A DNA stretch of 64,000 nt from assembly GCA_963748625.1 (NCBI GenBank), contig CAVVJT010000004.1, forward strand, positions 640,001 to 704,000. Direction: 5' to 3'. This DNA is from an uncultured Chloroflexia bacterium. Lineage in GTDB: Bacteria; Chloroflexota; Limnocylindria; Limnocylindrales; CSP1-4. Shown here in pieces: positions 1 to 64,000 of the stretch (its first letter is position 1; every line of letters begins with the position of its first letter). The translations under genes and the position numbers were made by a program. A model generated the notes under the pieces. It was not told where the DNA came from. It searched no databases and was given only the letters and a program-made list of their open reading frames with translations.

Positions 1-1963
1 GTCGCCCATCCTCGACGTAGAGCGACCAGCCGGCCATGTTGCCGCCCTGGCAGATGACCACGCCAGTCGCACCACCCTCCGGGATCACGACCTTGGCCCG
101 GAGGTCGAATGACGTGTTCTTGAGGCTTACGGACGCGAGCTCGGGCAGGCGGACGTGGTCGCGGTGCAGGGTGAAGCTCGTCTTCCCCTCGAGCAGGCTG
201 GGCCGGTTGTGCGGAAGCGCCCGAAGGGTCGTCTGGTCGCTGAGGGGATAGACGCCAAAGGTCCGTGCCTCGCGGTCGAAGATGCCCTTGAGCTCTTGGA
301 GCTTCTCGGGGAAGCGCGCGGCGACGTCGTGCGCCTCGCTGAAGTCGTCATCGACCCGGTAGAGCTCCCAGCGCTCGCCCTCCCCGAAGTCCAGCGCCTG
401 CGACCGCGTCCAGGGCAGACGGCCGTGGAAGCAGGCGGCCACCCATCCCTCGTGGTAGACCGCCCGGTTGCCCAGGATTTCGAAGTACTGCGTGGTCCGG
501 CGGCTCGGGATGGCGGCGTCCTCGAACGAGTAGCGCATGCTCACGCCCTGGATCGGCTGCTGCACGGTTCCGTTGACCACCGCCGGCTCCCCGATGCCGG
601 CGACATCGAGGATCGTGGGCACGAGATCGATCACGTGGTGGAACTGCGACCGGAGCTCGCCCCGGGCTGCCATGCCGGCGGGCCATGAGACGGCCATGCC
701 GTTGCGGGAGCCGCCGAAGTGCGAGGCGACCTGCTTCATCCACTGGAAGGGCGCGTCGAGCGCCCACGCCCAGGCGACGTTGAAGTGGTTCTCGCAGCGG
801 GCCGACCCGAAGTCCTCGATGTGCTCCAGGAGCCAGTCAGGGTCCTCTGGCTCCCCGTTCTGGAACGACGGCGAACTCCATGCCCCGTGGAGCGTCCCCT
901 CCCCCGACGCACCGTTGTCGCCCATGAGGTAGACGACCATGGTGTTGTCGGCCTGGCCCAGCTCATCGAGGCTGTCGAGGAGACGCATCACCTGGGCATC
1001 CGTGTGGGCGAGGAACCCCGCGTAGACCTCCATCAGGCGGCGCGCCACCGGCTTGTAGCGATCCGGGTACTCGTCCCATGACGGGATCTGCTCCGGGCGG
1101 GGCGTCAGCGCGGTGCCCGGCGGGATGACGCCACGCTCCAGCTGGCGGGCGTGGATCTCCTCGCGCAGCGCGTCCCAGCCGGCGTCGAACCGGCCCTTGA
1201 ACCGCTCGATCCACTCCGGCCACACGTGGTGCGGGGCGTGCGTCGCGCCGGGCGAGAAGTAGACGAAGAACGGCTTGTCGGGCGCGGCTGCCTTCTGGAG
1301 CCGCATCCACTCGATGGTCCTGTCCGCCAGGTCCTCGGTGAGATGGTAGTCGTCGCGGCCGACGTAGGGCTCGACCGGAGTTGTCTGGTCGTAGAGCGCC
1401 GGCTCCCACTGCGACGCCTCGCCGCCGAGAAAGCCGTAGAAGCGCTCGAACCCGAGGCCGGTGGGCCAGCGATCGAAGGGTCCCGCCGGACTCGTCTCCC
1501 ACATCGGCGTGACGTGCGCCTTGCCGAACATCGCCGTGCTGTACCCGTTGAGCCGGAGGATCTCGGCGACGGTCGCGGTGCTGCGCGGGATGATCCCGTC
1601 GTAGCCGGGGAAACCGTAGGCGATCTCTGAGATGCCGCCCATGTGGGCGCTATGGTGGTTGCGGCCGGTGAGCAGGGCGGCTCGTGTCGGCGAGCAGAGC
1701 GCCGTCGTGTGGAACCGGTTGTAGGTGAGGCCCCTGGCGGCCACACGGTCGAGTGCGGGCGTCGGGACCGGGCCGCCGAAGGTGCTTGCAGCCCCGAACC
1801 CGACGTCGTCGAACATCACGACGACGACATTCGGGGCACCCGATGGCGCGCGTTCGATCTCCGGGCGCGACGGCGTCGATCCGGTCGCCAGCTCGGCGAT
1901 GACCCCACCGAAGGGTCGCTCCGGGTGCGGGAGGGGTCGTGTGGAGCTCTCGGTGGCCGTCAT
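1..1963 (-). CDS. Arylsulfatase (Cys-type, formylglycine-dependent); 3' end runs off the window
   Basis: Manual minus-strand translation from ATG 1963 (GGAGGG RBS): MTATESSTRPLP...PNVVVVMFDDVGFG...FHTTALCSPTRAALLTGRNHH (CxPxR sulfatase motif)...FGKAH...GFERFYGF. Not in the ORF track because there is no stop inside the window. Confidence 0.92.
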   Translation of the reverse strand, partial: MTATESSTRPLPHPERPFGGVIAELATGSTPSRPEIERAPSGAPNVVVVMFDDVGFGAASTFGGPVPTPALDRVAARGLTYNRFHTTALCSPTRAALLTGRNHHSAHMGGISEIAYGFPGYDGIIPRSTATVAEILRLNGYSTAMFGKAHVTPMWETSPAGPFDRWPTGLGFERFYGFLGGEASQWEPALYDQTTPVEPYVGRDDYHLTEDLADRTIEWMRLQKAAAPDKPFFVYFSPGATHAPHHVWPEWIERFKGRFDAGWDALREEIHARQLERGVIPPGTALTPRPEQIPSWDEYPDRYKPVARRLMEVYAGFLAHTDAQVMRLLDSLDELGQADNTMVVYLMGDNGASGEGTLHGAWSSPSFQNGEPEDPDWLLEHIEDFGSARCENHFNVAWAWALDAPFQWMKQVASHFGGSRNGMAVSWPAGMAARGELRSQFHHVIDLVPTILDVAGIGEPAVVNGTVQQPIQGVSMRYSFEDAAIPSRRTTQYFEILGNRAVYHEGWVAACFHGRLPWTRSQALDFGEGERWELYRVDDDFSEAHDVAARFPEKLQELKGIFDREARTFGVYPLSDQTTLRALPHNRPSLLEGKTSFTLHRDHVRLPELASVSLKNTSFDLRAKVVIPEGGATGVVICQGGNMAGWSLYVEDGR

Positions 1964-2154
1964 GGTTCCCTCCGCGCACAGCGAGTTCCCAGCCGGCAGG
2001 CGCCCTCGGGTCACGCCCATTGTCGCCCATCGCACGCACGTCCCGGTCCCACGCAGGCGTGCCAGGTGCACGTCGCGCGCGCTGTACCCTACGCGCGAGG
2101 CCGGACCTGCGGCGCGCACGACCTCTCCAGTCACCGCCAGGTGATGCCGGATGG

Positions 2155-3768
2155 GTGCGCGGCCGGCCGAGAGTCCAAGCGTTGCGCAAGCCGCCCATCC
2201 CTTCAGTCATCGCGGAGCTGTTCGACGTGCCCGTCGCTCGCAACGGGCTGATCGCAGGAACGCTCGCGCTCGTGGCGGCCGCCCTCGATCCCAAGGTCTG
2301 GAGCGCATCCCTGCCCACGATCCAGGCCGTGATCCGGGAGCGCCCGAGCGTCGAGTCGCTTGTCCTCCTTGCGGCCATTGGGGGTGCTGCGCTTCTCCTC
2401 GTCGGCGGCGCCGTTGGGGACACGGTTCGCGCACGGCGGGTGATCGTAGGCGGGCTGGCCGTGGAGCTGGCTGCGGCGATTGTGAGCATGCTCGTTCCGT
2501 CGGGGCCGCTGTTCGTCGCATCAAGGTTCGTCGGCCACGGAGCGGCGGCGTTCGTCATCCCGGCATCACTGGCACTGGTCGCGCTGAGCTACAAGGGCAT
2601 CCCGCGCGCCACGGCGATCGGCCTCGCCTACGGTGCCTACAGCGGTGCAGCCGCCGTGGCCCCGATCCTCCTCCAGCTGGCGCCGGGGCTCCGGGCTCCG
2701 GCCTTCATCGCCGCCATCGTGGCGTGCTTCGTCGCGCTGTGGCTCGTTCGCTCGCGGATCCCGGACCTTCCGCGACCGACGCTGCCCGAACGGCCATACG
2801 TGGTCAGGACGGCCGTCTGGGCCTTCGGTGTCATCTCCCTCACCGTCGGCCTCACCTGGGTGGGCGCAGGCTGGGACAACCCGCTGCGCGTGGGCTTGGT
2901 GCTCAGTGGCATCGCCATCGTTGGCCTCGCCCTCCTGCGCGACCGCGCTCGATCCGGCTCCGGTCATCCGGGGGTCCGCATCGAGCGACGGCCGGTCGCG
3001 ATCGCCGTCGTCATCGGGGTGATCCTCGGGATCGCGCAGACGGCGCCGATGCTCGAGCTGCCGCGCTACTTCCAGCTCGTCCTCCGCTACAACCCGGTGC
3101 TCGCGGTCGTCGCGCTGGCACCGTTGTTCGGGGCGCTCGTCGTGGCGGGTCCTGCCGCGGGGTTCCTGCTGGCCCGCTGGTCACCTCGGCGGCTCGTCGG
3201 CGCGGGAGCGATCGTGGTGGGTGTCGGGAACCTGCTCCTGGCGCTCGTTGTCGCGACGGCGTCGGGCTACCTGCTGTTCATCGTCCCGTGCTTCCTGATC
3301 GGGGCCGGCTTCGTCGTGGCAACCACCGTGCGGACGGCCATCATCTTCGCCAGTGTCCCGCGCGGGCTGCCAGCCACGGCAGCAGCGCTGAACGAGGCTT
3401 CGATCTCGGTCGGCAACCGGATCGGCATCGTGATCGTCACGGCGATCGTCGCCGAGGTCGCGCTCGCATCCTATTCGAGCAGCGTGGTCGGGCTGCCGAC
3501 GGCCGAGGGCCAGCAGGCCATCGCGGCGTTCCGGGATGTCCTCGTCGCGGTCGGGACGCCGTCGTTCGTCGCAGCGTCGGATGCGGTCGCGTCCGTGGAT
3601 GCGTCGTCATACATGCAGGCGTACGCCTCGGGCGTGAGCGCCGCACTCGCCCTGAGCGGCATCGTGGTGGTCATCGGCGGCGCCGTCGCGTGGCTCGCCC
3701 TGGGCCACCGGGACCCCCTGGCGACCGTGTACGAGCATCGTGACGAGCGGGTCGTGACGGCGGGCTGA
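2155..3768 (+). CDS. MFS transporter (DHA2/EmrB-like)
   Basis: ORF 1939..3768: many hydrophobic helices and a motif A-like GAVGDTVRARR. Start at GTG 2155 is an estimate. Confidence 0.8.
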   Translation: MRGRPRVQALRKPPIPSVIAELFDVPVARNGLIAGTLALVAAALDPKVWSASLPTIQAVIRERPSVESLVLLAAIGGAALLLVGGAVGDTVRARRVIVGGLAVELAAAIVSMLVPSGPLFVASRFVGHGAAAFVIPASLALVALSYKGIPRATAIGLAYGAYSGAAAVAPILLQLAPGLRAPAFIAAIVACFVALWLVRSRIPDLPRPTLPERPYVVRTAVWAFGVISLTVGLTWVGAGWDNPLRVGLVLSGIAIVGLALLRDRARSGSGHPGVRIERRPVAIAVVIGVILGIAQTAPMLELPRYFQLVLRYNPVLAVVALAPLFGALVVAGPAAGFLLARWSPRRLVGAGAIVVGVGNLLLALVVATASGYLLFIVPCFLIGAGFVVATTVRTAIIFASVPRGLPATAAALNEASISVGNRIGIVIVTAIVAEVALASYSSSVVGLPTAEGQQAIAAFRDVLVAVGTPSFVAASDAVASVDASSYMQAYASGVSAALALSGIVVVIGGAVAWLALGHRDPLATVYEHRDERVVTAG

Positions 3769-3904
3769 CCAGGGCCTTCGATCGGCGGCGGGATACCGAT
3801 CCGGCGTGAGAAGCCGCGACACGCGCGCCCCGGACATGCAGCCGCGCCGGGGTCCTTGCGGAACCCGGCGCGGCTGAGAGGCTCGGGGATCGCTGCCCGT
3901 TGCG

Positions 3905-4603
3905 TTACGCGACGGCGGGGACCGTCGAGTGCTTGGTGACCTTGCTGGTCTCGGTCTCGGCGACCGGGCGAGCGGCCCAGACCACGCCCAGGCCGAGCAG
4001 GATGAGCGTTGCGCCGAGGGCCGCGGCGATGGCCGCGATCCCGAGGCCGACCTGGAGGGTCGAGGCGGTGACGCTGCCGACACCGAGCTCGGCGATGAGC
4101 GCATGGGCCGTGCCGGTCCAGGCCTGCTCGCGCACCTTGGCGTCGAGCGGGTTGGTGCGGTCGAACCCGCTCCAGTAGCGGCCGGCCACCGGGACCTCGT
4201 AGGAGCCTGCCGCGAAGACCTCGCCGGCATCCGTCGTGACGGTTTCGTCAAGGACGACCGTCTGCGTGCCGTTGAGGGTGTGGTAGGCGATCGTCGCCAT
4301 CTGGAACATGTACTCGGACGCGGTGTTCACGACAGGGTCGTTGGGGTTGAGCTCGGCGGTGTTGACCGCGTAGCCCCAGTCGTTGGCGAGGAGGCCCATG
4401 ATCGCGGCCGCGCCCTCGGGCTCGCCGCGGTCCGTGAGCTGGCCCTGGTCGTTGTACGTGAGCTTGACGTTCTGAGCGGCGCTGAAGGCGGCGAGGGCGG
4501 TGGCGCCCTCCTGGGTCTTGACGTAGGTGTAGCCGCCGACGCCCGCAAAGACGAGACCGGCGAGGACGAGGCCGATGCCGACGACCTTGAAGCGGGAATA
4601 CAT
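3905..4603 (-). CDS. Hypothetical membrane protein (N- and C-terminal TM helices around a soluble domain)
   Basis: MYSRFKVVGIGLVLAGLVFAGVGGY... with GGAAGG RBS; coding-like codon bias. Confidence 0.7.
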   Translation of the reverse strand: MYSRFKVVGIGLVLAGLVFAGVGGYTYVKTQEGATALAAFSAAQNVKLTYNDQGQLTDRGEPEGAAAIMGLLANDWGYAVNTAELNPNDPVVNTASEYMFQMATIAYHTLNGTQTVVLDETVTTDAGEVFAAGSYEVPVAGRYWSGFDRTNPLDAKVREQAWTGTAHALIAELGVGSVTASTLQVGLGIAAIAAALGATLILLGLGVVWAARPVAETETSKVTKHSTVPAVA

Positions 4604-4864
4604 GGGACGCTGATCCTTCCTGGAGAACCCATCCGCTTGGGGACGCGGGGGGCGGGACGACTGGACTGGGTGCTCTGGATGCTCCGGACGCACCCGGTGA
4701 GGCCGCGGACCTCGGGGTGCGTTCGATGTCGTCATGGTGCGCCGCGTCGTGGGTCTGCCACCGCGGCCGACCGGCCCGGATGGACGGGCCGTTCTGGCGA
4801 TGTTGGGGTTCCAACGGCATGGTTATGACGGGCCGGGTGGCCCCCAGCGAATCACGGAGCCCCG

Positions 4865-4911
4865 TTGACGCGCCCTCTGTCGCAGCGTTACTCTGACCTC
4901 GCAACAGGAGG
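4865..4911 (+). promoter_or_regulatory. Putative sigma70 promoter and RBS of the TA operon
   Basis: TTGACG (4865-4870), 18 nt spacer, TACTCT (4889-4894); AGGAGG 4906-4911 ahead of ATG 4920. Confidence 0.55.
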
Positions 4912-4919
4912 CCAGTGGA

Positions 4920-5552
4920 ATGACAGCCCAGCGAGCACCCGACCGTCGCCGCACGCGCGCGGAAGAGGCTGCCGTCGCGCGGTTCGTGGGTGCGCTCGGC
5001 GTGGCGATGGACGTGGAGGTGTTCGAGCGGACCTTCCATGCCATCTACCGCGCCACGGAGGCCAGCCCGGACCCTGCCGATGCGGCGGCCGAGTTCGCTG
5101 CTGCGGAGCGCGACGTGCTGCTGCACATGGGCGCGAACTTCGCTCCGCTCCCCTCTGACGTCCCCGATCCGGTCGAGCTGACACGCGTCGCCTACGCGGC
5201 CCTCGTCCTGGACAGCCTGACGCCGGAGCAGGTGGCGGCGAACCTCGGGCGCACGGTCTCGCGCATCCACCAGCGCACCCGTGAGCGCTCGTTGTGGTCC
5301 ATCCCCACCGACACCGGTGCGCGGTGCCCACGCGTCCAGTTCGAGGAGGACGGGGGCGAGATCGACGGCATGGGCCTGGTGCTCCGCGCCCTGCCACCGG
5401 ACCTGCACCCGATCGCCGAGCTGCGCTGGCTGACGCTGCCGAAGACGGACCTGCGTCTCGACGGCACGCCCGTGTCGCCGCGCGACTGGCTGCGTGCCGG
5501 CGGCCAGGCCGAGGAAGCGATCGCGCTCGCCGAAGACCTGCACGTCGGCTAG
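4920..5552 (+). CDS. Putative antitoxin (HTH plus Xre/MbcA/ParS-like C-terminus)
   Basis: HTH-like LTPEQVAANLGRTVSRIHQR; C-terminal WLTLPKTDL..DGTPVSPRDWL resembles MbcA/ParS; lies 2 nt upstream of a RES gene. Confidence 0.7.
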   Translation: MTAQRAPDRRRTRAEEAAVARFVGALGVAMDVEVFERTFHAIYRATEASPDPADAAAEFAAAERDVLLHMGANFAPLPSDVPDPVELTRVAYAALVLDSLTPEQVAANLGRTVSRIHQRTRERSLWSIPTDTGARCPRVQFEEDGGEIDGMGLVLRALPPDLHPIAELRWLTLPKTDLRLDGTPVSPRDWLRAGGQAEEAIALAEDLHVG

Positions 5553-5554
5553 GC

Positions 5555-6286
5555 GTGGCCCGCCTGCCCCGGTCGCCGCACGAGCGCCCCCTCCTCGCCC
5601 CGGACCCGGCGCTCGGCGAGATCACCGTCCTGCCCGCCGGGACGATCCTCACCCGCATCTACTTCTCGGGCGGGGCCCATCCGGGCGACTGGAACACGTT
5701 CCGGACGTGGGGGCCGACCTCCGCACGCTTCGACCACCAGGTTCCGCCACCGCACGAGCAGCCCGATCGCGGGATCCTGTACGCCGGGTCCGACATCACG
5801 ACCGCCTGCGGCGAGGTCTTCCAGGACAGCGGCTTCATCGACGTCACGAGCGGTGACCCCTATCTCGTCGGGTTCCACCTGCGCCGGGATGTGCGGCTGC
5901 TCTCGCTGCGCTCGAACTGGCCGACGCGAGCAGGCGCGAGCCAGGCCCTCGCATCGGGCATCCACGCCAGCGGACGGGGATGGAGCATCGCGATCTGGGA
6001 GGACCTCACGGACATCGAGGGGATCGAGTTCGACTCGGCGATGAACCGGGGAGGCATCAACTACGCCCTGTACGAGCGCGCGCAGGACGCGCTGGAGTCC
6101 TCGCCCGCGAGCAACAACCCGCTCGTGCACCGCGGTCTTCGGGACCCGCTCCGCAACGCCGCCGTCGCACTCAACTACGGGCTCGGCTTCCCGGCGGTTC
6201 CGGGAGCGGGTGGCGTCAGCATCCTTCGCGTGGCGCGGGCGGCCTCGGGCGCAGCGTCCCGCCCTCGGCCGCGCCGCGTCCGCTAG
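5555..6286 (+). CDS. RES-domain toxin (NAD+ phosphorylase / ART-like)
   Basis: GTG 5555 in frame of ORF 5294..6286; R (TRIY), RFDH, LYAG, E (ACGEVF), S (GIEFDSAM) and ALYER fit the RES family. Confidence 0.85.
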   Translation: MARLPRSPHERPLLAPDPALGEITVLPAGTILTRIYFSGGAHPGDWNTFRTWGPTSARFDHQVPPPHEQPDRGILYAGSDITTACGEVFQDSGFIDVTSGDPYLVGFHLRRDVRLLSLRSNWPTRAGASQALASGIHASGRGWSIAIWEDLTDIEGIEFDSAMNRGGINYALYERAQDALESSPASNNPLVHRGLRDPLRNAAVALNYGLGFPAVPGAGGVSILRVARAASGAASRPRPRRVR

Positions 6287-6355
6287 GCGCCCGCCTGCCC
6301 GTCTCCCGCACCCCGGCCCCGCTTCCCGTCTCCGGTCCTGACTCCCGCTTCTGGT

Positions 6356-6460
6356 CCACGTGGGGGGCGTTTCGGCTCGTTGTGAGCGTGCCGTGCGTGC
6401 GGAAGTCGACCTTTGGGCCCCAGTGCGTGCGTGAGCCATCCGGATTCGCCCCCCACGTGG
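6356..6460. repeat. 14-bp perfect inverted repeat enclosing 77 nt (MITE/REP-like)
   Basis: CCACGTGGGGGGCG at 6356-6369 and CGCCCCCCACGTGG at 6447-6460. Confidence 0.6.
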
Positions 6461-6568
6461 GGCGCCATGCGGGTCCCTGTGAGAAGCACTGGCGCCGCGC
6501 CGCGAGGCCGACGTACTCGCCGCGCCGCCGTCGACTCACCGGGTGCCCGTCAGCTCGCCGGGTGCCCG

Positions 6569-7489
6569 TCAGCTCGCGAGATCGGCCAGCCACTCGTCGA
6601 TGACAGCCCGGAAGCGGCCCGGCGCTTCGTACTGCGGCAGATGCCCGATGCCATCCAGCTCCACGAGGCGCGCGCCGGGGATGGCCGCGGCAAGCGCCCG
6701 GTTCCAAACAGGCCCGCAGATCCAGTCGTGCTCTCCAGCGATGACCAGTGTCGGACAGCGGACCTCGGCCAGCAGCGGCCGCCAGTCGATCTCCTCGCGC
6801 CACCCTGACCATGCCTCAGCGATCGGGAGATGCCACCGCTGCTCGCGCCCGACGCGGTCGATGTGCGCCTGCGCTACCGGATGGTCCGGCTCGGCGAAGT
6901 AGAACGGCAGGTGGCGCCAGAACCCGTCGGCCATCGCCTGCTCGGTGGCGGGCGTGGCGGTGAGGGCCTCGCACCAGGACTGCCACGCATCGTCGAACCA
7001 GGGCCGATCCCGGAGACGGTCGAGGGCGGTATCCCGCTCGGCCTCCCAGGTCGCCTTCGGGACGGACCCGCCACCGGCATAGCCGGACACGACGATCAGG
7101 CGCGCCACGGCATCCGGATACAGCGCGGCCCACGCGGGCGCCACGAGCCCTCCCCACGAGTTGCCCATCAAGGTCACGCGCCCCAAGCCGATCCTCTGCC
7201 GCCACGCCTCGAAGAACTCGACGACACACTCCAGGCCGTAGCCGGTCGGGCCGGTGGGAGCCGACGAGCGCCCGGAACCCGGCGCGTTGACGAGGTGGCA
7301 GGTGAACCGGTCGAGCACCGGTGCGACATCCGCCCTCGCGAGGTGCGCGGGAAGGCCGGGGCCGCCCTCCACCCAGACCAGCGGGTCACCCGACCCGATC
7401 GCCTCCCACTCGACCGTCCGCCCGTCAGCGAGGGTCGCCACGCTGGCGAGCTCGATGTCAGGGAGCGGTGCGTGCCGGCGCGTGTCCAC
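6569..7489 (-). CDS. Alpha/beta hydrolase (proline iminopeptidase-like)
   Basis: VEGGPG oxyanion loop, GNSWGG nucleophile elbow, GEHD acid, GHLP His; GTG start with GGAGG RBS. Confidence 0.85.
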   Translation of the reverse strand: MDTRRHAPLPDIELASVATLADGRTVEWEAIGSGDPLVWVEGGPGLPAHLARADVAPVLDRFTCHLVNAPGSGRSSAPTGPTGYGLECVVEFFEAWRQRIGLGRVTLMGNSWGGLVAPAWAALYPDAVARLIVVSGYAGGGSVPKATWEAERDTALDRLRDRPWFDDAWQSWCEALTATPATEQAMADGFWRHLPFYFAEPDHPVAQAHIDRVGREQRWHLPIAEAWSGWREEIDWRPLLAEVRCPTLVIAGEHDWICGPVWNRALAAAIPGARLVELDGIGHLPQYEAPGRFRAVIDEWLADLAS

Positions 7490-7787
7490 GGCCTGCCTCC
7501 CGCGAGGCCCAGGTCGTGACGAGGACCATCGCACTCCTTCCGACCGCTGGTGCGACCGGCGCCCGAACCCTAGGCACGCGAGCCGGCCTGTCGCCAGTGG
7601 CGTCCCGCATGCGGTTCCTGGTCCAACGGCTCATCAGCCGATCGCCGTCCGGACCGGGTCGGTGACTCCTCGACTGCGGGGGCGAGAGCGTGGACCACCA
7701 TCCTCGTGTCCCGATCCACTGTTCGCCCGCGGGTTGCGGACGGCCTGCCGGAACGTCCTCGCTGCCCCGTCGGGGGCCGGCCTCGTC

Positions 7788-8804
7788 TCAGGCGGCGACC
7801 ACTGCCACCAGCAGGCCGCCGAGCCGTGCCTCACTGCGCACCACCGTGAAACCGGCGGCCCGCAGCGACGCGAGGACATCGTGGTCGAGCCGGCAGCCCC
7901 CGCTCGCCCTTGCCCACGCGGGCGCCAGGCGGTCCTGGAGCGCAGCGACGGCAGCCGGTCGCGCCCGGGCATGCTCCAGCAGCCGGACGGTGCCCCCGGG
8001 GCGGAGCACGCGACGGACCTCGCGCAGGGTGCCGGCCACGTCGCCGACGGAGCACAACGTGAAGGTGGCGACGACGTGGTCGAAGGAGTCGTCGGCGAAG
8101 GGGAGGTCGGCGGCATCGCCCTCGACCAGCTCGATCTCCAGGCCGTGGCGGAGTGCCCGCTCCGCAGCGAGCGACATGGCCGACGGACTGATGTCGAGGC
8201 CGTGCAGGCGGGCATCCGCCGGGTACGCGAGCAGGTTGACGCCGGTGCCCACACCGATCTCGAGCACGTCGCCGGTCGCCTCCCGGGCAAGCCGATGCCG
8301 GTGATGGCGCAGGCCAAGGCGGTCCCCGGTCCGCATCAGCCCGTCGAGGAAGCGGGCAGCGCCCGGATCCGCCACCTGGAGCGCCGGATCAAGCGGTGGA
8401 TGCTGGCGTGCCCACCTGTTGCCGCCGAGGTTGGCGAGCTCCATGAACATCGCCGCAGCGACCAGCTCACGCCGATGACGCGTCCGGAACCCGCGCGGCG
8501 GGTCTGCCGTGGGGCCATCGACGGCCAGGCGCTCGCCGAACGCCCAGGCCTCGGCCTCGGCCGGCGACATGGCATCGACCCGCAGGCCGACGGCTCCCGC
8601 CCAGCGATCATGGACGGCCTCGCAGGCCTCGCAGCGGTTGACGGATGTCACGCCCAGCATCGCCGCCTCACGCACGGACGGCGCCACACGGCCGGGCAGC
8701 AGGAACGCCGTGAGCAGGTCGGGGAAGCGGCGCCCGAGCGGCGGCAGCCAGCGGCGCAGGGCCGCGGTGGTGAGGACAGGGCGGACAGGAGGAAGGAGGT
8801 GCAT
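7788..8804 (-). CDS. Fusion: AhpD/CMD-like CxxC domain plus class I SAM-dependent methyltransferase
   Basis: N-terminal VREAAMLGVTSVNRCEACEAVH; C-terminal VLEIGVGTG, GLDIS, GDAADLPFADDSFDHV, RVLRPGG. Confidence 0.8.
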   Translation of the reverse strand: MHLLPPVRPVLTTAALRRWLPPLGRRFPDLLTAFLLPGRVAPSVREAAMLGVTSVNRCEACEAVHDRWAGAVGLRVDAMSPAEAEAWAFGERLAVDGPTADPPRGFRTRHRRELVAAAMFMELANLGGNRWARQHPPLDPALQVADPGAARFLDGLMRTGDRLGLRHHRHRLAREATGDVLEIGVGTGVNLLAYPADARLHGLDISPSAMSLAAERALRHGLEIELVEGDAADLPFADDSFDHVVATFTLCSVGDVAGTLREVRRVLRPGGTVRLLEHARARPAAVAALQDRLAPAWARASGGCRLDHDVLASLRAAGFTVVRSEARLGGLLVAVVAA

Positions 8805-8848
8805 GCGCTGGCGACCAGTCTGTGACGTTCTGAGGATGCGAGGCTACC

Positions 8849-9481
8849 TCAGCGGCCGGAGTTCCAGGCGACGCCGTCCTCGGTGATGACGATGTCCAGG
8901 GGCACGTCGTGTGCCTCTGGGGCAAGTCCCGCCACGAAGGTCTTCGCGAAGGCGACCCCAACTGTCACGGGCCTCGGACCCGGTGCCGCGAGCGTCCTGT
9001 CGAAGAAGCCACCCCCATAGCCGAGGCGCACCCCGCCAGGCCCGAAGCCGACGCAGGGAACCAGCATCACCTGCGCCTCCACGACCGGCGTGCCGTCGGG
9101 CGTCGGAATGCCATAGGCGTCGTCGCGCATCCGGACGCCGGGGTGCCATCCCCGGTAGACCAGCTGCGAGGTGGCCGGATCGATCACGGGCAACCCGACG
9201 ACGCGTCCGGGGCCGGCAACCAGCCACCTCCCCAGGAGCGGCAACAGGTCCGGCTCACCGCGGATGGCCCAGTACGCGCCAAGGGCGGTCTCCTGGCGTC
9301 GGTCCAGCCACGTGCCAACCTCCTCCTGGAGGCGGCGGACCCGGGCGTCACGGTCCGGCATCGCCGACCGCTCGGCAATCAGCCGCCGGCGCAGCGCGAC
9401 CTTGCCCAGGGCCACGACAGGGATGGCGTCTGGAATGGTGTCCGGGTCCGCAGGCAGCGGCGTGCTGGAGGGATCATCCAT
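8849..9481 (-). CDS. 5-formyltetrahydrofolate cyclo-ligase
   Basis: K..LRR, YWAIRGEPD, YGIPTP, LVPCVGF..GVRLGYGGGFFDRTL, HDVPLDIVITE. Confidence 0.93.
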   Translation of the reverse strand: MDDPSSTPLPADPDTIPDAIPVVALGKVALRRRLIAERSAMPDRDARVRRLQEEVGTWLDRRQETALGAYWAIRGEPDLLPLLGRWLVAGPGRVVGLPVIDPATSQLVYRGWHPGVRMRDDAYGIPTPDGTPVVEAQVMLVPCVGFGPGGVRLGYGGGFFDRTLAAPGPRPVTVGVAFAKTFVAGLAPEAHDVPLDIVITEDGVAWNSGR

Positions 9482-9520
9482 GGCACGGATTGTCCCGCCT
9501 CGCGGGGTGGCGCGCTCGCC

Positions 9521-9564
9521 GCCCGGGTGCACGTCGCCCGGGCGCACGTCGCCCGGTGCACGTC
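9521..9564. repeat. Intergenic tandem repeat, 3 x ~15 bp
   Basis: GCCCGGGTGCACGTC / GCCCGGGCGCACGTC / GCCCGGTGCACGTC. Confidence 0.7.
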
Positions 9565-9675
9565 GCTCTGACGCCTGCCCCGATTCCGCGTATACGAGGC
9601 GGACGTCACGCGCTACCCTGCGCTTCGGGAAGCGTGACGCGGATCACCACCGCTGAGGAGAAGGGACACCAGGCC

Positions 9676-9960
9676 ATGTGCTGCATCTTCACCGTCTTCG
9701 CGCTGCTCGGGCCGCGCGCAGCAGCCGTCATCTGGTGGCTCCTGGAGCCCGCCCGCTGGAACCTCGCGTTCAATGGCCTCCTTGTGCCGCTCCTGGGCCT
9801 CATCTTCCTGCCGCTGACCACGATCATGTACGTGATCGTCTTCCCTGGCGGCGTTGACGGGTTCGACATCGTGTGGCTGGCGATCGCGTTCGGGCTTGAC
9901 CTGTTCACGATGCTCGGCGGCGGCTACAGGAACCGGCGGACCCTCTCCGGCTCGTACTGA
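9676..9960 (+). CDS. Small hypothetical membrane protein (94 aa)
   Basis: MCCIFTVFALLGPRAAAVIWW...LGLIFLPLTTIMY; about 3 TM helices; GAGGAGAAGGG RBS. Confidence 0.75.
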   Translation: MCCIFTVFALLGPRAAAVIWWLLEPARWNLAFNGLLVPLLGLIFLPLTTIMYVIVFPGGVDGFDIVWLAIAFGLDLFTMLGGGYRNRRTLSGSY

Positions 9961-10007
9961 GCAACAGGGTCGGGCGACGGCCGGGGCACCGGGACACCGG
10001 GGGGCAA

Positions 10008-11243
10008 GTGGACAATCCTCGCGCACGAGCACCCAGGCTGCGGACGTGCCTGCTCCTGGCCGTGAGCCTGGTGGTGGCCGCCTGCGCCACGGCTCCGTCC
10101 CCCACCCCGGCTCCGGCTACGACCGACCCCGCGTGGAACCCGCTCCGGGACGTGATCGACCAGTCCGCGGCCGTGTGGGACGCCCATCAGCCCGGCGCGT
10201 TCGCCTACACCGTGGCGCTGGCCGAGGGTCCGGCGACCGGGAGCTCCCGCTATCGGGTGTCGTCGCTGGAGGGCGAGGTCGATGCCCAGCACCTCGACGG
10301 CGACGACGCGGCGCTGACCGCGGCCGACCTCTCGGTCACGGCGCTGTACGAGCGGGCACGCGCGTCCCTGGACGCCGGGGCGAAGGTGGCCCTGGCCGTC
10401 GATCGCACGTACGGGATGCCTACCACCATCAATGTGGACGGTGCGGGCACGGACCTCGACTGGTCGGCCGAGCTCACGGACCTGGTCGTGGCGGGCGATC
10501 CTGCCTCAGGCCCACTCGCCCAGAACGCCATGGGCGCGGTCGTGGACCGGTGGTCTCGCCGCCTGCCCGACGAGTTCGAGTACCGCTGGACGCGGTACCG
10601 CGCCAAGGACGGGCCCGTCGCCTCCACCATCTGGAACGTCCGGTCCGAGAACGGCAGGATGCGCTCCTCGTCGGAGGCCGAGGCGGCAGGCGCGGTGCCG
10701 CCGGAGACCGCGACGCCGGGCGGCACCCTGGACCTGCTCCAGCGCGAGATCGCCGGCGGGGCATGGGTGGACGTCGCGGCCGACAGTGCGACGGGTCGGG
10801 ACATCCTGGTCGCGGTGGATCCGTCCGGGTCGGTCGCGGGTGATGCGTACTGGATCCGGGTCGACTTCACCGATCTCGTGGCCGAGAAGTCCCGCGATGC
10901 CCAGGTGGCCGCGGTGCGACGGTGGACCGCCGGAGCGCCTGCCTCCTACAGCTACACCTGGCGCTTCCGGGGCGACGGCCGAGACCTGGACTACCGGGTG
11001 CGCGTGAACGGTGACGAGGTCACGATCCGCCCGCTCGACGGGTCCCCGGCAGCTGAGGGGACGTGGGCGTCACCGCGGATCGACGACACGCTCGCGATGC
11101 TGGGGGAGGTGCTCGACGACGGCGGACTGGTCAAAGCCACGTATCACAAGCGCCTCGGCTACCTCCAGAAGGCCGTGATCGTGCCGCACGGTGAGGCCGG
11201 CCGCGACGGGACCATCACGATCACCGGTTTCGACGTCCCCTGA
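10008..11243 (+). CDS. Lipoprotein with three repeated DUF6174-like domains
   Basis: Lipobox VVAAC; three repeats beginning WDAHQPGAFAYTV, WSRRLPDEFEYRW and WTAGAPASYSYTW. Confidence 0.65.
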   Translation: MDNPRARAPRLRTCLLLAVSLVVAACATAPSPTPAPATTDPAWNPLRDVIDQSAAVWDAHQPGAFAYTVALAEGPATGSSRYRVSSLEGEVDAQHLDGDDAALTAADLSVTALYERARASLDAGAKVALAVDRTYGMPTTINVDGAGTDLDWSAELTDLVVAGDPASGPLAQNAMGAVVDRWSRRLPDEFEYRWTRYRAKDGPVASTIWNVRSENGRMRSSSEAEAAGAVPPETATPGGTLDLLQREIAGGAWVDVAADSATGRDILVAVDPSGSVAGDAYWIRVDFTDLVAEKSRDAQVAAVRRWTAGAPASYSYTWRFRGDGRDLDYRVRVNGDEVTIRPLDGSPAAEGTWASPRIDDTLAMLGEVLDDGGLVKATYHKRLGYLQKAVIVPHGEAGRDGTITITGFDVP

Positions 11244-11260
11244 CGCCTGGCCGGGCGAGA

Positions 11261-12040
11261 TCAGGCCTCGGTGGCGCGCAGCGCCTCGCGGACTTCGGTC
11301 ACCAGCTCGAAGTAGCGGGAGTCCTCGCGGACCTCGTCCGTCCGGGGCCTCGGCAGGTCGATGTCCACGATGCGGGTGATCCGGCCGGGCCGCGCGCTCA
11401 TCACCACCACGCGCGTGCTCAGGTACACGGCCTCCGGGATCGAGTGGGTCACGAACACGATCGTCGTCCCGGTCCGCTCCCAGATCCGGAGCACCTCGTC
11501 GTTCATGCGCTCGCGGGTCATCTCGTCGAGCGCGCCGAAGGGCTCGTCCATCAGCAGGATCCGCGGCTCGAACGAGAGGGCGCGGGCGATCGCCACCCGC
11601 TGCTGCATGCCCCCCGAGAGCTGGTAGGGCATGTGCCGCGCAAACCCGGAGAGGTCGACGAGCTCCAGCAGCTCGCCGGCCCGCCGGCGACGCCTGGCCG
11701 CATCCCACCCTACGATCTCGAGCGGCAGCTCCACGTTGCCCTCGACCGTCCGCCAGTCGAACAGCACCGGCTGCTGGAAGACCATGCCGTAGTCGCGGTC
11801 GCGGCGGGCCTGGCCCGCAGGCTTGCCGTTGACCGTCACCTCGCCGGTGGTGGCCGCCACAAGGTCCGCGATCACGCGCAGCAGCGTGGACTTGCCGCAC
11901 CCGGACGGCCCGATAAGCGAGACGAGCTCACCCTGCCCGATGTCGAGGTCGATGCCTGCGAGCGCGGCCGTGGTTGAGCCGTCGTGGCCCGCGAAGCGCT
12001 TCTCGACGCCGCGCACGCGGACAGCGGGCGCGGCGTCCAT
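11261..12040 (-). CDS. ABC transporter ATP-binding protein (NitT/TauT family)
   Basis: GPSGCGKST, YQLSGGMQQRVAIARAL, LLMDEPFGALDEMTR, FVTHSIPEAV. Confidence 0.95.
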   Translation of the reverse strand: MDAAPAVRVRGVEKRFAGHDGSTTAALAGIDLDIGQGELVSLIGPSGCGKSTLLRVIADLVAATTGEVTVNGKPAGQARRDRDYGMVFQQPVLFDWRTVEGNVELPLEIVGWDAARRRRRAGELLELVDLSGFARHMPYQLSGGMQQRVAIARALSFEPRILLMDEPFGALDEMTRERMNDEVLRIWERTGTTIVFVTHSIPEAVYLSTRVVVMSARPGRITRIVDIDLPRPRTDEVREDSRYFELVTEVREALRATEA

Positions 12041-12063
12041 GCCGGTGGAGGAGTCCGGGGGCG

Positions 12064-13398
12064 CTACCCCACCACCGCCTGGTCGGCGATGTCGAGCGCC
12101 TTGTCGATCAGCTCGAAGCCCTCGGCCAGCTGCTCCTCGGTGATGCACAGGGGCGGGTTGGTGTGGACCGAGTTGTTGGCGAGCATGATGTAGACGCCGT
12201 TGTCCCGGAAGAACTTGCCGATCGCCTTCATCTCGGCACTGGTGCCGTTGAACGGCGTCAGCGGCGTCCAGGGATCCTGGCTGCGGACAAGGTCCAGGAT
12301 GCCGAACAGGCCGATGTTGCGGTGGGCGCCCACGGACGGGTGCCTGGCCGCGAGCTTCTCGTGCCAGCCGCGCATGACCTCGCCCATCCGGGCGGCGTTG
12401 CCGACGAGATCGTCGTCCTCGTAGACCTGGATGGTCGCGAGGGCCGCTGCCATCGACACCGGGTGCGACGAGTACGTGAGGCCGCCGTAGAACATGTGGC
12501 TGTCGAGCCACTCCGCGATGTGGTCGCGCACGGCGACCGCACCCAGCGGCAGGTAGGACGACGTGAGGCCCTTGGCCATCGTCATGAGGTCGGGCGTGAC
12601 GCCCCAGTGATCCACGGCGAACCACCTGCCCGTCCGGCCGAAGCCCGCCATGACCTCGTCGCAGGCCATCATGATCCCGTAGCGATCGCAGATCTCGCGG
12701 ACGCCGGCGAGATAGCCGTCGGGCGGGATGAGGATGCCGTTGGTGCCCACGACGGTCTCGAGGAAGACCGCGGCGATCGTGTTCGGCCCCTCGTACTTGA
12801 TGACGTCCTCCAGCCCCTGGAGGGACTCGCCCACCGGACGCGGCTCCTTCTCGCCCCAGCGGTGGGTGTCGGGGTAGCGCACGACCCCCACGATGCCCGG
12901 CTCGTTGGCCCAGCGGCGGTAGTCGCCGGTGAGGGTCATCGCGCCCGCGGTTGCACCATGGTACGAGCGGTAGCGGGCGAGGATCTTCTGGCGGCCCGTG
13001 ACGTGGCGCGCGAGCTTGATCGCGTTCTCCACCGCCTCGGCCCCGCCGAGCGTGAAGAAGACCTTGTTCATGTCACCCGGAAGGATCTCTGCCATCTTCG
13101 CGCCGAGCCTGGCGCGCATCTCGGTGGCGAACGCCGGCTGCACATACTGGAGCTTCGTCGCCTGCTCGGTGATCGCGCGCACGACGCGCTGGTCGCCATG
13201 CCCGATGTTGACCGACATCAGCTGGCTGTTGAAGTCGAGGATCCGCTTGCCCTCGGGCGTGTAGAGGTACACCCCCTCGGCCCGGTCGATCGCGATCGGG
13301 TCCACGGCCCCCTGGACCGACCAGCTGAAGATGGTGTGCTTGCGCGAGAGGGAGACGATCTCCTCGCTGGTCATGCCGGGCGCGGCGCTGATGCCCAT
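12064..13398 (-). CDS. Class III PLP aminotransferase (beta-alanine/taurine-pyruvate type)
   Basis: GGAEAVENAIK, SYHGAT, DEVMAGFGRTG, DLMTMAKGLTS, GLTYSSHP; GGAGGA RBS. Confidence 0.93.
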   Translation of the reverse strand: MGISAAPGMTSEEIVSLSRKHTIFSWSVQGAVDPIAIDRAEGVYLYTPEGKRILDFNSQLMSVNIGHGDQRVVRAITEQATKLQYVQPAFATEMRARLGAKMAEILPGDMNKVFFTLGGAEAVENAIKLARHVTGRQKILARYRSYHGATAGAMTLTGDYRRWANEPGIVGVVRYPDTHRWGEKEPRPVGESLQGLEDVIKYEGPNTIAAVFLETVVGTNGILIPPDGYLAGVREICDRYGIMMACDEVMAGFGRTGRWFAVDHWGVTPDLMTMAKGLTSSYLPLGAVAVRDHIAEWLDSHMFYGGLTYSSHPVSMAAALATIQVYEDDDLVGNAARMGEVMRGWHEKLAARHPSVGAHRNIGLFGILDLVRSQDPWTPLTPFNGTSAEMKAIGKFFRDNGVYIMLANNSVHTNPPLCITEEQLAEGFELIDKALDIADQAVVG

Positions 13399-13656
13399 GG
13401 TCCTCCGTTCCGGGCGGCTCCGTGGCCTGCCCGCATGCTCCCGCGATCGACGGATCGCGGCTCGACCTGTGTGAATTACACCACACCACCGGGGCACTCC
13501 TGACCCCGGACCCGATGCTCCCGCACCGCGGGCCATCCCGCCTCGACGTCGAACGCCGCTCCGCGCCGCGATCTCCGCGAGACAGGACCGCCGGCACCCG
13601 ACGATGCCCCGTTGGAGGCAGGGCAGATCGCGGGGATCGGGGGCACAATCGGGCAC

Positions 13657-15201
13657 ATGGCAAGCATGCGCGCGGTCCCCCTCCTGGCAGCGCTCCTTGC
13701 CGTGATGGCGGTCACCGCAAGCCCGGCGCCGGTCGGGGCCGCCGGTGACAGGGTCGCCCCCGTGTCGTCAGCACCGAGGGCCGTGCTCCGGACCGGCGCC
13801 GCGGTCACCTCCGAGGGAGTCCCGTTCCGGGCGACATGGCAGGCCTCGGACGCGTCGGGCATCGCCCGGTACAGGGTGCAGGTGCGCATCGACGGAGGCA
13901 GCTGGGCCCCGGTGGCCACCACCTCGCGCACTGCCCGGTCCACGACCCTGCGCGTGCCCCCGCCCCACGAGGCGCAGCTTCGCGTGCGGGCCACCGACCG
14001 GGCCGGCAACACCGGGCCGTGGGTCATCGGGCCCGCCTTCCGGGTGCGACGCCTCGCAGAGGCTGATGCCGCCGTGACCTGGACCGGCACCTGGTCAGTT
14101 GTCCGCTCGGCGGGCTACCTGGAGGGCTCGGCCCGGCGGACGGACCGGGCGGGCGCGTCGGCGACGCTCGACTTCACGGGCACGCAGGTCGCCTGGATCG
14201 GCCGGCGGGCCCCGTCCGGTGGCCGCGCGGTCGCGACGGCATCGGGCGCGGCCGCGGTCAACGTCGACCTTGAGGCCCCGGCGGCGAAGGACCGGCGGCT
14301 CCTGGCGGCCATGGCGTGGCCGTCTCCGGCACGGCGCACCCTGGCGGTCACCGGCCGGGGCGGCGGCAACACCTGGGTGGACGGCTTCGTCGTCGTGGAC
14401 GCGCCCGCCACGGACCCCGTCCTGGTGGGGGCCGGCGACATCGCCACGTGTGGCCTGGTGGGCGACAACCGGACCGCGCGACTCCTCGACGGGATCGCCG
14501 GACGGGTCTTCGCCGCGGGGGACACCGCCTATCCGTCGGGGAGCGCAGCCCAGTTCCGCGACTGCTACGACGCGAGTTGGGGTCGCTGGCGGCTGCGGAC
14601 CTCGCCGGCGCCCGGCAACCACGAGTACCGGACCGCGGGCGCCTCCGGCTACTTCGGCTACTTCGGCTCGCGAGCGGGCGTCGCCGGCAAGGGCTGGTAC
14701 GCCTACGACCTGGGCACGTGGCGTGTATACAACCTCAACGCGAACTGCACCCGGGTAGGCTGCGGGCCGTCCTCCGAGCAAGTCGCCTGGCTGGCGGCCG
14801 ACCTGGCCGCGCACCCTCACGCGTGCGTTGCCGCCGTCTGGCATCAGCCGCTCTTCTCCTCCGGCGAGCACGGCGCCGACCCAGCGGTCCGCACCCTGTG
14901 GCGGACGCTGGATGAGGCCGGCGCCGACCTCGTGCTCAACGGGCACGACCACGACTACGAGCGCTTCGCGGCGCAGGACGCTGACGGCCGCGCCGATCCT
15001 CACGGCATGGTGTCGTTCGTCGTCGGAACCGGAGGTGCCGATCTCCGCCCGTTCGGCGCCATCGCCGCCAACAGCCTGGTCCGGGATCACTCGGCCCACG
15101 GCGTGCTCAAGCTCACGCTGCGGCCCGACGGGTACGACTTCGCCTTCGTGCCGGTGCCCGGCGCAACCTTCCGCGACAGCGGCTCCGGGACCTGTCGGTA
15201 G
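13657..15201 (+). CDS. Secreted calcineurin-like metallophosphoesterase with N-terminal beta-rich domains
   Basis: Signal peptide; GAGDIA, AGDTAY, PGNHEY, WHQP, LNGHDHDYER motifs. Confidence 0.88.
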   Translation: MASMRAVPLLAALLAVMAVTASPAPVGAAGDRVAPVSSAPRAVLRTGAAVTSEGVPFRATWQASDASGIARYRVQVRIDGGSWAPVATTSRTARSTTLRVPPPHEAQLRVRATDRAGNTGPWVIGPAFRVRRLAEADAAVTWTGTWSVVRSAGYLEGSARRTDRAGASATLDFTGTQVAWIGRRAPSGGRAVATASGAAAVNVDLEAPAAKDRRLLAAMAWPSPARRTLAVTGRGGGNTWVDGFVVVDAPATDPVLVGAGDIATCGLVGDNRTARLLDGIAGRVFAAGDTAYPSGSAAQFRDCYDASWGRWRLRTSPAPGNHEYRTAGASGYFGYFGSRAGVAGKGWYAYDLGTWRVYNLNANCTRVGCGPSSEQVAWLAADLAAHPHACVAAVWHQPLFSSGEHGADPAVRTLWRTLDEAGADLVLNGHDHDYERFAAQDADGRADPHGMVSFVVGTGGADLRPFGAIAANSLVRDHSAHGVLKLTLRPDGYDFAFVPVPGATFRDSGSGTCR

Positions 15202-15327
15202 CGTCCGGACTCGCGCCTGCCAGAGGCGTATGCTCACGCGCATCATGGCCCCCGGGCGCCGCCCGGAGGCCAGCCGTCCGACAACGGCCGGCCCGCTGCA
15301 CGGGCACACTTCGAGGAGGCTGACCGC

Positions 15328-16179
15328 ATGACCCGAATCGTCCGAGGCGCGCTCCTGCAGGCAACCTGGACCGGCGACAAGGAGTCGATGATCCAGAAGC
15401 ACGAGGGGTACGTCCACGAGGCGAAGAAGCAGGGCGCCCAGTTCATGCTCTTCCAGGAGCTGTTCTACGGCCCGTACTTCTGCCAGGTGCAGGACAAGAA
15501 GTACTACTCGTACACCGAGCTCATCCCCGACGGCCCCACCACCAAGCGCTTCCAGGCGCTGGCGAAGGAGACCGGCATGGTCCTCGTCGTCCCGATGTAC
15601 GAGGAGGACAGCCAGACCACCGGGGTCTACTACAACACCGCCGCCGTCATCGACGCCGACGGGACATACCTGGGCAAGTACCGCAAGACCCACATCCCGC
15701 ACGTCCAGGGCTTCTGGGAGAAGTTCTACTTCCGTCCCGGCAACCTCGGCTACCCGGTCTTCGAGACGGCGGTCGGGCGGGTCGGCGTGTACATCTGCTA
15801 CGACCGGCACTTCCCGGAGGGCGCGCGCGCGCTGGGCCTCAACGGCGCCGAGATCGTCCTGATCCCGTCGGCCACGTCACGCGGCCTGTCCGAGTACCTG
15901 TGGCGCGTCGAGCAGGTCAGCCACTCGCTCGCGAACGGGTACTTCGTCGGCACGATCAACCGCGTCGGCATCGAGAAGGAGATCGGGCCGGACGACTTCT
16001 ACGGCCAGAGCTACTTCGTGGACCCGCTGGGCCAGTTCGTGGGCTCCGTGGGCAGCCCCTACGACGAGGAGCTGATCATCCGCGACCTGGACTTCGAGAT
16101 GGTCAAGAAGGTCCGCGAGACCTGGCAGTTCTACCGCGACCGCCGGCCGGACATGTACGGCGACCTCATCCGCCCCTAG
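15328..16179 (+). CDS. Nitrilase-family N-carbamoylase (likely beta-ureidopropionase)
   Basis: E-K-C triad: FQELF, YRKTHIP, ICYDRHFPE; FWEKFYFRPGN; same cluster as dihydropyrimidinase. Confidence 0.9.
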   Translation: MTRIVRGALLQATWTGDKESMIQKHEGYVHEAKKQGAQFMLFQELFYGPYFCQVQDKKYYSYTELIPDGPTTKRFQALAKETGMVLVVPMYEEDSQTTGVYYNTAAVIDADGTYLGKYRKTHIPHVQGFWEKFYFRPGNLGYPVFETAVGRVGVYICYDRHFPEGARALGLNGAEIVLIPSATSRGLSEYLWRVEQVSHSLANGYFVGTINRVGIEKEIGPDDFYGQSYFVDPLGQFVGSVGSPYDEELIIRDLDFEMVKKVRETWQFYRDRRPDMYGDLIRP

Positions 16180-16306
16180 GCCGACCTAGAGCCGTTCGGC
16201 AGGGTTGCGAGCACGCTGCCGTCCGGTATGATCCCGCGCGGCTCGGCTGTCTGGAGGAGGACGGCCGAGCCGCTCGATTCTCACGGGCCCCCACGAGAGG
16301 ACGAGC

Positions 16307-17315
16307 ATGCAGTTCGGGTTCACGCTCAAGCCTGACCACTCCATCGAGCGGACGCTGGCGCTCACGAGGCAGGCCGAGCAGGCCGGCTTCACCTACGGCT
16401 GGCTGTTCGACAGCCACGTGCTGTGGCGGGACCCGTACCCGCTCCTGACGCTCATGGCCCAGGCGACGAAGACCATGCGCCTGGGCACCTGCGTGACCAA
16501 TCCGGCCACCCGTGAGCCGTCGGTGACAGCCTCCTCGCTGGCGGTGCTCAACGAGCTCTCCGGCGGCCGCATGGACCTGGGCATCGGGCGGGGCGACTCC
16601 GCGCGCCGGGTCCTGGGCAAGGCGCCGACGACCATGAAGGACCTCGAGCAGGCGGTCCACGTGATCCGGGCGCTCGCCGAGGGGCGCGGCATCGAGTTCG
16701 AAGGCACGATGCTGGAGCTGGGCTGGACCCCGGGGCACCGGCTCCCTGTCTGGATCGCGGGTTACGGTCCCGTGGCGCTCAAGCTCACCGGCCGCATCGC
16801 CGACGGGGCCATGCTCCAGATCGGCGACCCGGACCTCATCCGCTGGTTCGTGTCCCAGGTGCGCGCGTCCGCCGAGGAGTCGGGACGCGACCCGGACATG
16901 GTCCAGGTGATGGCGGCAGCGCCCGGCGCACGTGGGCGACCTGGCCGACGCCCGCGATCGCACCCGGTGGTTCCCGGCCCTGGTCGGCAACCACGTGGTG
17001 GACCTCGTGAACAAGTACCCGCGCGAGGACCTTCCGCCCGAGCTGACGGCCTACATCCGGGACCGTGAGAGCTACGACTACCTCCATCACGCGGAGGTCG
17101 GCTCGTCGAATGCCTCGTTCGTGACCGACGAGATCGTGGACCGCTTCTGCCTGGTGGGCTCGGTGGAGCAGCACATCGCGCGGCTCCGGGAGCTGGCGGA
17201 CGCCGGCGTGAGCCAGTTCAACCTCTACCTGATGAACGGGAACGAGGAGGAGCAGCTCGCGATCTACGGGAAGGAGATCATCCCGGCGTTCCGGGAGGCG
17301 TCCACCAAGGGCTAG
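16307..17315 (+). CDS. LLM-class (probably F420-dependent, TIGR03842-like) oxidoreductase; one +1 frameshift at ~16922
   Basis: ORFs 16307..17068 and 16932..17315 join if one C is removed from GCGCCCGGCGCAC (restores AAPAHVGD); motifs FDSHVLW, GTCVTNPATR, GIGRGDSA, WFPALVGNHV. Confidence 0.85.
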
Positions 17316-17327
17316 GCCGCCCGGAGG

Positions 17328-18530
17328 TCAGTCCTCTGGCAGGCCGCCCAGGCTCCGGGTGCGCGTGAGCCACGCGCGGCCCCGCCCGCCGAGGATGCGG
17401 AGCAGGTCCGGCGTCGACACGAACGGGAGCGGGATCAGGTCGTCCTGCGGCTGGTCCGGACCGAGCCGGAGTCCAGTGCCGTAGGCGACACCCAGGGCCA
17501 CCGCGGCGGCCGTTCCCGGGTCGAGCCGCAGATCCGGGGCCGGCGCTGCAGGAGCGCCCGGATCCGCGTGTGCCGGGAGCAGGAGGTCGAGATCGCCCAC
17601 GGCGCGGACCCCTGACGCCCGGATGGTGGTGAGGGCCTCCTCGGCCAATTCGCGAGCGCGCTCGGTGGCCCACCCGGGAAGGCGCACGCGGGCGGACCCG
17701 GCTTCCAGGGGCCGTCGCTTGGCATTGCGGGCCGCACCCGCGAGCACGAGGTAGTTCCGGGCGCCCCGGCGCATGCCAGCTCCAGCCGCTTGAACGTTGA
17801 GCTGGCGGATCAGCTCCACCTCGGGATGGGACAGCGAGCGGTTCTGGAGGTCCTCCACCGGCTGGAGCGTGCCCGGGCGCAACCCCAGGAGCCCATCGAA
17901 CGCGCGGAACAGGAAGTCGTGGTTGCGGGGATCGGCCACGACGATCGTCACCCGGTCCGGACCGGCGACGGTGGCCCAACGCTCCACGAGACGCCCATGG
18001 TGGTGCATCTGCCACTGGCTCGACGGCCGCTTGTCAGACCCTTCGGCGAACTGGACCTTGAGCCACTCGTCGAGTGTCCGCGTGTTGCCGGCTTGCACAG
18101 CCTGCTGCCACTTCGAGGCCAGGATGGCGTCGAGCTGGCGCAGCGTGATCACCACCTGGACGTCGGGACCCGTGTCGGACAGGATCCTCCGCACGGCGGC
18201 GTCGTCCGCGTGGGCGAGGAACTCCGAGCTGTACAGGACGCGCGAGGCCGTCGAGCGCCGCATCTCGCGCACGAGCCAGGTCCACCACTTGATCGGAGGG
18301 GCCTCGCGATCGTCACGCGCGAGGGCGGGGGTGCCGGCAACCGCTCGTGCCGGGGTTGCCGTGTGGCGCCGGTTGCCCGCGTAGTGCACGCCCTGGCGCT
18401 CGAGCTCGGGGCGTGCGGCCCAGCACGCGCCCTGGAGCGCCGTGGTGCCGGTCTTCGACGGGCCGATGTGCAGGATGCGCGAGCCGGCCGGCAGGGCGGC
18501 GGTCGGCAGCGTCGGTGCTTCGCTGTCCAC
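17328..18530 (-). CDS. Sulfotransferase-like P-loop protein
   Basis: LHIGPSKTGTTALQ (5'-PSB-like), YSSEFL, ITLRQLDAILASKWQQ; GTG start with GGAGG RBS. Confidence 0.7.
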   Translation of the reverse strand: MDSEAPTLPTAALPAGSRILHIGPSKTGTTALQGACWAARPELERQGVHYAGNRRHTATPARAVAGTPALARDDREAPPIKWWTWLVREMRRSTASRVLYSSEFLAHADDAAVRRILSDTGPDVQVVITLRQLDAILASKWQQAVQAGNTRTLDEWLKVQFAEGSDKRPSSQWQMHHHGRLVERWATVAGPDRVTIVVADPRNHDFLFRAFDGLLGLRPGTLQPVEDLQNRSLSHPEVELIRQLNVQAAGAGMRRGARNYLVLAGAARNAKRRPLEAGSARVRLPGWATERARELAEEALTTIRASGVRAVGDLDLLLPAHADPGAPAAPAPDLRLDPGTAAAVALGVAYGTGLRLGPDQPQDDLIPLPFVSTPDLLRILGGRGRAWLTRTRSLGGLPED

Positions 18531-18660
18531 GGGTCCTCCAGGGCGCAAGAGTACCGCCCTGCCGCGATCCGGCTCAATCCACCCACGTCCTGCGTGCGAA
18601 CCTTCGGTACGCGTGCCGTGCGTCGGCGCGAGTCCCTGTCGATCCCGCATCATCTGTGTC

Positions 18661-18981
18661 GTGCCCGGGCTCTACCTCCTCGTCATCCTGTTCTCGTTCG
18701 GCGGCGTCCTGCTGCTCGCCCACCGGTTCCTGCCGGGCGTGGTGGGCCTTCGCCTGCTGCGCCCGATCGTGGCGGTCCTCGCGGTGTTCCTCGCGTTCGA
18801 CCTGATCGGCGCGGCGCGCGGCTGGTTCGCCTCCAACCTCGACTGGGTGGTCGCGTACGTCGAGCCCGGGATCCCGCCCGAGGAGCCGCTGCTCCTCGCG
18901 TTCCTGGCGCTGTTCTCAGTCGTCCTGTTCGAGTCGTTCCGGTGGCTGGCACGCCGGCGCGGAGGCGGTCCCAATGCCTGA
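18661..18981 (+). CDS. Lycopene/C50 carotenoid cyclase small subunit (heterodimeric CrtYc/CrtYe type)
   Basis: Small TM protein, YLLVILFS...FLAFDLIGAARGWF...IPPEEPLL (PxEE motif); first gene of the crt operon. Confidence 0.75.
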   Translation: MPGLYLLVILFSFGGVLLLAHRFLPGVVGLRLLRPIVAVLAVFLAFDLIGAARGWFASNLDWVVAYVEPGIPPEEPLLLAFLALFSVVLFESFRWLARRRGGGPNA

Positions 18982-19309
18982 GTACACGCTCGCCTCGGTC
19001 CTCGTGCTCGCCCTGGGCTTCGTGGTCGCCGGGGTCGCAGGTGTGCTGCGCGAGCGGGCCGCGTGGGCGGGGCTCCTGGCGTTCGGGGCGATCACGGTCG
19101 TGGCGGACCTCATGCTGACGGGACTGCCGATCGTGACCTATGGACGCGAGCACAACGTCGGCCTGTACCTGGGACCCATGCCCATCGAGGACCTCCTGTA
19201 CGGGCTGGGGCTCTACCTGGTGGCCGTCGCGGCATGGGGCCGCCGGCCCGCGGAGGGGAACCTCCGGGCTGCCGACGTGGACCAGGGCGCCGCGGGCGCT
19301 GAACGGTGA
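18974..19309 (+). CDS. Carotenoid cyclase second subunit (CrtYd/CrtYf type)
   Basis: TVVADLMLTGLPIVTYG..N.GLYLGPMPIEDLLY (PIED motif); overlaps the previous gene. Confidence 0.8.
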   Translation: MPEYTLASVLVLALGFVVAGVAGVLRERAAWAGLLAFGAITVVADLMLTGLPIVTYGREHNVGLYLGPMPIEDLLYGLGLYLVAVAAWGRRPAEGNLRAADVDQGAAGAER

Positions 19310-21408
19310 CCGCCACGATCCCGGCCGCCGCGCGGTTCGGCGTCCGGGAGCTGCTCCTCGCGAGCCGTCCGGTCAGCTGGATCAACACCGCGCTCCCCTA
19401 CCTCGCCGCCTCCTTCGACCAGGTTCGCGGCCTCGACGCCGCCGTGGTCCTGGGAACGCTCTATTTCCTGATCCCGTACAACCTGCTGCTGTACGGGGTG
19501 AACGACCTGTTCGACTACGAGTCGGACATCCGCAACCCGCGCAAGCAGTCGCTCGAGGGTGGCCTCGTGGCACCCGCCAACGGGAGGCTGCTGTGGCTCT
19601 CGATCCTGGCGACCAACGTGCCCTTCGTGATCGTGCTGGCCTGGCTCGGCGGGCCGGTCGCGGCGGTCGTGCTCCTGCTGACGGTCGGCGTGGCGCTCAT
19701 GTACTCAGCGCCACCGCTGCGGACCAAGGAGCGGCCATTCCTGGACTCCACCACGTCGGCCTTGCACTTCGTCCTGCCCGCGATCTGCGGGTTCCTGGTG
19801 ACCGGGCGACCGCTGGCCGACCTGCCGTGGCCGGTCCTCGCGGGGTTCATGACCTGGGGCATCGCGAGCCACGCGATCGGGGCGATCCAGGACATCGAGT
19901 ACGACCGCGCCGCAGGCATCGGGTCCATCGCCACGGCCCTCGGCGGCCGGGCAACGGCCTGGGTCTCGCTGATCGGCTATGCGGTGGCGGTGGCCATGGC
20001 GCTGACGGTCGCCTTCCCGTGGGGCGTCATCGCCGCGCTGGCCCTCGCCTCCTACCTGCTGCTGCCGCTGATGGTGCTGCTGCGCGACGACGAGCCGCAG
20101 GCACGCCGGGCCTGGCGCAGCTTCATGCAGCTGAACATCCCAGTCGGCTTCATCCTGGCCCACGAGCTGCTCCGCAGCTGGGACGTGACCAAGTACCAGC
20201 CCTGGGAGATCGTCGTGGCGGCGGCCGCCTGCGTGGCCGGCTGGACGTTCCTCAACGCGCTCCTGATCCGGTTCGCCGCGCGCCGCCGGTCCCGCGGCTC
20301 CACCGCGGACGCGCTGCCGCCGGTGACCGTGGTCATCCCGTGCCGCAACGAGGCGGCGCGCCTGCCGGCGGTGCTCGCGTCCCTGGTCGCCCAGCGCTAC
20401 CCGGGCGACCTGCTCGCGCTCGTCGTCGATGACGGGTCCACCGACGCCACGCCGCGGCTGGCCGCCGAGGGGCTCGCCACGTTCGGCGACCGTGGACGTG
20501 TTCTCGCGGCCCCGCCGGCGCCCGGCGGCTGGTCGGGCAAGGGCTGGGCGGTGACGACCGGGGTCCAGGCCGCTACCACCGACCTCGTCCTCACGCTCGA
20601 CGCAGACACGACCCTTGCGCCCGGTGCCGTGGAGACGCTCGTCCGCGAGCAGCAGGCCGCGGGTGCCGATCTCATCTCCGGCGTCACGCGCTACGCGATG
20701 CCGACCATCGGCGAGCAGGTGGCCATGCCGGGCTACCCCATGCTGTTGTTCGGCTTCCTGCCCGTCTGGGTCTCCGCGCTGCGCGGAGGGCGGCCGGCGG
20801 CGCTGGCCTTCTCGTACGGGCCGCTCACGTTGTTCCGGCGCGAGGCCTACCTCGCGACGGGTGGGCACGCCGCCACCCCCGCCACGTACCGCGAGGACGT
20901 GGATCTCGCCCGCACCTTCGCAGCGAGCGGGCGGCGGATCGCGACCGTCCATGCCGCGGATCTCGCAACGACGCGCCACTACGCCGGCAGCGCCGAGATC
21001 TGGCGCTCGTGGGCAAGGATCCTCCCCGGCTACGCCGGCTGGTCGGTGGCCGCGGTCCTCGTGCTCTTCGCGGGCGAGGCTCTGGCCTGGGTCCTGCCGC
21101 TTGCCCTGCCGGTGCTTGCCCTTGCGCTCGACCCGGCGCAGGTGCCGATCACCCTGGTACCCCTGGCCGCGCTCATCGCCGCGCGGCTCGCCCTTGCCGT
21201 CACCCAGCGCCAGCCGCTGCTGACGGTCCTCCTCCACCCGCTCACCACCATCGTCACGCTCGGTGCCCAGGTCGCCGCCCTCGGCGCCATGGTGGCCGGG
21301 CGCACGCCCGACTGGCGCGGAAGGTCCATGCCCGACCCCGCAACCCAAGCCGACACCGCCACCCAATCCGCCCCCACACCACCGCACGTCCCCGGAGCAG
21401 CCTCATGA
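19306..21408 (+). CDS. Fusion: lycopene elongase (CrtEb-like UbiA prenyltransferase) plus GT2 glycosyltransferase
   Basis: N-terminal SRPVSWINTA, YGVNDLFDYESDIRNPRK, YSAPPLRTKERPFLDS, GAIQDI..DR..GI.SIAT; C-terminal VVIPCRNE, VDDGSTD, GWSGK, LDADT, EDV. One 700-aa ORF. Confidence 0.85.
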   Translation: MTATIPAAARFGVRELLLASRPVSWINTALPYLAASFDQVRGLDAAVVLGTLYFLIPYNLLLYGVNDLFDYESDIRNPRKQSLEGGLVAPANGRLLWLSILATNVPFVIVLAWLGGPVAAVVLLLTVGVALMYSAPPLRTKERPFLDSTTSALHFVLPAICGFLVTGRPLADLPWPVLAGFMTWGIASHAIGAIQDIEYDRAAGIGSIATALGGRATAWVSLIGYAVAVAMALTVAFPWGVIAALALASYLLLPLMVLLRDDEPQARRAWRSFMQLNIPVGFILAHELLRSWDVTKYQPWEIVVAAAACVAGWTFLNALLIRFAARRRSRGSTADALPPVTVVIPCRNEAARLPAVLASLVAQRYPGDLLALVVDDGSTDATPRLAAEGLATFGDRGRVLAAPPAPGGWSGKGWAVTTGVQAATTDLVLTLDADTTLAPGAVETLVREQQAAGADLISGVTRYAMPTIGEQVAMPGYPMLLFGFLPVWVSALRGGRPAALAFSYGPLTLFRREAYLATGGHAATPATYREDVDLARTFAASGRRIATVHAADLATTRHYAGSAEIWRSWARILPGYAGWSVAAVLVLFAGEALAWVLPLALPVLALALDPAQVPITLVPLAALIAARLALAVTQRQPLLTVLLHPLTTIVTLGAQVAALGAMVAGRTPDWRGRSMPDPATQADTATQSAPTPPHVPGAAS

Positions 21409-22931
21409 CCAAGCCCATGCACGCCGTTGTCATCGGCGCCGGCCTCGGCGGACTCGCCGCCGCCATCCGCCTCCAGGCCCAGGGCCACCGCGTGACGGTG
21501 GTGGAGCGCCGTCCCCAGATCGGCGGGCGCGCGTACCAGATCAAGGACCAGGGCTACACCTGGGACATGGGCCCGAGCCTCGTCACGATGCCCTGGCTCC
21601 TCGACGAGCTGTACGCGCTCGCCGGCACCACCACCGCCCAGCAGGTCACCCTGCGCCCCTTGGATCCCTTCTACCGGATCCAGTGGTCGGACGATCCGCG
21701 GATCTTCGACTACCAGGGCTCCCGCGAGGGCATGCTGGGCGAGATCGCCAAATTCTCCCAGGCCGACGCCGCCAACTACGACGCCTTCATGATCGCGTCC
21801 AAGGCGATCCACGAGCAGGGCATCCTGGTGGCAGGGCGCACGCCGTTCCTGGATCCCCTGCCGTTCGCGAAGCTCGTGCCAACCATGCTCAAGCTGGACG
21901 CGATCCGCTCGCTGCGCGGGTTCGTGGGCAAGTACTTCACCGACCCGCGCGTCCGGATGGTCTTCGACTTCCACTCGCTGTTCATCGGTGGCGACCCGTG
22001 GCGGGTGCCCGCGATCTACACCGCCCTCTCGTACCTGCAGGTGGCCGACGGCGTCTGGTACGCGGACGGCGGCGTCTACTCCATCGTCGAGAGCCTCGGC
22101 AACCTCATCCGTTCGGGCGGCGGTGAGATCCTCACCGGGCGCCGCGTGGCGGCCATCGAGACCAGCGGCAAGCGCGTCACCGGCGTGCGTCTGGGCGACG
22201 GCGAGCGGATCGAGGCGGACCTCGTCGTGTCCAATGCGGACACCACGCTGACCCGCCGCCGGCTGCTGGAGCCCGCCATCCCGGACCGCGCGCCGTGGCA
22301 GTGGATCCGGCCGCGCCACACGATGAGCGCGTACCTGCTCTACCTGGGCACCAACCGCCAGTTCCCGCAGCTCAAGCACCACACGCTGCTCGTCGGCGAG
22401 GACTACCCGGGGTTCGTCAAGCAGGTCACCCGCAAGCGGGAGCTGCCCGACACGCTGGCGCTCTACGTCCACGCGCCATCGCGCACGGAGCGCTCGATGG
22501 CCGCCAACGACGGCGAGTCCATCTACGTCCTGCTGCCCGTGCCGAACCTGGCCTCCCATGACGACTGGGCGACGGCAGGCCCCGAGATGCGGGAGCGCGT
22601 GCTCGACTTCATGGAGCACGACTTCGGCCTGGACGGCCTGCGCGAGTCGATCGTCGTGGAGCACAGCTTCACCCCGGCCGACTTCAAGCGCGAGCTGGAG
22701 GCGCCGCTGGGCAACGCGTTCGCCATCGAACCCGTGCTCTGGCAGTCGGCGTACTTCCGCCAGCCGAACCGGGACCGGACGGTGGGCGGGCTGTACTACG
22801 TGGGCGCCGGCACCCATCCTGGTGGCGGCATCCCGGGTGTGTTCCTGGGCGCAGACGTCACCGCCGGCGTGGTGGAGGCCGACGTCGCCTCCGGCCGCCT
22901 GACGCCGCGCTCGCCGGTTCGGGGAGGGTAG
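21405..22931 (+). CDS. crtI: Phytoene desaturase
   Basis: VIGAGLGGLAAAIRL FAD motif, GGRA, DMGPS, YVGAGTHPGGGIPGV; ATGA overlap with the upstream stop. Confidence 0.95.
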   Translation: MTKPMHAVVIGAGLGGLAAAIRLQAQGHRVTVVERRPQIGGRAYQIKDQGYTWDMGPSLVTMPWLLDELYALAGTTTAQQVTLRPLDPFYRIQWSDDPRIFDYQGSREGMLGEIAKFSQADAANYDAFMIASKAIHEQGILVAGRTPFLDPLPFAKLVPTMLKLDAIRSLRGFVGKYFTDPRVRMVFDFHSLFIGGDPWRVPAIYTALSYLQVADGVWYADGGVYSIVESLGNLIRSGGGEILTGRRVAAIETSGKRVTGVRLGDGERIEADLVVSNADTTLTRRRLLEPAIPDRAPWQWIRPRHTMSAYLLYLGTNRQFPQLKHHTLLVGEDYPGFVKQVTRKRELPDTLALYVHAPSRTERSMAANDGESIYVLLPVPNLASHDDWATAGPEMRERVLDFMEHDFGLDGLRESIVVEHSFTPADFKRELEAPLGNAFAIEPVLWQSAYFRQPNRDRTVGGLYYVGAGTHPGGGIPGVFLGADVTAGVVEADVASGRLTPRSPVRGG

Positions 22932-22963
22932 GCTCTCGACCACAGGCCAGCACAGGAGGGGTC

Positions 22964-23836
22964 ATGGCGCAGGTCGAGCGGTACGACGGCGAGGCGCGGG
23001 TCGTGATGGCCCGCGTCGCCCGGACGTTCGACCTGGCCACGCGCCTGCTCCCGCCCGACGTGCGCACGGACGTGCGGCGCCTCTACCTGGTGCTCCGCAC
23101 GCTGGACGACCTGGTGGACCACGGGTCGCCCGCCGAGGCGTCGGCCCGGCTGCGCGCCGTGGAGGCATGGGCGGACGGTGAGCCTGCGACGGGCCAGGAG
23201 GCCGACCTGCTCGCCGATCTCGCCGCACGCCACGCGGGCTTTCCCCGGGACGCCGTGGCCGACTTCTGCGCCGGCATGCGCGCAGACCTCGCCGGCCCGA
23301 AGCACGCGACCGACGCCGACCTCGACCTGTACTGCTACCAGGTGGCAGGGACGGTCGGGCGCCTGATGGCGCCCCTGCTCGGCGTGGTCGTCGGGCAAGA
23401 GCCTGCCGCCGACGCTGCCGCCCGGGCGCTCGGCGCCGCGATGCAGCGGACCAACATCCTGCGCGACGTGCGCGAGGACGCGGGCAACGGCCGGGTCTAC
23501 CTGCCCGACGACCTCCTGGGCTCCGCCGGCCTGGGTCCGGGGACGGAACCGGACACCGCGGTCGCGCTCACCGAGCTGCCCGCGTGGCCGGAGTCCCGCC
23601 GGCGGGCACTGCTCGCGCCGGAGATCGCCCGCGCTGACGCCGACTACGCCAAGGGCCTGGCGGGGGTTGCCTGCCTGGTCAGCGGACGGCCAGCCATCCG
23701 CGCGGCCGGGGCCATGTACCAGGGGATCCTGCGCGAGATCGAGCGAGACCGGTACGGCGCCAGCGGGCGTCGGGCGGTGGTGCCGCGGCGGCGGAAGGCG
23801 CGGTTCATCCTGGGTGCGGCCGTGGGGCCGGGGTGA
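22964..23836 (+). CDS. crtB: Phytoene synthase
   Basis: LYLVLRTLDDLVD, GMRADL, YCYQVAGTVG, MQRTNILRDVREDA..GRVYLP. Confidence 0.93.
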   Translation: MAQVERYDGEARVVMARVARTFDLATRLLPPDVRTDVRRLYLVLRTLDDLVDHGSPAEASARLRAVEAWADGEPATGQEADLLADLAARHAGFPRDAVADFCAGMRADLAGPKHATDADLDLYCYQVAGTVGRLMAPLLGVVVGQEPAADAAARALGAAMQRTNILRDVREDAGNGRVYLPDDLLGSAGLGPGTEPDTAVALTELPAWPESRRRALLAPEIARADADYAKGLAGVACLVSGRPAIRAAGAMYQGILREIERDRYGASGRRAVVPRRRKARFILGAAVGPG

Positions 23837-24456
23837 GCATGGAGACGGACCTCGTGGCGGTCTCGGTGACGCTGCCCGACCTGCTCGTGCCCCTTCTCGC
23901 GCTCATCGCCGGCTACCTGGTCGGTTCCATCCCCGTGTCCGCGTGGATCGGGCGGCGCGCCGGCGTGGATGTCGTCACGGACGGCGAGGCAAACCCTGGC
24001 TCGGCGAACGTCTGGCGGCTGGCCGGACCCGGCTGGGGCCTGCTGGCGCTCACCGGCGACCTCGCAAAGGGGGTCATGCCGGTCGCCTGGGGCCTTGCGA
24101 CGTGGGGCTGGGGCATCGGCTGGGCGGCCGGCCTGGGGGCGCTAGTCGGGGCGTCGTGGCCGCTGTTCGGGCGCCTGCGTGGGGGGCGCGGCGTGGCCGT
24201 CTTCGCGGGGGTGGCGTTCACCCTCAGCCCGCCCGCCGGAATCCTCGCCGTGACGCTCACACTCATCGTCCTGGGTGTCGCGAGGCTGCTGGGGCGCAAC
24301 GGACGGGTGACGGCCATCGCGGTCGGGGTCGGGACGTATCCGCTCCTGTTCTACGCGGCCGAGATGTCGCTCCTGCGGCTCGCGGCGCTCATGACGCTGT
24401 ACCTGGTGGCCGTGGTGCGGTTCGCGACCACGCGCACGGACCGGGCGCAGAGCTGA
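23833..24456 (+). CDS. PlsY-like membrane acyltransferase (divergent)
   Basis: GYLVGSIP, GEANPGSANVWR, DLAKG, GGRGVA; GTGA overlap with crtB; lacks the conserved GH and C-terminal HxxN motifs. Confidence 0.75.
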   Translation: MSMETDLVAVSVTLPDLLVPLLALIAGYLVGSIPVSAWIGRRAGVDVVTDGEANPGSANVWRLAGPGWGLLALTGDLAKGVMPVAWGLATWGWGIGWAAGLGALVGASWPLFGRLRGGRGVAVFAGVAFTLSPPAGILAVTLTLIVLGVARLLGRNGRVTAIAVGVGTYPLLFYAAEMSLLRLAALMTLYLVAVVRFATTRTDRAQS

Positions 24457-24538
24457 CAGCGGTCCGGTCGGCGCCACCTGGCACTGGCGCTCACTGCGCG
24501 GCGCGCGCACGCTGACACCACGTTCGAAGGAGGACGTC

Positions 24539-24796
24539 ATGCGCAACGTCTCCTGGCACCCGGAGGGCGGCCCCGTCCCCGACTCCGCGTTCGCCGCTCA
24601 CCTGCACGGCCGTGACCTCGAGGTTCTGGCCGATCCGGTCGCTCACCGCTGGCGCTGGCGTGTGACCTCGCCACATGGCGCGGTGCTTGCCGATGGCGCA
24701 GCGCCATCGCGCGACGCGGCCGAACAGGCGGCCGAGGACGAGGCGACGGCCGTGCATCCGCCGACGCCCGAGTTGTTGGACCGCCTCCTAGGCTGA
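24539..24796 (+). CDS. Hypothetical protein (85 aa)
   Basis: AAGGAGG RBS; WRWRVT..G..LADG...SRDAAEQAAE. Confidence 0.6.
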   Translation: MRNVSWHPEGGPVPDSAFAAHLHGRDLEVLADPVAHRWRWRVTSPHGAVLADGAAPSRDAAEQAAEDEATAVHPPTPELLDRLLG

Positions 24797-24807
24797 CCGA
24801 CGCTCCC

Positions 24808-24963
24808 GGCGCGCGTCCTCCCGCGGCGCGCGTCCTCCCGTCCAGCGGGCCTGGTCCTCCCGCGGCGCGCGTCCTCCCGTCCAGCGGGCCGCGTCCTCCC
24901 GCGGCGCGCGTCCTCCCGCGGCGCGCGTCCTCCCGCGGCGCGCGTCCTCCCGTCCAGCGGGCC
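24808..24963. repeat. Composite tandem repeat (17-bp unit mixed with a ~22-bp variant)
   Basis: Core GTCCTCCCG repeated about 8 times as GGCGCGCGTCCTCCCGC or GTCCTCCCGTCCAGCGGGCC. Confidence 0.85.
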
Positions 24964-25082
24964 TTGTGTACAGGATTCCGCACAGGCGTCCCGTCCAGCG
25001 GGCAGGATGCGCCCCAGCAGCCCAGAAACGGGCAGTCCCTGCCGGCTGGCGGGCCATGTGCGCAGGATTCTGCAGACAGTGC

Positions 25083-25226
25083 CCGGCAGGCGGGAAGGGG
25101 CACGCGGGAGCCGGCAGGCGGGAAGGGGCACGCGGGAGCCGGCAGGCGGGAAGGGGCACGCGGGAGCCGGCAGGCGGGAAGGGGCACGCGGGAGCCGGCA
25201 GGCGGGAAGGGGCACGCGGGAGCCGG
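25083..25226. repeat. Perfect tandem repeat, 5 x 28 bp (VNTR)
   Basis: CCGGCAGGCGGGAAGGGGCACGCGGGAG at 25083, 25111, 25139, 25167 and 25195; no spacers. Confidence 0.95.
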
Positions 25227-25390
25227 GTCGGGCCCGAACCGACGACCCTGCACCTGCGCGCAACTCGGGCCGAACGGCACGCCGTCGTACACCGCGCGCG
25301 GCCCCTTCAGGCGACCGCGCGCATCGCTACGATGGCCCCAGAGCACGCACCCGGCCGGTGTGGCCGGAGGCCTGGCTGCGAGGAGGAGCG

Positions 25391-26779
25391 ATGCGGACGC
25401 TGATCGTCAACGGCACGGTCGTCACGGCAGACGGCTCGTATGAGGCGGACGTGCTGGTCGACGGCGAGAAGATCGTCGCGATCGGCGTCGGGCTGGCGGC
25501 GACGGCCATGGCAGGCGAGACCATCGATGCCACCGGCAAGTACGTGATCCCAGGCGGGATCGACGCCCACACGCACATGGAGCTGCCGTTTGGCGGCACA
25601 TTCGCGAAGGACACCTTCGAGACCGGCACCCGTGCGGCGGCCTTCGGCGGCACCACGACGATCGTGGACTTCGCGGTCCAGTCCAAGGGCCAGCCGCTGC
25701 GCACGGGCCTCGACGCCTGGCACGCCAAGGCCGAGGGCAACGCCGTCATCGACTACGGCTTCCACATGATCATGTCGGACGTCAACGACGACACGCTGGC
25801 CGAGATGGACCAGCTCGTCGCCGAGGGCGTGCCGGACTTCAAGCTGTTCACCGCCTACCCGGGGGTCTTCCTCTCGCCGGACGACCACATCTTCCGGGCC
25901 ATGCAGCAGACGAAGAAGAACGGCGGCATGATCCTCATGCATGCCGAGAACGGCCCGGTCATCGACATCCTGGCAGCCGAACAGGTGGCCGCCGGCATGA
26001 CCGACCCGCTGGGCCACGGCCTCGCACGCGACTCCCGTCTCGAAGGCGAGGCGACGAGCCGCATGATCCGCCTGGCCGAGGTGGCGGGCGTGCCCGTGTA
26101 CTTCGTCCACATGTCGGCCAAGGAAGCGCTCACGGCGCTCATGGAGGCCCGCAACCGGGGCGCGATGGCGTGGGCGGAGACCTGTCCCCAGTACCTGTAC
26201 CTGACGCTCGACGACCTCGGTCACGGGTTCGAGGGCGCCAAGTTCGTGTGCTCGCCGCCCCTCCGGACCCCCGACCACGCGGTGGAGCTCTGGAACGCCC
26301 TCAAGCGCGACGACCTCCAGCTGATCGGCACCGACCACTGCCCGTTCGACTTCCACGGCCAGAAGGAGATGGGCATCGGCGACTTCCGGAAGATCCCCAA
26401 CGGCCTCCCGGGCGTCGAGGAGCGCGTCGACCTGATGCACCAGGGCGTCGTGGACGGCAGGCTCACCAAGGAGCGCTGGGTCGAGATCGTGTCGACCGCG
26501 CCGGCCAGGATCTTCGGCATGCCGAACAAGGGCAGGATCGCGGTCGGAGCGGACGCGGACATCGTTGTCTATGATCCCAACCGCAAGCACGTGCTCTCGT
26601 CGTCCACCCATCACATGGACGTGGATTACAGCTGCTACGAGGGCATGGAGATCACTGGCGGCTCCGACATCGTCCTGAGCCGCGGCAAGGTCGTCGTTCG
26701 CGACGGCGAGTTCACGGGCGCCAAGGGCGATGGAAAGTTCATCAAGCGCACCACGGCAGGGTTCGTCCGGGAATCCTGA
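25391..26779 (+). CDS. hydA: Dihydropyrimidinase (D-hydantoinase)
   Basis: PGGIDAHTHMELPFGG, AAAFGGTTT, FKLF.AY, HAENG, ETCPQYL, GTDHCPF, IPNGLPGVE; GAGGAG RBS. Confidence 0.95.
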   Translation: MRTLIVNGTVVTADGSYEADVLVDGEKIVAIGVGLAATAMAGETIDATGKYVIPGGIDAHTHMELPFGGTFAKDTFETGTRAAAFGGTTTIVDFAVQSKGQPLRTGLDAWHAKAEGNAVIDYGFHMIMSDVNDDTLAEMDQLVAEGVPDFKLFTAYPGVFLSPDDHIFRAMQQTKKNGGMILMHAENGPVIDILAAEQVAAGMTDPLGHGLARDSRLEGEATSRMIRLAEVAGVPVYFVHMSAKEALTALMEARNRGAMAWAETCPQYLYLTLDDLGHGFEGAKFVCSPPLRTPDHAVELWNALKRDDLQLIGTDHCPFDFHGQKEMGIGDFRKIPNGLPGVEERVDLMHQGVVDGRLTKERWVEIVSTAPARIFGMPNKGRIAVGADADIVVYDPNRKHVLSSSTHHMDVDYSCYEGMEITGGSDIVLSRGKVVVRDGEFTGAKGDGKFIKRTTAGFVRES

Positions 26780-26806
26780 CCGGCCCCTTCCCCGCCGTCA
26801 CACACG

Positions 26807-26833
26807 CCGGCCCCGCGGTCACCGCGGGGCCGG
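26807..26833. terminator. GC-rich hairpin between convergent genes
   Basis: CCGGCCCCGCGGT-C-ACCGCGGGGCCGG. Confidence 0.6.
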
Positions 26834-26859
26834 TCCTCGTTCCGAGCCGCGGACCACGC

Positions 26860-27264
26860 TCAGGCGACGATCTCGTGCAAGGGGGACGGCAGCCCAAGGG
26901 CCAACCGGGCCTTCGCCTCGTCATCCACGCAGAACGACATCTCGGACCGGCCGGCGTGCCGTCCGACGTTGAACATGCCCGTCACGTGGATGCCGGCCGC
27001 GGCGAGCGTCTCGGCCACCTCCGCCAGCCCGCCGTGATCGTCCACGTCCACGATCAAAGGCTGGCCCTCCAGGTAGACGACCCCGAGTCCGTGGAGCACC
27101 TCGCGGCCGGCGTCCGCGTCGTCCACGGTGAAGATGCAGGCGAGGGGTCCGGCGCCCACACACGCCACCTGGTGGATCTCCACGCCGCGGGCCGCGAACG
27201 ACCGGGCGAGCGAGGCCACGCCGCCGGGGTGGCTGTCCATCTGGATCACGAACTGGCCGGACAT
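26860..27264 (-). CDS. Tandem ACT-domain protein
   Basis: FVIQMDSHPGGVASLAR and VDDHGGLAEVAETLAAAGIHV; AGGAG RBS. Confidence 0.8.
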   Translation of the reverse strand: MSGQFVIQMDSHPGGVASLARSFAARGVEIHQVACVGAGPLACIFTVDDADAGREVLHGLGVVYLEGQPLIVDVDDHGGLAEVAETLAAAGIHVTGMFNVGRHAGRSEMSFCVDDEAKARLALGLPSPLHEIVA

Positions 27265-27412
27265 CGAGGCACTCCTCTCACTGGGACACGATGCTGCCAG
27301 CCTCGCCTGCCCGTCTCCTGCCCGACAGTGCCCTTCGGGGAAACGGGCGCAGCCCGCGCGGCATAGATTCACGATGGTCCACGCACAACCCGCCGCAGCT
27401 GGAGCGCTCGCC

Positions 27413-27718
27413 ATGTTCGTCACCATCGTCCACTGCCACGTGAAGCCCGAGCACGCCGACGCCTTCGCCGATGCGTGCCATTCCAACTGCGAGGCCTCGA
27501 GCCGGGAGCCCGGCAACATCCGCTTCGACCTCCTGCGCCAGGCGGACGATCCCAATCGGTTCGTCCTCTACGAGTGGTACGTGGACGAGGCCGCGGCGAA
27601 GGCCCACAAGGACACGCCGCACTACGCGGCCTGGCGCGAGGCCACCGCAGACATGTTCGCCGAGTCCCGCTACGGCGTCCGCTACGTGGGCCTGTTCCCG
27701 GAGACGCCCGCCCAATGA
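27413..27718 (+). CDS. ABM-family protein (LsrG-like)
   Basis: MFVTIVHCHVKPE...EPGNIRFDLLR..DDPNRFVLYE.Y...AHKDTPHYAAWR. Confidence 0.85.
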   Translation: MFVTIVHCHVKPEHADAFADACHSNCEASSREPGNIRFDLLRQADDPNRFVLYEWYVDEAAAKAHKDTPHYAAWREATADMFAESRYGVRYVGLFPETPAQ

Positions 27719-28980
27719 GCGACCGGCCGTCCACCCCGCCCGACCCGGCTACATTGCCCGACCCGGCCGCCCCGCCCGTCCCCGCGTTCGTGCTGGGACG
27801 AATCCCGAGGATCACGTTCGGCGCGGGATCCGTCGCCCAGGTGCCCGCCATCGTCGCGGCGCACGGCCACCACGCCCTGCTCGTGACAGGCGGAGCATCG
27901 CTGGCCGCCTCTGGACGACGCGTGGCCCTGCTCGACGGCCTCGCGCGTGCCGGCGTGTCGGTGGCAGGCGAGGTGGGAGTGACCGACGAGCCGTCGCCCG
28001 AGGTGGTCGATGCTGCGGTCGCCGCGCACCGCGGGGCCAGCGTGGACGTCGTGCTCGCGGTCGGGGGTGGCAGCGTGCTCGACGCTGCCAAGGCGATCGC
28101 GGCGATGCTCGGGCCGGGAGCGGGCAGCACCGTCACCGATCACCTGGAGGGCCTGCCAGGCTTCCGGCCGTACGACGGCCTGCCCGTGCCGCTCGTCGCC
28201 GTCCCCACGACCGCCGGCACCGGCTCCGAGGCGACGCGCAACGCGGTGATCTCGAGGCGCGGCCCAGACGGGTGGAAGCGGTCCATCCGCCACGAGCGCA
28301 TGGTAGCCGCGGACGCCGTGGTGGACCCGGACCTGCTCGCCGGTGCGGATCGTGTCCGCATTGCGGGCAACGGGATGGACGCGCTGACCCAGCTGCTCGA
28401 GGCGTACACGAGCACCAAGGCCGGGCCGCTCACCGATGCGCTGGCGCTCGCCGGACTCGCGGCGGCCCGGGAAGCGCTCCTGGCCTGGCACGCCGACCCC
28501 GACGGTCCGGCCGCCCCGGCCGCGCGGTCGGGCATGGCCTACGCGGCGCTGCTGTCGGGGATCTGCCTCGCCCACGCGGGTCTGGGCGGGGTGCACGGGC
28601 TCGCCTCACCGCTGGGAGCGCAGCTGCCGATCCCCCACGGGATCGCATGTGGCGCGACGATGGCGGGGATCGTTGCGGCCAACGTGGCGGCGCTCGAGGG
28701 GCGCGATCCGGTCTCGCCCGCGCTCGGACGGTACGCGGTGCTCGGACGGATGCTCGCGCGGCTGCCCGAGGCTGCGCCAGACGACGAGGCGCGCGCTGCG
28801 CTGGTCGCGGTCCTGCGCGCCTGGACCCGGACGCTTGCGATCCCGGGGCTGCGGACCTATGGCCTCACCGGGGCCGGCATCCCCGCGATCGTCGCCGATG
28901 CGCGCGGAAGCTCCATGCGCACCAATCCGGTGGTCCTCACCGACGAGGAGCTCACGGCCGTCCTGGCAGCCGCCCTCTAG
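27715..28980 (+). CDS. Iron-containing alcohol dehydrogenase
   Basis: GGGSVLDAAK, VPTTAGTGSEAT, GMDALTQLLEAY, GGVHGLA, PHG; ATGA overlap. Confidence 0.92.
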   Translation: MSDRPSTPPDPATLPDPAAPPVPAFVLGRIPRITFGAGSVAQVPAIVAAHGHHALLVTGGASLAASGRRVALLDGLARAGVSVAGEVGVTDEPSPEVVDAAVAAHRGASVDVVLAVGGGSVLDAAKAIAAMLGPGAGSTVTDHLEGLPGFRPYDGLPVPLVAVPTTAGTGSEATRNAVISRRGPDGWKRSIRHERMVAADAVVDPDLLAGADRVRIAGNGMDALTQLLEAYTSTKAGPLTDALALAGLAAAREALLAWHADPDGPAAPAARSGMAYAALLSGICLAHAGLGGVHGLASPLGAQLPIPHGIACGATMAGIVAANVAALEGRDPVSPALGRYAVLGRMLARLPEAAPDDEARAALVAVLRAWTRTLAIPGLRTYGLTGAGIPAIVADARGSSMRTNPVVLTDEELTAVLAAAL

Positions 28981-29046
28981 CCTGGCGGTCGTGCTCTAGC
29001 CGGGCGGCTCCAGCCTGGCCGGCGTGCTCCAGGGTGCTCGCGGCGA

Positions 29047-30072
29047 TCAGCCGTCCGCGTCCTCGTAGCCGTCAGGGTGCCGGCGGTGCCATGCCACGGC
29101 GCTCGAGGCGATCCCGGCCAGCGTCCGCGTCGCCCGCCAGCCGAGCGCATCCTCGGCGGCCCCGGTCGCCGCCCAGATGGCAGCAATGTCCCCGTCCCGG
29201 CGCGACGCGTGCCGGACCGGCACCGGCCCCCCCACCGCGGCCTCCACGGCGTCGATCACCTCGCGCACCGAGGTCCCAGTCCCGGTCCCCAGGTTCAGCG
29301 TCCGCGACGGACGGCCATCCCTGAGCCAGTCGAGCGCGCGGGCATGGGCCGCGGCGAGATCGTCCACGTGGACGTAGTCCCGCACCGCCGTGCCGTCCGG
29401 TGTGGGCCAGTCCGTCCCGAAGACCGTGACCGCCGGGCCCTGACCCAGGGCCGCACGCACGACCAGGGGCCACAGGTTGGTGGCGCCTGGCGCGTCCTCC
29501 CCATGCGCTCCGGACGGGTCGGCACCGGCGGCGTTGAAGTAGCGCAGGGCGACGTGGCGCAGGCCACGCGCCTCGAACCAGGGCAGCGCCCGCTCCACGA
29601 GCAGCTTGCTCTCCGCGTATGGCGTGGCAGGGCGCATGGGCGAGGTCTCGTCCACCGCACCCGCATCGGGCTCGCCGTACACCGCACAGGTTGACGAGAA
29701 CACGAAGGCCGACACGCCCGCCGCGACCGCCTCGGCGAGCAGGCCCAGCGTCCCACCGACGTTGGTCGCAAAGTAGGCTCCGGGCTCCCGGAGCGACTCG
29801 GGGGCGGACTTGCGGGCGGCGAAGTGGACGATTGCCTCGATTCCCTCCTCGCGCAGGATCCGCGCCACGAGCGCCCGGTCCTCGATCGCCCCCACGATCA
29901 GCGGCAAGCCCGCCACCGCCCCTGCGTGTCCTGTGACGAGCGAGTCGAGCACGACGACCCGGTGGCCCAGGCCCGCCAGCAGGCGGACCGTCGCCGAGCC
30001 GACGTACCCCGCGCCGCCGGTCACGAGCACGCGCAGGGGCGGTGCGGCAGGCGGGTTCGGTCTGGCGTTCAT
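29047..30072 (-). CDS. galE: UDP-glucose 4-epimerase
   Basis: VTGGAGYVGS, HFAA, FSSTCAVYG, YAESK, LRYFNAAGA, DGTAVRDYVHV. Confidence 0.93.
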   Translation of the reverse strand: MNARPNPPAAPPLRVLVTGGAGYVGSATVRLLAGLGHRVVVLDSLVTGHAGAVAGLPLIVGAIEDRALVARILREEGIEAIVHFAARKSAPESLREPGAYFATNVGGTLGLLAEAVAAGVSAFVFSSTCAVYGEPDAGAVDETSPMRPATPYAESKLLVERALPWFEARGLRHVALRYFNAAGADPSGAHGEDAPGATNLWPLVVRAALGQGPAVTVFGTDWPTPDGTAVRDYVHVDDLAAAHARALDWLRDGRPSRTLNLGTGTGTSVREVIDAVEAAVGGPVPVRHASRRDGDIAAIWAATGAAEDALGWRATRTLAGIASSAVAWHRRHPDGYEDADG

Positions 30073-30989
30073 GCCTGCTCGGCGGGCAGGACGGCGGGGC
30101 CTGGCGCCGTTCGCTCCCGTCGCCTGCGCACCGTCCCGACCCCACCCACGATCGCGAGGGCCGCGAGAGCGACCAGTGCGAAGGCCAGGGTGAGCACCTG
30201 GTCCGCGTTGAGCGTGCCGACGACGTCCGGGTCGCGCCAGGCAAGGGCGGCGATCGTGCGGCCGATGCCCCACAGGCCGAGGCCGAGCAGGAGGGCTCCG
30301 CCGTTGCGCCGTTCGAACACGTTGAGCGCCATCGCCCCCATCACCACGAGCAGGACCAGCAGCGTGAGCAACCCTTCGTACACCTGCGCGGGATGCGAGG
30401 GGAGTGCCGGCGCGAGCGAGCCCCATGGGCCGGGCGCGATGTACGCGGTTGCCCACGGCCCGTCGAAGGGAAGCCCCTGGCCGCTGCCGCCAAGCACCAT
30501 CGCGAGCTTGCCGGCAGCCAGCGCGAACAGGAGCGGGAGCGTCACCGCGTGGAGCCAGCGCCCGAGCGGCGCGCCGAGCATCCTGGCGACGAGCGACCCG
30601 GTCAGCAGCCCGCCCGCCACGGCAAGGGTGAGCTCGAAGGCGCCCTGGTTGATGTCGAGCACGGCGGCCGGGGTGGCCAGATAGAAGTCCAGGTGGGTCA
30701 GCGCGTAGCCGAGCCTGCCACCCACGACCGCGCCCGGGATGACGGCGACCGCGATGTACAGGAGATCGTCGGCGCGCAGGTGATTGGGTTCCCCGTCCGC
30801 ACCGGGCTCGGAGGCCGGTCGGTCGAGGTCCACCGGCGTGCGGCGCGCGAACACCGCCGCCGCCACGAGGGCGAGGAACAGGACGATGGCGTAGCCGATG
30901 GTCTCGAGCCGGACGCTCCAATCCCCGATGACCGCGATCGGGTCGAACGCGAGCTCGATGACGGGGAGGGATGCGACGGAGGGCAGCAC
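30069..30989 (-). CDS. Lgt-family membrane protein, degenerate paralogue
   Basis: FDPIA, GAVVGGRLGY, HPAQVYEG and R...WR support the Lgt fold; the WYG, (H/Y)GG and GRxGNF motifs are substituted. Confidence 0.8.
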   Translation of the reverse strand: MLPSVASLPVIELAFDPIAVIGDWSVRLETIGYAIVLFLALVAAAVFARRTPVDLDRPASEPGADGEPNHLRADDLLYIAVAVIPGAVVGGRLGYALTHLDFYLATPAAVLDINQGAFELTLAVAGGLLTGSLVARMLGAPLGRWLHAVTLPLLFALAAGKLAMVLGGSGQGLPFDGPWATAYIAPGPWGSLAPALPSHPAQVYEGLLTLLVLLVVMGAMALNVFERRNGGALLLGLGLWGIGRTIAALAWRDPDVVGTLNADQVLTLAFALVALAALAIVGGVGTVRRRRERTAPGPAVLPAEQA

Positions 30990-31023
30990 GACGCGGGCAG
31001 TCTACCGTCCGGGGCCGGAACGC

Positions 31024-31054
31024 CGTCGACCCCCGGCGGGGCCGGGGGTCGACG
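31024..31054. terminator. Hairpin downstream of the S8 protease
   Basis: CGTCGACCCCCGGC-GGG-GCCGGGGGTCGACG. Confidence 0.6.
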
Positions 31055-31094
31055 TTTGCGTACGGTTTCGGGCAGCCCGGCGGGCTGCAGGTGG

Positions 31095-34055
31095 TTACGG
31101 CTTGGTGACGCTCACGATCGTCGGGCTGGGCATCCCCGACGCGCCGCCGTAGGCGACGCTGCCGAGGTACCGGCCGGACGTCAGTCCGGGGAAGCTCAGG
31201 GTGATCGTGCCGGTCCCAGCCAGGGTGGCCGCGGCAGGGGCGGTGACCGTCATGTTCCCGGCGCTGGTGGCCGGGACGTAGAACGTGTTCAGCGCAAACG
31301 GCGACGTGCCGCCCACGACGCCCCAGCCGTGCACGTACAGGGTCAGGTTGATCGGGGAGGCCACCGGGGCCGCGAAGGTGAAGTTCACCTCCTCGTCCGA
31401 GCCGCCGTTGGTGCTTGAGCCGACCAGGGCGGAGCCCTGGTAGACGAACACGTCGAGGTCGGTGCCGGTGCTGACGTCACTGTCGAACAGGGCGTACCGG
31501 GCGTAGGTGGTCCCCGCCGGGATGGTCACCGGGATGGCGACCGTCCCCGTCGGGTCCGCGGGGTCGAACGTCTGGTCCGGATCCTGGTCCACGGTCCCCG
31601 CGGTGACGTCGGCAGCCACGAGGCCGCGGGCGTCCGCCGTGAATGCGCCCGTGTACCCGAACGTGACGGAGTAGCTGACGTCCGTCCCGTCGGAGGTCAC
31701 GGCGGCCGGCACCGCGAGGGCGACGGGCCGGATCACGACGGGGATGCGTACGACGTGGCCCTTGTCGCCGGTCAGCGTGAGCTGCCCGCCGACATAGCTG
31801 TTCAGGGTTGCGGTGTCACGCGTGAACGTGACGTTGAAGGGCTGCGTTGCGTTCTTGGCGATGGTCATCGGCGCCGGGAGCCCGACTGTGATGCCGGCCA
31901 GGCCGGTGTAGCTCGCCGTGTAGGTCTCGCTCGCACTGCCGACGTTGGTGGCCCGGCGGGTCACCGTCTGGGCGCCGGCGAGATCGCCGATGGCGATTGA
32001 CGCCGTGTTGAGGTTGCTGGGGTCGATGGCCGAGAAGGCCGAGCAGAACGATCCGGGCTGGACGCCGCAGATGAAGTTGAGCCAGTCCGTGTACCCGGAG
32101 TTGAAGACCAGGCCCGGGTCCATCGCGCTGTTCGGCTGGACGTGCCCCGCACCCTGGCGGAAGATCACGAGCGGATTGGTGTTCGGGCCGTCAAGGACGT
32201 CGTAGCCCGTCGTCATAAGCGCCGACTTGATCATCATCGGCGTCCAGGTGGGCTTGAGCTCCTTGAACAGGGCGGCGAGGCCGGCCACGTGCGGGCTGGA
32301 CATCGACGTGCCGCTGTAGAGGTCGAAGCTGCGGCCGGCGTTGCCTGGCGGCGCGACGGCGGCGAGGATGTCCTGGCCGGGGGCGATGAGGTCCGGCTTG
32401 AGCAGGTCGCCGTTGCCGGCCTTCAGCGGGCCGCGGGACGAGAAGCTGGCCGTGAACGGCGCAGCGGCGTTGGTGACGATCGTGGCCTGGTTGATGGTCG
32501 CCGTGGCACCCGGGGTGGCCGCGTACGCCTTGACGGCGGCGCGGTCGGTGCTCTGGAGGTGGACCGTCGGAACGAAGTGGAAGTCGGCGTTGATCGAGTT
32601 GACGCTGGTGTTGACCAGGATCATGCCGACGCCGCCGGCCTCCTGGACGGCAAGGCTCTTGTTCACCCGTGCCGTCACGCCGCGGTCGCAGACCACGATC
32701 TTGCCCGCGACCTTCGCGGGATCGAGGACGACGGAGCCGTCCGCCGCGCCATAGCAGAGTGCAAGCTCCCCCGGGTCGGCACCCGCCACGCCCGCGTCCA
32801 TCGAGTCGATCAGCGGAGCGGGTCCGACAGGGGTCGCCACCGACGCGCCGTTGTACGTGACGCCGTTGCCGAGGGTCACGGAACCCGCGCCGTCACGGTT
32901 GTGCGTGCCGGCCGCGACCGTGGTCAGCCAGGGGCCGGGATGGGCGACGGTGCTGGTGGTCGGGCCGCTGTTGCCGGCGGATGCGGCGACGAAGACGCCG
33001 GCATCAGCCGCGTACAGGAACGCGATCTCCACGGCGTCGCGGAAGTTGGTCTGCGAGCCGCTGACGGAGAAGTTGATGACGTCTACGCCGTCGGCGACCG
33101 CCTGGTCGATGGCGGCGACGCTGTCGCTGTTGAAGCAGCTGCCCGAGGTGCCGGGGACCGCCCAGCAGACCTTGTAGGCCGCGATGCGCGCACGCGGCGC
33201 GATGCCGCTGACGGACCCGAACACGGCTGCCGCGCCGGTTGTGGGGGTGTTCTGGTTGCCGCCGGCAGTGCTGGCGGTGTGGGTGCCGTGACCGCCGAAG
33301 TCGCGCGGCGAGTTGTATTCGTGCGGCAGCTGCTCATCGATGCCGGCGTTGCCGCCCCATCCCGCGTTGTAGTAGCGAGCGCCGATCAGCTTCTGGTTGC
33401 AGTTGCTGGCGGTGAACTGCTCGCCGGGGACGCATCGGCCGTGCCAGCCGGGGATCTGCTGGTAGCCGAGCTTGCCGTCCTTGGTCCCGTTGCCGTTGAC
33501 GCCGGTCCGGTCGGAGAACGAGGCGCTCTCGGGCCAGATCCCGCCATCGACGATGCCGATGATGACGTTCTCGCCCTTGGCCTGCGACCAGACGCCGCCC
33601 GGCGCGGTCAGGCCGAGGAAGGACGGCGTGGTAGCCGTGTCGAGCTCGCGCTTCGCGTCAGACGCGACAGCGAGGACGTCCGGGCGCGCTGCCAGCTTGT
33701 TGGCGTCGTCGGCGGTCAGGTTCGCGGCAAAGCCGTTGTAGCTGTAGACGTAGTCGTAGACCTTCTTGCCGCCAGTCGCAGCGAGCACCTTGTCGTGCTT
33801 GGTGGTCAGGAACTTGACGTAGGCGACCACGTCGGTGCTGAGCGGGTCGATCTTCTGACCGGGCTTCGGCCTAGTGGCCTTGAGGCCCTTGATGTCGCCC
33901 CGATACGCGACGACGGGATCGCCCGCCATCTGGACGATGTAGATGCCGTCCTTCGTGAACCCCTTGTCGGCAGACCACTTCGCCAGCGCGGACGTCGGGA
34001 ACAAGGCTGCCAGCAGCAGCACGCTGCCCAGCAGCGCCAGGAGTCTCCGGTTCAT
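31095..34055 (-). CDS. Secreted S8 subtilase (cucumisin-like; I9 prodomain and PA domain)
   Basis: Signal peptide MNRRLL; IGIVDGGIWPE, GHGTHTASTAGG, SAGNSG, SGTSMSSPHVAG; GGAGGAG RBS. Confidence 0.95.
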   Translation of the reverse strand: MNRRLLALLGSVLLLAALFPTSALAKWSADKGFTKDGIYIVQMAGDPVVAYRGDIKGLKATRPKPGQKIDPLSTDVVAYVKFLTTKHDKVLAATGGKKVYDYVYSYNGFAANLTADDANKLAARPDVLAVASDAKRELDTATTPSFLGLTAPGGVWSQAKGENVIIGIVDGGIWPESASFSDRTGVNGNGTKDGKLGYQQIPGWHGRCVPGEQFTASNCNQKLIGARYYNAGWGGNAGIDEQLPHEYNSPRDFGGHGTHTASTAGGNQNTPTTGAAAVFGSVSGIAPRARIAAYKVCWAVPGTSGSCFNSDSVAAIDQAVADGVDVINFSVSGSQTNFRDAVEIAFLYAADAGVFVAASAGNSGPTTSTVAHPGPWLTTVAAGTHNRDGAGSVTLGNGVTYNGASVATPVGPAPLIDSMDAGVAGADPGELALCYGAADGSVVLDPAKVAGKIVVCDRGVTARVNKSLAVQEAGGVGMILVNTSVNSINADFHFVPTVHLQSTDRAAVKAYAATPGATATINQATIVTNAAAPFTASFSSRGPLKAGNGDLLKPDLIAPGQDILAAVAPPGNAGRSFDLYSGTSMSSPHVAGLAALFKELKPTWTPMMIKSALMTTGYDVLDGPNTNPLVIFRQGAGHVQPNSAMDPGLVFNSGYTDWLNFICGVQPGSFCSAFSAIDPSNLNTASIAIGDLAGAQTVTRRATNVGSASETYTASYTGLAGITVGLPAPMTIAKNATQPFNVTFTRDTATLNSYVGGQLTLTGDKGHVVRIPVVIRPVALAVPAAVTSDGTDVSYSVTFGYTGAFTADARGLVAADVTAGTVDQDPDQTFDPADPTGTVAIPVTIPAGTTYARYALFDSDVSTGTDLDVFVYQGSALVGSSTNGGSDEEVNFTFAAPVASPINLTLYVHGWGVVGGTSPFALNTFYVPATSAGNMTVTAPAAATLAGTGTITLSFPGLTSGRYLGSVAYGGASGMPSPTIVSVTKP

Positions 34056-34245
34056 GCTCCTCCCATGGGCATCAGCCCACTTGCGGGGCGTGCCGCACTC
34101 CGGCACTCCCCTGCTCCTCCACCGTCCGGGACCCGGACGGGACCAGCCGACCCCGCCCTTCCTCGTGCGGGGTCGCGGCGGCGGACCGCCGCATCACACC
34201 GGATGCCCCCGGCACTCCCAGGGGCATCGGCGCTCGGTTGACGGG

Positions 34246-36468
34246 TTATTTGACCCGGGCGTACACCGCGGCGTGCGCCACCATGCCCGTGGCATCCGAG
34301 ATGACGAGCCAGGCCTGCTTGTCGCCGACCGCGGACCTCTTCGTGAACACGGCCTTGAGCGTGATCACGGCCGAGGCGCCCGCGTCGAGCGAGACGTTGG
34401 CGACGCTCGTGGAGAACGTCACGCCGTTGGGGGCCGCCCCGTACGGTGCGATCCCGACACTCCAGGTGGCCGCGGCATCGCCCGCATTGGTGATCCGCAC
34501 GGCGACCGTCTTCGTGACACCGGAGCCCGCGGGCGTCGCGCCGAAGCTGATGCTGACCGGGTCGAGCAGCGCCGTGGCACCGGCGGCGGATTCCAGGTTC
34601 ACGCGTCCCGCGCCGCCGATGAGGACGTCACTGACGGGACCGTCGAGCGTGTACGCCTGGAGGACGCCGGCGTCGGCGGAGTTGACCACCGCGGAGCGGA
34701 CAGCCCACGCAGGCCAGTCGGGATGCTGGGCCACGATGATCGCCGCGACGCCCGCCAGGTGCGGAGCCGCCATCGAGGTGCCCTGGTAGAACGCGAAGCA
34801 GTCGTCACCGTCGCAGCCCGCGGTGGGTACCGACGACAGCACGTTCACCCCAGGGGCGACCACGTCGGGCTTCACGCGGAAGTCGACGTCCGTGGGGCCC
34901 TGGCTGCTGAAGTCGCCCATGACGTCCGCGTCGAAGTACGGGTAGACGTAGGCCGGGGCGCCGATTGCCGCGGCGCTGCCGGCCGCAGCCTTGAACGCAT
35001 CGACGTCATCCATGCTGATCATGACGCCCGGGATTGTCGGATCGACAGGTGCAGCGCCCTTGCCCATGGCGATCGGCGCGCCGGCGAGCCGGTTGACGAC
35101 GATGGCCGCGGTGTACCCGGCCTGCTGGACGTTGTAGACCTTGAGGCTGAAGTCGCACACGCCACGCTGGATGAGCGCGAAGCTGTGGCTGTCCGGGGCC
35201 GCCGGCAGGGACGAGCAGGCGAGGTGCAGGCCCGACACACCGGTGTCGTCGGGGCTCCCCGAGCCGTTCAGCACGCGCAGCGTGCCCTCGAGCGGATAGG
35301 CATCCGGGACGCCGAAGTCACCGAGGACGCCCGAGGCAGCGGCAGCGCCGGCGGTGACCGGGCTGACGACCGCATGGTTGACCGTGGAGGCGCCGGCCGT
35401 GAGCGCGCGGGCCGCGGAGCCCGGCGAGCCCACCGTGTAGTGGCCCGGTCCCTCGTTGCCGGCCGAGATGGTGAACACCATGTTCGCCTTGTCGAGGTTG
35501 TCCACGGCGATCGTGAGGAGATCCTGGATGCCGTGCGCGTTGCCGCCAAGGCTCATGTTCACGATGTCCATGCCGTCCACGTAGGCGGCCTCGATCGCGT
35601 TGAGGATGTCCTCGCTTCGTGCGTTCTCGACATCGGCCGGGAAGACGTTGTAGTTGCCGAGAAGGGCCTTGGGGGCGACACCCGAGATGCCGTGCGGGAT
35701 CGCTGCGCCGCTCACCGACGCGCTGGTGTCCCAGTTGCAGGCGATGGTGCCGGCCACGTGGGTGCCGTGCGAATCGATCGCCTCAGCGGTGTACCCGCCC
35801 TTGCCGGCCTTGTTGTTGAAGACCCGGGCGACGATCACCTTGTTGTTGGTGAAGCGCTTGTCGCCCAGCTGCAGGTGGTTGTCGTACCCGAGGTCGGAGA
35901 AGCAGCTGTGCGTGATGTCGATGCCGGAGTCGATGACGCCGACCTTCACGCCGGCGCCGGCGTCCTCGGCGGTCATGCCCGCTTCGCCCCAGCCGGCCAC
36001 GGCGCTGATCGCGGCCAGGTCAGGGTCAACGTCGGCGGTCGGGTGGTAGAGGCCCTGGAACTGCACCTGCACCACGAGGTCGGAGGTGCGGATCTTGGCG
36101 AGGGAGGTGCCATTGAGCTTGACGGACACGGCGTTGAGGGCGAGATCGAAGCCCTTGACGACCTGCGCCTTGGGGGCATTCTTGCGCAGCCACGCCTTGA
36201 AATCGTTGCGCTGGGCCGCGAGCTGCGCCCGGTACGCCTTCACCTTGACGCTCGAGAAGTCCACCTTCTTGCCCTGGGACGGCCGCGTCTTGGCCGATGT
36301 GGCCAGGGGCGCGCCCTTGAGCTGGACGAGCGCGTACGCCTTGGCAACGGTGGGCTTGGCCGTCGTCCCGTCCACGAGACGGCCGTTGCTCACGGCGGCA
36401 CCTGCCGGCGCCGAGATGACCAGGGCGGCAGTCAGCGCCGCGGCAAGAGCGAGGCGGATGCGTCGCAC
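34246..36468 (-). CDS. Secreted S8 subtilase (Vpr-like, PA domain)
   Basis: GVIDSGID, HGTHVAGTIA, SAGNEG, QGTSMAAPHLAG; GTG start with GGAGGG RBS. Confidence 0.93.
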   Translation of the reverse strand: MRRIRLALAAALTAALVISAPAGAAVSNGRLVDGTTAKPTVAKAYALVQLKGAPLATSAKTRPSQGKKVDFSSVKVKAYRAQLAAQRNDFKAWLRKNAPKAQVVKGFDLALNAVSVKLNGTSLAKIRTSDLVVQVQFQGLYHPTADVDPDLAAISAVAGWGEAGMTAEDAGAGVKVGVIDSGIDITHSCFSDLGYDNHLQLGDKRFTNNKVIVARVFNNKAGKGGYTAEAIDSHGTHVAGTIACNWDTSASVSGAAIPHGISGVAPKALLGNYNVFPADVENARSEDILNAIEAAYVDGMDIVNMSLGGNAHGIQDLLTIAVDNLDKANMVFTISAGNEGPGHYTVGSPGSAARALTAGASTVNHAVVSPVTAGAAAASGVLGDFGVPDAYPLEGTLRVLNGSGSPDDTGVSGLHLACSSLPAAPDSHSFALIQRGVCDFSLKVYNVQQAGYTAAIVVNRLAGAPIAMGKGAAPVDPTIPGVMISMDDVDAFKAAAGSAAAIGAPAYVYPYFDADVMGDFSSQGPTDVDFRVKPDVVAPGVNVLSSVPTAGCDGDDCFAFYQGTSMAAPHLAGVAAIIVAQHPDWPAWAVRSAVVNSADAGVLQAYTLDGPVSDVLIGGAGRVNLESAAGATALLDPVSISFGATPAGSGVTKTVAVRITNAGDAAATWSVGIAPYGAAPNGVTFSTSVANVSLDAGASAVITLKAVFTKRSAVGDKQAWLVISDATGMVAHAAVYARVK

Positions 36469-36687
36469 GATAGGGCCCTCCAGGAGCCGGGACCGGGGGA
36501 CGGACGGGCCTCCCCGGGATCGGCGGTGTAAGGCGCAGCGTAATGCAAATGGGCGAGACGGGAAACCCGGATGATTGGGCACGGTGGTGCATCCGGGAAC
36601 CACATCCTGGTCGTCCTCAGAGGCCCCGGACATGGTGTCGCCCGGGGCCGATGGCTCCGGGCGACGGAGACGCGCAGCGGGTGGCCG

Positions 36688-37743
<1,056 letters not shown>

Positions 37744-38856
37744 TCACGTGCCGCCCAGGAACCCTCCGTAGTCGAGCCGGCGGTAGTCACGCTCGCAGGG
37801 CTGACCATCCGCAAGCCACATCGTCCGGGTGTCAAGATCGTAGATGACGGACGCGACGGTCATGTCGCGCTCAGGCTCGGGGAGCGCAACGTCCTGGTGG
37901 GCGCAGATCCCTGAGGGCGCGTTCACGTGATCACGCAGCAGCGCCTGGAGGCCGGCCGGGTGAACGCCGCCGCGTGCTGCGCCAAGCAGGTCCATGGCAC
38001 GCCGCAGACGGAACGGGCTGTCGGGGCTGTACCACCGCATCACGTCCTTGCGGCCGGTCTCCACCGTGTAGTGGTTGGTGTGCGCGACATGGTCCGGGTC
38101 GGGCCAGGCCAGCCAGACGTTCGCGTGGTCGCCCGGCGCGGTCTCGATGTCGACCGCCATGCCGTCGCTGCTCGCGACGAGGTAGTTCGCGGACGAGGCG
38201 CGGACGTGGCGCTGGACGGCATCGAGCGCGTCGGGAAGGGTCTTGGCGTCGAGGATGGCGCGCAGGATCACGTGGTACGGCAGGCCATGGTCGCCCCGGT
38301 CCAGGTCCGAGACCAGCGAGTTGGCGCACAGGCCGATGCCGTGCGAGTTCATCCCCGTCTTGGCCAGCAGGCCAGCCTCCACCACGGTCACGTACCGCGG
38401 GCCCTCGTCCTGGACGGCCTCGAGCACGACCGTGGTGTCCATGCAGCCGGGCTTCCAGTCCCAGTTCTGGCCCAGCAGCGTGTGGCCTCCCGCCGATCCC
38501 GATGGAAGGACCGCGAAGGAGGTGCACTCCCCTGTCCGGGCAGCACGACGCGCGACCGCCGCGAACATGATCTCCGTCCGGACATTGAGGGCCAGGATGT
38601 CCTCGAAGGTCAGGCCGGCCCCCTCCGCGATCCCCGCCATCTCGTCGAGGTATCGGGGATGGACGGCCTCGATCGAGGGCTGGTACGTCGCGGCATGCCG
38701 CGTCACGGTGTCCCAATCCCAGCCGGCGAAATGGGAGAACACCGTGCGGTACAGGTCCACGCTGGCGTGCACGCGGTCACGGGCAAGCCCGCCGTACTGG
38801 CGGCCGCGCTCGCGTGGACCTCCGGTCACCCGGACATGCGGGAAGTGGTCGGCCAT
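37744..38856 (-). CDS. Peptidase C45 family Ntn hydrolase/acyltransferase
   Basis: RERGRQYG, LNVRTE, ECTSF (nucleophile Cys), GQNWDW, GMNSHG, HTNH. Confidence 0.9.
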   Translation of the reverse strand: MADHFPHVRVTGGPRERGRQYGGLARDRVHASVDLYRTVFSHFAGWDWDTVTRHAATYQPSIEAVHPRYLDEMAGIAEGAGLTFEDILALNVRTEIMFAAVARRAARTGECTSFAVLPSGSAGGHTLLGQNWDWKPGCMDTTVVLEAVQDEGPRYVTVVEAGLLAKTGMNSHGIGLCANSLVSDLDRGDHGLPYHVILRAILDAKTLPDALDAVQRHVRASSANYLVASSDGMAVDIETAPGDHANVWLAWPDPDHVAHTNHYTVETGRKDVMRWYSPDSPFRLRRAMDLLGAARGGVHPAGLQALLRDHVNAPSGICAHQDVALPEPERDMTVASVIYDLDTRTMWLADGQPCERDYRRLDYGGFLGGT

Positions 38857-38996
38857 CGGTCGAGTGTAGCGAGCGCTGCGTCCCCCGCGACCGCGGACAC
38901 ACAGGACGCTGGGCACGCACGGGCCGCCGTTGCGGGACGGTCCGGCCACCCGGACAATGGACCCATGCCCCACGTTTCCGGCCTGACCGTCAATCG

Positions 38997-39518
38997 GTGA
39001 GCCGCCCGTTCCACGTCACCGACGACGGCGCGGACGCAGCGACAGCCCTCCGCGCCCAGCGCCGACGCCTCGAGGAGGACGGTTGGGCGGTGGTGGACGG
39101 CCTCGACGCCCGGCCTCCGCTCGCGCGGGCGGTCCTGGCGGGTGAGGTCGCCACGCCTCGCGACGCCACGTCAGCCCTGCTCGCAGCCCTCGACGGGTAC
39201 GGCCTCCTGCTGCTCCTGACCGCGGACACCGACACCCGCGAGCGGCTCATCGACGATCTGCGGCGGGTTGGGCCGGTGGAGCATCGCGAGGCTGCCCTGA
39301 CCGCCGCTCCCGGGCCGGAGGAGCTCTCGGAGGACGGCCGCGCGATCCTGGCGTTGCTCGCCGAGGGCTACACCCTCGGTGAGGCGGCTGCGCGCCTCGC
39401 CCTCAGCCGCCGGACCGCCGACCGGCGCCTCAGCGAGGCGCGGCAGGCCCTCGGTGTGACGAGGACCACCGAGGCCATCGCGATCGCCGCGCGCCGCGGC
39501 CTGCTCCGGCCGCGCTGA
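38997..39518 (+). CDS. Small regulator with C-terminal LuxR-type HTH
   Basis: [45 protein letters not shown]; N-terminus has no receiver motif; GTG start is an estimate. Confidence 0.75.
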
Positions 39519-39553
39519 CCCCCACCGGCCGCGCTGACCCCGGGGGACAGGCA

Positions 39554-39584
39554 ACGGCCCCGTCCGGGAACCGGACGGGGCCGT
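39554..39584. terminator. Hairpin between convergent genes
   Basis: ACGGCCCCGTCCGG-GAA-CCGGACGGGGCCGT. Confidence 0.65.
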
Positions 39585-39626
39585 CGGGCTGGCGCGGGAG
39601 GGGCGTCGCCGACCGGGGTCGGCCGG

Positions 39627-41216
39627 TCAGTCGACCAGGAGGTCGGCGTCGAGGCGGATCGGGCCGGCCTCGCGGACGGCCTCGGACACGCCGTCGGCGT
39701 ACTTCTTGAAGTTCTCGTGGAACATCGCGGCGATCTTGCGCGCCGTCCGGTCGTAGGCGTCCTTGTCGGCCCAGGTGTTGCGCGGCAGGAGCACCTCGTC
39801 GGGCACGCCCGGCACGCTGGTGGGGACCATCACGTTGAAGATCGGGTCCATCACGAACTCGGCGTTGTCGAGCTCCCCGTTGATGGCAGCGCGGGCCATG
39901 TTCCGGGTGTGGTTGATGTTCATCCGGTGACCGGTGCCGTACGGGCCGCCGGTCCAGCCGGTGTTGATCAGCCAGACGGGCACGTCGTACGTGTCGAGGC
40001 GGTCCATGAGCATGTGGGCGTACTCGCCCGGGTGGCGGGGCAGGAACGGCTGGCCGAAGCCCGGCGGAGAACGTGGCCGACGGCTCCATCACACCGACCT
40101 CGGTGCCGGCAAGCTTCGCCGTGTAGCCGCTGATGAAGTGGTACGCCGCCTGCTCCGGCGTCAGCTTCGAGATGGGAGGCAGCACGCCGAACGCGTCGGC
40201 CGTGAGGAAGACGACGTTCTTGGGGCCGGGGGCGACGCCCGTGGGATCCGCGTTGCCGATGAAGTGGAGCGGGTACGCCGCCCGGGTGTTCTCCGTGAAG
40301 CGCTCGGAGTCGAGGTCGAGGTCCCGGGTGCCCTCGGTGAAGTCCGTGTTCTCCAGGATCGTGCCGAAGCGCTTCGTGGTGGCGAAGATGTCCGGCTCGT
40401 ACATCGGCGAGAGGCGGATGGTCTTGGCGTAGCAGCCACCCTCGAAGTTGAAGGTGTAGCCCTCGCCCCAGCCGTGCTCGTCGTCGCCGATGAGCGAGCG
40501 GAGCGGATCGGCCGAGAGGGTGGTCTTCCCCGTGCCCGAGAGGCCGAAGAAGATGCAGGCGTCGCCGCCGGGCCCACGTTGATGCTGGAGTGCATCGGGA
40601 GGACCTTCTCGTCCGGCATGAGGTAGTTCATGACGGTGAAGGCCGACTTCTTGATCTCGCCCGCGTACTTGGTGCCGACGATGATGATCTCCATCCGCTT
40701 GAGGTGGAGCAGGATCGCCGTGCTGGACTGCGGACGCCCTCGGTCGCAGGATCGGCCTGGAACGAGGGCACGTTGATGATCGTGAAGTTCGGGACGAACG
40801 TCGCGAGGTCCTCGCGCGCCGGCCGCCGGAACAGGTTCCGGGCGAAGATCGAGGCCCAGGCGGTCTCGGTGTAGACGCGGAGGCTGCGGCGATGCTCCAG
40901 GTGCGCGCCGATGTACATGTCCTGCGCGTACAGGCGCTTGTCGGCCACGTACGTCGACGAGGCGGGCGCGGAGCCTGTCGTAGTGCTCCTCGGACAGCTC
41001 GTGGTTGACCTCGCCCCACCAGACCTTGTCCTGGCTCCAGGGCTCCTTGACGACGAACTTGTCCTTGGGCGAGCGGCCGGTGTGGGGTCCGGTGCGGACG
41101 ACGAGCGGACCCTCGGCGGCAAGCTGGCCCTCGTCCTCGCGCAGGGAGCGCTCGTACAGCTCGGCGACGGACAGGTTGGCGACGACGCTGCCGCCGATCT
41201 GGCTGGGAGACGTCAT
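39627..41216 (-). CDS. pckA: PEP carboxykinase (ATP); about 4 apparent frameshifts
   Basis: [53 protein letters not shown] spread over several frames; shifts near 40952, 40728, 40570 and 40060. Confidence 0.9.
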
Positions 41217-41547
41217 GACCACGCGGATACCTCGGCTGCGGGGCGGGCGCGAACGCCCGCGGACTTCCCGTGACCGGCCGCGCGTGACGGGGCCCGTGGG
41301 GACCCGGGAGTCGGCTTCCGCAGTCAAGGTCGCGATTCGGTTGCGCGCATTCTACCGCTCGAGGCAACCCCGCACCGGGTGGGCCGTTCCGCCTGTCGGC
41401 GCGGCCCCGACCGGACCGTCCGCATGTCCGTCCGGCAGGCCCGGGGGCAGGCCCGGCGGGCCGGCCGTGCCGGCGGCCCCTGCGCCGTGCTCGATCGCCG
41501 GATTGCACCGCGCCGCACCGCGACACGTCCCGGCCACCTGCCGCACC

Positions 41548-44064
41548 ATGACGGCATGGACAACCGCGCGAACTCCGGTCATCCTGGGTCGTGACCAGGT
41601 CCGCGCGCTGGTCGCCGATGCCCTCGCGTCGGACCGGCCCGTCCTCCTGACCGGCGAGGCGGGCATCGGCAAGACGACCGTGGCGCGCGCGGCCATCAGC
41701 CGACGCAGGGCGCGGTGCCTGGCACGGGGCGGGCTTCGCGACGCTCTCGGCCATGCCCTACACGGCGCTGCGGCTCGCACTCGGATCGCCGGTTGCGGGT
41801 GCACCGGGCGAGGTCGCGGCTCGCGTGGAGTCGGTCGTGGGCAACGACGTCCTCCTGCTCGACGACCTGCAGTGGGTGGACCGCGACACCATGGCGGTGG
41901 TCCAGCTGCTTGCCGGCCGGGTGGCCATGGTGGCCACGGCGCGCACGGGCGACGCCGCCTTCATCACCGGACCGGCAGGTGCCGCGGTGGTCCACGTGCG
42001 GCTCGATCCGCTGGCGGCCGAGGAGGCGGCGGCGATCGTGCGCCGAGCCCGCCCGACCTGGCCGCCGGCGGCCGTCCGGCGCGTGCTCGACCGCGCGGGC
42101 GGCAACCCGCTGCTCCTCGAGGAGCTCGCCCGCGATGGCCGGGAGTCCGCCACGATCGCCCGGGCACTCACCAGTCACCTGGCACGGGCATCAGCTCCCG
42201 CCCGCCAGGCGCTCGGCCGCCTGGCCGTGGCGGACCGGCCCCTGCCCGTCTCGGCCGCGGGCGCGTCGCTCGCGGAGCTGCTGGACCTTGCCCTGGTCGT
42301 CCGGACGGGCGAGGAGGTCGCCATCCGTCACGCCCTCATCGCCGAGGCGATGCTCGCGGACCTGGGCGATGACGAACGCCGGAACGCGCACCTCGAGGTC
42401 GCCGCGATCGTCACGGCCGACGTGGATGTCGCGCTCCACCTCGCCCGCGGCGGCCGGACGACGGAGGCCGTGGCCACCGCCCTCCGCGCCGCCGGCGGGA
42501 CGCACCGATCTACGCACCCGTGCCGCGCTGCTGCGGATCGCCGCGGAGGCCGCCACCGGCGCCGGGCTCGCTCGCCATCCGGGCGCAGGCTGCGGAGGCG
42601 GCGCTTGACCTCGACGACCTTGACAGCGCCGCAGCCCTGCTCGACTGGCATCGGCGCGGACGACCCGGACACCGAGGTGAACACCCAGGTCCTGCAGCTG
42701 GCCATGAGCACCTGGGACCGGCGTGGGGAGATGGCGCGCGCCGAGGCGGCCTGGGAGGAGGCACGCGCGCTTGCCGGTGAACCCGTCCGGGCCGGGTGGC
42801 AAGGGTCCTGGCGACGGATCGTGCCGTGATGCTGGCCAACCTCGGGCGGGTCGACGAGGCGATCGCGCTGGTCGACGCCGCGGACAGGGCCGACGTGCGG
42901 CGCGAGCCGGACAACGTGGTGGCCCGGGCCAACCTGTGCTCGCTGCTGCGGTTCTTCAAGGGCGAGGACGTCCCGCTCGAGGACCTCGAGGCATGGGCCG
43001 AGGAGGCTGTCCGCGGACGCCAGCCGGGGGCGTCGGCCCGAGTGACCAACGTCTACAGCGTGACCCTCGCGATGCGCGGCCCGGCCGCGGCGCTGGCCTT
43101 CATCGACACCTGGGCGCCCCGGCTCCAGGCCATCGGGGTGGACCCCGTGCGGCTCGTTGTCGAACGGGTGCAGGCTCTGCTGTTCACCGGTCGGCCGGCC
43201 GACGCCGTGGTCGCAGCGGACGACCTCCTGGAGCGTCCCCTCCCGACGACCTTCGTGGGCGTGACGCTGATCGCCCGCGCGGAGGCCTGCTGCCAGATGG
43301 GCCGCTTCGCCGATGCGGAGGCCTCGCTGCGCCGGGCGGAGCCGTACATCACCGACGACTGGAGCAGCCGCGGCGAATCGCTCACGACGGCGGCGCATGT
43401 CGCACTGCTCGCGGGGAGACCCCGCGAGGCGATCGCCCTGGCCGAGTCCGCGATGGCCGTGCCGACGCACTATGCGGGCAACTACCAGCTCACGGCACTG
43501 ATCCGCGCGTGGGCACAGGTTGAGCTCGGCGTCCCGCCGTCACCGCTGCCCGAGGCGACCGCCTCGTGGGTCCGCGACGCAGCCACTGCGGAGATGGCGG
43601 TCCCTCGCGATCTCCGCCGACGGCCGCGCGGCGATGGCGATGTTCGACGATGCCGCGGCCGCCTGGGGCGGCAACCTCGTCGGGCGCCGGCTGGTCTGCG
43701 CGTGGGGTGCCGGCGAGGCGGCCCGTCGGGCAGGCGACCCGTCGACCGTGGACCGCCTGCGCGCCGTGCTGGACGCCGCGGAGGCCGGCGGCTACGAGCC
43801 GGTGGCGGCGCGCGTGCGGCGGTCCCTGCGGCTCGCCGGCATCCGGGTCAGCCGTCGCTCGACAACTGGCGCGGACAGCCTCCTGACCGCCCGCGAGCGG
43901 GAGATCCTCGATCTCGTCGCAGGCGGCCACTCGAACATCGAGATCGCCCGCCGGATGGGCCTCGGCAGGCCGACCGTCACCCGCATGCTCTCGAGCGCCA
44001 TGGCCAAGCTGGGCGCGGAGTACGCGGGCCCATGCGGTGACGCCTTGCCCAGCGCCACGGCTGA
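41548..44064 (+). CDS. LuxR-family STAND (AAA ATPase-helical-HTH) regulator; frameshifted
   Basis: [37 protein letters not shown], and C-terminal [26 protein letters not shown] across ORF fragments; end is inferred. Confidence 0.8.
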
Positions 44065-44102
44065 GCCTGCCGCGGACCGCGCGGATACGGACTCGTCCAG
44101 CC

Positions 44103-45883
44103 TCACCGAGGTGCCCGCGATGCCGCGGCGAGCGGTCCGCCGCGACCCGGCGGGCCACCGCGTACGCGGCCGACTGACCCGTCAGCGCCTCGAGGAACGG
44201 GTGGCGTTCCAGGGTGAACAGGTCCATGTCGGTCAGCGCCGTGACGCTGGCCGTGCGGGCCACGTCGTGAAGGAGCGCGATCTCGCCGAAGCCGTCGCCC
44301 GGACCGAGCCGGTTGAGCTCCTGCCCGCCCCCCGTCACCACGCAGTCACCGCACTCGATCATGTAGAAGCAGTCGCCCGGCTCGCCCTCGGTGATCACCG
44401 CGCGTGCCGGCAGGCACCTGCTCGTGGACAGCATGGGCGGCCAGGCGCTCGAGGATGGGCAGCGGGAGCGGTGCGAACATGCCGATGCTGGCGCACGACC
44501 CTGAGCTCACGCTCGTGAACCGCACCTGCAGCCTCCGAGGCCATGAGCGCGCGACGCATCACCAGGGCTCCGGCAGGCAGGATCGCTCCGGTCAGCACCA
44601 GCGCCGCGGTGGGGCCTGCGATCTCGACCAGGAGCGGGGCGACCAGCGTGCCCAGCGCCAGACCGGCCATCGCCGCGCCCTCGACGACGCCGAAGATGCG
44701 GGTCAGGTAGCGATCGGGGGTGACGCGCTGGAGCAGCGTGCCGGCCGATCACGTCGATGACGGTCACGACCTGATCCGAGCACGAGGAAGCCGACGCACG
44801 CCCGAGGACCGGCAGCGGCAGGACGCCCGGCAGCGGCAAGGCCGGCTCCGGCCACCAGCGAGGCGAGCAGGAGCGCGCCCAGGAGGTGACGGCGTCCGAC
44901 GAGGCCGATCGCGAGGGCGGCTCCGACCAGTCCGCCGATGCCGATGGCTCCCGACAGCAGACCCACGCCGCCTTCCCCCATCCCGGCGATGTCGAGGCGC
45001 GAGCACCACCATCAGCACGTCCGCGGCGCCCTGGAGCAGGAACGACAGGCCGACCATGAGCACGAGGGGGCGGATGAGGCGGTTGCCGAGACCGGCGCGA
45101 AGGCCCGCCGCCATCTCGGATGCAAGGCCGGTGCCTGCACCTGCCTCCGACTCGGGACCCACACCCTCGCCCCAGGCTCCGTCCGCATGGCGGTGGTCCA
45201 GCGGTCCCCCGGAGGCGTGCACCTCAGCGGCGTGGACCGGTTGCGATACGTAGTCCACCGCGTCCGTGACGACCCGGAGCCGGGCCACGAGAGCAAACCC
45301 GGTGAACGCGGCGATCGTGCTGACCAGGTACACGCCTCCGGCGCCAGCCAGGCTCAGCAGGATCCCGCCCCCAATGGAGCCCACGACGATGCCCAGGTTC
45401 TCCATCGTCCCGGAGGCGACGTTGGCCGCGGTGAGCTCGGAAGGCGTCTTCGCGATCTGGGGCATCACGGACGCATGGGCGGGCCGGACCAGCGTGAGCG
45501 CGAGGCCCGTGATGACCGCGCCGGCGTAGACAGCCAGGGGTGGCTGGCCGGTGAGGAGCAGGACCGTGATCAGGAGGTTGGCGGCCGCGAACGCAGCGTA
45601 GGCGATCGCCAGGACGCGGGTCCGTCGCGACGCGGTCGCCCAGGGTCGCCGCGAGCGGGGCGAAGAACACAGCCGGTGCCAGCTGGGCGAAGGCGACCAG
45701 CCCGGACGCGGTCGCCCCGCCCTGGTCATAGGCGTAGACGAGGATGGCGACCCATGTGCCGAGCTCGACAACCGCGAACAGGAAATAGGCGACCTGGGTG
45801 CGGAGCAGCGTCCAGCTGCGGAGCACCGTCGCGAAGACGGCGAGCGATTGAAGTCGGGGGCGTCGCGGCCTGGGAACGGGCAT
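44103..45883 (-). CDS. MFS transporter fused to a C-terminal cyclic-nucleotide-binding domain; frameshifted
   Basis: TM segments (LVYAYDQGGA, TPSELTAAN) followed by EGEPGDCFYMI...GDGFGEIALLHDVARTASV; boundaries approximate. Confidence 0.8.
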
Positions 45884-45960
45884 GGGCCTGCGGAGGATGA
45901 CACGCGGGGCGGCGCGCGTCCCGGGACGGCGCGCGTCCCGGCACGGGCGCGCCGCGCCGC

Positions 45961-46791
45961 TCAGCGGAACAGGGTCGTCAGGCCGCGCCCCCGCATGCGC
46001 GTGCCGGGTGGCGGGAGCACCGCAAGGTGGGCGTCGCGCACGGCATCCGCTGTCGCCGACCGGAACCCGTCGGCGATGCGATGGGCAAGGCGCCGCTCCT
46101 CGGCCGTCCCCGGCGCGGGCACGGCGTCCGGGACCGGAGACCCGTCTGCGGCAGCCCACGCCTGCCAGGGCTGGGCGGGGAGCACCCGCAGGACGAGGCG
46201 CCGGCCGAGGAACAGGACCTCGTTGCCCCCGAGGACCACCGGCACGATGGGCGCGCCCGTCCGCAGGGCGATGTAGCCGAGACCGGCTGCGACCGGGCGC
46301 GCCGTCCCGGGCTCGGAGGGGAAGCCGGACTCCGGGAACAGGCAGAACACGGCGCCGTTGTCGATCACCCGCACGGCGGCCTCCATGTGCGTCGCAAACG
46401 CCCGCGGGCCGCCACGCGACGGGATCGGGATCACCCCGCCCACCCGCCGCAGGACCCAGCGCCGGAGCGGTGAGCGCGCCATCGTGCGAGCGTCCCCAAA
46501 GAACACCAGGCGGGGCTCGGCCGGCAGCGTCATCCAGACCAGGAACGGGTCCACCCAGGCGCGATGCGGGAGGCCCGCCGCGATCCAGCCGCCCGCCCGG
46601 TGGCCGTCGGGTGTGCGCGGCAGGTGCTCCAGGCCCTGCACCTCGAGGTGGAAGCGGAGCGCGAATGCCGCCACCCGCCAGGTGCCGCGCAGCAGCCGGT
46701 AGGCGAACCCCGCGTGCGGCGTCGCCCCGCCTGCCAGGCCGGCCGAGAGCTCGGGGATCCCGGGCGGGTCGGGCTCAGGCGCGCGCGGCAT
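45961..46791 (-). CDS. Lysophospholipid acyltransferase (PlsC family)
   Basis: HRAWVD (HX4D), LFPESG, ALRTGAPIVPV. Confidence 0.88.
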   Translation of the reverse strand: MPRAPEPDPPGIPELSAGLAGGATPHAGFAYRLLRGTWRVAAFALRFHLEVQGLEHLPRTPDGHRAGGWIAAGLPHRAWVDPFLVWMTLPAEPRLVFFGDARTMARSPLRRWVLRRVGGVIPIPSRGGPRAFATHMEAAVRVIDNGAVFCLFPESGFPSEPGTARPVAAGLGYIALRTGAPIVPVVLGGNEVLFLGRRLVLRVLPAQPWQAWAAADGSPVPDAVPAPGTAEERRLAHRIADGFRSATADAVRDAHLAVLPPPGTRMRGRGLTTLFR

Positions 46792-46794
46792 CGG

Positions 46795-47721
46795 TCAGGC
46801 CTCGTCGCGGTCCAGGCGGCCCGGGCGCAGGAACAGCCACGTCAAGCGCCGTTCCAGGAGCCGCCGCCGGCCCGGCGGATCGACCGTCCGCGGCTGCAAC
46901 GCCTCCACTGCCGGTCCGAGTCGTGCCTCGAGGGCAGCGGTGACCAGGCGGGCAAGCGCCAGCTCCTCGCGCGAGCCCTCTTCCGGCATGACGCCGTCCC
47001 AGCCATCGCCCAGCAGGTCCACGATCGACGTTGCCGGCAGGACCTTCGAGGCCATCCGGTGGCCGACGTACAGCGTCTCCGTGCCGGCCATCGCGACCGG
47101 GACGATCGGGGCGCCGGTGCGCAGGGCGATGAGCGAGGCGCCGTGGCGGAACGGCCCGATGCGACCCGGGGGTCCGCTGACCGTGCCCTCGGGCATCTGG
47201 ACGAAGACCCCGCCGTTGCGCAGCACCGCCCGCGCCGACGCCACGTGCACGTCGATGCCCAGGCCACCGCGCCAGACCGGCAGCAGGCCGCCGAGGCGGT
47301 GGATCAGGGACTCGCGCCAGCGGCTGGTGAAGGTTGACGGGCCACTCCCCAGGATCCACGCCCGAGGCTCAGCCGGGATGGCGTGCATGACGACGAACGG
47401 GTCGATCCAGCCCCGGTGGGCGGCAGCGACCAGCAGGTACCCGCCGCCGCGCGGGAGGTGCTCCTGGCCCGACGTCTCCACGTGGAGCCGGCACAGCCCG
47501 AAGAGAACGAAGCGGGCGAGGAGGCGCAGCGCGCGATACAGGAGCGACGCCTTGGACTCGGGGTCGCGGCCCAGCCACTCGAGGCCCTCGCGGGCGCCAT
47601 CGCGACGCGCGGCCGCAAGGACGTCCGGGGTCAGGCGGGACGGTGGCCGGCGGCGGACGGGAGCAGCGTCAGGGGCGCCCGGTGCCGGTTCCGGGTTCGA
47701 CACCGGCTTCGGGCTCGTCAT
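46795..47721 (-). CDS. Lysophospholipid acyltransferase (PlsC family), tandem paralogue
   Basis: HRGWID, MPEGT, FRHGA, ALRTGAPIVPV; ATG 47721 preceded by GAGGAGG. Confidence 0.85.
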   Translation of the reverse strand: MTSPKPVSNPEPAPGAPDAAPVRRRPPSRLTPDVLAAARRDGAREGLEWLGRDPESKASLLYRALRLLARFVLFGLCRLHVETSGQEHLPRGGGYLLVAAAHRGWIDPFVVMHAIPAEPRAWILGSGPSTFTSRWRESLIHRLGGLLPVWRGGLGIDVHVASARAVLRNGGVFVQMPEGTVSGPPGRIGPFRHGASLIALRTGAPIVPVAMAGTETLYVGHRMASKVLPATSIVDLLGDGWDGVMPEEGSREELALARLVTAALEARLGPAVEALQPRTVDPPGRRRLLERRLTWLFLRPGRLDRDEA

Positions 47722-48660
47722 CGCCTGTCTCGACCTCCTCGCCGTCGGCGGGTCCATCGGTCCCGTTCTCGTCCGTGACCCTGCGGCGCTGGGCGGCTCG
47801 CCCCACCGCTCGGCGCCTGCGGCAGCGGGCCTGTGACGCCAGGCCAGGACCACGACGGCCCCCACGATCACCACCACCGACACGATGGTCGCGGTGGGGA
47901 TCCCGTTGATGGTCCAGTTCCCCGTCCGCAACGTCTCGAGCAGGAGGCGGACCGTGGCATACCAGATGAACCAGATCAGGAGCAGGTCGCCCGGCCGCAT
48001 CCGTGCGCCAAATCGACGCGCAAGCCAGAGCAGCGTTACCGCGCCGACCACACCGCTGATCGACTCGTACAGGAACAGCGGCTGGAACCCCTGGGTCAGC
48101 GGGTACTGGTCGGAGCAGGCGTACGGGACGACGCGATGCGCGCAGTCGATGGCGATGCCCCATGGCAGGTCGGTCGGGGGCCCGTAGAGCTCCTGGTTGA
48201 AGAAGTTGCCCCAGCGCCCGATGGCCTGCATCACGAACAGGCCTGGAGCGATGACGTCAGCCCACTTCCAGAACGGCTGCTTCCAGAGTCGGAGGATGAC
48301 GAAGACGGCAATCGTCCCGGTGAGGATGCCGCCGTACACGCCCAAGCCCTCGTAGGGCGGCAGCACGATGCTGAGCAGGTTGTCCTTGTACCGGTCCCAC
48401 TGGTCGATCACGTGGTACATGCGCCCGCCGATGAGCGCGGCGATGCCAACGATGATGATCCCGTTGTCCACGAGCCTCGAGTTCAGCCCGCGCCGACGCG
48501 CCTCCCGGGTGATCACCACGTAGGTGGCAGCGAGGCCCACGGCGTAGCAGACGCCGTACCAGAAGATCGGCACCGGCCCGATCTGGAAGGCGATCGGATC
48601 GGGCGTGATCATGATGGTCGCGAGGACCACGGTCAGGGCGGCGGCGAGCGTGGGGAACAT
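47669..48660 (-). CDS. lgt: Prolipoprotein diacylglyceryl transferase (canonical)
   Basis: WYG, GGRMYHVI, GLGVYGG, IGRWGNFFNQELYG, FQPLFLYES, RLLLETLR. As sequenced it reads into plsC; a probable frameshift near 47785 would give an acidic tail ending at 47669. Confidence 0.88.
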
Positions 48661-48798
48661 CGCCGCGAGTGTACCCGGCCCCGGCCTCGTCCCGGCCTCG
48701 TCCCCGTCCCGGCCTCGTCCCCGTCCCGTCCCGCGGTCTGTTCGGCTATCCTCGGCCGCGATGCAGCACGACGCACGGCCGGACGCGGGGACCTCCCT

Positions 48799-49128
48799 GT
48801 GAGCGGCGAGTTCCACTTCTGGCTGATCATCGTCGGCCTCATCGCCGGCGCGGCGCTCACATGGCTGGTCATGTCGGAGACGACCCGCCGTGACGAGGAG
48901 GTCGGCGAGCGCGAGCTTGACGCGGAGGCCGCCTGGATCTCCAACTCGATTGGCGATCCGCACGTCGATGCGGCGGTGACCGGACAGATCCTGCGGGCCC
49001 ATCGGCGCTACCTGGGCTTTCCGCCTCCGGACGCCCTCGTGGATCCCGATGAGCTGGTCGCGCTCGAGGAGCAGGCGGCAATCGCGGCGCCTGCCGCCAC
49101 GTCGCCGGACACTGTCGAGCGGCGGTAG
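48799..49128 (+). CDS. Hypothetical protein with N-terminal TM anchor
   Basis: (V)SGEFHFWLIIVGLIAGAALTWLV...EAAWI...LRAHRRYL. Confidence 0.65.
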   Translation: MSGEFHFWLIIVGLIAGAALTWLVMSETTRRDEEVGERELDAEAAWISNSIGDPHVDAAVTGQILRAHRRYLGFPPPDALVDPDELVALEEQAAIAAPAATSPDTVERR

Positions 49129-49161
49129 CCGCAGCCCGTCAGACGCGTATTGGGCCCCGGC

Positions 49162-49655
49162 CTACGCCGCGTCCCCTCCATCGGGACGGGGCATGGGCAG
49201 CGGGCGTCCCTCGAAGCCGGTGCTGAACACGACGTCCGTCTCGGTCGAGAACACGTTCTGCGTCGTCTGGACTGCCCGGACCACGCGCCCCCAGGTGCTC
49301 CATGTCCGCGGCGCGGATCTTGAGGATGTAGTCGGCCTCGCCGGCGATGTAGTGGCACTCCTCGATCTCGGGGATCGCCGCGAACGCGGGCGTCAGGTCG
49401 GTCGCGATCGTGCCCGGCGCCTGCGTGACCCAGGTGAACGCGAGCACGACGAGGCCGAGCGGCCTGGCGGGTCCACGTCGCCCGAGTAGCCGCGGATCAC
49501 GCCCCGCGACTCGAGCTTCTTGACCCGCTCGTGCGCGGACGGACCCGCCATGCCGAGGTCGGTGCCGAGGTCCGCGTACGACCGCCGGCCATCCGCCTGG
49601 AGGATGCCGACGATGCGGGCATCGGTGTCGCTGAGAGGGACGTTCTTGCCAACGT
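49162..49655 (-). CDS. Lrp/AsnC transcriptional regulator; frameshifted
   Basis: LSDTDARIVGILQADGRRSYADLG...HERVKKLESRGVIRGY, then IEECHYIAGEADYILKIRA; start uncertain. Confidence 0.85.
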
Positions 49656-49804
49656 AGTACCTATTCGTTAGGTAGATCGGTTGCTTGGACCTTCGATTCT
49701 TAGGTAATCTTGCGCAACAGGGATATCAGGAGCGCTCGACCCCGCCGGACCTACCGGCGGGACTCACACGGGTCCACGGCGCTCCGGGTAGCGAAGGTGC
49801 AGAC

Positions 49805-49942
49805 ATGGTGCTCGTCGTCGTGTTCACGCTCCTCGCGGTGTTCTCGATCGTCAGCATCGTGATGAGCGCCGAGGAGCCGGGCGCGCCCGAGCGATACCAG
49901 TAGGAGAATCCGCTCCTCTGGGCGACGCTCGGCCGCCGCTAG
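49805..49942 (+). CDS. Small membrane peptide, 32 aa (45 codons if the internal TAG at 49901 is read through or is an error)
   Basis: MVLVVVFTLLAVFSIVSIVMSAEEPGAPERYQ*ENPLLWATLGRR*; GAAGG RBS; hairpin downstream. Confidence 0.5.
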
Positions 49943-49965
49943 GCGAACCACAGCCTACTCCACGA

Positions 49966-49989
49966 ACGCCCCGGCACTCGCCGGGGCGT
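49966..49989. terminator. Hairpin
   Basis: ACGCCCCGGC-ACTC-GCCGGGGCGT. Confidence 0.55.
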
Positions 49990-50113
49990 CGTGATTCTCG
50001 GGAGGCGCGTCGCGGTCGCAGCGGGCATGGGCCAGTGTCCGCGGGCGCAGGCGTGGCGCACCGGCGGCGCCGGGCGCGCCGTGCACCGGCGGAGGCGCGC
50101 CCCGCAGGCGTCG

Positions 50114-50984
50114 TCAGCCCTTGCCGTACCCCTCGGCGAGGCCGCGGATGAACTGCCGCTGGCCGAGCAGGAACACGACGATCATCGGGATGGCCGCCAT
50201 CGTGAGCGCGGCGAACAGCACCGGCCAGTCGGACAGGACGCGGCCCTGCATCGCGAGCAGCCCGACGGGCAGCGTCTTGAGGTCCCCGTCGTTGATGAAC
50301 ACCAGCGCGAACGCGAACTCGTTCCATGCGAACAGGGCCTGGAGCAGCGCCGCGGACACGATGATCGGGCGCGACAGGGGCATGATCACCAGCCAGAAGA
50401 TCTGCCAGCGGTTGGCGCCGTCGACGATCGCCGCATCCTCCATCTCGCGCGACAGCGTGACCATGTAGGCGCGGATGAGGAACATCGTGAACGAGATCCG
50501 GAACGCCGTGTACAGGACGATCAGCGCCCAGTAGGTGTCGAAGATCCCGAGCGCCTGGAGCAGGCGGAACAGCGGGATGAGGGCGACGGCGGGCGCCAGC
50601 ATCATGCCGCCCAGGAGGATGATGGTGATCGGGCCGGCAAACGGGATCCGGAGCCGCGTCAGGCCGTACGCGGCCATGGAGCTGACGAGGATCGTCGCGA
50701 CCACGGACCCGACCGTGACGATGACGCTGTTGAACAGGTAGCGGACGACGCCCAGCTCCCACGCCTTCGGGAAGTTCTCCCAGCGCCACGCTGGGGCAGT
50801 CCCCACGGGTCACCGAACAGCTCGGCGTTCGACTTGAAGCCGTTGAGGACCATCCAGATCAGCGGGTAGATGATCGCGACCGCCAGGACGAGCGAGCGCG
50901 ACGTAGACGATCGTGCGGCCGATCGACCGGCCACCATCTGCCCGATCCCCCGCCCGATACCGCGGAGCGCGCCGCGCCGGCCAT
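50114..50984 (-). CDS. Carbohydrate ABC permease (MalG-type); frameshifted near the 5' end
   Basis: YLFNSV, AAYGL, EMEDAAIVDGA (EAA loop), WNEF, TLPVGL. Confidence 0.88.
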
Positions 50985-51881
50985 CAGTACTCCACCGCCT
51001 TGCCGCGACCCAGGTAGAGCTGGATGATCGAGGCCACCAGCGTGATCCCGAAGATGACGACGGCGATCGCCGCCGCGTAGCCCATCTGGTCGTTGAAGAA
51101 CGCGGACTTGTACAGCCAGGTGCCCAGCGTGTGGCTGGCGTTGTTGGGTCCGCCGCCGGTCATCACCTGGACCTCGTTGAACACGAGGAACGCGCCCGGC
51201 GATCGTGATGATCATCGCCAGCAGCGTCATCTCCCGGACGAGCGGCAGCGTGATCCGGCGGAATGCCTGGACCCTCGACGCCCCGTCCAGGTACGCGGCC
51301 TCGTACAGCTCCTTCGGGATCCGCTGCATCGCGACGATGAACAGGACGGCGACATAGCCGATCGACTGCCACTGGCTCATCGCGATGATCGCCCAGATCG
51401 CGGTCGCGGACTCACCCAGCCAGGAGTGCTTCCAGGCATCGAGGCCGAGGGCGTCGAGCAGCCCGTTGACCAGGCCGATCTGCGGGTTGTACATGAACTG
51501 GAACAGCAGGCCGGTGATCGGTCAGCGACAGGATCGCCGGCACGAAGTAGACCGTCCGGAGGATGCCCATGCGACCGCGCATGGACCATCTCCTCGAGCA
51601 CGGCGGCGAGGATGAGGCCGCCGCCGACCTGGACGATGACCGAGACGATCGCGTAGGCGACGTTGTTGAACAGCGAGCTCGCGAAGACTGGGTCCGCCGC
51701 CAGCGTCTGGTAGTTGCCGAGCCCGACGCACACCTCGTCGCGGCGAGAACGCGTTCCAGCGGTACAGGCTCAGGCGGACGTTGTCGACGACGGGGTAGTA
51801 GACGAAGACGACCAGCAGCAGGACGGCCGGGGCGACCCACAGCAGCGTCGACCACCGGCCGAGTCGAGACGTACCCGGCAT
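50984..51881 (-). CDS. Carbohydrate ABC permease (MalF-type); frameshifted
   Basis: VGLGNY, RTVYFVP, IPKELYEAAYLDGA, MTGGGP, MGYAAAIA across frames. Confidence 0.85.
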
Positions 51882-51910
51882 CGGTGCTCCCTTCCGCGCG
51901 TCCGGATGAG

Positions 51911-51946
51911 CGGGAGGGCGGCGCGCGGGACCGCGCCGCCCTCCCG
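51911..51946. terminator. Intercistronic stem-loop after the solute-binding gene
   Basis: CGGGAGGGCGGCGCG-N6-CGCGCCGCCCTCCCG. Confidence 0.6.
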
Positions 51947-51957
51947 GGAGGCGGTTG

Positions 51958-53354
51958 CTACTGGCAGGCCTTGGCGGTGGCCGCAGCAGCCCGGATGTCG
52001 TCCACGACCTGGGCGGGCGTCTTGGTGCCGTCGAGCTTCGCCTGGACGCCGTTGAGGTAGGCGTTGGCGACGTCGATGTGGGTGACGGTGTCGAGCCAGA
52101 TCGCCATGCCGATGGCCTTGGCGATGTCCTCGATCACGGTCACATTCTGCGGGAACGTGTTCTCGGCGGTGGCCGAACCCATGACCGGGCTGAGCCAGCC
52201 GAGGTCCGCCACCATCTTCTCGGCGTTGTCGAGGCTGGTGAGGAACTTGAGGAAGTCGATGGCGATGTCGACGTGCTCGGAGCCCGGGTTGACGAGGAAC
52301 CCGTCCGGGGCGCCCGTCAGGTACGCCGGTGTCACCGGCGGGAGCCGCAGGGGCCGGGAGCTTGAAGAAGTCCCAGTTCGCGGCACATCGGCCGGGGCGC
52401 CGCCCTTCTCGGTGAGGACGAAGAACTCGACCGCCTCGATGTAGTGCATCGGGGACTTGGCCGTCGAGGAACTGCGCCTGGCCGTCTCGTGCGTGATGCC
52501 GTTCGAGCCTGCGACAGGCAGTGGGTGTTGATGTCGCCGAACGCCTCGAGCGCCTGCGGTAGCCCGGGTCGGTGAACGCGCCGGTGGCGGGCTCGTAGTC
52601 CTGGCCAGGACGTCCGGGGCGACGAAGTAGGGGTTGAGCTGGGTCATGAAGTGGATCGCCGGCCAGCCGTTGAGGTTGCCGAACGTGATCGGGTCGGTGA
52701 TCGCCCTTCGCCTTGAAGGTGTCGCAGGCGGCGAGCAGCTCCTCGAGCGTCGTCGGCACGGCGACGCCGGCGTCCGTGAACATCTGCTTGTTGTAGACGA
52801 GGTACTTGGCGTCGAGCGTGATCGGCACGCCGTACAGCTTGCCGTCGTAGGTGTACGCCTCGAGGGCGGCCGGGGTGAAGCTGGACCTGCCAGTCACCGG
52901 TGACGTCGCCGGACAGGTCCTTGGCGAGGTCGCCGCGGACGAACTTCTTGGTGAAGTCGCCGGCCCACGAGAAGTAGACGTCCGGCAGCGAGTTCGAGGC
53001 CGCGAGGACGCGCAGCTTGTCCTTGACGCCCTGGTCGGTCTCGGCCAGGATGTCGATCTTGACCTTGGGGTTGGCGGCCATGTAGTCCGCCACGACGGCC
53101 TCGAAGTACGGCGCGTACCGCGGGTCGCCGTACTTGTGCAGGAAGGTGATGGTGCCCTCCAGCTCCGCAGCGGGCTCCTCGGTCGCAGCGGCCGCAGTCG
53201 CCTCCGCCGACGTGGCGGGAGCCGCGGTCGCGGGCGCGTCGGTCGCGGCAGGCGTGGTCGCCGCCGAGCCACCACACGCTGCGACGACGATCGCCACCGC
53301 GGCGATGAGGCCGGCGAGGCGCCGGCGCCGGTCCGGTCCGGCTGTCGAGATCAT
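51958..53354 (-). CDS. Sugar ABC solute-binding lipoprotein; frameshifted
   Basis: Lipobox VVAACGG, Ala/Thr linker, PDVYFSWAG, DGKLYGVP...YNK, DFLKFLTS; AGGAGGAG RBS. Confidence 0.85.
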
Positions 53355-53374
53355 GGAATGCTCCTCCTCTTGGA

Positions 53375-54236
53375 TCACGCGCCAGTACCCGCCTCGCTCG
53401 TCGCGGCACCTGCCGTGACGGCTGACGGGAACGGTGGAAAGGCCGCCGTGCCGTAGCCGAACGCCCCGTACCCGCCGCAGGTCGCGGACGCGTGACAGGG
53501 CCGCCGACGCCAGCGACGTCGCAAAGGACTCGTCCCGAAGGACACCGACGAGGAAACGGGCGATGAACGCATCACCCGCACCGAGGGAGTCGATCAACTC
53601 GGTGGGCACGGAGGGCTGCCGCCAGAACCGCTGTCCGTCGAACAGCAGGGCGTCGGCGGCGCCGCGGGTTGCCAGGGCCAGTTGCGGGCCGAGGCGATGC
53701 ACGCGCTCGAGCCACGCTTCAGCGGCGTCATCGTCGAGGTCGGCAAGCGAGAACTCGGCGATGTCGACATGGGGCAGGAGGGGTTCGAGGTACGCCGGGT
53801 CACGGCGCACGGAGAAGTCGAATGAGAGTCGGGTGGCACCTGCAAGCAGGTGGACCTGATCCTCGAGGTAGCTGGATTCGCTGCTGTGGACGAGGTCGAA
53901 ACCAGCAAGCCAGGCGAGATCGTCCTGGTCGAGCTCGAACGATGACACGCCCGCATCGCCGCCGATGAACTCGCGGTTTCCCTCGATCACCGCGACCTCC
54001 GCGTAGGCGTTGGGCCCGTGGAGGACCCGGAGACGGTCCGTCTCGAGGCCTTCTGCCCGGATCGCGCCCAGGACGTGGCGGCCTGCGACGTCGTCGCCGA
54101 GGGCGCCGAGGTAGGCGGACGGGATCCCGAACCGGTGGGCGTACACGGCGACGTTGAGCGCCTGGCCGCCCGGGAACATCGTCCCGAGGTCCCGGTAGCG
54201 GTCGACGACGTTGTCGCCGACCCCCGCCAGCTTCAT
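53375..54236 (-). CDS. frlD: PfkB-family kinase, fructoselysine 6-kinase-like; frameshift near 53495
   Basis: MKLAGVGDNVVDRY, PGGQALNVAV, SFDFS, IDSLGAGDAFIA; next to SIS deglycases. Confidence 0.8.
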
Positions 54237-54238
54237 GG

Positions 54239-55288
54239 CTAGTACTCGACCTTGAACATGTAGCGGCGGTTCTTGAGGTCGTGGCCGGTGGCCGCCTCGA
54301 AGTGCCGCGCGAGCCGGCTCATGACGGCATCGAGCGCGAAGTGCGACGCGAACGGGCGCATCGAGGGCTCGATACCGGGCAGGGCCAGGTCCTTGGAGTC
54401 GATGAACCAGGCATTCTTCGTGTACTTCTGGAGGAACGCCTTGGCGCGCTCGTCGATGGGCCGGGTGGCCTCCTCGCCGAGGAACTGGATGACCGCGGTG
54501 TCCTCGACCACGACCTCCATGGCGCCGTGCAGGAACTCGGCGGAATCGAAGCTTGCCGCGTGCATCCACTGCATCTCCTGCAGGTAGCACATGGACAGGC
54601 AGTAGGCCGTGCCATGGTTGGGGCCGGCGCCGATGATGTAGATGACCGGCGCGTCCTTGAGGGCTGCAGCGATCCGGGCGTTCAGGGGCTCCGCCTCGCT
54701 GACGGCATCGAGCAGCGCATCGGGCAGCGCCTCGAGGGCGCGGATGTGAGCCGCGTGCTCCTCATCGGAGAGGTCGCCGGTCGCGCGCAGGATCGCGAGG
54801 CCCACGTACATGAGCATGAACTGCTTCGGATCGCCTGCATCCCAGTCGTGCTCGTAGGTCCAGGCGACGTCGCCGGCCTTGGCGAGCGGGCTGTCGGGAT
54901 AGCGAGTCGTCGTGGCGACGGTGGCGCCCTTCGCCTTGGCGAACGCTGCGGCCTCGACCACCTCTGGCGTCGTCCCGGTGTGGGAGGCGAGGATCACGAG
55001 CGACCCGGGGCCGAGGGCCGCCGGGTTGCGGTGGATGAACTCGTTGGCCGAGACCGTGGAGACCGGCACCTTGGTCGAGCGGGTCTCGAGCAGGTACTGG
55101 AGACCCTCGTGGGTCAGGTAGCCACCCCCGGACCCTAGCAGGAAGATGTTGCGCAGGCCGTCGGCGACGACCTGTGCGGCGAAGGCCTCGATCTCGGCTC
55201 GCTGGGCGATCGCGCGGTCGAGCGCGAGGCGGTCGCCCGTCGGGATGGGCTTGAGCTCGGTGACGGGCGGGAGGACGTCGGTGGTCAC
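54239..55288 (-). CDS. frlB: SIS-domain fructosamine-6-phosphate deglycase
   Basis: GSGG, SHTGTTPE, MCYLQEMQWMHA...AEFLHGAMEVV, HDLKNRRYMFKVEY C-terminus. Confidence 0.82.
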   Translation of the reverse strand: MTTDVLPPVTELKPIPTGDRLALDRAIAQRAEIEAFAAQVVADGLRNIFLLGSGGGYLTHEGLQYLLETRSTKVPVSTVSANEFIHRNPAALGPGSLVILASHTGTTPEVVEAAAFAKAKGATVATTTRYPDSPLAKAGDVAWTYEHDWDAGDPKQFMLMYVGLAILRATGDLSDEEHAAHIRALEALPDALLDAVSEAEPLNARIAAALKDAPVIYIIGAGPNHGTAYCLSMCYLQEMQWMHAASFDSAEFLHGAMEVVVEDTAVIQFLGEEATRPIDERAKAFLQKYTKNAWFIDSKDLALPGIEPSMRPFASHFALDAVMSRLARHFEAATGHDLKNRRYMFKVEY

Positions 55289-55331
55289 GATGGCAGGCTC
55301 CGCTGCGGGTGGGTGATGGATCGGCCGCCGA

Positions 55332-56402
55332 TTACGGCCAGGTGGCGTCGGGGCCGGTGGCAAGGAGCCGGCGGCCCATGAACACGCGGGCGTCGAGGTC
55401 CGTGATGCCGCGCAGGAGCGCCGAGTAGACGACGAACCACTGGAGCGGGATCAGCAGGAGGAACGGCGTGAGCTGGGGGTGGATGGCCGGGTAGTCGGCC
55501 GCGTCGATCACGAGCGTCCGGGCGCCGGCCTGGCGGACAAGGTCGAGCGAGCGGAGGGTCATGGCGCGCGAGGCGTCGGTGCCGACCACGAAGACCATGT
55601 CGGGACGCTGGCGCTCGAAGGCCTCGATGGGCCCGTGGCGGAGCTCGCCGCTCTCGATGTACGAGCCGTGGACGCGGATGTTCTCCATGAACACGGTCAG
55701 GGCGAATTTGTAGGCAAGTCCCGCAAGCGAACCCGCGCCGACGCAGTACAGGAGCTGGGCGGGCAGGAATTCCCTCGCCTGGTCCAGGGCGGGCGCCTGC
55801 GCGGTCCGGTACGCCTCGTCAAGGACGGGCGGCAGGGCGTCGAGCCCCTCGAGGAGCGCCTTCGCGTCGTCCGCCTTCGAGCTGCCGGTCTGGATCGCGA
55901 GCTCTGCGGCGAAGATCAGCACTGCCGCCAGCGGCATGTCGTAGAGCGCCGTGGAGGCGTAGTCGATGACGATCGATGCCTCGCTGGCCATCGGGCTCGG
56001 GCGGCGCTTCACCAGGGCCACGGTGGTGGCGCCCTTCGCGTTCGCGTAGCGCATCGCGGCAAGCGTGTCCTCCGTGGCGCCGGAGTACGACGCCAGGAAC
56101 ACGAGGCTCTTCGGGCCGAGATCTGCCGGATCGCGCCAGGTCAGCTCGTAGCTGGGGTAGGCCGCGGCCGGCAGGCCGCCGTAGGTGTCGACGAGCAGCT
56201 GGCCGCTGGCCATGTTCGCGTAAGAGCCGCCGCTGCCGACGAAGTACACCCGGTCGAACTGGCCATCCGCTGCCCGTGCGGCCAGCGCCTTGATCGAGGC
56301 GGTCCGCTCGGCGAGGAAGGCGGTGAGGTCGGCCGCGATCCGCGGCGCGGTGAAGAGCTCGCTCTCGATCGCCTGGTCGACCAGGGTGTCCAGAAGGGTC
56401 AT
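55332..56402 (-). CDS. Second SIS-domain deglycase-like protein (FrlB paralogue)
   Basis: FVGSGGS, SYSGATED, VFMEN, GELRHGPIE, DLDARVFMG. Confidence 0.8.
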   Translation of the reverse strand: MTLLDTLVDQAIESELFTAPRIAADLTAFLAERTASIKALAARAADGQFDRVYFVGSGGSYANMASGQLLVDTYGGLPAAAYPSYELTWRDPADLGPKSLVFLASYSGATEDTLAAMRYANAKGATTVALVKRRPSPMASEASIVIDYASTALYDMPLAAVLIFAAELAIQTGSSKADDAKALLEGLDALPPVLDEAYRTAQAPALDQAREFLPAQLLYCVGAGSLAGLAYKFALTVFMENIRVHGSYIESGELRHGPIEAFERQRPDMVFVVGTDASRAMTLRSLDLVRQAGARTLVIDAADYPAIHPQLTPFLLLIPLQWFVVYSALLRGITDLDARVFMGRRLLATGPDATWP

Positions 56403-56430
56403 CGGTGGTCCTCGATGCGGAACATAGTCC

Positions 56431-56473
56431 GATTGGGAACGTTCTCAATCGTCGATGTTGGGAACGTTCTCAC
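56431..56473. promoter_or_regulatory. Twin LacI-family operators
   Basis: GATTGGGAACGTTCTCAATC (56431-56450, palindrome with one mismatched pair) and TTGGGAACGTTCTCAC (56458-56473), just upstream of the operon. Confidence 0.8.
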
Positions 56474-56581
56474 ACTCCGTTCGAGATGTCAACGGTGAAA
56501 ATGCGACCTGATGCTCCCGCCGGGCGAGTCGCCTCGGGGCCCGGGCGTGGGCACCCGGATGTCGCCGGAGAACCTGCCGCG

Positions 56582-57658
56582 TCAGCGGCGGTGCTGCACC
56601 CCGCCGGCAGGGCGCGCAGGGACGGGCGCGGTGGAGCCCCTCGTCGCAAACGTCGTCGCCAGGACGATCGTCTCGGGCGGGCTGTCGTCACCCGCCAGGC
56701 GTGCAAGCAGCCGTGTCGCCGCCGCGGCGCCGAGGTCGTACACCGGCTGCACGACAACCGACAGCGGCGGGCGCACGATCGTCGTCCACTCGAGGTCGTC
56801 GAACCCGACGAGCGACACCTCTGCCGGTACCGCCCTCCCCGCCTGCTGGACGCCGTCGAAGGCTCCAAGGCTCATCAGGTTGTCGGTGGTGAACACCGCC
56901 GTGGCAGGGTCCTCGATGGCCAGGACGGCGATGGTCTCGGCGACGGCTGCCGCGCGCGTGTAGGCCGCCATCCGGACGAGGTCGTCGGAGACCTCGATCC
57001 CCGCCGCCTCGAGCCCCTGCACGTAGCCTGCGAGACGGGCCTGGTTGGTGTGGATGAGTCCTTGCGAGGTTAGGAGCGCGATCCGCCGGTGGCCGAGGCC
57101 CGTGAGATGCTCGACAGCGCGCCTGGCGGCGGCCTCGTTGTCAACCACCACCGCGTCCGCTGCAAGGCCCGGCAGCACGCGGTCGATCAGGACCACGGGC
57201 GTGCCATGCGCCACGAGCTCCGCGAGGTGAGTCGGCGTCTCCGTGGAGGCGGGCGCGATGATCAGCCCGTCCACCTGCTTCTCGCCAAGCGTCCGGACGG
57301 CGGCCCGTTCGGTGGCCGGATCCTCGTCGCTGTTGACGAGCAGCACCTCGTATCCGGCGCGGTGGGCGACATCCGCGATCCCCCTCGCCGCCCTGGCGAA
57401 GAACGGGTTCTCGATATCGGCAACGACCAGGCCCAAGGTGTGCGTGGTGCCTGTGATCATGCTGCGGGCCAGGGAGTTGCGCCGATAGCCGAGCGTCGCC
57501 GCGGCCGCGGCCACCTTCTCGCGAACGGCCGGGCTCACCGACCCATAGTCGCCCAGTGCCCGGGCCGTCGTGGACACCGATACTCCGGCCAGGGCGGCGA
57601 CAGCCTGGATCGTGGGGGTTGTCCGGGTCCTGGAACGACGTGTCACGTGCGCCAGCAT
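56582..57658 (-). CDS. LacI-family transcriptional regulator
   Basis: PTIQAVAALAGVSVSTTARAL, YRRNSLARSM, NPFF, VSLVGFDD. Confidence 0.93.
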   Translation of the reverse strand: MLAHVTRRSRTRTTPTIQAVAALAGVSVSTTARALGDYGSVSPAVREKVAAAAATLGYRRNSLARSMITGTTHTLGLVVADIENPFFARAARGIADVAHRAGYEVLLVNSDEDPATERAAVRTLGEKQVDGLIIAPASTETPTHLAELVAHGTPVVLIDRVLPGLAADAVVVDNEAAARRAVEHLTGLGHRRIALLTSQGLIHTNQARLAGYVQGLEAAGIEVSDDLVRMAAYTRAAAVAETIAVLAIEDPATAVFTTDNLMSLGAFDGVQQAGRAVPAEVSLVGFDDLEWTTIVRPPLSVVVQPVYDLGAAAATRLLARLAGDDSPPETIVLATTFATRGSTAPVPARPAGGVQHRR

Positions 57659-57766
57659 ACCGAGCCGCAGCACCAGGACGGACTGGGATCCTGAGCGTGG
57701 GGCGGGCGTCCCGGCCCACTCCCCTACACTTGAAGGCCATCAACGTCCGCCGGAGATCAACCACCC

Positions 57767-58690
57767 GTGACCCTCGCTCCCTTGCGCCCGACGCCCGCCC
57801 CCAGCGTGCGTCCGTGGGCCGGGCACCGTCTCGGCACGCCCGAAGCACGCGTCGGGGAGCTGTGGCTCGCCGGGCCCGACTCCGTTGTGACCGTGGACGA
57901 CAGCACGACCTTCACGCTCGACGAGCTCGCCAGCCAGCACGGCGCCGCGCTGGTGGGTGAACGGGGCATGGCGCTCCTGGGCGCCCGGTTCCCGCTGCTC
58001 ACCAAGCTCATCGACGCCGAGGACTGGCTCTCGCTCCAGGTGCACCCGGATGACGACCTGGCCCGCGCGATCTACGGGCCGGCAGCAGTCGGCAAGGCCG
58101 AGGCATGGGTCGTGATCGACGCCACCCCGGAGACCAGCCTCGTGACCGGTCCGGCTCCAGCGCTGCCCGAGGTTGAGCTGCTGGCGAGGATCGCCCGCGG
58201 CGAGTTGGGCATGGACGGCTGCACCACGACACGTGCCCGCGCCGGCGACGTGCTGCTCCTGGAGCCTGGCACGATCCACGCGATCGGGGCGGGAGCATTC
58301 GTCTACGAGATCGAGCAGCCGTCGGACATCACGTTCCGGGTCTCCGACTGGGGCCGGCCCACGGGCCGGACGCTTCACGTGGAGGAGGCGCTCCGGGCGC
58401 TGCGCCCCGCTGCCCACGCCGTTCCGGCGGGCACGGGCTGGGCGCTCGACGGCGGCACCCTTGAGAACGGGCTCTTCCGCCTGGAGCTGGTGCGGGCAGC
58501 GGACCGGCGCGCGCCCGCGGGGCGTTCCGTCGAGGTCGTCTCGACCCTGGTAGGTGGCGCGACGGTGCGTGGCGACAGCTGGTCCGAGCGGCTCGACGAG
58601 TGGGAGACGGTCGTGGTGCCGGCATCGGTGGAGGCCTACGCGCTCGAACCTGACCAGGGAGCCGTCGTGGCGGTCGGCACGGTCCCCTGA
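57767..58690 (+). CDS. manA: Mannose-6-phosphate isomerase, class I (cupin)
   Basis: GELW, FPLLTKLIDA..WLSLQVHPDD, GKAEAW, GTIHAIG, EIEQPSDITFR.DWGR. Confidence 0.88.
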   Translation: MTLAPLRPTPAPSVRPWAGHRLGTPEARVGELWLAGPDSVVTVDDSTTFTLDELASQHGAALVGERGMALLGARFPLLTKLIDAEDWLSLQVHPDDDLARAIYGPAAVGKAEAWVVIDATPETSLVTGPAPALPEVELLARIARGELGMDGCTTTRARAGDVLLLEPGTIHAIGAGAFVYEIEQPSDITFRVSDWGRPTGRTLHVEEALRALRPAAHAVPAGTGWALDGGTLENGLFRLELVRAADRRAPAGRSVEVVSTLVGGATVRGDSWSERLDEWETVVVPASVEAYALEPDQGAVVAVGTVP

Positions 58691-58717
58691 CGGGTCCAGG
58701 TCGGGTCGGCCGACGGG

Positions 58718-59047
58718 CTACCAGGTCCCGGCGTCGTACCGGCGTAGCGCCGCAAGCCGCCCGGCGGGCACGTGGCACTCCAGGCAGGTGACGCCGTCAG
58801 GACCGACGAATGCCTCGTGGAGCGTGCCGGCCGGGAGGTCCAGCCGGTCCCCCGCCCCGAGATCCACGTGGCCGCCGGTCCGCGGAAGGCCGAAGCGGAT
58901 GGAGCCGGCGGCGCACACGAGCACCTTGTCGAAGCCGTGCTCGTGGGGGCTGTAGCGGTCGAACGGGCCGTTCGACCATGGGCCGGGATCCAGCCCCTGG
59001 TCCCTGAGGCGCCGGACGAGGTCGCCCTCCCCACGACCTGCGCTCAC
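58718..59047 (-). CDS. Small cupin-domain protein
   Basis: WSNGP..Y..HEH...KVL...GSI.F, GDRLDLPAGTLHEA.VG; GTGA overlap with the VIT1 gene. Confidence 0.8.
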   Translation of the reverse strand: MSAGRGEGDLVRRLRDQGLDPGPWSNGPFDRYSPHEHGFDKVLVCAAGSIRFGLPRTGGHVDLGAGDRLDLPAGTLHEAFVGPDGVTCLECHVPAGRLAALRRYDAGTW

Positions 59048-60303
59048 CCGGTCACCGCCACGCCGATGAGGCTGCCGACGAGGTACGTGACGCCCGCTGC
59101 GGCGGCACCGATGCCCATCTGCCGGACACCCGAGTAGAGCATGCTGCGGCCGGTGAGCAGGCTGACGGCTGCACCCACCACGAACAGGGCAGCCAGGCTC
59201 ATGGCAAGGCTCACGAAGAAGACCGCGGTGCCGCTGCCGAAGAGGTACGGGATCACCGGGATCACCGCGCCCACCGCGAAGGCGAGGAACGAGCCGATCG
59301 CCGCACCCCACGGCGAGCCGAGCTCATCGGGGTCGAGGCCGAGCTCCTCGCGCACGAGCGTGTCAAGCGCGAGCTTGGGGTCCCGGAACATCCGCTCGGC
59401 GATCCGTTCGGCCTCGTCCCTCGGGAAGCCCTTGGACATGTAGATGGCGGCGAGCTCGCGCTGCTCCTCCTCGGGCATCGCCTCGAGCTCCGCCTTCTCG
59501 AGCTCGATCTGCCGTTCGAAGAGCTCGCGCTGGCTCTGCATCGAGATGTACTCGCCCGCAGCCATGGAGAAGGCGCCGGCGAGCAGGCCCGCGATGCCCG
59601 CGAGCAGCACGAAGCCGCCTTGGTCAGAGGCGCCGGCCACGCCCATCACGAGCGCGAGATTGGACACCAGGCCATCGGAGACGCCGAAGATGACCGCGCG
59701 GATGGTCCCCGAGCGTGCGCTGCGATGCCAGCCCTCCCCCGCGGTGATCCGCTCGGGAGCATCGGCCTCACCGGGCGTGATGACCGGGTGCTCGCCTGCG
59801 GCGACGACCGCTGCGGCATCCCCGCCGCGCGGCACCCTCGACGCGGTGGCCTCCTTCGTGCTGCCACCCAGCTTGGCCGCGCCGCCCGGCGTTGCCGCGC
59901 CGCCCGCCTTGGCCTCCCCGTCGAGGCGCTTCCAGATCTCGGCGTGCTCGCGCTCGTCGGCAGCAATCGACTCGATGGCCGGATGGGCCTCCTGGGCGAC
60001 GTAGATGGCCTCCTCGTCGCCTTCGAGCGCTTTGACGAGGTCGGACACGGCGCGCGTGCCCATGAGCCTCGCGACGAAGACGATGAACCGGACGCGCAGC
60101 CGGGGCCGGCCGGGGTCGGGAACCGTTGCGCCCAGCTCGCGCAAGCGGTCCACCCAGATCGCAGCGTGGCGGCGCTCGTTGGCGGCGATGTGGCGGAACG
60201 CCTCGGCGCGCCGGGGGTCCTTCTCGATCTCCGCCAGTGCCTCGTACAGCACGATGGCGTCCTGCTCGAGCTTCAGGTTCTCGAGGCTCTGCGCGATGTT
60301 CAT
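59044..60303 (-). CDS. VIT1/CCC1 transporter with N-terminal rubrerythrin/ferritin-like domain
   Basis: ExxH motifs (ERRH, EREH); IFGVSDGLVSN, AGAFSMAAGEYIS, EELG. Confidence 0.9.
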   Translation of the reverse strand: MNIAQSLENLKLEQDAIVLYEALAEIEKDPRRAEAFRHIAANERRHAAIWVDRLRELGATVPDPGRPRLRVRFIVFVARLMGTRAVSDLVKALEGDEEAIYVAQEAHPAIESIAADEREHAEIWKRLDGEAKAGGAATPGGAAKLGGSTKEATASRVPRGGDAAAVVAAGEHPVITPGEADAPERITAGEGWHRSARSGTIRAVIFGVSDGLVSNLALVMGVAGASDQGGFVLLAGIAGLLAGAFSMAAGEYISMQSQRELFERQIELEKAELEAMPEEEQRELAAIYMSKGFPRDEAERIAERMFRDPKLALDTLVREELGLDPDELGSPWGAAIGSFLAFAVGAVIPVIPYLFGSGTAVFFVSLAMSLAALFVVGAAVSLLTGRSMLYSGVRQMGIGAAAAGVTYLVGSLIGVAVTG

Positions 60304-60355
60304 GGCGCCACGATATGTGACACGGGCGGCGGCCGCGGCGCCTGCCGCGGCGGTC

Positions 60356-60411
60356 CCGGGTCGCCTGCCGTGCCCCGGGTCGCGTGCCGTGTCACCGGGT
60401 CGCCTGCCGTG
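60356..60411. repeat. Three direct repeats of ~17 bp
   Basis: CCGGGTCGC(C/G)TGCCGTG at 60356, 60375 and 60395. Confidence 0.7.
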
Positions 60412-60633
60412 CCCTCGCTGCACGGCCAGCGGGCCAACCATCGCGCGCCCTGTCATCCTGGCCCGCCCGGCGAGCCATCTCGCGCCTCCCGAGCCTGGAA
60501 CCCCCAGTTCCGGCACGGCAAGCGAGCAGGAATCGCACGGCACCAGACCGTTGGCGCGGCGAGCGTGCGCCGCCGGGTCCGACGAGACCGCAGCGTCCGG
60601 ACGGCGGGCCACCTCGACCCCTACACTCGCCCC

Positions 60634-61639
60634 ATGCCCGACCTGCCGCCGCTGCGCTACCTCACCGCGGCCGACGTGACCGCGGCCATGCCGCCGCTCG
60701 AGCGCCGGCTCGCGCTCGCCGAGACCACCCTGCGCGGCCTTGCGGAGGGGGCCGAGCTGCCGCCCAAGCTCGCGGTCCACCCCCGGCCGCCCGGCTCATT
60801 CGCCCACGCGATGCCCGCGCGCCTGCCCCGCGCTGCCGAGGACGGCTCCGACGACCTGCTGGGCATGAAGTGGGTCGGCGGGAACCCGGCCAACAACGCC
60901 GCAGGGCTCGCGGGCATCTACGGCCTGCTGCTGCTCAACGATCCCGTCACCACGGTTCCGGTGGCGATCCTCGACGCCGGGCCGATCACCGCCGAGCGGA
61001 CGGCTGCCGTGTCGGGTGTCGCGATCCGTGCCTTCGCCCCGCAGCTGCCGGATGGACGACGCGCACGCGCTGCCCTGATCGGTGCCGGCGTGCAGGGCCG
61101 CAGCCACCTCGCGGTCCTGGGCCTCGTGCTGCCCGGGGTCGCGCTTGCCGTCTACGATCGAGATCATGGGCGGGCCGCGTCGCTGGCCGAGGACGCGCTG
61201 CGCGTGCCTGGCATCGGAGCCGCCCTCGTGGCCGCCAGTGCGCGCGACGCCGTCGAAGGGGCGGACGTCGTGCTCAGCGTCGCGTCGTTCCTGGCGTCGT
61301 CCGAGCGCCAGGTCCATGACCAACGACTGGCTGGTGCCCCACGCGCTGGTGGTGCCCGTGGACTACGCGACCTACTGCGCCGCGGAGGTCGCCCGGGACG
61401 CCGACCTGTTCCTGGTGGACCACCTGGGCCAGTTCCTGGCCAACCGCGACGCCGGCAACTTCGACGGCTACCCCGAGCCCGCCGCCATGCTGGGCGAGGC
61501 GCTGGCTGCACGCACCGAGCGGCCTGCCGGCCGGGTCGTGACCACGCACCTGGGCACGGGGCTCGCCGACGTGGTGTTCGGCGCGGAAATCCTGGACCGG
61601 GCGACGTCGATGGGCCTGGGGCTCCTGCTCCCCCGCTGA
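60634..61639 (+). CDS. Ornithine cyclodeaminase/mu-crystallin family; +1 frameshift at ~61315
   Basis: PPK, HAMPA, GMKWV...N, ITAERTAAVS, IGAGVQG, GTGLADV; extra C in CAGGTCCATG. Confidence 0.85.
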
Positions 61640-61783
61640 CGGCCGCCGGACGCCGGCCAGGCGCCCGCTACCCCGCTGACGGCGCAACGCCGCGGCATGG
61701 CGCGCTCGTACCGGGTAGCCTGTCGCGGCTCGGGAGCATCGCGGCGAGGAGCCAGGCGGGGCCGGGGCGAGGAGGAGGCCTCG

Positions 61784-64000
61784 GTGCGACGCGTTCTGGG
61801 TGGTGTGCTGGTCGTGGTGGTCGTTGTGCTGCTGGGCGGCGTGATCGCCGCCGGCGGCCTCCTGGGATCGGTGGCCGCGGGTGGCCAGACGCCCCAGAAC
61901 GGGACCTTCCACACGCCTGGGATCGCGGCCGACGTGCGCATCCTGCGCGACGTCAACGGCATCACCAACATCGAGGCGTCCACCGCGCACGACCTGTTCT
62001 TCGCCCAGGGCTGGCTCCATGCGTCGGAGCGCCTGTGGCAGATGGAGACCTACCGCCGCATCGGCGCCGGCCGCCTCGCGGAGATCTTCGGCGCGAGCCA
62101 GGTCGCCACGGACTCCTTCATCCGGACGATGGACTGGCGCGGCGCCGCCCAGCGCGACATGGATGCCGCCTCGCCCGAGATGCTCGCGATCCTCGATGCC
62201 TACAGCGCGGGCGTGAACGCCTACATCGACGGCCACCAGGGGTCCTTCGGGCCGGCCTTCGTGATCGCGGGCGCCCTGTCGGGCGTGGGCAACGGGCTCG
62301 AGGGCTACCGCCCGGAGCCGTGGACCCCGCTCGATACGCTGACCTTCGGCAAGGTCCAGGCCTGGGGCCTGGGCGGCAACATGGACACCGAGATCTTCCG
62401 CATGCTCGCCGACTCCGGCCTGGGCAGCCCCGCCCTCACCGACGAGCTGTTCCCCGCCTACCCCGCCGACCGCCCGCTGATCGCAGCCGAGGGCGTGCCC
62501 GGCGATGGCGTGAACGGCGGCGCGGGCGCCCCCACGGGCGGCACGTCGCAGCCGACGACGGCCGCGGTGACCGGCGATGACGCCGAGGCCTGGACGCAGC
62601 TCGCGCTGCTGGCCAACCGGATCCCCGCGCTGGCCGGCCTTGCGCCGGAGCGCGACCTCGTGGGCGAGGGCGGCGTCGGCTCCAACAACTGGGTGGTCGC
62701 ACCCGAGCACACCACGTCCGGCACCGCGCTCCTCGCGAACGACCCGCACCTGGGGCTCGACATGCCCTCGATCTGGTACGTCAACGGCCTCCATTGCGCG
62801 CCCGTGTCCGACGCCTGCGACTTCAACGTGGCCGGCGTCTCCTTCCCGGGCACCCCGGGCGTCATCCTGGGCCACAACGAGCACATCGCCTGGGGCGTGA
62901 CCAACGTCAACCCCGACGTCCAGGACCTCGTCATGGAGCAGGTGGACCCGGCCGACCCGTCCAAGTACGTCACCGCCGAGGGCTCCGAGCCCTTCACCGT
63001 GCGCACCGAGACCATCAAGGTCGCCGGCGCCGACGACGTGGTGCTCACGGTCCGCTCCACCCGCCACGGCCCGATCCTCAACGACGTGGACGACCGCCTC
63101 AAGGACGCCGACACCCTGCTCGCCCTGCGCTGGTCGGCCCTCGCCCAGCCGGACGGCGTGATGGCCGCGTTCATCAACGTCAACCGTGCCTCCAACTACA
63201 ACGAGTTCCGCGATGCCCTACGCCCGTACGGCGCGCCATCGCAGAACTTCGTGTACGCGGACGACCAGGGCAACATCGGCTACCAGATGCCGGGCGCGAT
63301 CCCCGTGCGCACGGATCCTGCCGACCAGGGCCTGCGCCCGGTCCCCGGCTGGGACGGCCAGCACGAGTGGACGGGCTACATCCCGTTCGACTCGCTGCCC
63401 ACGGTGTACAACCCGCCGTCCGGGCGGATCGTGACGGCCAACAACGCGCCCGCGTCGGGCGACCTGTTCATCGGCGCCGAGTTCGACTTCGGCGACCGGG
63501 CGGCGCGGATCACGCAGCTCATCGACAAGGCGGGCGACCAGGTGTCGCTCGACACGCTTGCGGACATCCAGGGCGACACCGTCCAGCTGCGGGGCGCCCG
63601 GATGCAGCAGGCGCTGGCCGACATGCGCCCCCTGCCGACCACGGACGACGGGCGAGCGGTGCTCGATCTCATCGCCGACTGGAACGGCCGCTGCACCACG
63701 GACTCCACTGGCTGCTCCGCGTTCAACGTGTTCGAGTACGCGATCAATCGCGCCATCTTCGACAACGAGCTCGGGTCCCTCGCCCGCGACTACGTCGGCT
63801 CCGACTGGGCGAACGAGCTGGCCGCGACCATGATCGGCACGCCCGAGGGCCGCGCCTCGGCCTGGTGGGGCGACGCCCGGATCGGCCAGGGCGCGTCCGC
63901 TGTCCGAGGTGACCGCCATCGCCCTCGACAGCGCAGGCTCTGGCTGCGCCGCGATCTCGGCGGCCCCAGCGCCTGGACAGTGGGGCCGGATCCACCAGAT
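61784..64000 (+). CDS. Penicillin acylase family Ntn hydrolase; runs off the window
   Basis: GTG start with GGAGGAGG RBS; DLFFAQG..HA.ERLWQME, GSNNWVV (catalytic Ser), LANDPHL, GHN, NFVYAD..GNIGY; probable indels after ~63870. Confidence 0.92.
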   Translation, partial: MRRVLGGVLVVVVVVLLGGVIAAGGLLGSVAAGGQTPQNGTFHTPGIAADVRILRDVNGITNIEASTAHDLFFAQGWLHASERLWQMETYRRIGAGRLAEIFGASQVATDSFIRTMDWRGAAQRDMDAASPEMLAILDAYSAGVNAYIDGHQGSFGPAFVIAGALSGVGNGLEGYRPEPWTPLDTLTFGKVQAWGLGGNMDTEIFRMLADSGLGSPALTDELFPAYPADRPLIAAEGVPGDGVNGGAGAPTGGTSQPTTAAVTGDDAEAWTQLALLANRIPALAGLAPERDLVGEGGVGSNNWVVAPEHTTSGTALLANDPHLGLDMPSIWYVNGLHCAPVSDACDFNVAGVSFPGTPGVILGHNEHIAWGVTNVNPDVQDLVMEQVDPADPSKYVTAEGSEPFTVRTETIKVAGADDVVLTVRSTRHGPILNDVDDRLKDADTLLALRWSALAQPDGVMAAFINVNRASNYNEFRDALRPYGAPSQNFVYADDQGNIGYQMPGAIPVRTDPADQGLRPVPGWDGQHEWTGYIPFDSLPTVYNPPSGRIVTANNAPASGDLFIGAEFDFGDRAARITQLIDKAGDQVSLDTLADIQGDTVQLRGARMQQALADMRPLPTTDDGRAVLDLIADWNGRCTTDSTGCSAFNVFEYAINRAIFDNELGSLARDYVGSDWANELAATMIGTPEGRASAWWGDARIGQGASAVRGDRHRPRQRRLWLRRDLGGPSAWTVGPDPPD

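What the first reader, a model, noticed from the sequence alone, without database searches (positions are those of the whole stretch)
19306..21408. Lycopene elongase fused to a GT2 glycosyltransferase in a C50 carotenoid operon
Seen: one uninterrupted 700-aa ORF joining a CrtEb-type UbiA prenyltransferase to a GT2 domain, overlapping the cyclase gene upstream and crtI downstream. It lies outside the frameshift-rich zone. Known: in Corynebacterium and Micrococcus, CrtEb extends lycopene to hydroxylated C50 products and a separate CrtX glucosylates them; the fusion I know of (Dietzia LbtBC) is cyclase plus elongase. Inference: a single enzyme could install the hydroxy-prenyl arm and glycosylate it, making C50 glycosides in a lineage where these may be undescribed.
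Basis: partly seen in the sequence, partly recalled or inferred. Interest (0 to 1): 0.78.

Follow-up and report, generated by a model that had tools for sequence, protein, structure and literature searches.

The report
Fused carotenoid elongase–glycosyltransferase gene
One real gene joins the enzyme that lengthens lycopene to a 50-carbon pigment with a sugar-adding enzyme; the fusion is widespread in uncultured soil and freshwater bacteria but we found no published study of it.

Summary
Window 19306-21408 (+) is a single 700-aa coding frame (third-position GC 0.87-1.00 throughout, linker included) with a UbiA prenyltransferase half and a membrane GT2 half. The N-half passes NCBI's curated cut-off for the model that also captures the standalone elongases of actinobacterial crt clusters. 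Catalytic Asp motifs of both halves are invariant or nearly invariant across 30 relatives.

It sits in a translationally coupled operon: cycA-cycB-[elongase-GT2]-crtI-crtB-PlsY-like.

The fusion is not an artefact and not rare. 118 of 120 listed 90%-identity clusters carry both domains. At least 29 of the 150 best 50%-identity representatives span both halves. 9 of 10 fused genome loci are one stop-free frame, and 9 of 10 keep the same gene order. Hosts are Chloroflexota (Limnocylindria-like, as the window is), Dormiibacterota and one record labelled Saccharibacteria. All 70 actinobacterial loci have the elongase alone. Four relatives add a cyclase domain (cyclase-elongase-GT2).

Most likely function: a bifunctional membrane enzyme that makes C50 carotenoid glycosides. 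The chemistry is inferred, not shown. Nine literature searches, one of them uninformative, found no description of the fusion. It is a new variant of a known kind, of moderate interest.

The parts
18658..18981 (+). cycA: first small subunit of a two-subunit lycopene-cyclase-domain enzyme (about 107 aa; the exact start is uncertain, relatives begin MPG-YL)
   Evidence: No Pfam or NCBIfam hit, even at E 0.1. Conserved in this position in 8 of 10 fused loci at 48-76% identity. Profile-profile match to the cycB family: probability 92.4%, E 5.3e-07. Invariant P-x-E-E (P73, E75, E76). Overlaps the cycB start by 8 nt.
18974..19309 (+). cycB: second cyclase subunit, 111 aa
   Evidence: Pfam Lycopene_cyc PF18916, E 6.8e-10, 39.8 bits against a cut-off of 27. 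TIGR03462 scores 39.1 against a cut-off of 39.4, just below. Invariant P70, E72, D73. Its stop overlaps the fusion's start (GTGA). The homologous domain is fused N-terminally in 4 relatives.
19306..21408 (+). Fused elongase-glycosyltransferase gene, 700 aa (the finding)
19306..20175 (+). Residues 1-290: UbiA-fold lycopene-elongase half, all helical and membrane-embedded
   Evidence: PF01040 at 42-275. NF009608 at residues 13-290, 304.3 bits against 217. N66-D67-x-x-D70-x-x-x-D74 and D196-x-x-x-D200 are conserved in at least 90% of 30 sequences. 63% mean identity to relatives, 0.00 gap fraction. Helices per the model.
20200..20280 (+). Residues 299-325: linker transmembrane helix
   Evidence: Hydropathy peak 2.06 at residues 302-320. 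Modelled as helix H299-325. 29% sequence identity but zero gaps and zero insertions in the other 29 members. Followed by an Arg-rich loop of variable length (ARRRSR). The HpnB model aligns from residue 305 at profile position 4, so this helix corresponds to the N-terminal anchor of standalone relatives.
20323..20985 (+). Residues 340-560: GT-A fold catalytic domain of the GT2 half
   Evidence: PF00535 and PF13641. D375-D376, D432-A433-D434 and R529-E530-D531 are invariant or at least 90% conserved. Alternating strands and helices in the model. Foldseek top hits are membrane GT2s: PcManGT 6yv7, E 6e-09.
20989..21294 (+). Residues 562-663: C-terminal helical membrane bundle of the GT2 half
   Evidence: Hydropathy. 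Helices H562-576, H581-608, H610-633 and H644-663. 44% identity with no gaps.
21405..22931 (+). crtI: phytoene desaturase
   Evidence: TIGR02734 crtI_fam, 524.3 bits against a cut-off of 238.1. PF01593. ATGA overlap with the fusion's stop. Present next to the fusion in the 9 syntenic loci.
22964..23836 (+). crtB: phytoene synthase
   Evidence: PF00494 SQS_PSY, E 1.4e-55. GGAGGGG lies 5 nt upstream of the ATG. Conserved after crtI in the 9 syntenic loci.
23833..24456 (+). PlsY-like acyltransferase paralog, possibly the last gene of the operon (membership uncertain)
   Evidence: PF02660, 100.7 bits. Only 72.5 bits on the PlsY equivalog TIGR00023, cut-off 137.2. GTGA overlap with the crtB stop. 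A homolog directly follows crtB in 4 of 10 fused loci.

Best explanation
The ORF encodes one bifunctional integral-membrane enzyme of a C50-carotenoid pathway in a Limnocylindria-like Chloroflexota bacterium.

Shown by computation:
- The gene is real and continuous.
- Its N-half belongs to the lycopene-elongase group of UbiA prenyltransferases, and both Asp-rich Mg-diphosphate motifs are intact.
- Its C-half is a membrane-anchored GT-A fold GT2 with intact DxD and acid motifs.
- The two halves are joined by a transmembrane helix of fixed length.
- The gene sits in a conserved, translationally coupled operon with a two-subunit cyclase, crtI and crtB.

Inferred mechanism:
1. CrtB and CrtI make lycopene.
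2. The elongase half adds a C5 unit to C-2 at each end, giving hydroxylated C45/C50 intermediates of the flavuxanthin type, as described for CrtEb and CrtE2.
3. The CycA/CycB pair closes the end rings.
4. The GT2 half, whose catalytic domain lies on the same (cytoplasmic) face as the elongase active site, transfers a hexose from a nucleotide sugar to the hydroxyl on the new arm. GT2 enzymes invert the anomeric configuration, so the product would be a beta-glycoside.

Fusion would keep the very hydrophobic intermediate within one membrane assembly. The cyclase-elongase-GT2 triple fusions in relatives suggest that the cyclase is part of that assembly.

Not resolved: the order of cyclisation and glycosylation, the identity of the sugar, and the ring type.
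For: - Real single gene.
- Domains and curated-model membership.
- Both catalytic motif sets conserved across 30 members at 43-80% identity.
- Confident two-domain model (mean pLDDT 91.6, pTM 0.89).
- GT half resembles solved membrane GT2s.
- Linker is a length-invariant hydrophobic helix followed by a positively charged loop.
- Fusion recurs: 118 of 120 listed clusters; at least 29 of the 150 best 50%-identity representatives, with identities down to 27% (counted by hand); 9 of 10 fused genome loci are stop-free.
- Context is conserved: 9 of 10 fused loci show cycA/cycB-fusion-crtI-crtB. The tenth, L026, has crtI, a polyprenyl synthase and crtB beside the fusion.
- The nearest standalone relatives of the GT half that carry a specific name are carotenoid glycosyltransferases: chlorobactene glucosyltransferase twice, and one name beginning 4,4'-diaponeurospo.... 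The best HMMs are HpnB and CruG, both terpenoid-lipid GT2s.
- No hydroxylase, hydratase or ketolase was found among the window ORFs scanned (6, 14, 30, 5). The elongase step is therefore the only evident source of an acceptor hydroxyl.
- Triple fusions, 4 of 4 confirmed in the order cyclase-UbiA-GT2.
- Pathway chemistry of CrtEb/CrtE2/LbtBC and the cyclases: passages in PMC6393565 and PMC5401885.
Against: - No biochemical or pigment data exist for any member. All 10 fused genome loci are metagenome-assembled genomes.
- The GT half fails the curated cut-offs of the two named terpenoid GT models: HpnB 142 against 379.25, CruG 116.5 against 600. Its acceptor is therefore not established by family membership.
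- It shares only a 50-residue nucleotide-binding stretch with the small GT2 beside an Arthrobacter crt cluster. Only 2 of 70 actinobacterial loci have any GT2-half hit within 7 kb. There is thus no orthology bridge to a characterised C50 glycosyltransferase.
- NF009608 is named only 'prenyltransferase'. It also scores 325 bits on the cyclase-less L026 protein, so it does not tell a flavuxanthin-forming elongase from a hydratase-type one.
- No GGPP synthase was found among the window ORFs scanned.
- The elongase and GT steps are not consecutive if the cyclase acts between them.
- The window has frame breaks elsewhere, and reads could not be inspected.
Confidence: 0.68

Rival explanations
1. The N-half is a lycopene elongase, but the GT2 half acts on something other than the C50 carotenoid. 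Candidates are a polyprenyl phosphate, a hopanoid-type lipid or another membrane lipid. On this view the fusion reflects co-regulation or co-localisation, not two steps on one substrate.
For: - The best HMM for the GT half is the hopene-associated HpnB model, and it scores below its cut-off.
- Many standalone relatives are auto-named dolichol-phosphate mannosyltransferase.
- The structural neighbours are polyprenyl-phosphate or polysaccharide GT2s: PcManGT, ArnC, hyaluronan and cellulose synthases.
- No characterised ortholog is known.
Against: - The fusion partner and the crt operon context are conserved across three phyla-level groups, in 10 of 10 fused loci.
- Triple fusions with the cyclase exist.
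- The only function-specific names among close standalone relatives are carotenoid GTs.
- No hopanoid or polysaccharide genes lie next to it.
Confidence: 0.15
2. The elongase half is of the LyeJ type (elongase plus 1,2-hydratase), or the small cyclase-domain proteins work on C40 substrates. The product would then be an acyclic bacterioruberin-like glycoside carrying a tertiary hydroxyl, or a mixture of pigments, and not a cyclic decaprenoxanthin-, sarcinaxanthin- or C.p.450-type glycoside.
For: - NF009608 does not separate the two chemistries, and it hits the cyclase-less L026 protein at 325 bits.
- L026 carries the fusion with no cyclase.
- lyeJ/crtD/cruF genes have been reported in Patescibacteria (passages in PMC9948471).
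- The window protein also hits two other 'prenyltransferase' equivalogs below their cut-offs: NF010119 at 176.9 and NF009516 at 137.3.
Against: - The two cyclase subunit genes are translationally coupled to the fusion in the window. They are conserved upstream in 9 of 10 fused loci and physically fused in 4 relatives.
- No CruF- or CrtD-specific hit was found. The crtI gene scores 319 against a cut-off of 640 on the bifunctional CrtID model, and 209-244 against cut-offs of 500-580 on the CrtD models.
- The N-half is 43-51% identical to elongases of 70 actinobacterial loci, 63 of them with both crtB and crtI alongside.
Confidence: 0.12
3. The single ORF is an assembly artefact: two adjacent genes joined by a sequencing indel or a lost stop codon.
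For: The window contains genes split across frames elsewhere. One related locus (L058) has a frame change between the halves, along with a crtI broken into four pieces in different frames.
Against: - The codon-position GC signal is continuous across the junction.
- The junction is a length-conserved helix with no gaps in the other 29 members.
- 118 of 120 clusters from several independent sources carry both domains.
- 9 of 10 fused genome loci are stop-free.
- The fold model is confident through residues 290-340, with 10-residue block means of pLDDT at 78 or above.
Confidence: 0.02

Closest known systems
Corynebacterium glutamicum / Micrococcus luteus C50 pathway: CrtEb (CrtE2) elongase + CrtYe/Yf (CrtYg/Yh) cyclase + separate CrtX glycosyltransferase
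   Same: - The same set of activities is predicted: lycopene C5-elongation, cyclisation by a two-subunit enzyme, and glycosylation.
- The N-half passes the same curated NCBIfam model as the standalone elongases tested from actinobacterial crt clusters. These came from Glutamicibacter, Clavibacter, Microbacterium and a record titled 'Corynebacterium-like bacterium', not from C. glutamicum or M. luteus.
- It is 43-51% identical to such elongases.
- crtB and crtI are clustered with it.
   Different: - Here the elongase and the glycosyltransferase are one polypeptide.
- The gene order is cyc-cyc-elongase/GT-crtI-crtB, where the actinobacterial order is crtB-crtI-...-crtEb.
- On the elongase tree, fused and standalone forms separate at one branch with SH-aLRT support of 100.
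- The GT half has no close homolog beside 68 of 70 actinobacterial clusters.
- The lineage is Chloroflexota.
Dietzia sp. CQ4 LbtBC (cyclase subunit fused to elongase)
   Same: - It is a precedent for fusing C50-pathway enzymes around the elongase (PMC6669644 table footnote; PMC6393565).
- In the window, cycB and the elongase are one frame shift from that arrangement (GTGA overlap).
- Four relatives have cyclase-elongase in one chain.
   Different: LbtBC has no glycosyltransferase domain. The window's fusion is on the other (C-terminal) side of the elongase, and its cyclase subunits are separate genes.
Membrane GT2 glycosyltransferases of isoprenoid lipids: CruG (myxol 2'-O-glycosyltransferase), CruC (chlorobactene glucosyltransferase), CrtQ (diaponeurosporenoate glycosyltransferase), HpnB
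   Same: - The layout matches: N-terminal anchor helix, GT-A domain, C-terminal helical bundle. The HpnB and CruG models align over residues 305-676 and 328-632.
- Standalone relatives carry these names.
- They show the same pair of best HMMs.
   Different: Identity to the nearest standalone proteins is only 32-39%. The scores are far below both curated cut-offs. None of those enzymes is known to me as fused to a prenyltransferase (recalled, not tested).
Haloarchaeal LyeJ/Lye (lycopene elongase/hydratase of bacterioruberin synthesis)
   Same: It is a UbiA-family lycopene C5-elongase. Its products, bacterioruberins, carry hydroxyls. That they occur as glycosides in some bacteria is recalled, not seen in a call.
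   Different: No cruF or crtD partners were found here, and cyclases are present. No LyeJ reference sequence was compared directly.

Membership tests
UbiA superfamily of membrane prenyltransferases | Pfam UbiA match above the gathering score | tested here: met
   PF01040, 90.7 bits against 34.2, residues 42-275.
UbiA superfamily of membrane prenyltransferases | Two Asp-rich motifs (NDxxDxxxD and DxxxD) that bind the Mg-diphosphate (motif definition recalled) | tested here: met
   N66, D67, D70, D74, D196 and D200 are each conserved in at least 90% of 30 sequences.
UbiA superfamily of membrane prenyltransferases | All-helical polytopic membrane fold | tested here: met
   Residues 13-291 are modelled as helices at high pLDDT. 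Hydrophobic stretches are present. The family profile hits solved UbiA-fold proteins: chlorophyll synthase at 1.5e-06, 4tq3 at 2.8e-05 and 4od4 at 8.3e-05.
Lycopene elongase group (CrtEb / CrtE2 / LbtC; NCBIfam NF009608) | Score above the curated equivalog cut-off | tested here: met
   304.3 bits against 217. The model is named only 'prenyltransferase', but it scores 410-484 bits on 4 of 4 standalone enzymes taken from actinobacterial crtB-crtI-...-crtEb clusters.
Lycopene elongase group (CrtEb / CrtE2 / LbtC; NCBIfam NF009608) | Clustered with lycopene-synthesis genes and C50-type two-subunit cyclase genes | tested here: met
   Window. Related loci: 9 of 10.
Lycopene elongase group (CrtEb / CrtE2 / LbtC; NCBIfam NF009608) | Converts lycopene to hydroxylated C45/C50 products | not testable with these tools
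   This needs expression in a lycopene-producing host and LC-MS.
Glycosyltransferase family 2 (GT-A fold, inverting) | Pfam GT2 match above the gathering score, and a GT-A fold | tested here: met
   PF00535, 82.4 bits against 23.3, and PF13641, 67.7 bits against 27. Foldseek probability is 1.00 to the GT2 structures 6yv7, 9omn, 8smm and 4p00.
Glycosyltransferase family 2 (GT-A fold, inverting) | DxD metal/nucleotide-sugar motif and a downstream acidic catalytic residue (definition recalled) | tested here: met
   D432 and D434 are invariant, and A433 is at least 90% conserved. D375, D376, E530 and D531 are each at least 90% conserved.
CruG (NF045692) and HpnB (TIGR03469) equivalogs | Score above the curated cut-off | tested here: not met
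   CruG 116.5 against 600, HpnB 142 against 379.25. The GT half resembles them but is not filed as a member of either.
Actinobacterial CrtX (C50 carotenoid glycosyltransferase) | Sequence orthology to characterised CrtX | tested here: inconclusive
   No CrtX reference sequence was at hand. Indirect evidence: 2 of 70 actinobacterial crt loci have a GT2-half hit within 7 kb, covering only 50 and 140 residues. The L018 protein (252 aa) aligns over 50 residues only, and I cannot confirm that it is CrtX.
LbtBC-type cyclase-elongase fusion | Cyclase domain and elongase in one polypeptide | tested here: not met
   In the window, cycB is a separate ORF in another frame that overlaps the fusion by 4 nt. 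The feature is met in 4 relatives: P0098, P0109, P0111 and P0117.
Two-subunit lycopene-cyclase-domain enzymes (CrtYc/Yd, CrtYe/Yf, CrtYg/Yh, LbtA/B) | Two adjacent small membrane proteins, each with the cyclase domain and a PxE(E/D) motif (motif recalled) | tested here: met
   cycB: PF18916, 39.8 bits against 27. cycA: no Pfam hit, but hhalign gives 92.4% probability to the cycB family. Invariant P-x-E-E and P-x-E-D.
Two-subunit lycopene-cyclase-domain enzymes (CrtYc/Yd, CrtYe/Yf, CrtYg/Yh, LbtA/B) | Specificity for C50 over C40 substrates, and the ring type formed | not testable with these tools
   No discriminating sequence feature is known to me. Product analysis is needed.

The most novel reading that the evidence does not exclude
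The operon may encode a self-contained membrane assembly line. Elongase and glycosyltransferase are in one chain, the two-subunit cyclase docks on it (in some relatives all three are one chain), and the divergent PlsY-like acyltransferase after crtB esterifies the sugar. If so, uncultured Chloroflexota, Dormiibacterota and at least one genome labelled Saccharibacteria would make C50 carotenoid glycosides or glycoside esters. These pigments have so far been documented only in Actinomycetota and haloarchaea. Glycosylation might also precede cyclisation, reversing the order assumed for Corynebacterium.
Probability: 0.2. Interest if true: 0.65.

Novelty: new variant of a known kind. Interest (0 to 1): 0.45.

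Why it matters
If the prediction holds, C50 carotenoid glycosides are made well outside the Actinomycetota and haloarchaea where they are known. The new hosts would include abundant, uncultured soil and freshwater Chloroflexota, and genomes assigned to Dormiibacterota and Saccharibacteria. A natural single-chain elongase-glycosyltransferase, and the three-in-one versions that add a cyclase, would be a compact part for engineering water-dispersible C50 pigments. It would also be a tractable case for studying how membrane enzymes hand over a very hydrophobic intermediate. The limits are clear. Fusing enzymes of one pathway is a familiar theme (LbtBC is the direct precedent). The family is already abundant in sequence databases under generic names. 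Nothing about its chemistry has been measured.

Tried and rejected
- Complex prediction of cycB against residues 1-330 of the fusion: no verdict. The score was 0.00 against a mark of 0.32, and the partner's own fold was uncertain. It counts neither for nor against binding. The idea that the cyclase docks on the fusion rests only on the triple fusions and the LbtBC precedent.
- Protein atlas: all hits were at or below 0.87 and were generic GT2 clusters. It gave no lead.
- Netzer et al. 2010 (PMC2953688): not held, so the M. luteus crtX description was not read.
- Literature search: the terms were too generic (98,496 papers) and it was uninformative. In one search, none of the 20 listed papers held 'lycopene elongase', but 733 papers matched at least two terms, so it is a weak negative.
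- Looking for the GT2 half as a separate gene next to actinobacterial elongases: only two short, generic matches.
- Promoter and terminator scan of 18300-25100: 0 and 0 sites, against 0.2 and 1.2 expected in shuffles. This is uninformative for a high-GC non-E. coli organism.
- Assembly artefact: rejected (see the rival explanations).
- tblastn of the upstream minus-strand ORF 17328-18653 against the 80 loci: no hits, so it is not part of the conserved unit.
- Model coordinates were not exposed to scripts, so distances between the two active sites were not measured.


Full report
**1. The observation**

The ORF listing gives an ORF at 19306..21408 (+), 700 aa, with a GTG start (translation). 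The window is about 71% G+C, and long ORFs occur in several frames over the same DNA, so the ORF alone proves little. Three further results make it a gene.

- Pfam finds UbiA at residues 42-275 (E 1.2e-25) and GT2 models over residues 338-628 (PF00535, E 4.8e-23) in the same frame.
- GC at the third codon position of this frame is 0.87-1.00 in every 180-nt window from 19290 to 21359. It is 0.97-1.00 over the proposed linker at 20150-20330. The signal switches frame only at the ends, where cycB stops and crtI starts.
- The five long ORFs that overlap the fusion or the adjacent crtI gene in other frames or on the other strand have no Pfam match.

The cycB TGA overlaps the fusion's GTG (GTGA). 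The fusion's TGA overlaps the crtI ATG (ATGA), which puts the crtI start at 21405.

**2. The operon**

The unit runs as follows.

- cycA, about 18658-18981.
- cycB, 18974-19309. Lycopene_cyc, E 6.8e-10.
- The fusion, 19306-21408.
- crtI, 21405-22931. TIGR02734, 524 bits against a cut-off of 238.
- crtB, 22964-23836. SQS_PSY, E 1.4e-55.
- A PlsY-like gene, 23833-24456. PF02660.

The junctions are 8-nt, 4-nt, 4-nt and 4-nt overlaps, plus one 32-nt spacer with GGAGGGG ahead of crtB.

cycA has no Pfam hit even at E 0.1. Its family profile matches the cycB family at 92.4% probability, and both carry an invariant P-x-E-(E/D) motif. Together they look like a two-subunit cyclase.

Across 55 window ORFs scanned (6, 14, 30, 5) there is no GGPP synthase, carotenoid hydroxylase, hydratase, ketolase or rhodopsin. 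No promoter- or terminator-like site falls inside 18300-25100, but that is weak evidence.

**3. The two halves**

*N-half.* NCBIfam NF009608 scores 304.3 bits against a cut-off of 217 over residues 13-290. The model's name is only 'prenyltransferase'. I therefore tested it on four standalone enzymes taken from actinobacterial crtB-crtI-...-crtEb clusters. All four score 410-484 bits, and fused proteins from two other lineages score 282 and 325 bits. The Asp-rich motifs N66-D67-x-x-D70-x-x-x-D74 and D196-x-x-x-D200 are each at least 90% conserved in 30 sequences.

*C-half.* It has GT2 Pfam hits. Its best NCBIfam models are HpnB (142 bits, cut-off 379) and CruG (116.5 bits, cut-off 600), both aligned nearly end to end and both far below their cut-offs. 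D375-D376, D432-A433-D434 and R529-E530-D531 are invariant or nearly so.

*Linker.* Residues 299-325 are a hydrophobic helix. Its sequence varies (29% identity), but its length is fixed, with no gap or insertion in the other 29 members. An Arg-rich loop of variable length follows. The HpnB model begins aligning at residue 305 at its profile position 4. The helix therefore corresponds to the N-terminal anchor of standalone relatives and is not read-through sequence.

*Model.* AlphaFold2 on the 30-sequence alignment gives mean pLDDT 91.6 and pTM 0.89. It shows an all-helical N-half, a strand/helix GT-A domain at residues 340-560 and a C-terminal helical bundle at 562-663. Foldseek's best matches are membrane GT2s: PcManGT 6yv7 (E 6e-09), ArnC, and hyaluronan and cellulose synthases. 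A sequence profile finds the same enzymes plus UbiA-fold structures.

**4. How common the fusion is, and where it occurs**

- *Word-indexed search with the whole protein.* 159 hits, 120 listed. Of those, 118 carry both PF01040 and PF00535 in the precomputed annotation. Most are 660-760 aa, at 43-100% identity. The two exceptions, P0113 and P0122, show weak matches to the missing domain when scanned directly. Nine rows carry organism names: 4 Candidatus Limnocylindrales, 4 Chloroflexi/Chloroflexota and 1 Actinomycetes.
- *Exhaustive search of 1.84 billion 50%-identity representatives.* 280 proteins at E<=1e-30. Among the 150 listed, 29 align in one stretch from query residue <=100 to >=650, with identities down to 27% (counted by hand). 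Five more proteins of 597-728 aa match in two stretches.
- *Scan of GTDB species genomes.* 588 relatives were found and 80 kept. Ten match over both halves: eight Chloroflexota MAGs, one Candidatus Dormiibacterota and one labelled Candidatus Saccharibacteria. The other seventy match only query residues ~4-309. They are Actinomycetota (Microbacteriaceae, Micrococcaceae, Aeromicrobium and others) at 43-51% identity.
- *Continuity in the fused loci.* In 9 of the 10, the two halves are one stop-free frame. L058 has a frame change, and its crtI is also broken.
- *Tree of the elongase domain.* 105 rows were used; 5 were dropped, three for a stop in the translated stretch and two as too short. The 39 fused rows and the 66 standalone rows separate at one branch, SH-aLRT 100. 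This fits a single fusion or fission event. The tree is unrooted, so the direction is unknown.
With, this places the window in Limnocylindria-like Chloroflexota (lineage).

**5. Conserved context**

tblastn of the window's proteins against the loci gives cycA-cycB-fusion-crtI-crtB in 9 of 10 fused loci. L006 is cut at the contig edge within cycB. The PlsY-like gene follows crtB in 4 of the 10.

L026 differs. It has 40% G+C. crtI, a polyprenyl synthase and crtB lie on the opposite strand next to a 677-aa fusion, and there is no cyclase.

In the 70 standalone loci the order is crtB-crtI-...-elongase, with crtI present in 68 and crtB in 63. A hit to the GT2 half appears in only 2, covering 50 and 140 residues. 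The L018 protein is a 252-aa GT2 that shares just the nucleotide-binding stretch.

**6. Relatives of the GT half**

A search sized to exclude fused proteins found 134 hits, of which 120 are listed.

- Three hits are 55-76% identical. Two lie on contigs of about 2 kb. One is a 269-aa protein on a 196-kb contig, so it may be a split or frameshifted copy.
- The next proteins are 32-39% identical membrane GT2s of 350-495 aa. Many come from Streptosporangiales.
- The only function-specific names are chlorobactene glucosyltransferase (2) and a name beginning 4,4'-diaponeurospo... (1). The rest are generic.
- Four of these proteins, scanned directly, have HpnB and CruG as their two best models, and none reaches either cut-off.

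The GT half thus lies in a loose group of GT2s that act on isoprenoid lipids. It has been separate from its nearest standalone kin for a long time.

**7. Triple fusions**

P0098, P0109, P0111 and P0117 (735-742 aa) carry Lycopene_cyc at about residues 3-89, UbiA at about 112-355 and GT2 at about 415-680. This is the Dietzia LbtBC arrangement (PMC6669644, passages; PMC6393565, passages) with a GT2 added. It is Rosetta-stone evidence that cyclase, elongase and glycosyltransferase act together. My one complex-prediction job gave no verdict, so it is listed only under what was tried.

**8. Mechanism**

Established for the family, from passages in PMC6393565 and PMC5401885:

- CrtEb and CrtE2 attach C5 units at C-2 and C-2' of lycopene, giving flavuxanthin.
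- Two-subunit cyclases then form the epsilon, gamma or beta rings.
- A separate CrtX glycosylates the product.

Inferred here: the same three steps occur, with the first and the last carried by one polypeptide. The GT-A domain sits after an odd helix and a positively charged loop, which places it on the cytoplasmic face. The UbiA-family active site faces the same side (recalled for solved UbiA structures, not measured here). The GT2 would transfer a hexose with inversion of configuration (a general GT2 property, recalled) to the arm hydroxyl.

Open points: whether glycosylation precedes or follows cyclisation, which sugar is used, which ring type forms, and whether the hydroxyl is of the flavuxanthin type or the hydratase type.

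**9. Literature**

Nine full-text searches were run. Passages were read in eight papers:

- PMC6169038
- PMC10998873
- PMC2889829
- PMC7734400
- PMC5401885
- PMC6669644
- PMC9948471
- PMC6393565

None describes a UbiA/CrtEb-GT2 fusion or C50 carotenoids in Chloroflexota. The freshwater Chloroflexi paper mentions only 'genes for carotenoid biosynthesis'. The Baikal paper reports lyeJ/crtD/cruF in Patescibacteria without mentioning a glycosyltransferase: the term occurs 0 times in it. The library lacks most subscription journals, and supplements were not consulted, so 'not described' is provisional. Databases already hold the proteins under automatic names such as 'prenyltransferase' or '4-hydroxybenzoate polyprenyltransferase/GT2 family glycosyltransferase'.

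**10. Verdict**

The gene is a member of a sizeable, deep, uncharacterised family. It is best described as a new variant (a domain fusion) of the known C50 carotenoid pathway, in lineages where that pathway has not been reported.

It is not unique to this window, and its chemistry is inferred. Interest is moderate at 0.45. The specific surprise is the taxonomic reach and the two- or three-in-one enzyme architecture, not a new kind of biology.

Noticed in passing
window 23833-24456 (+): A PlsY-like acyltransferase gene overlaps the crtB stop (GTGA). It has a strong Pfam G3P_acyltransf hit (100.7 bits) but scores only 72.5 bits on the PlsY equivalog (cut-off 137.2). A homolog follows crtB in 4 of 10 fused loci (L001, L002, L004, L005). 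It could be an acyltransferase for the glycoside, or simply a neighbour.
   Followed up: partly
L026:1-16007 (record labelled Candidatus Saccharibacteria; 797,647-bp contig): A 40% G+C locus with crtI, a polyprenyl synthase and crtB, all divergent from a 677-aa elongase-GT2 fusion, and no cyclase genes. This is a carotenoid cluster in a reduced-genome lineage. Its elongase sits on a long branch (0.92) of odd composition. Compare the Patescibacteria lyeJ report, PMC9948471.
   Followed up: partly
proteins P0098, P0109, P0111, P0117 (relatives, 735-742 aa): Natural three-domain proteins with lycopene-cyclase subunit, elongase and GT2 in one chain. P0098 and P0109 group together on the elongase tree.
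   Followed up: partly
window 16307-17068 and 16932-17315 (+): A luciferase-like monooxygenase is split over two overlapping ORFs in different frames. Pfam profile positions 6-226 fall in one and 243-313 in the other. This is a frameshift or an assembly error.
   Followed up: no
window 39627-40088 (-): Only the last 89 profile positions of PEPCK_ATP (377-465 of 465) are found in a 153-aa ORF. The rest of the gene must lie in other frames or be missing.
   Followed up: no
window 17328-18653 (-): A 441-aa ORF divergent from the crt operon. It has a plausible protein-like sequence but no Pfam or NCBIfam match, and no counterpart in the 80 related loci. It contains GPSKTGTTALQ, which reminds me of a sulfotransferase PAPS-binding motif (recalled, untested).
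   Followed up: partly
window 46795-49161 (-) and 30069-31001 (-): A 788-aa ORF combines a prolipoprotein diacylglyceryl transferase domain (LGT, E 1.5e-58) with a PlsC-type acyltransferase domain. A second, shorter LGT gene lies at 30069-31001, and a separate acyltransferase at 45961-46794.
   Followed up: no
listing (representative proteins): Many proteins of about 375-430 aa have the elongase match at their C-terminal end (LbtBC-like lengths). A few of about 515 aa have it starting near residue 230. Fusions of other kinds around this elongase therefore seem frequent. Their N-terminal parts were not scanned.
   Followed up: no
L058:9147-10616 and L003:9187-10619: crtI is broken into pieces in different frames in two long-read-style MAG loci, and L058 also has a frame change inside the fusion. 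These are probably assembly errors and not pseudogenes.
   Followed up: no
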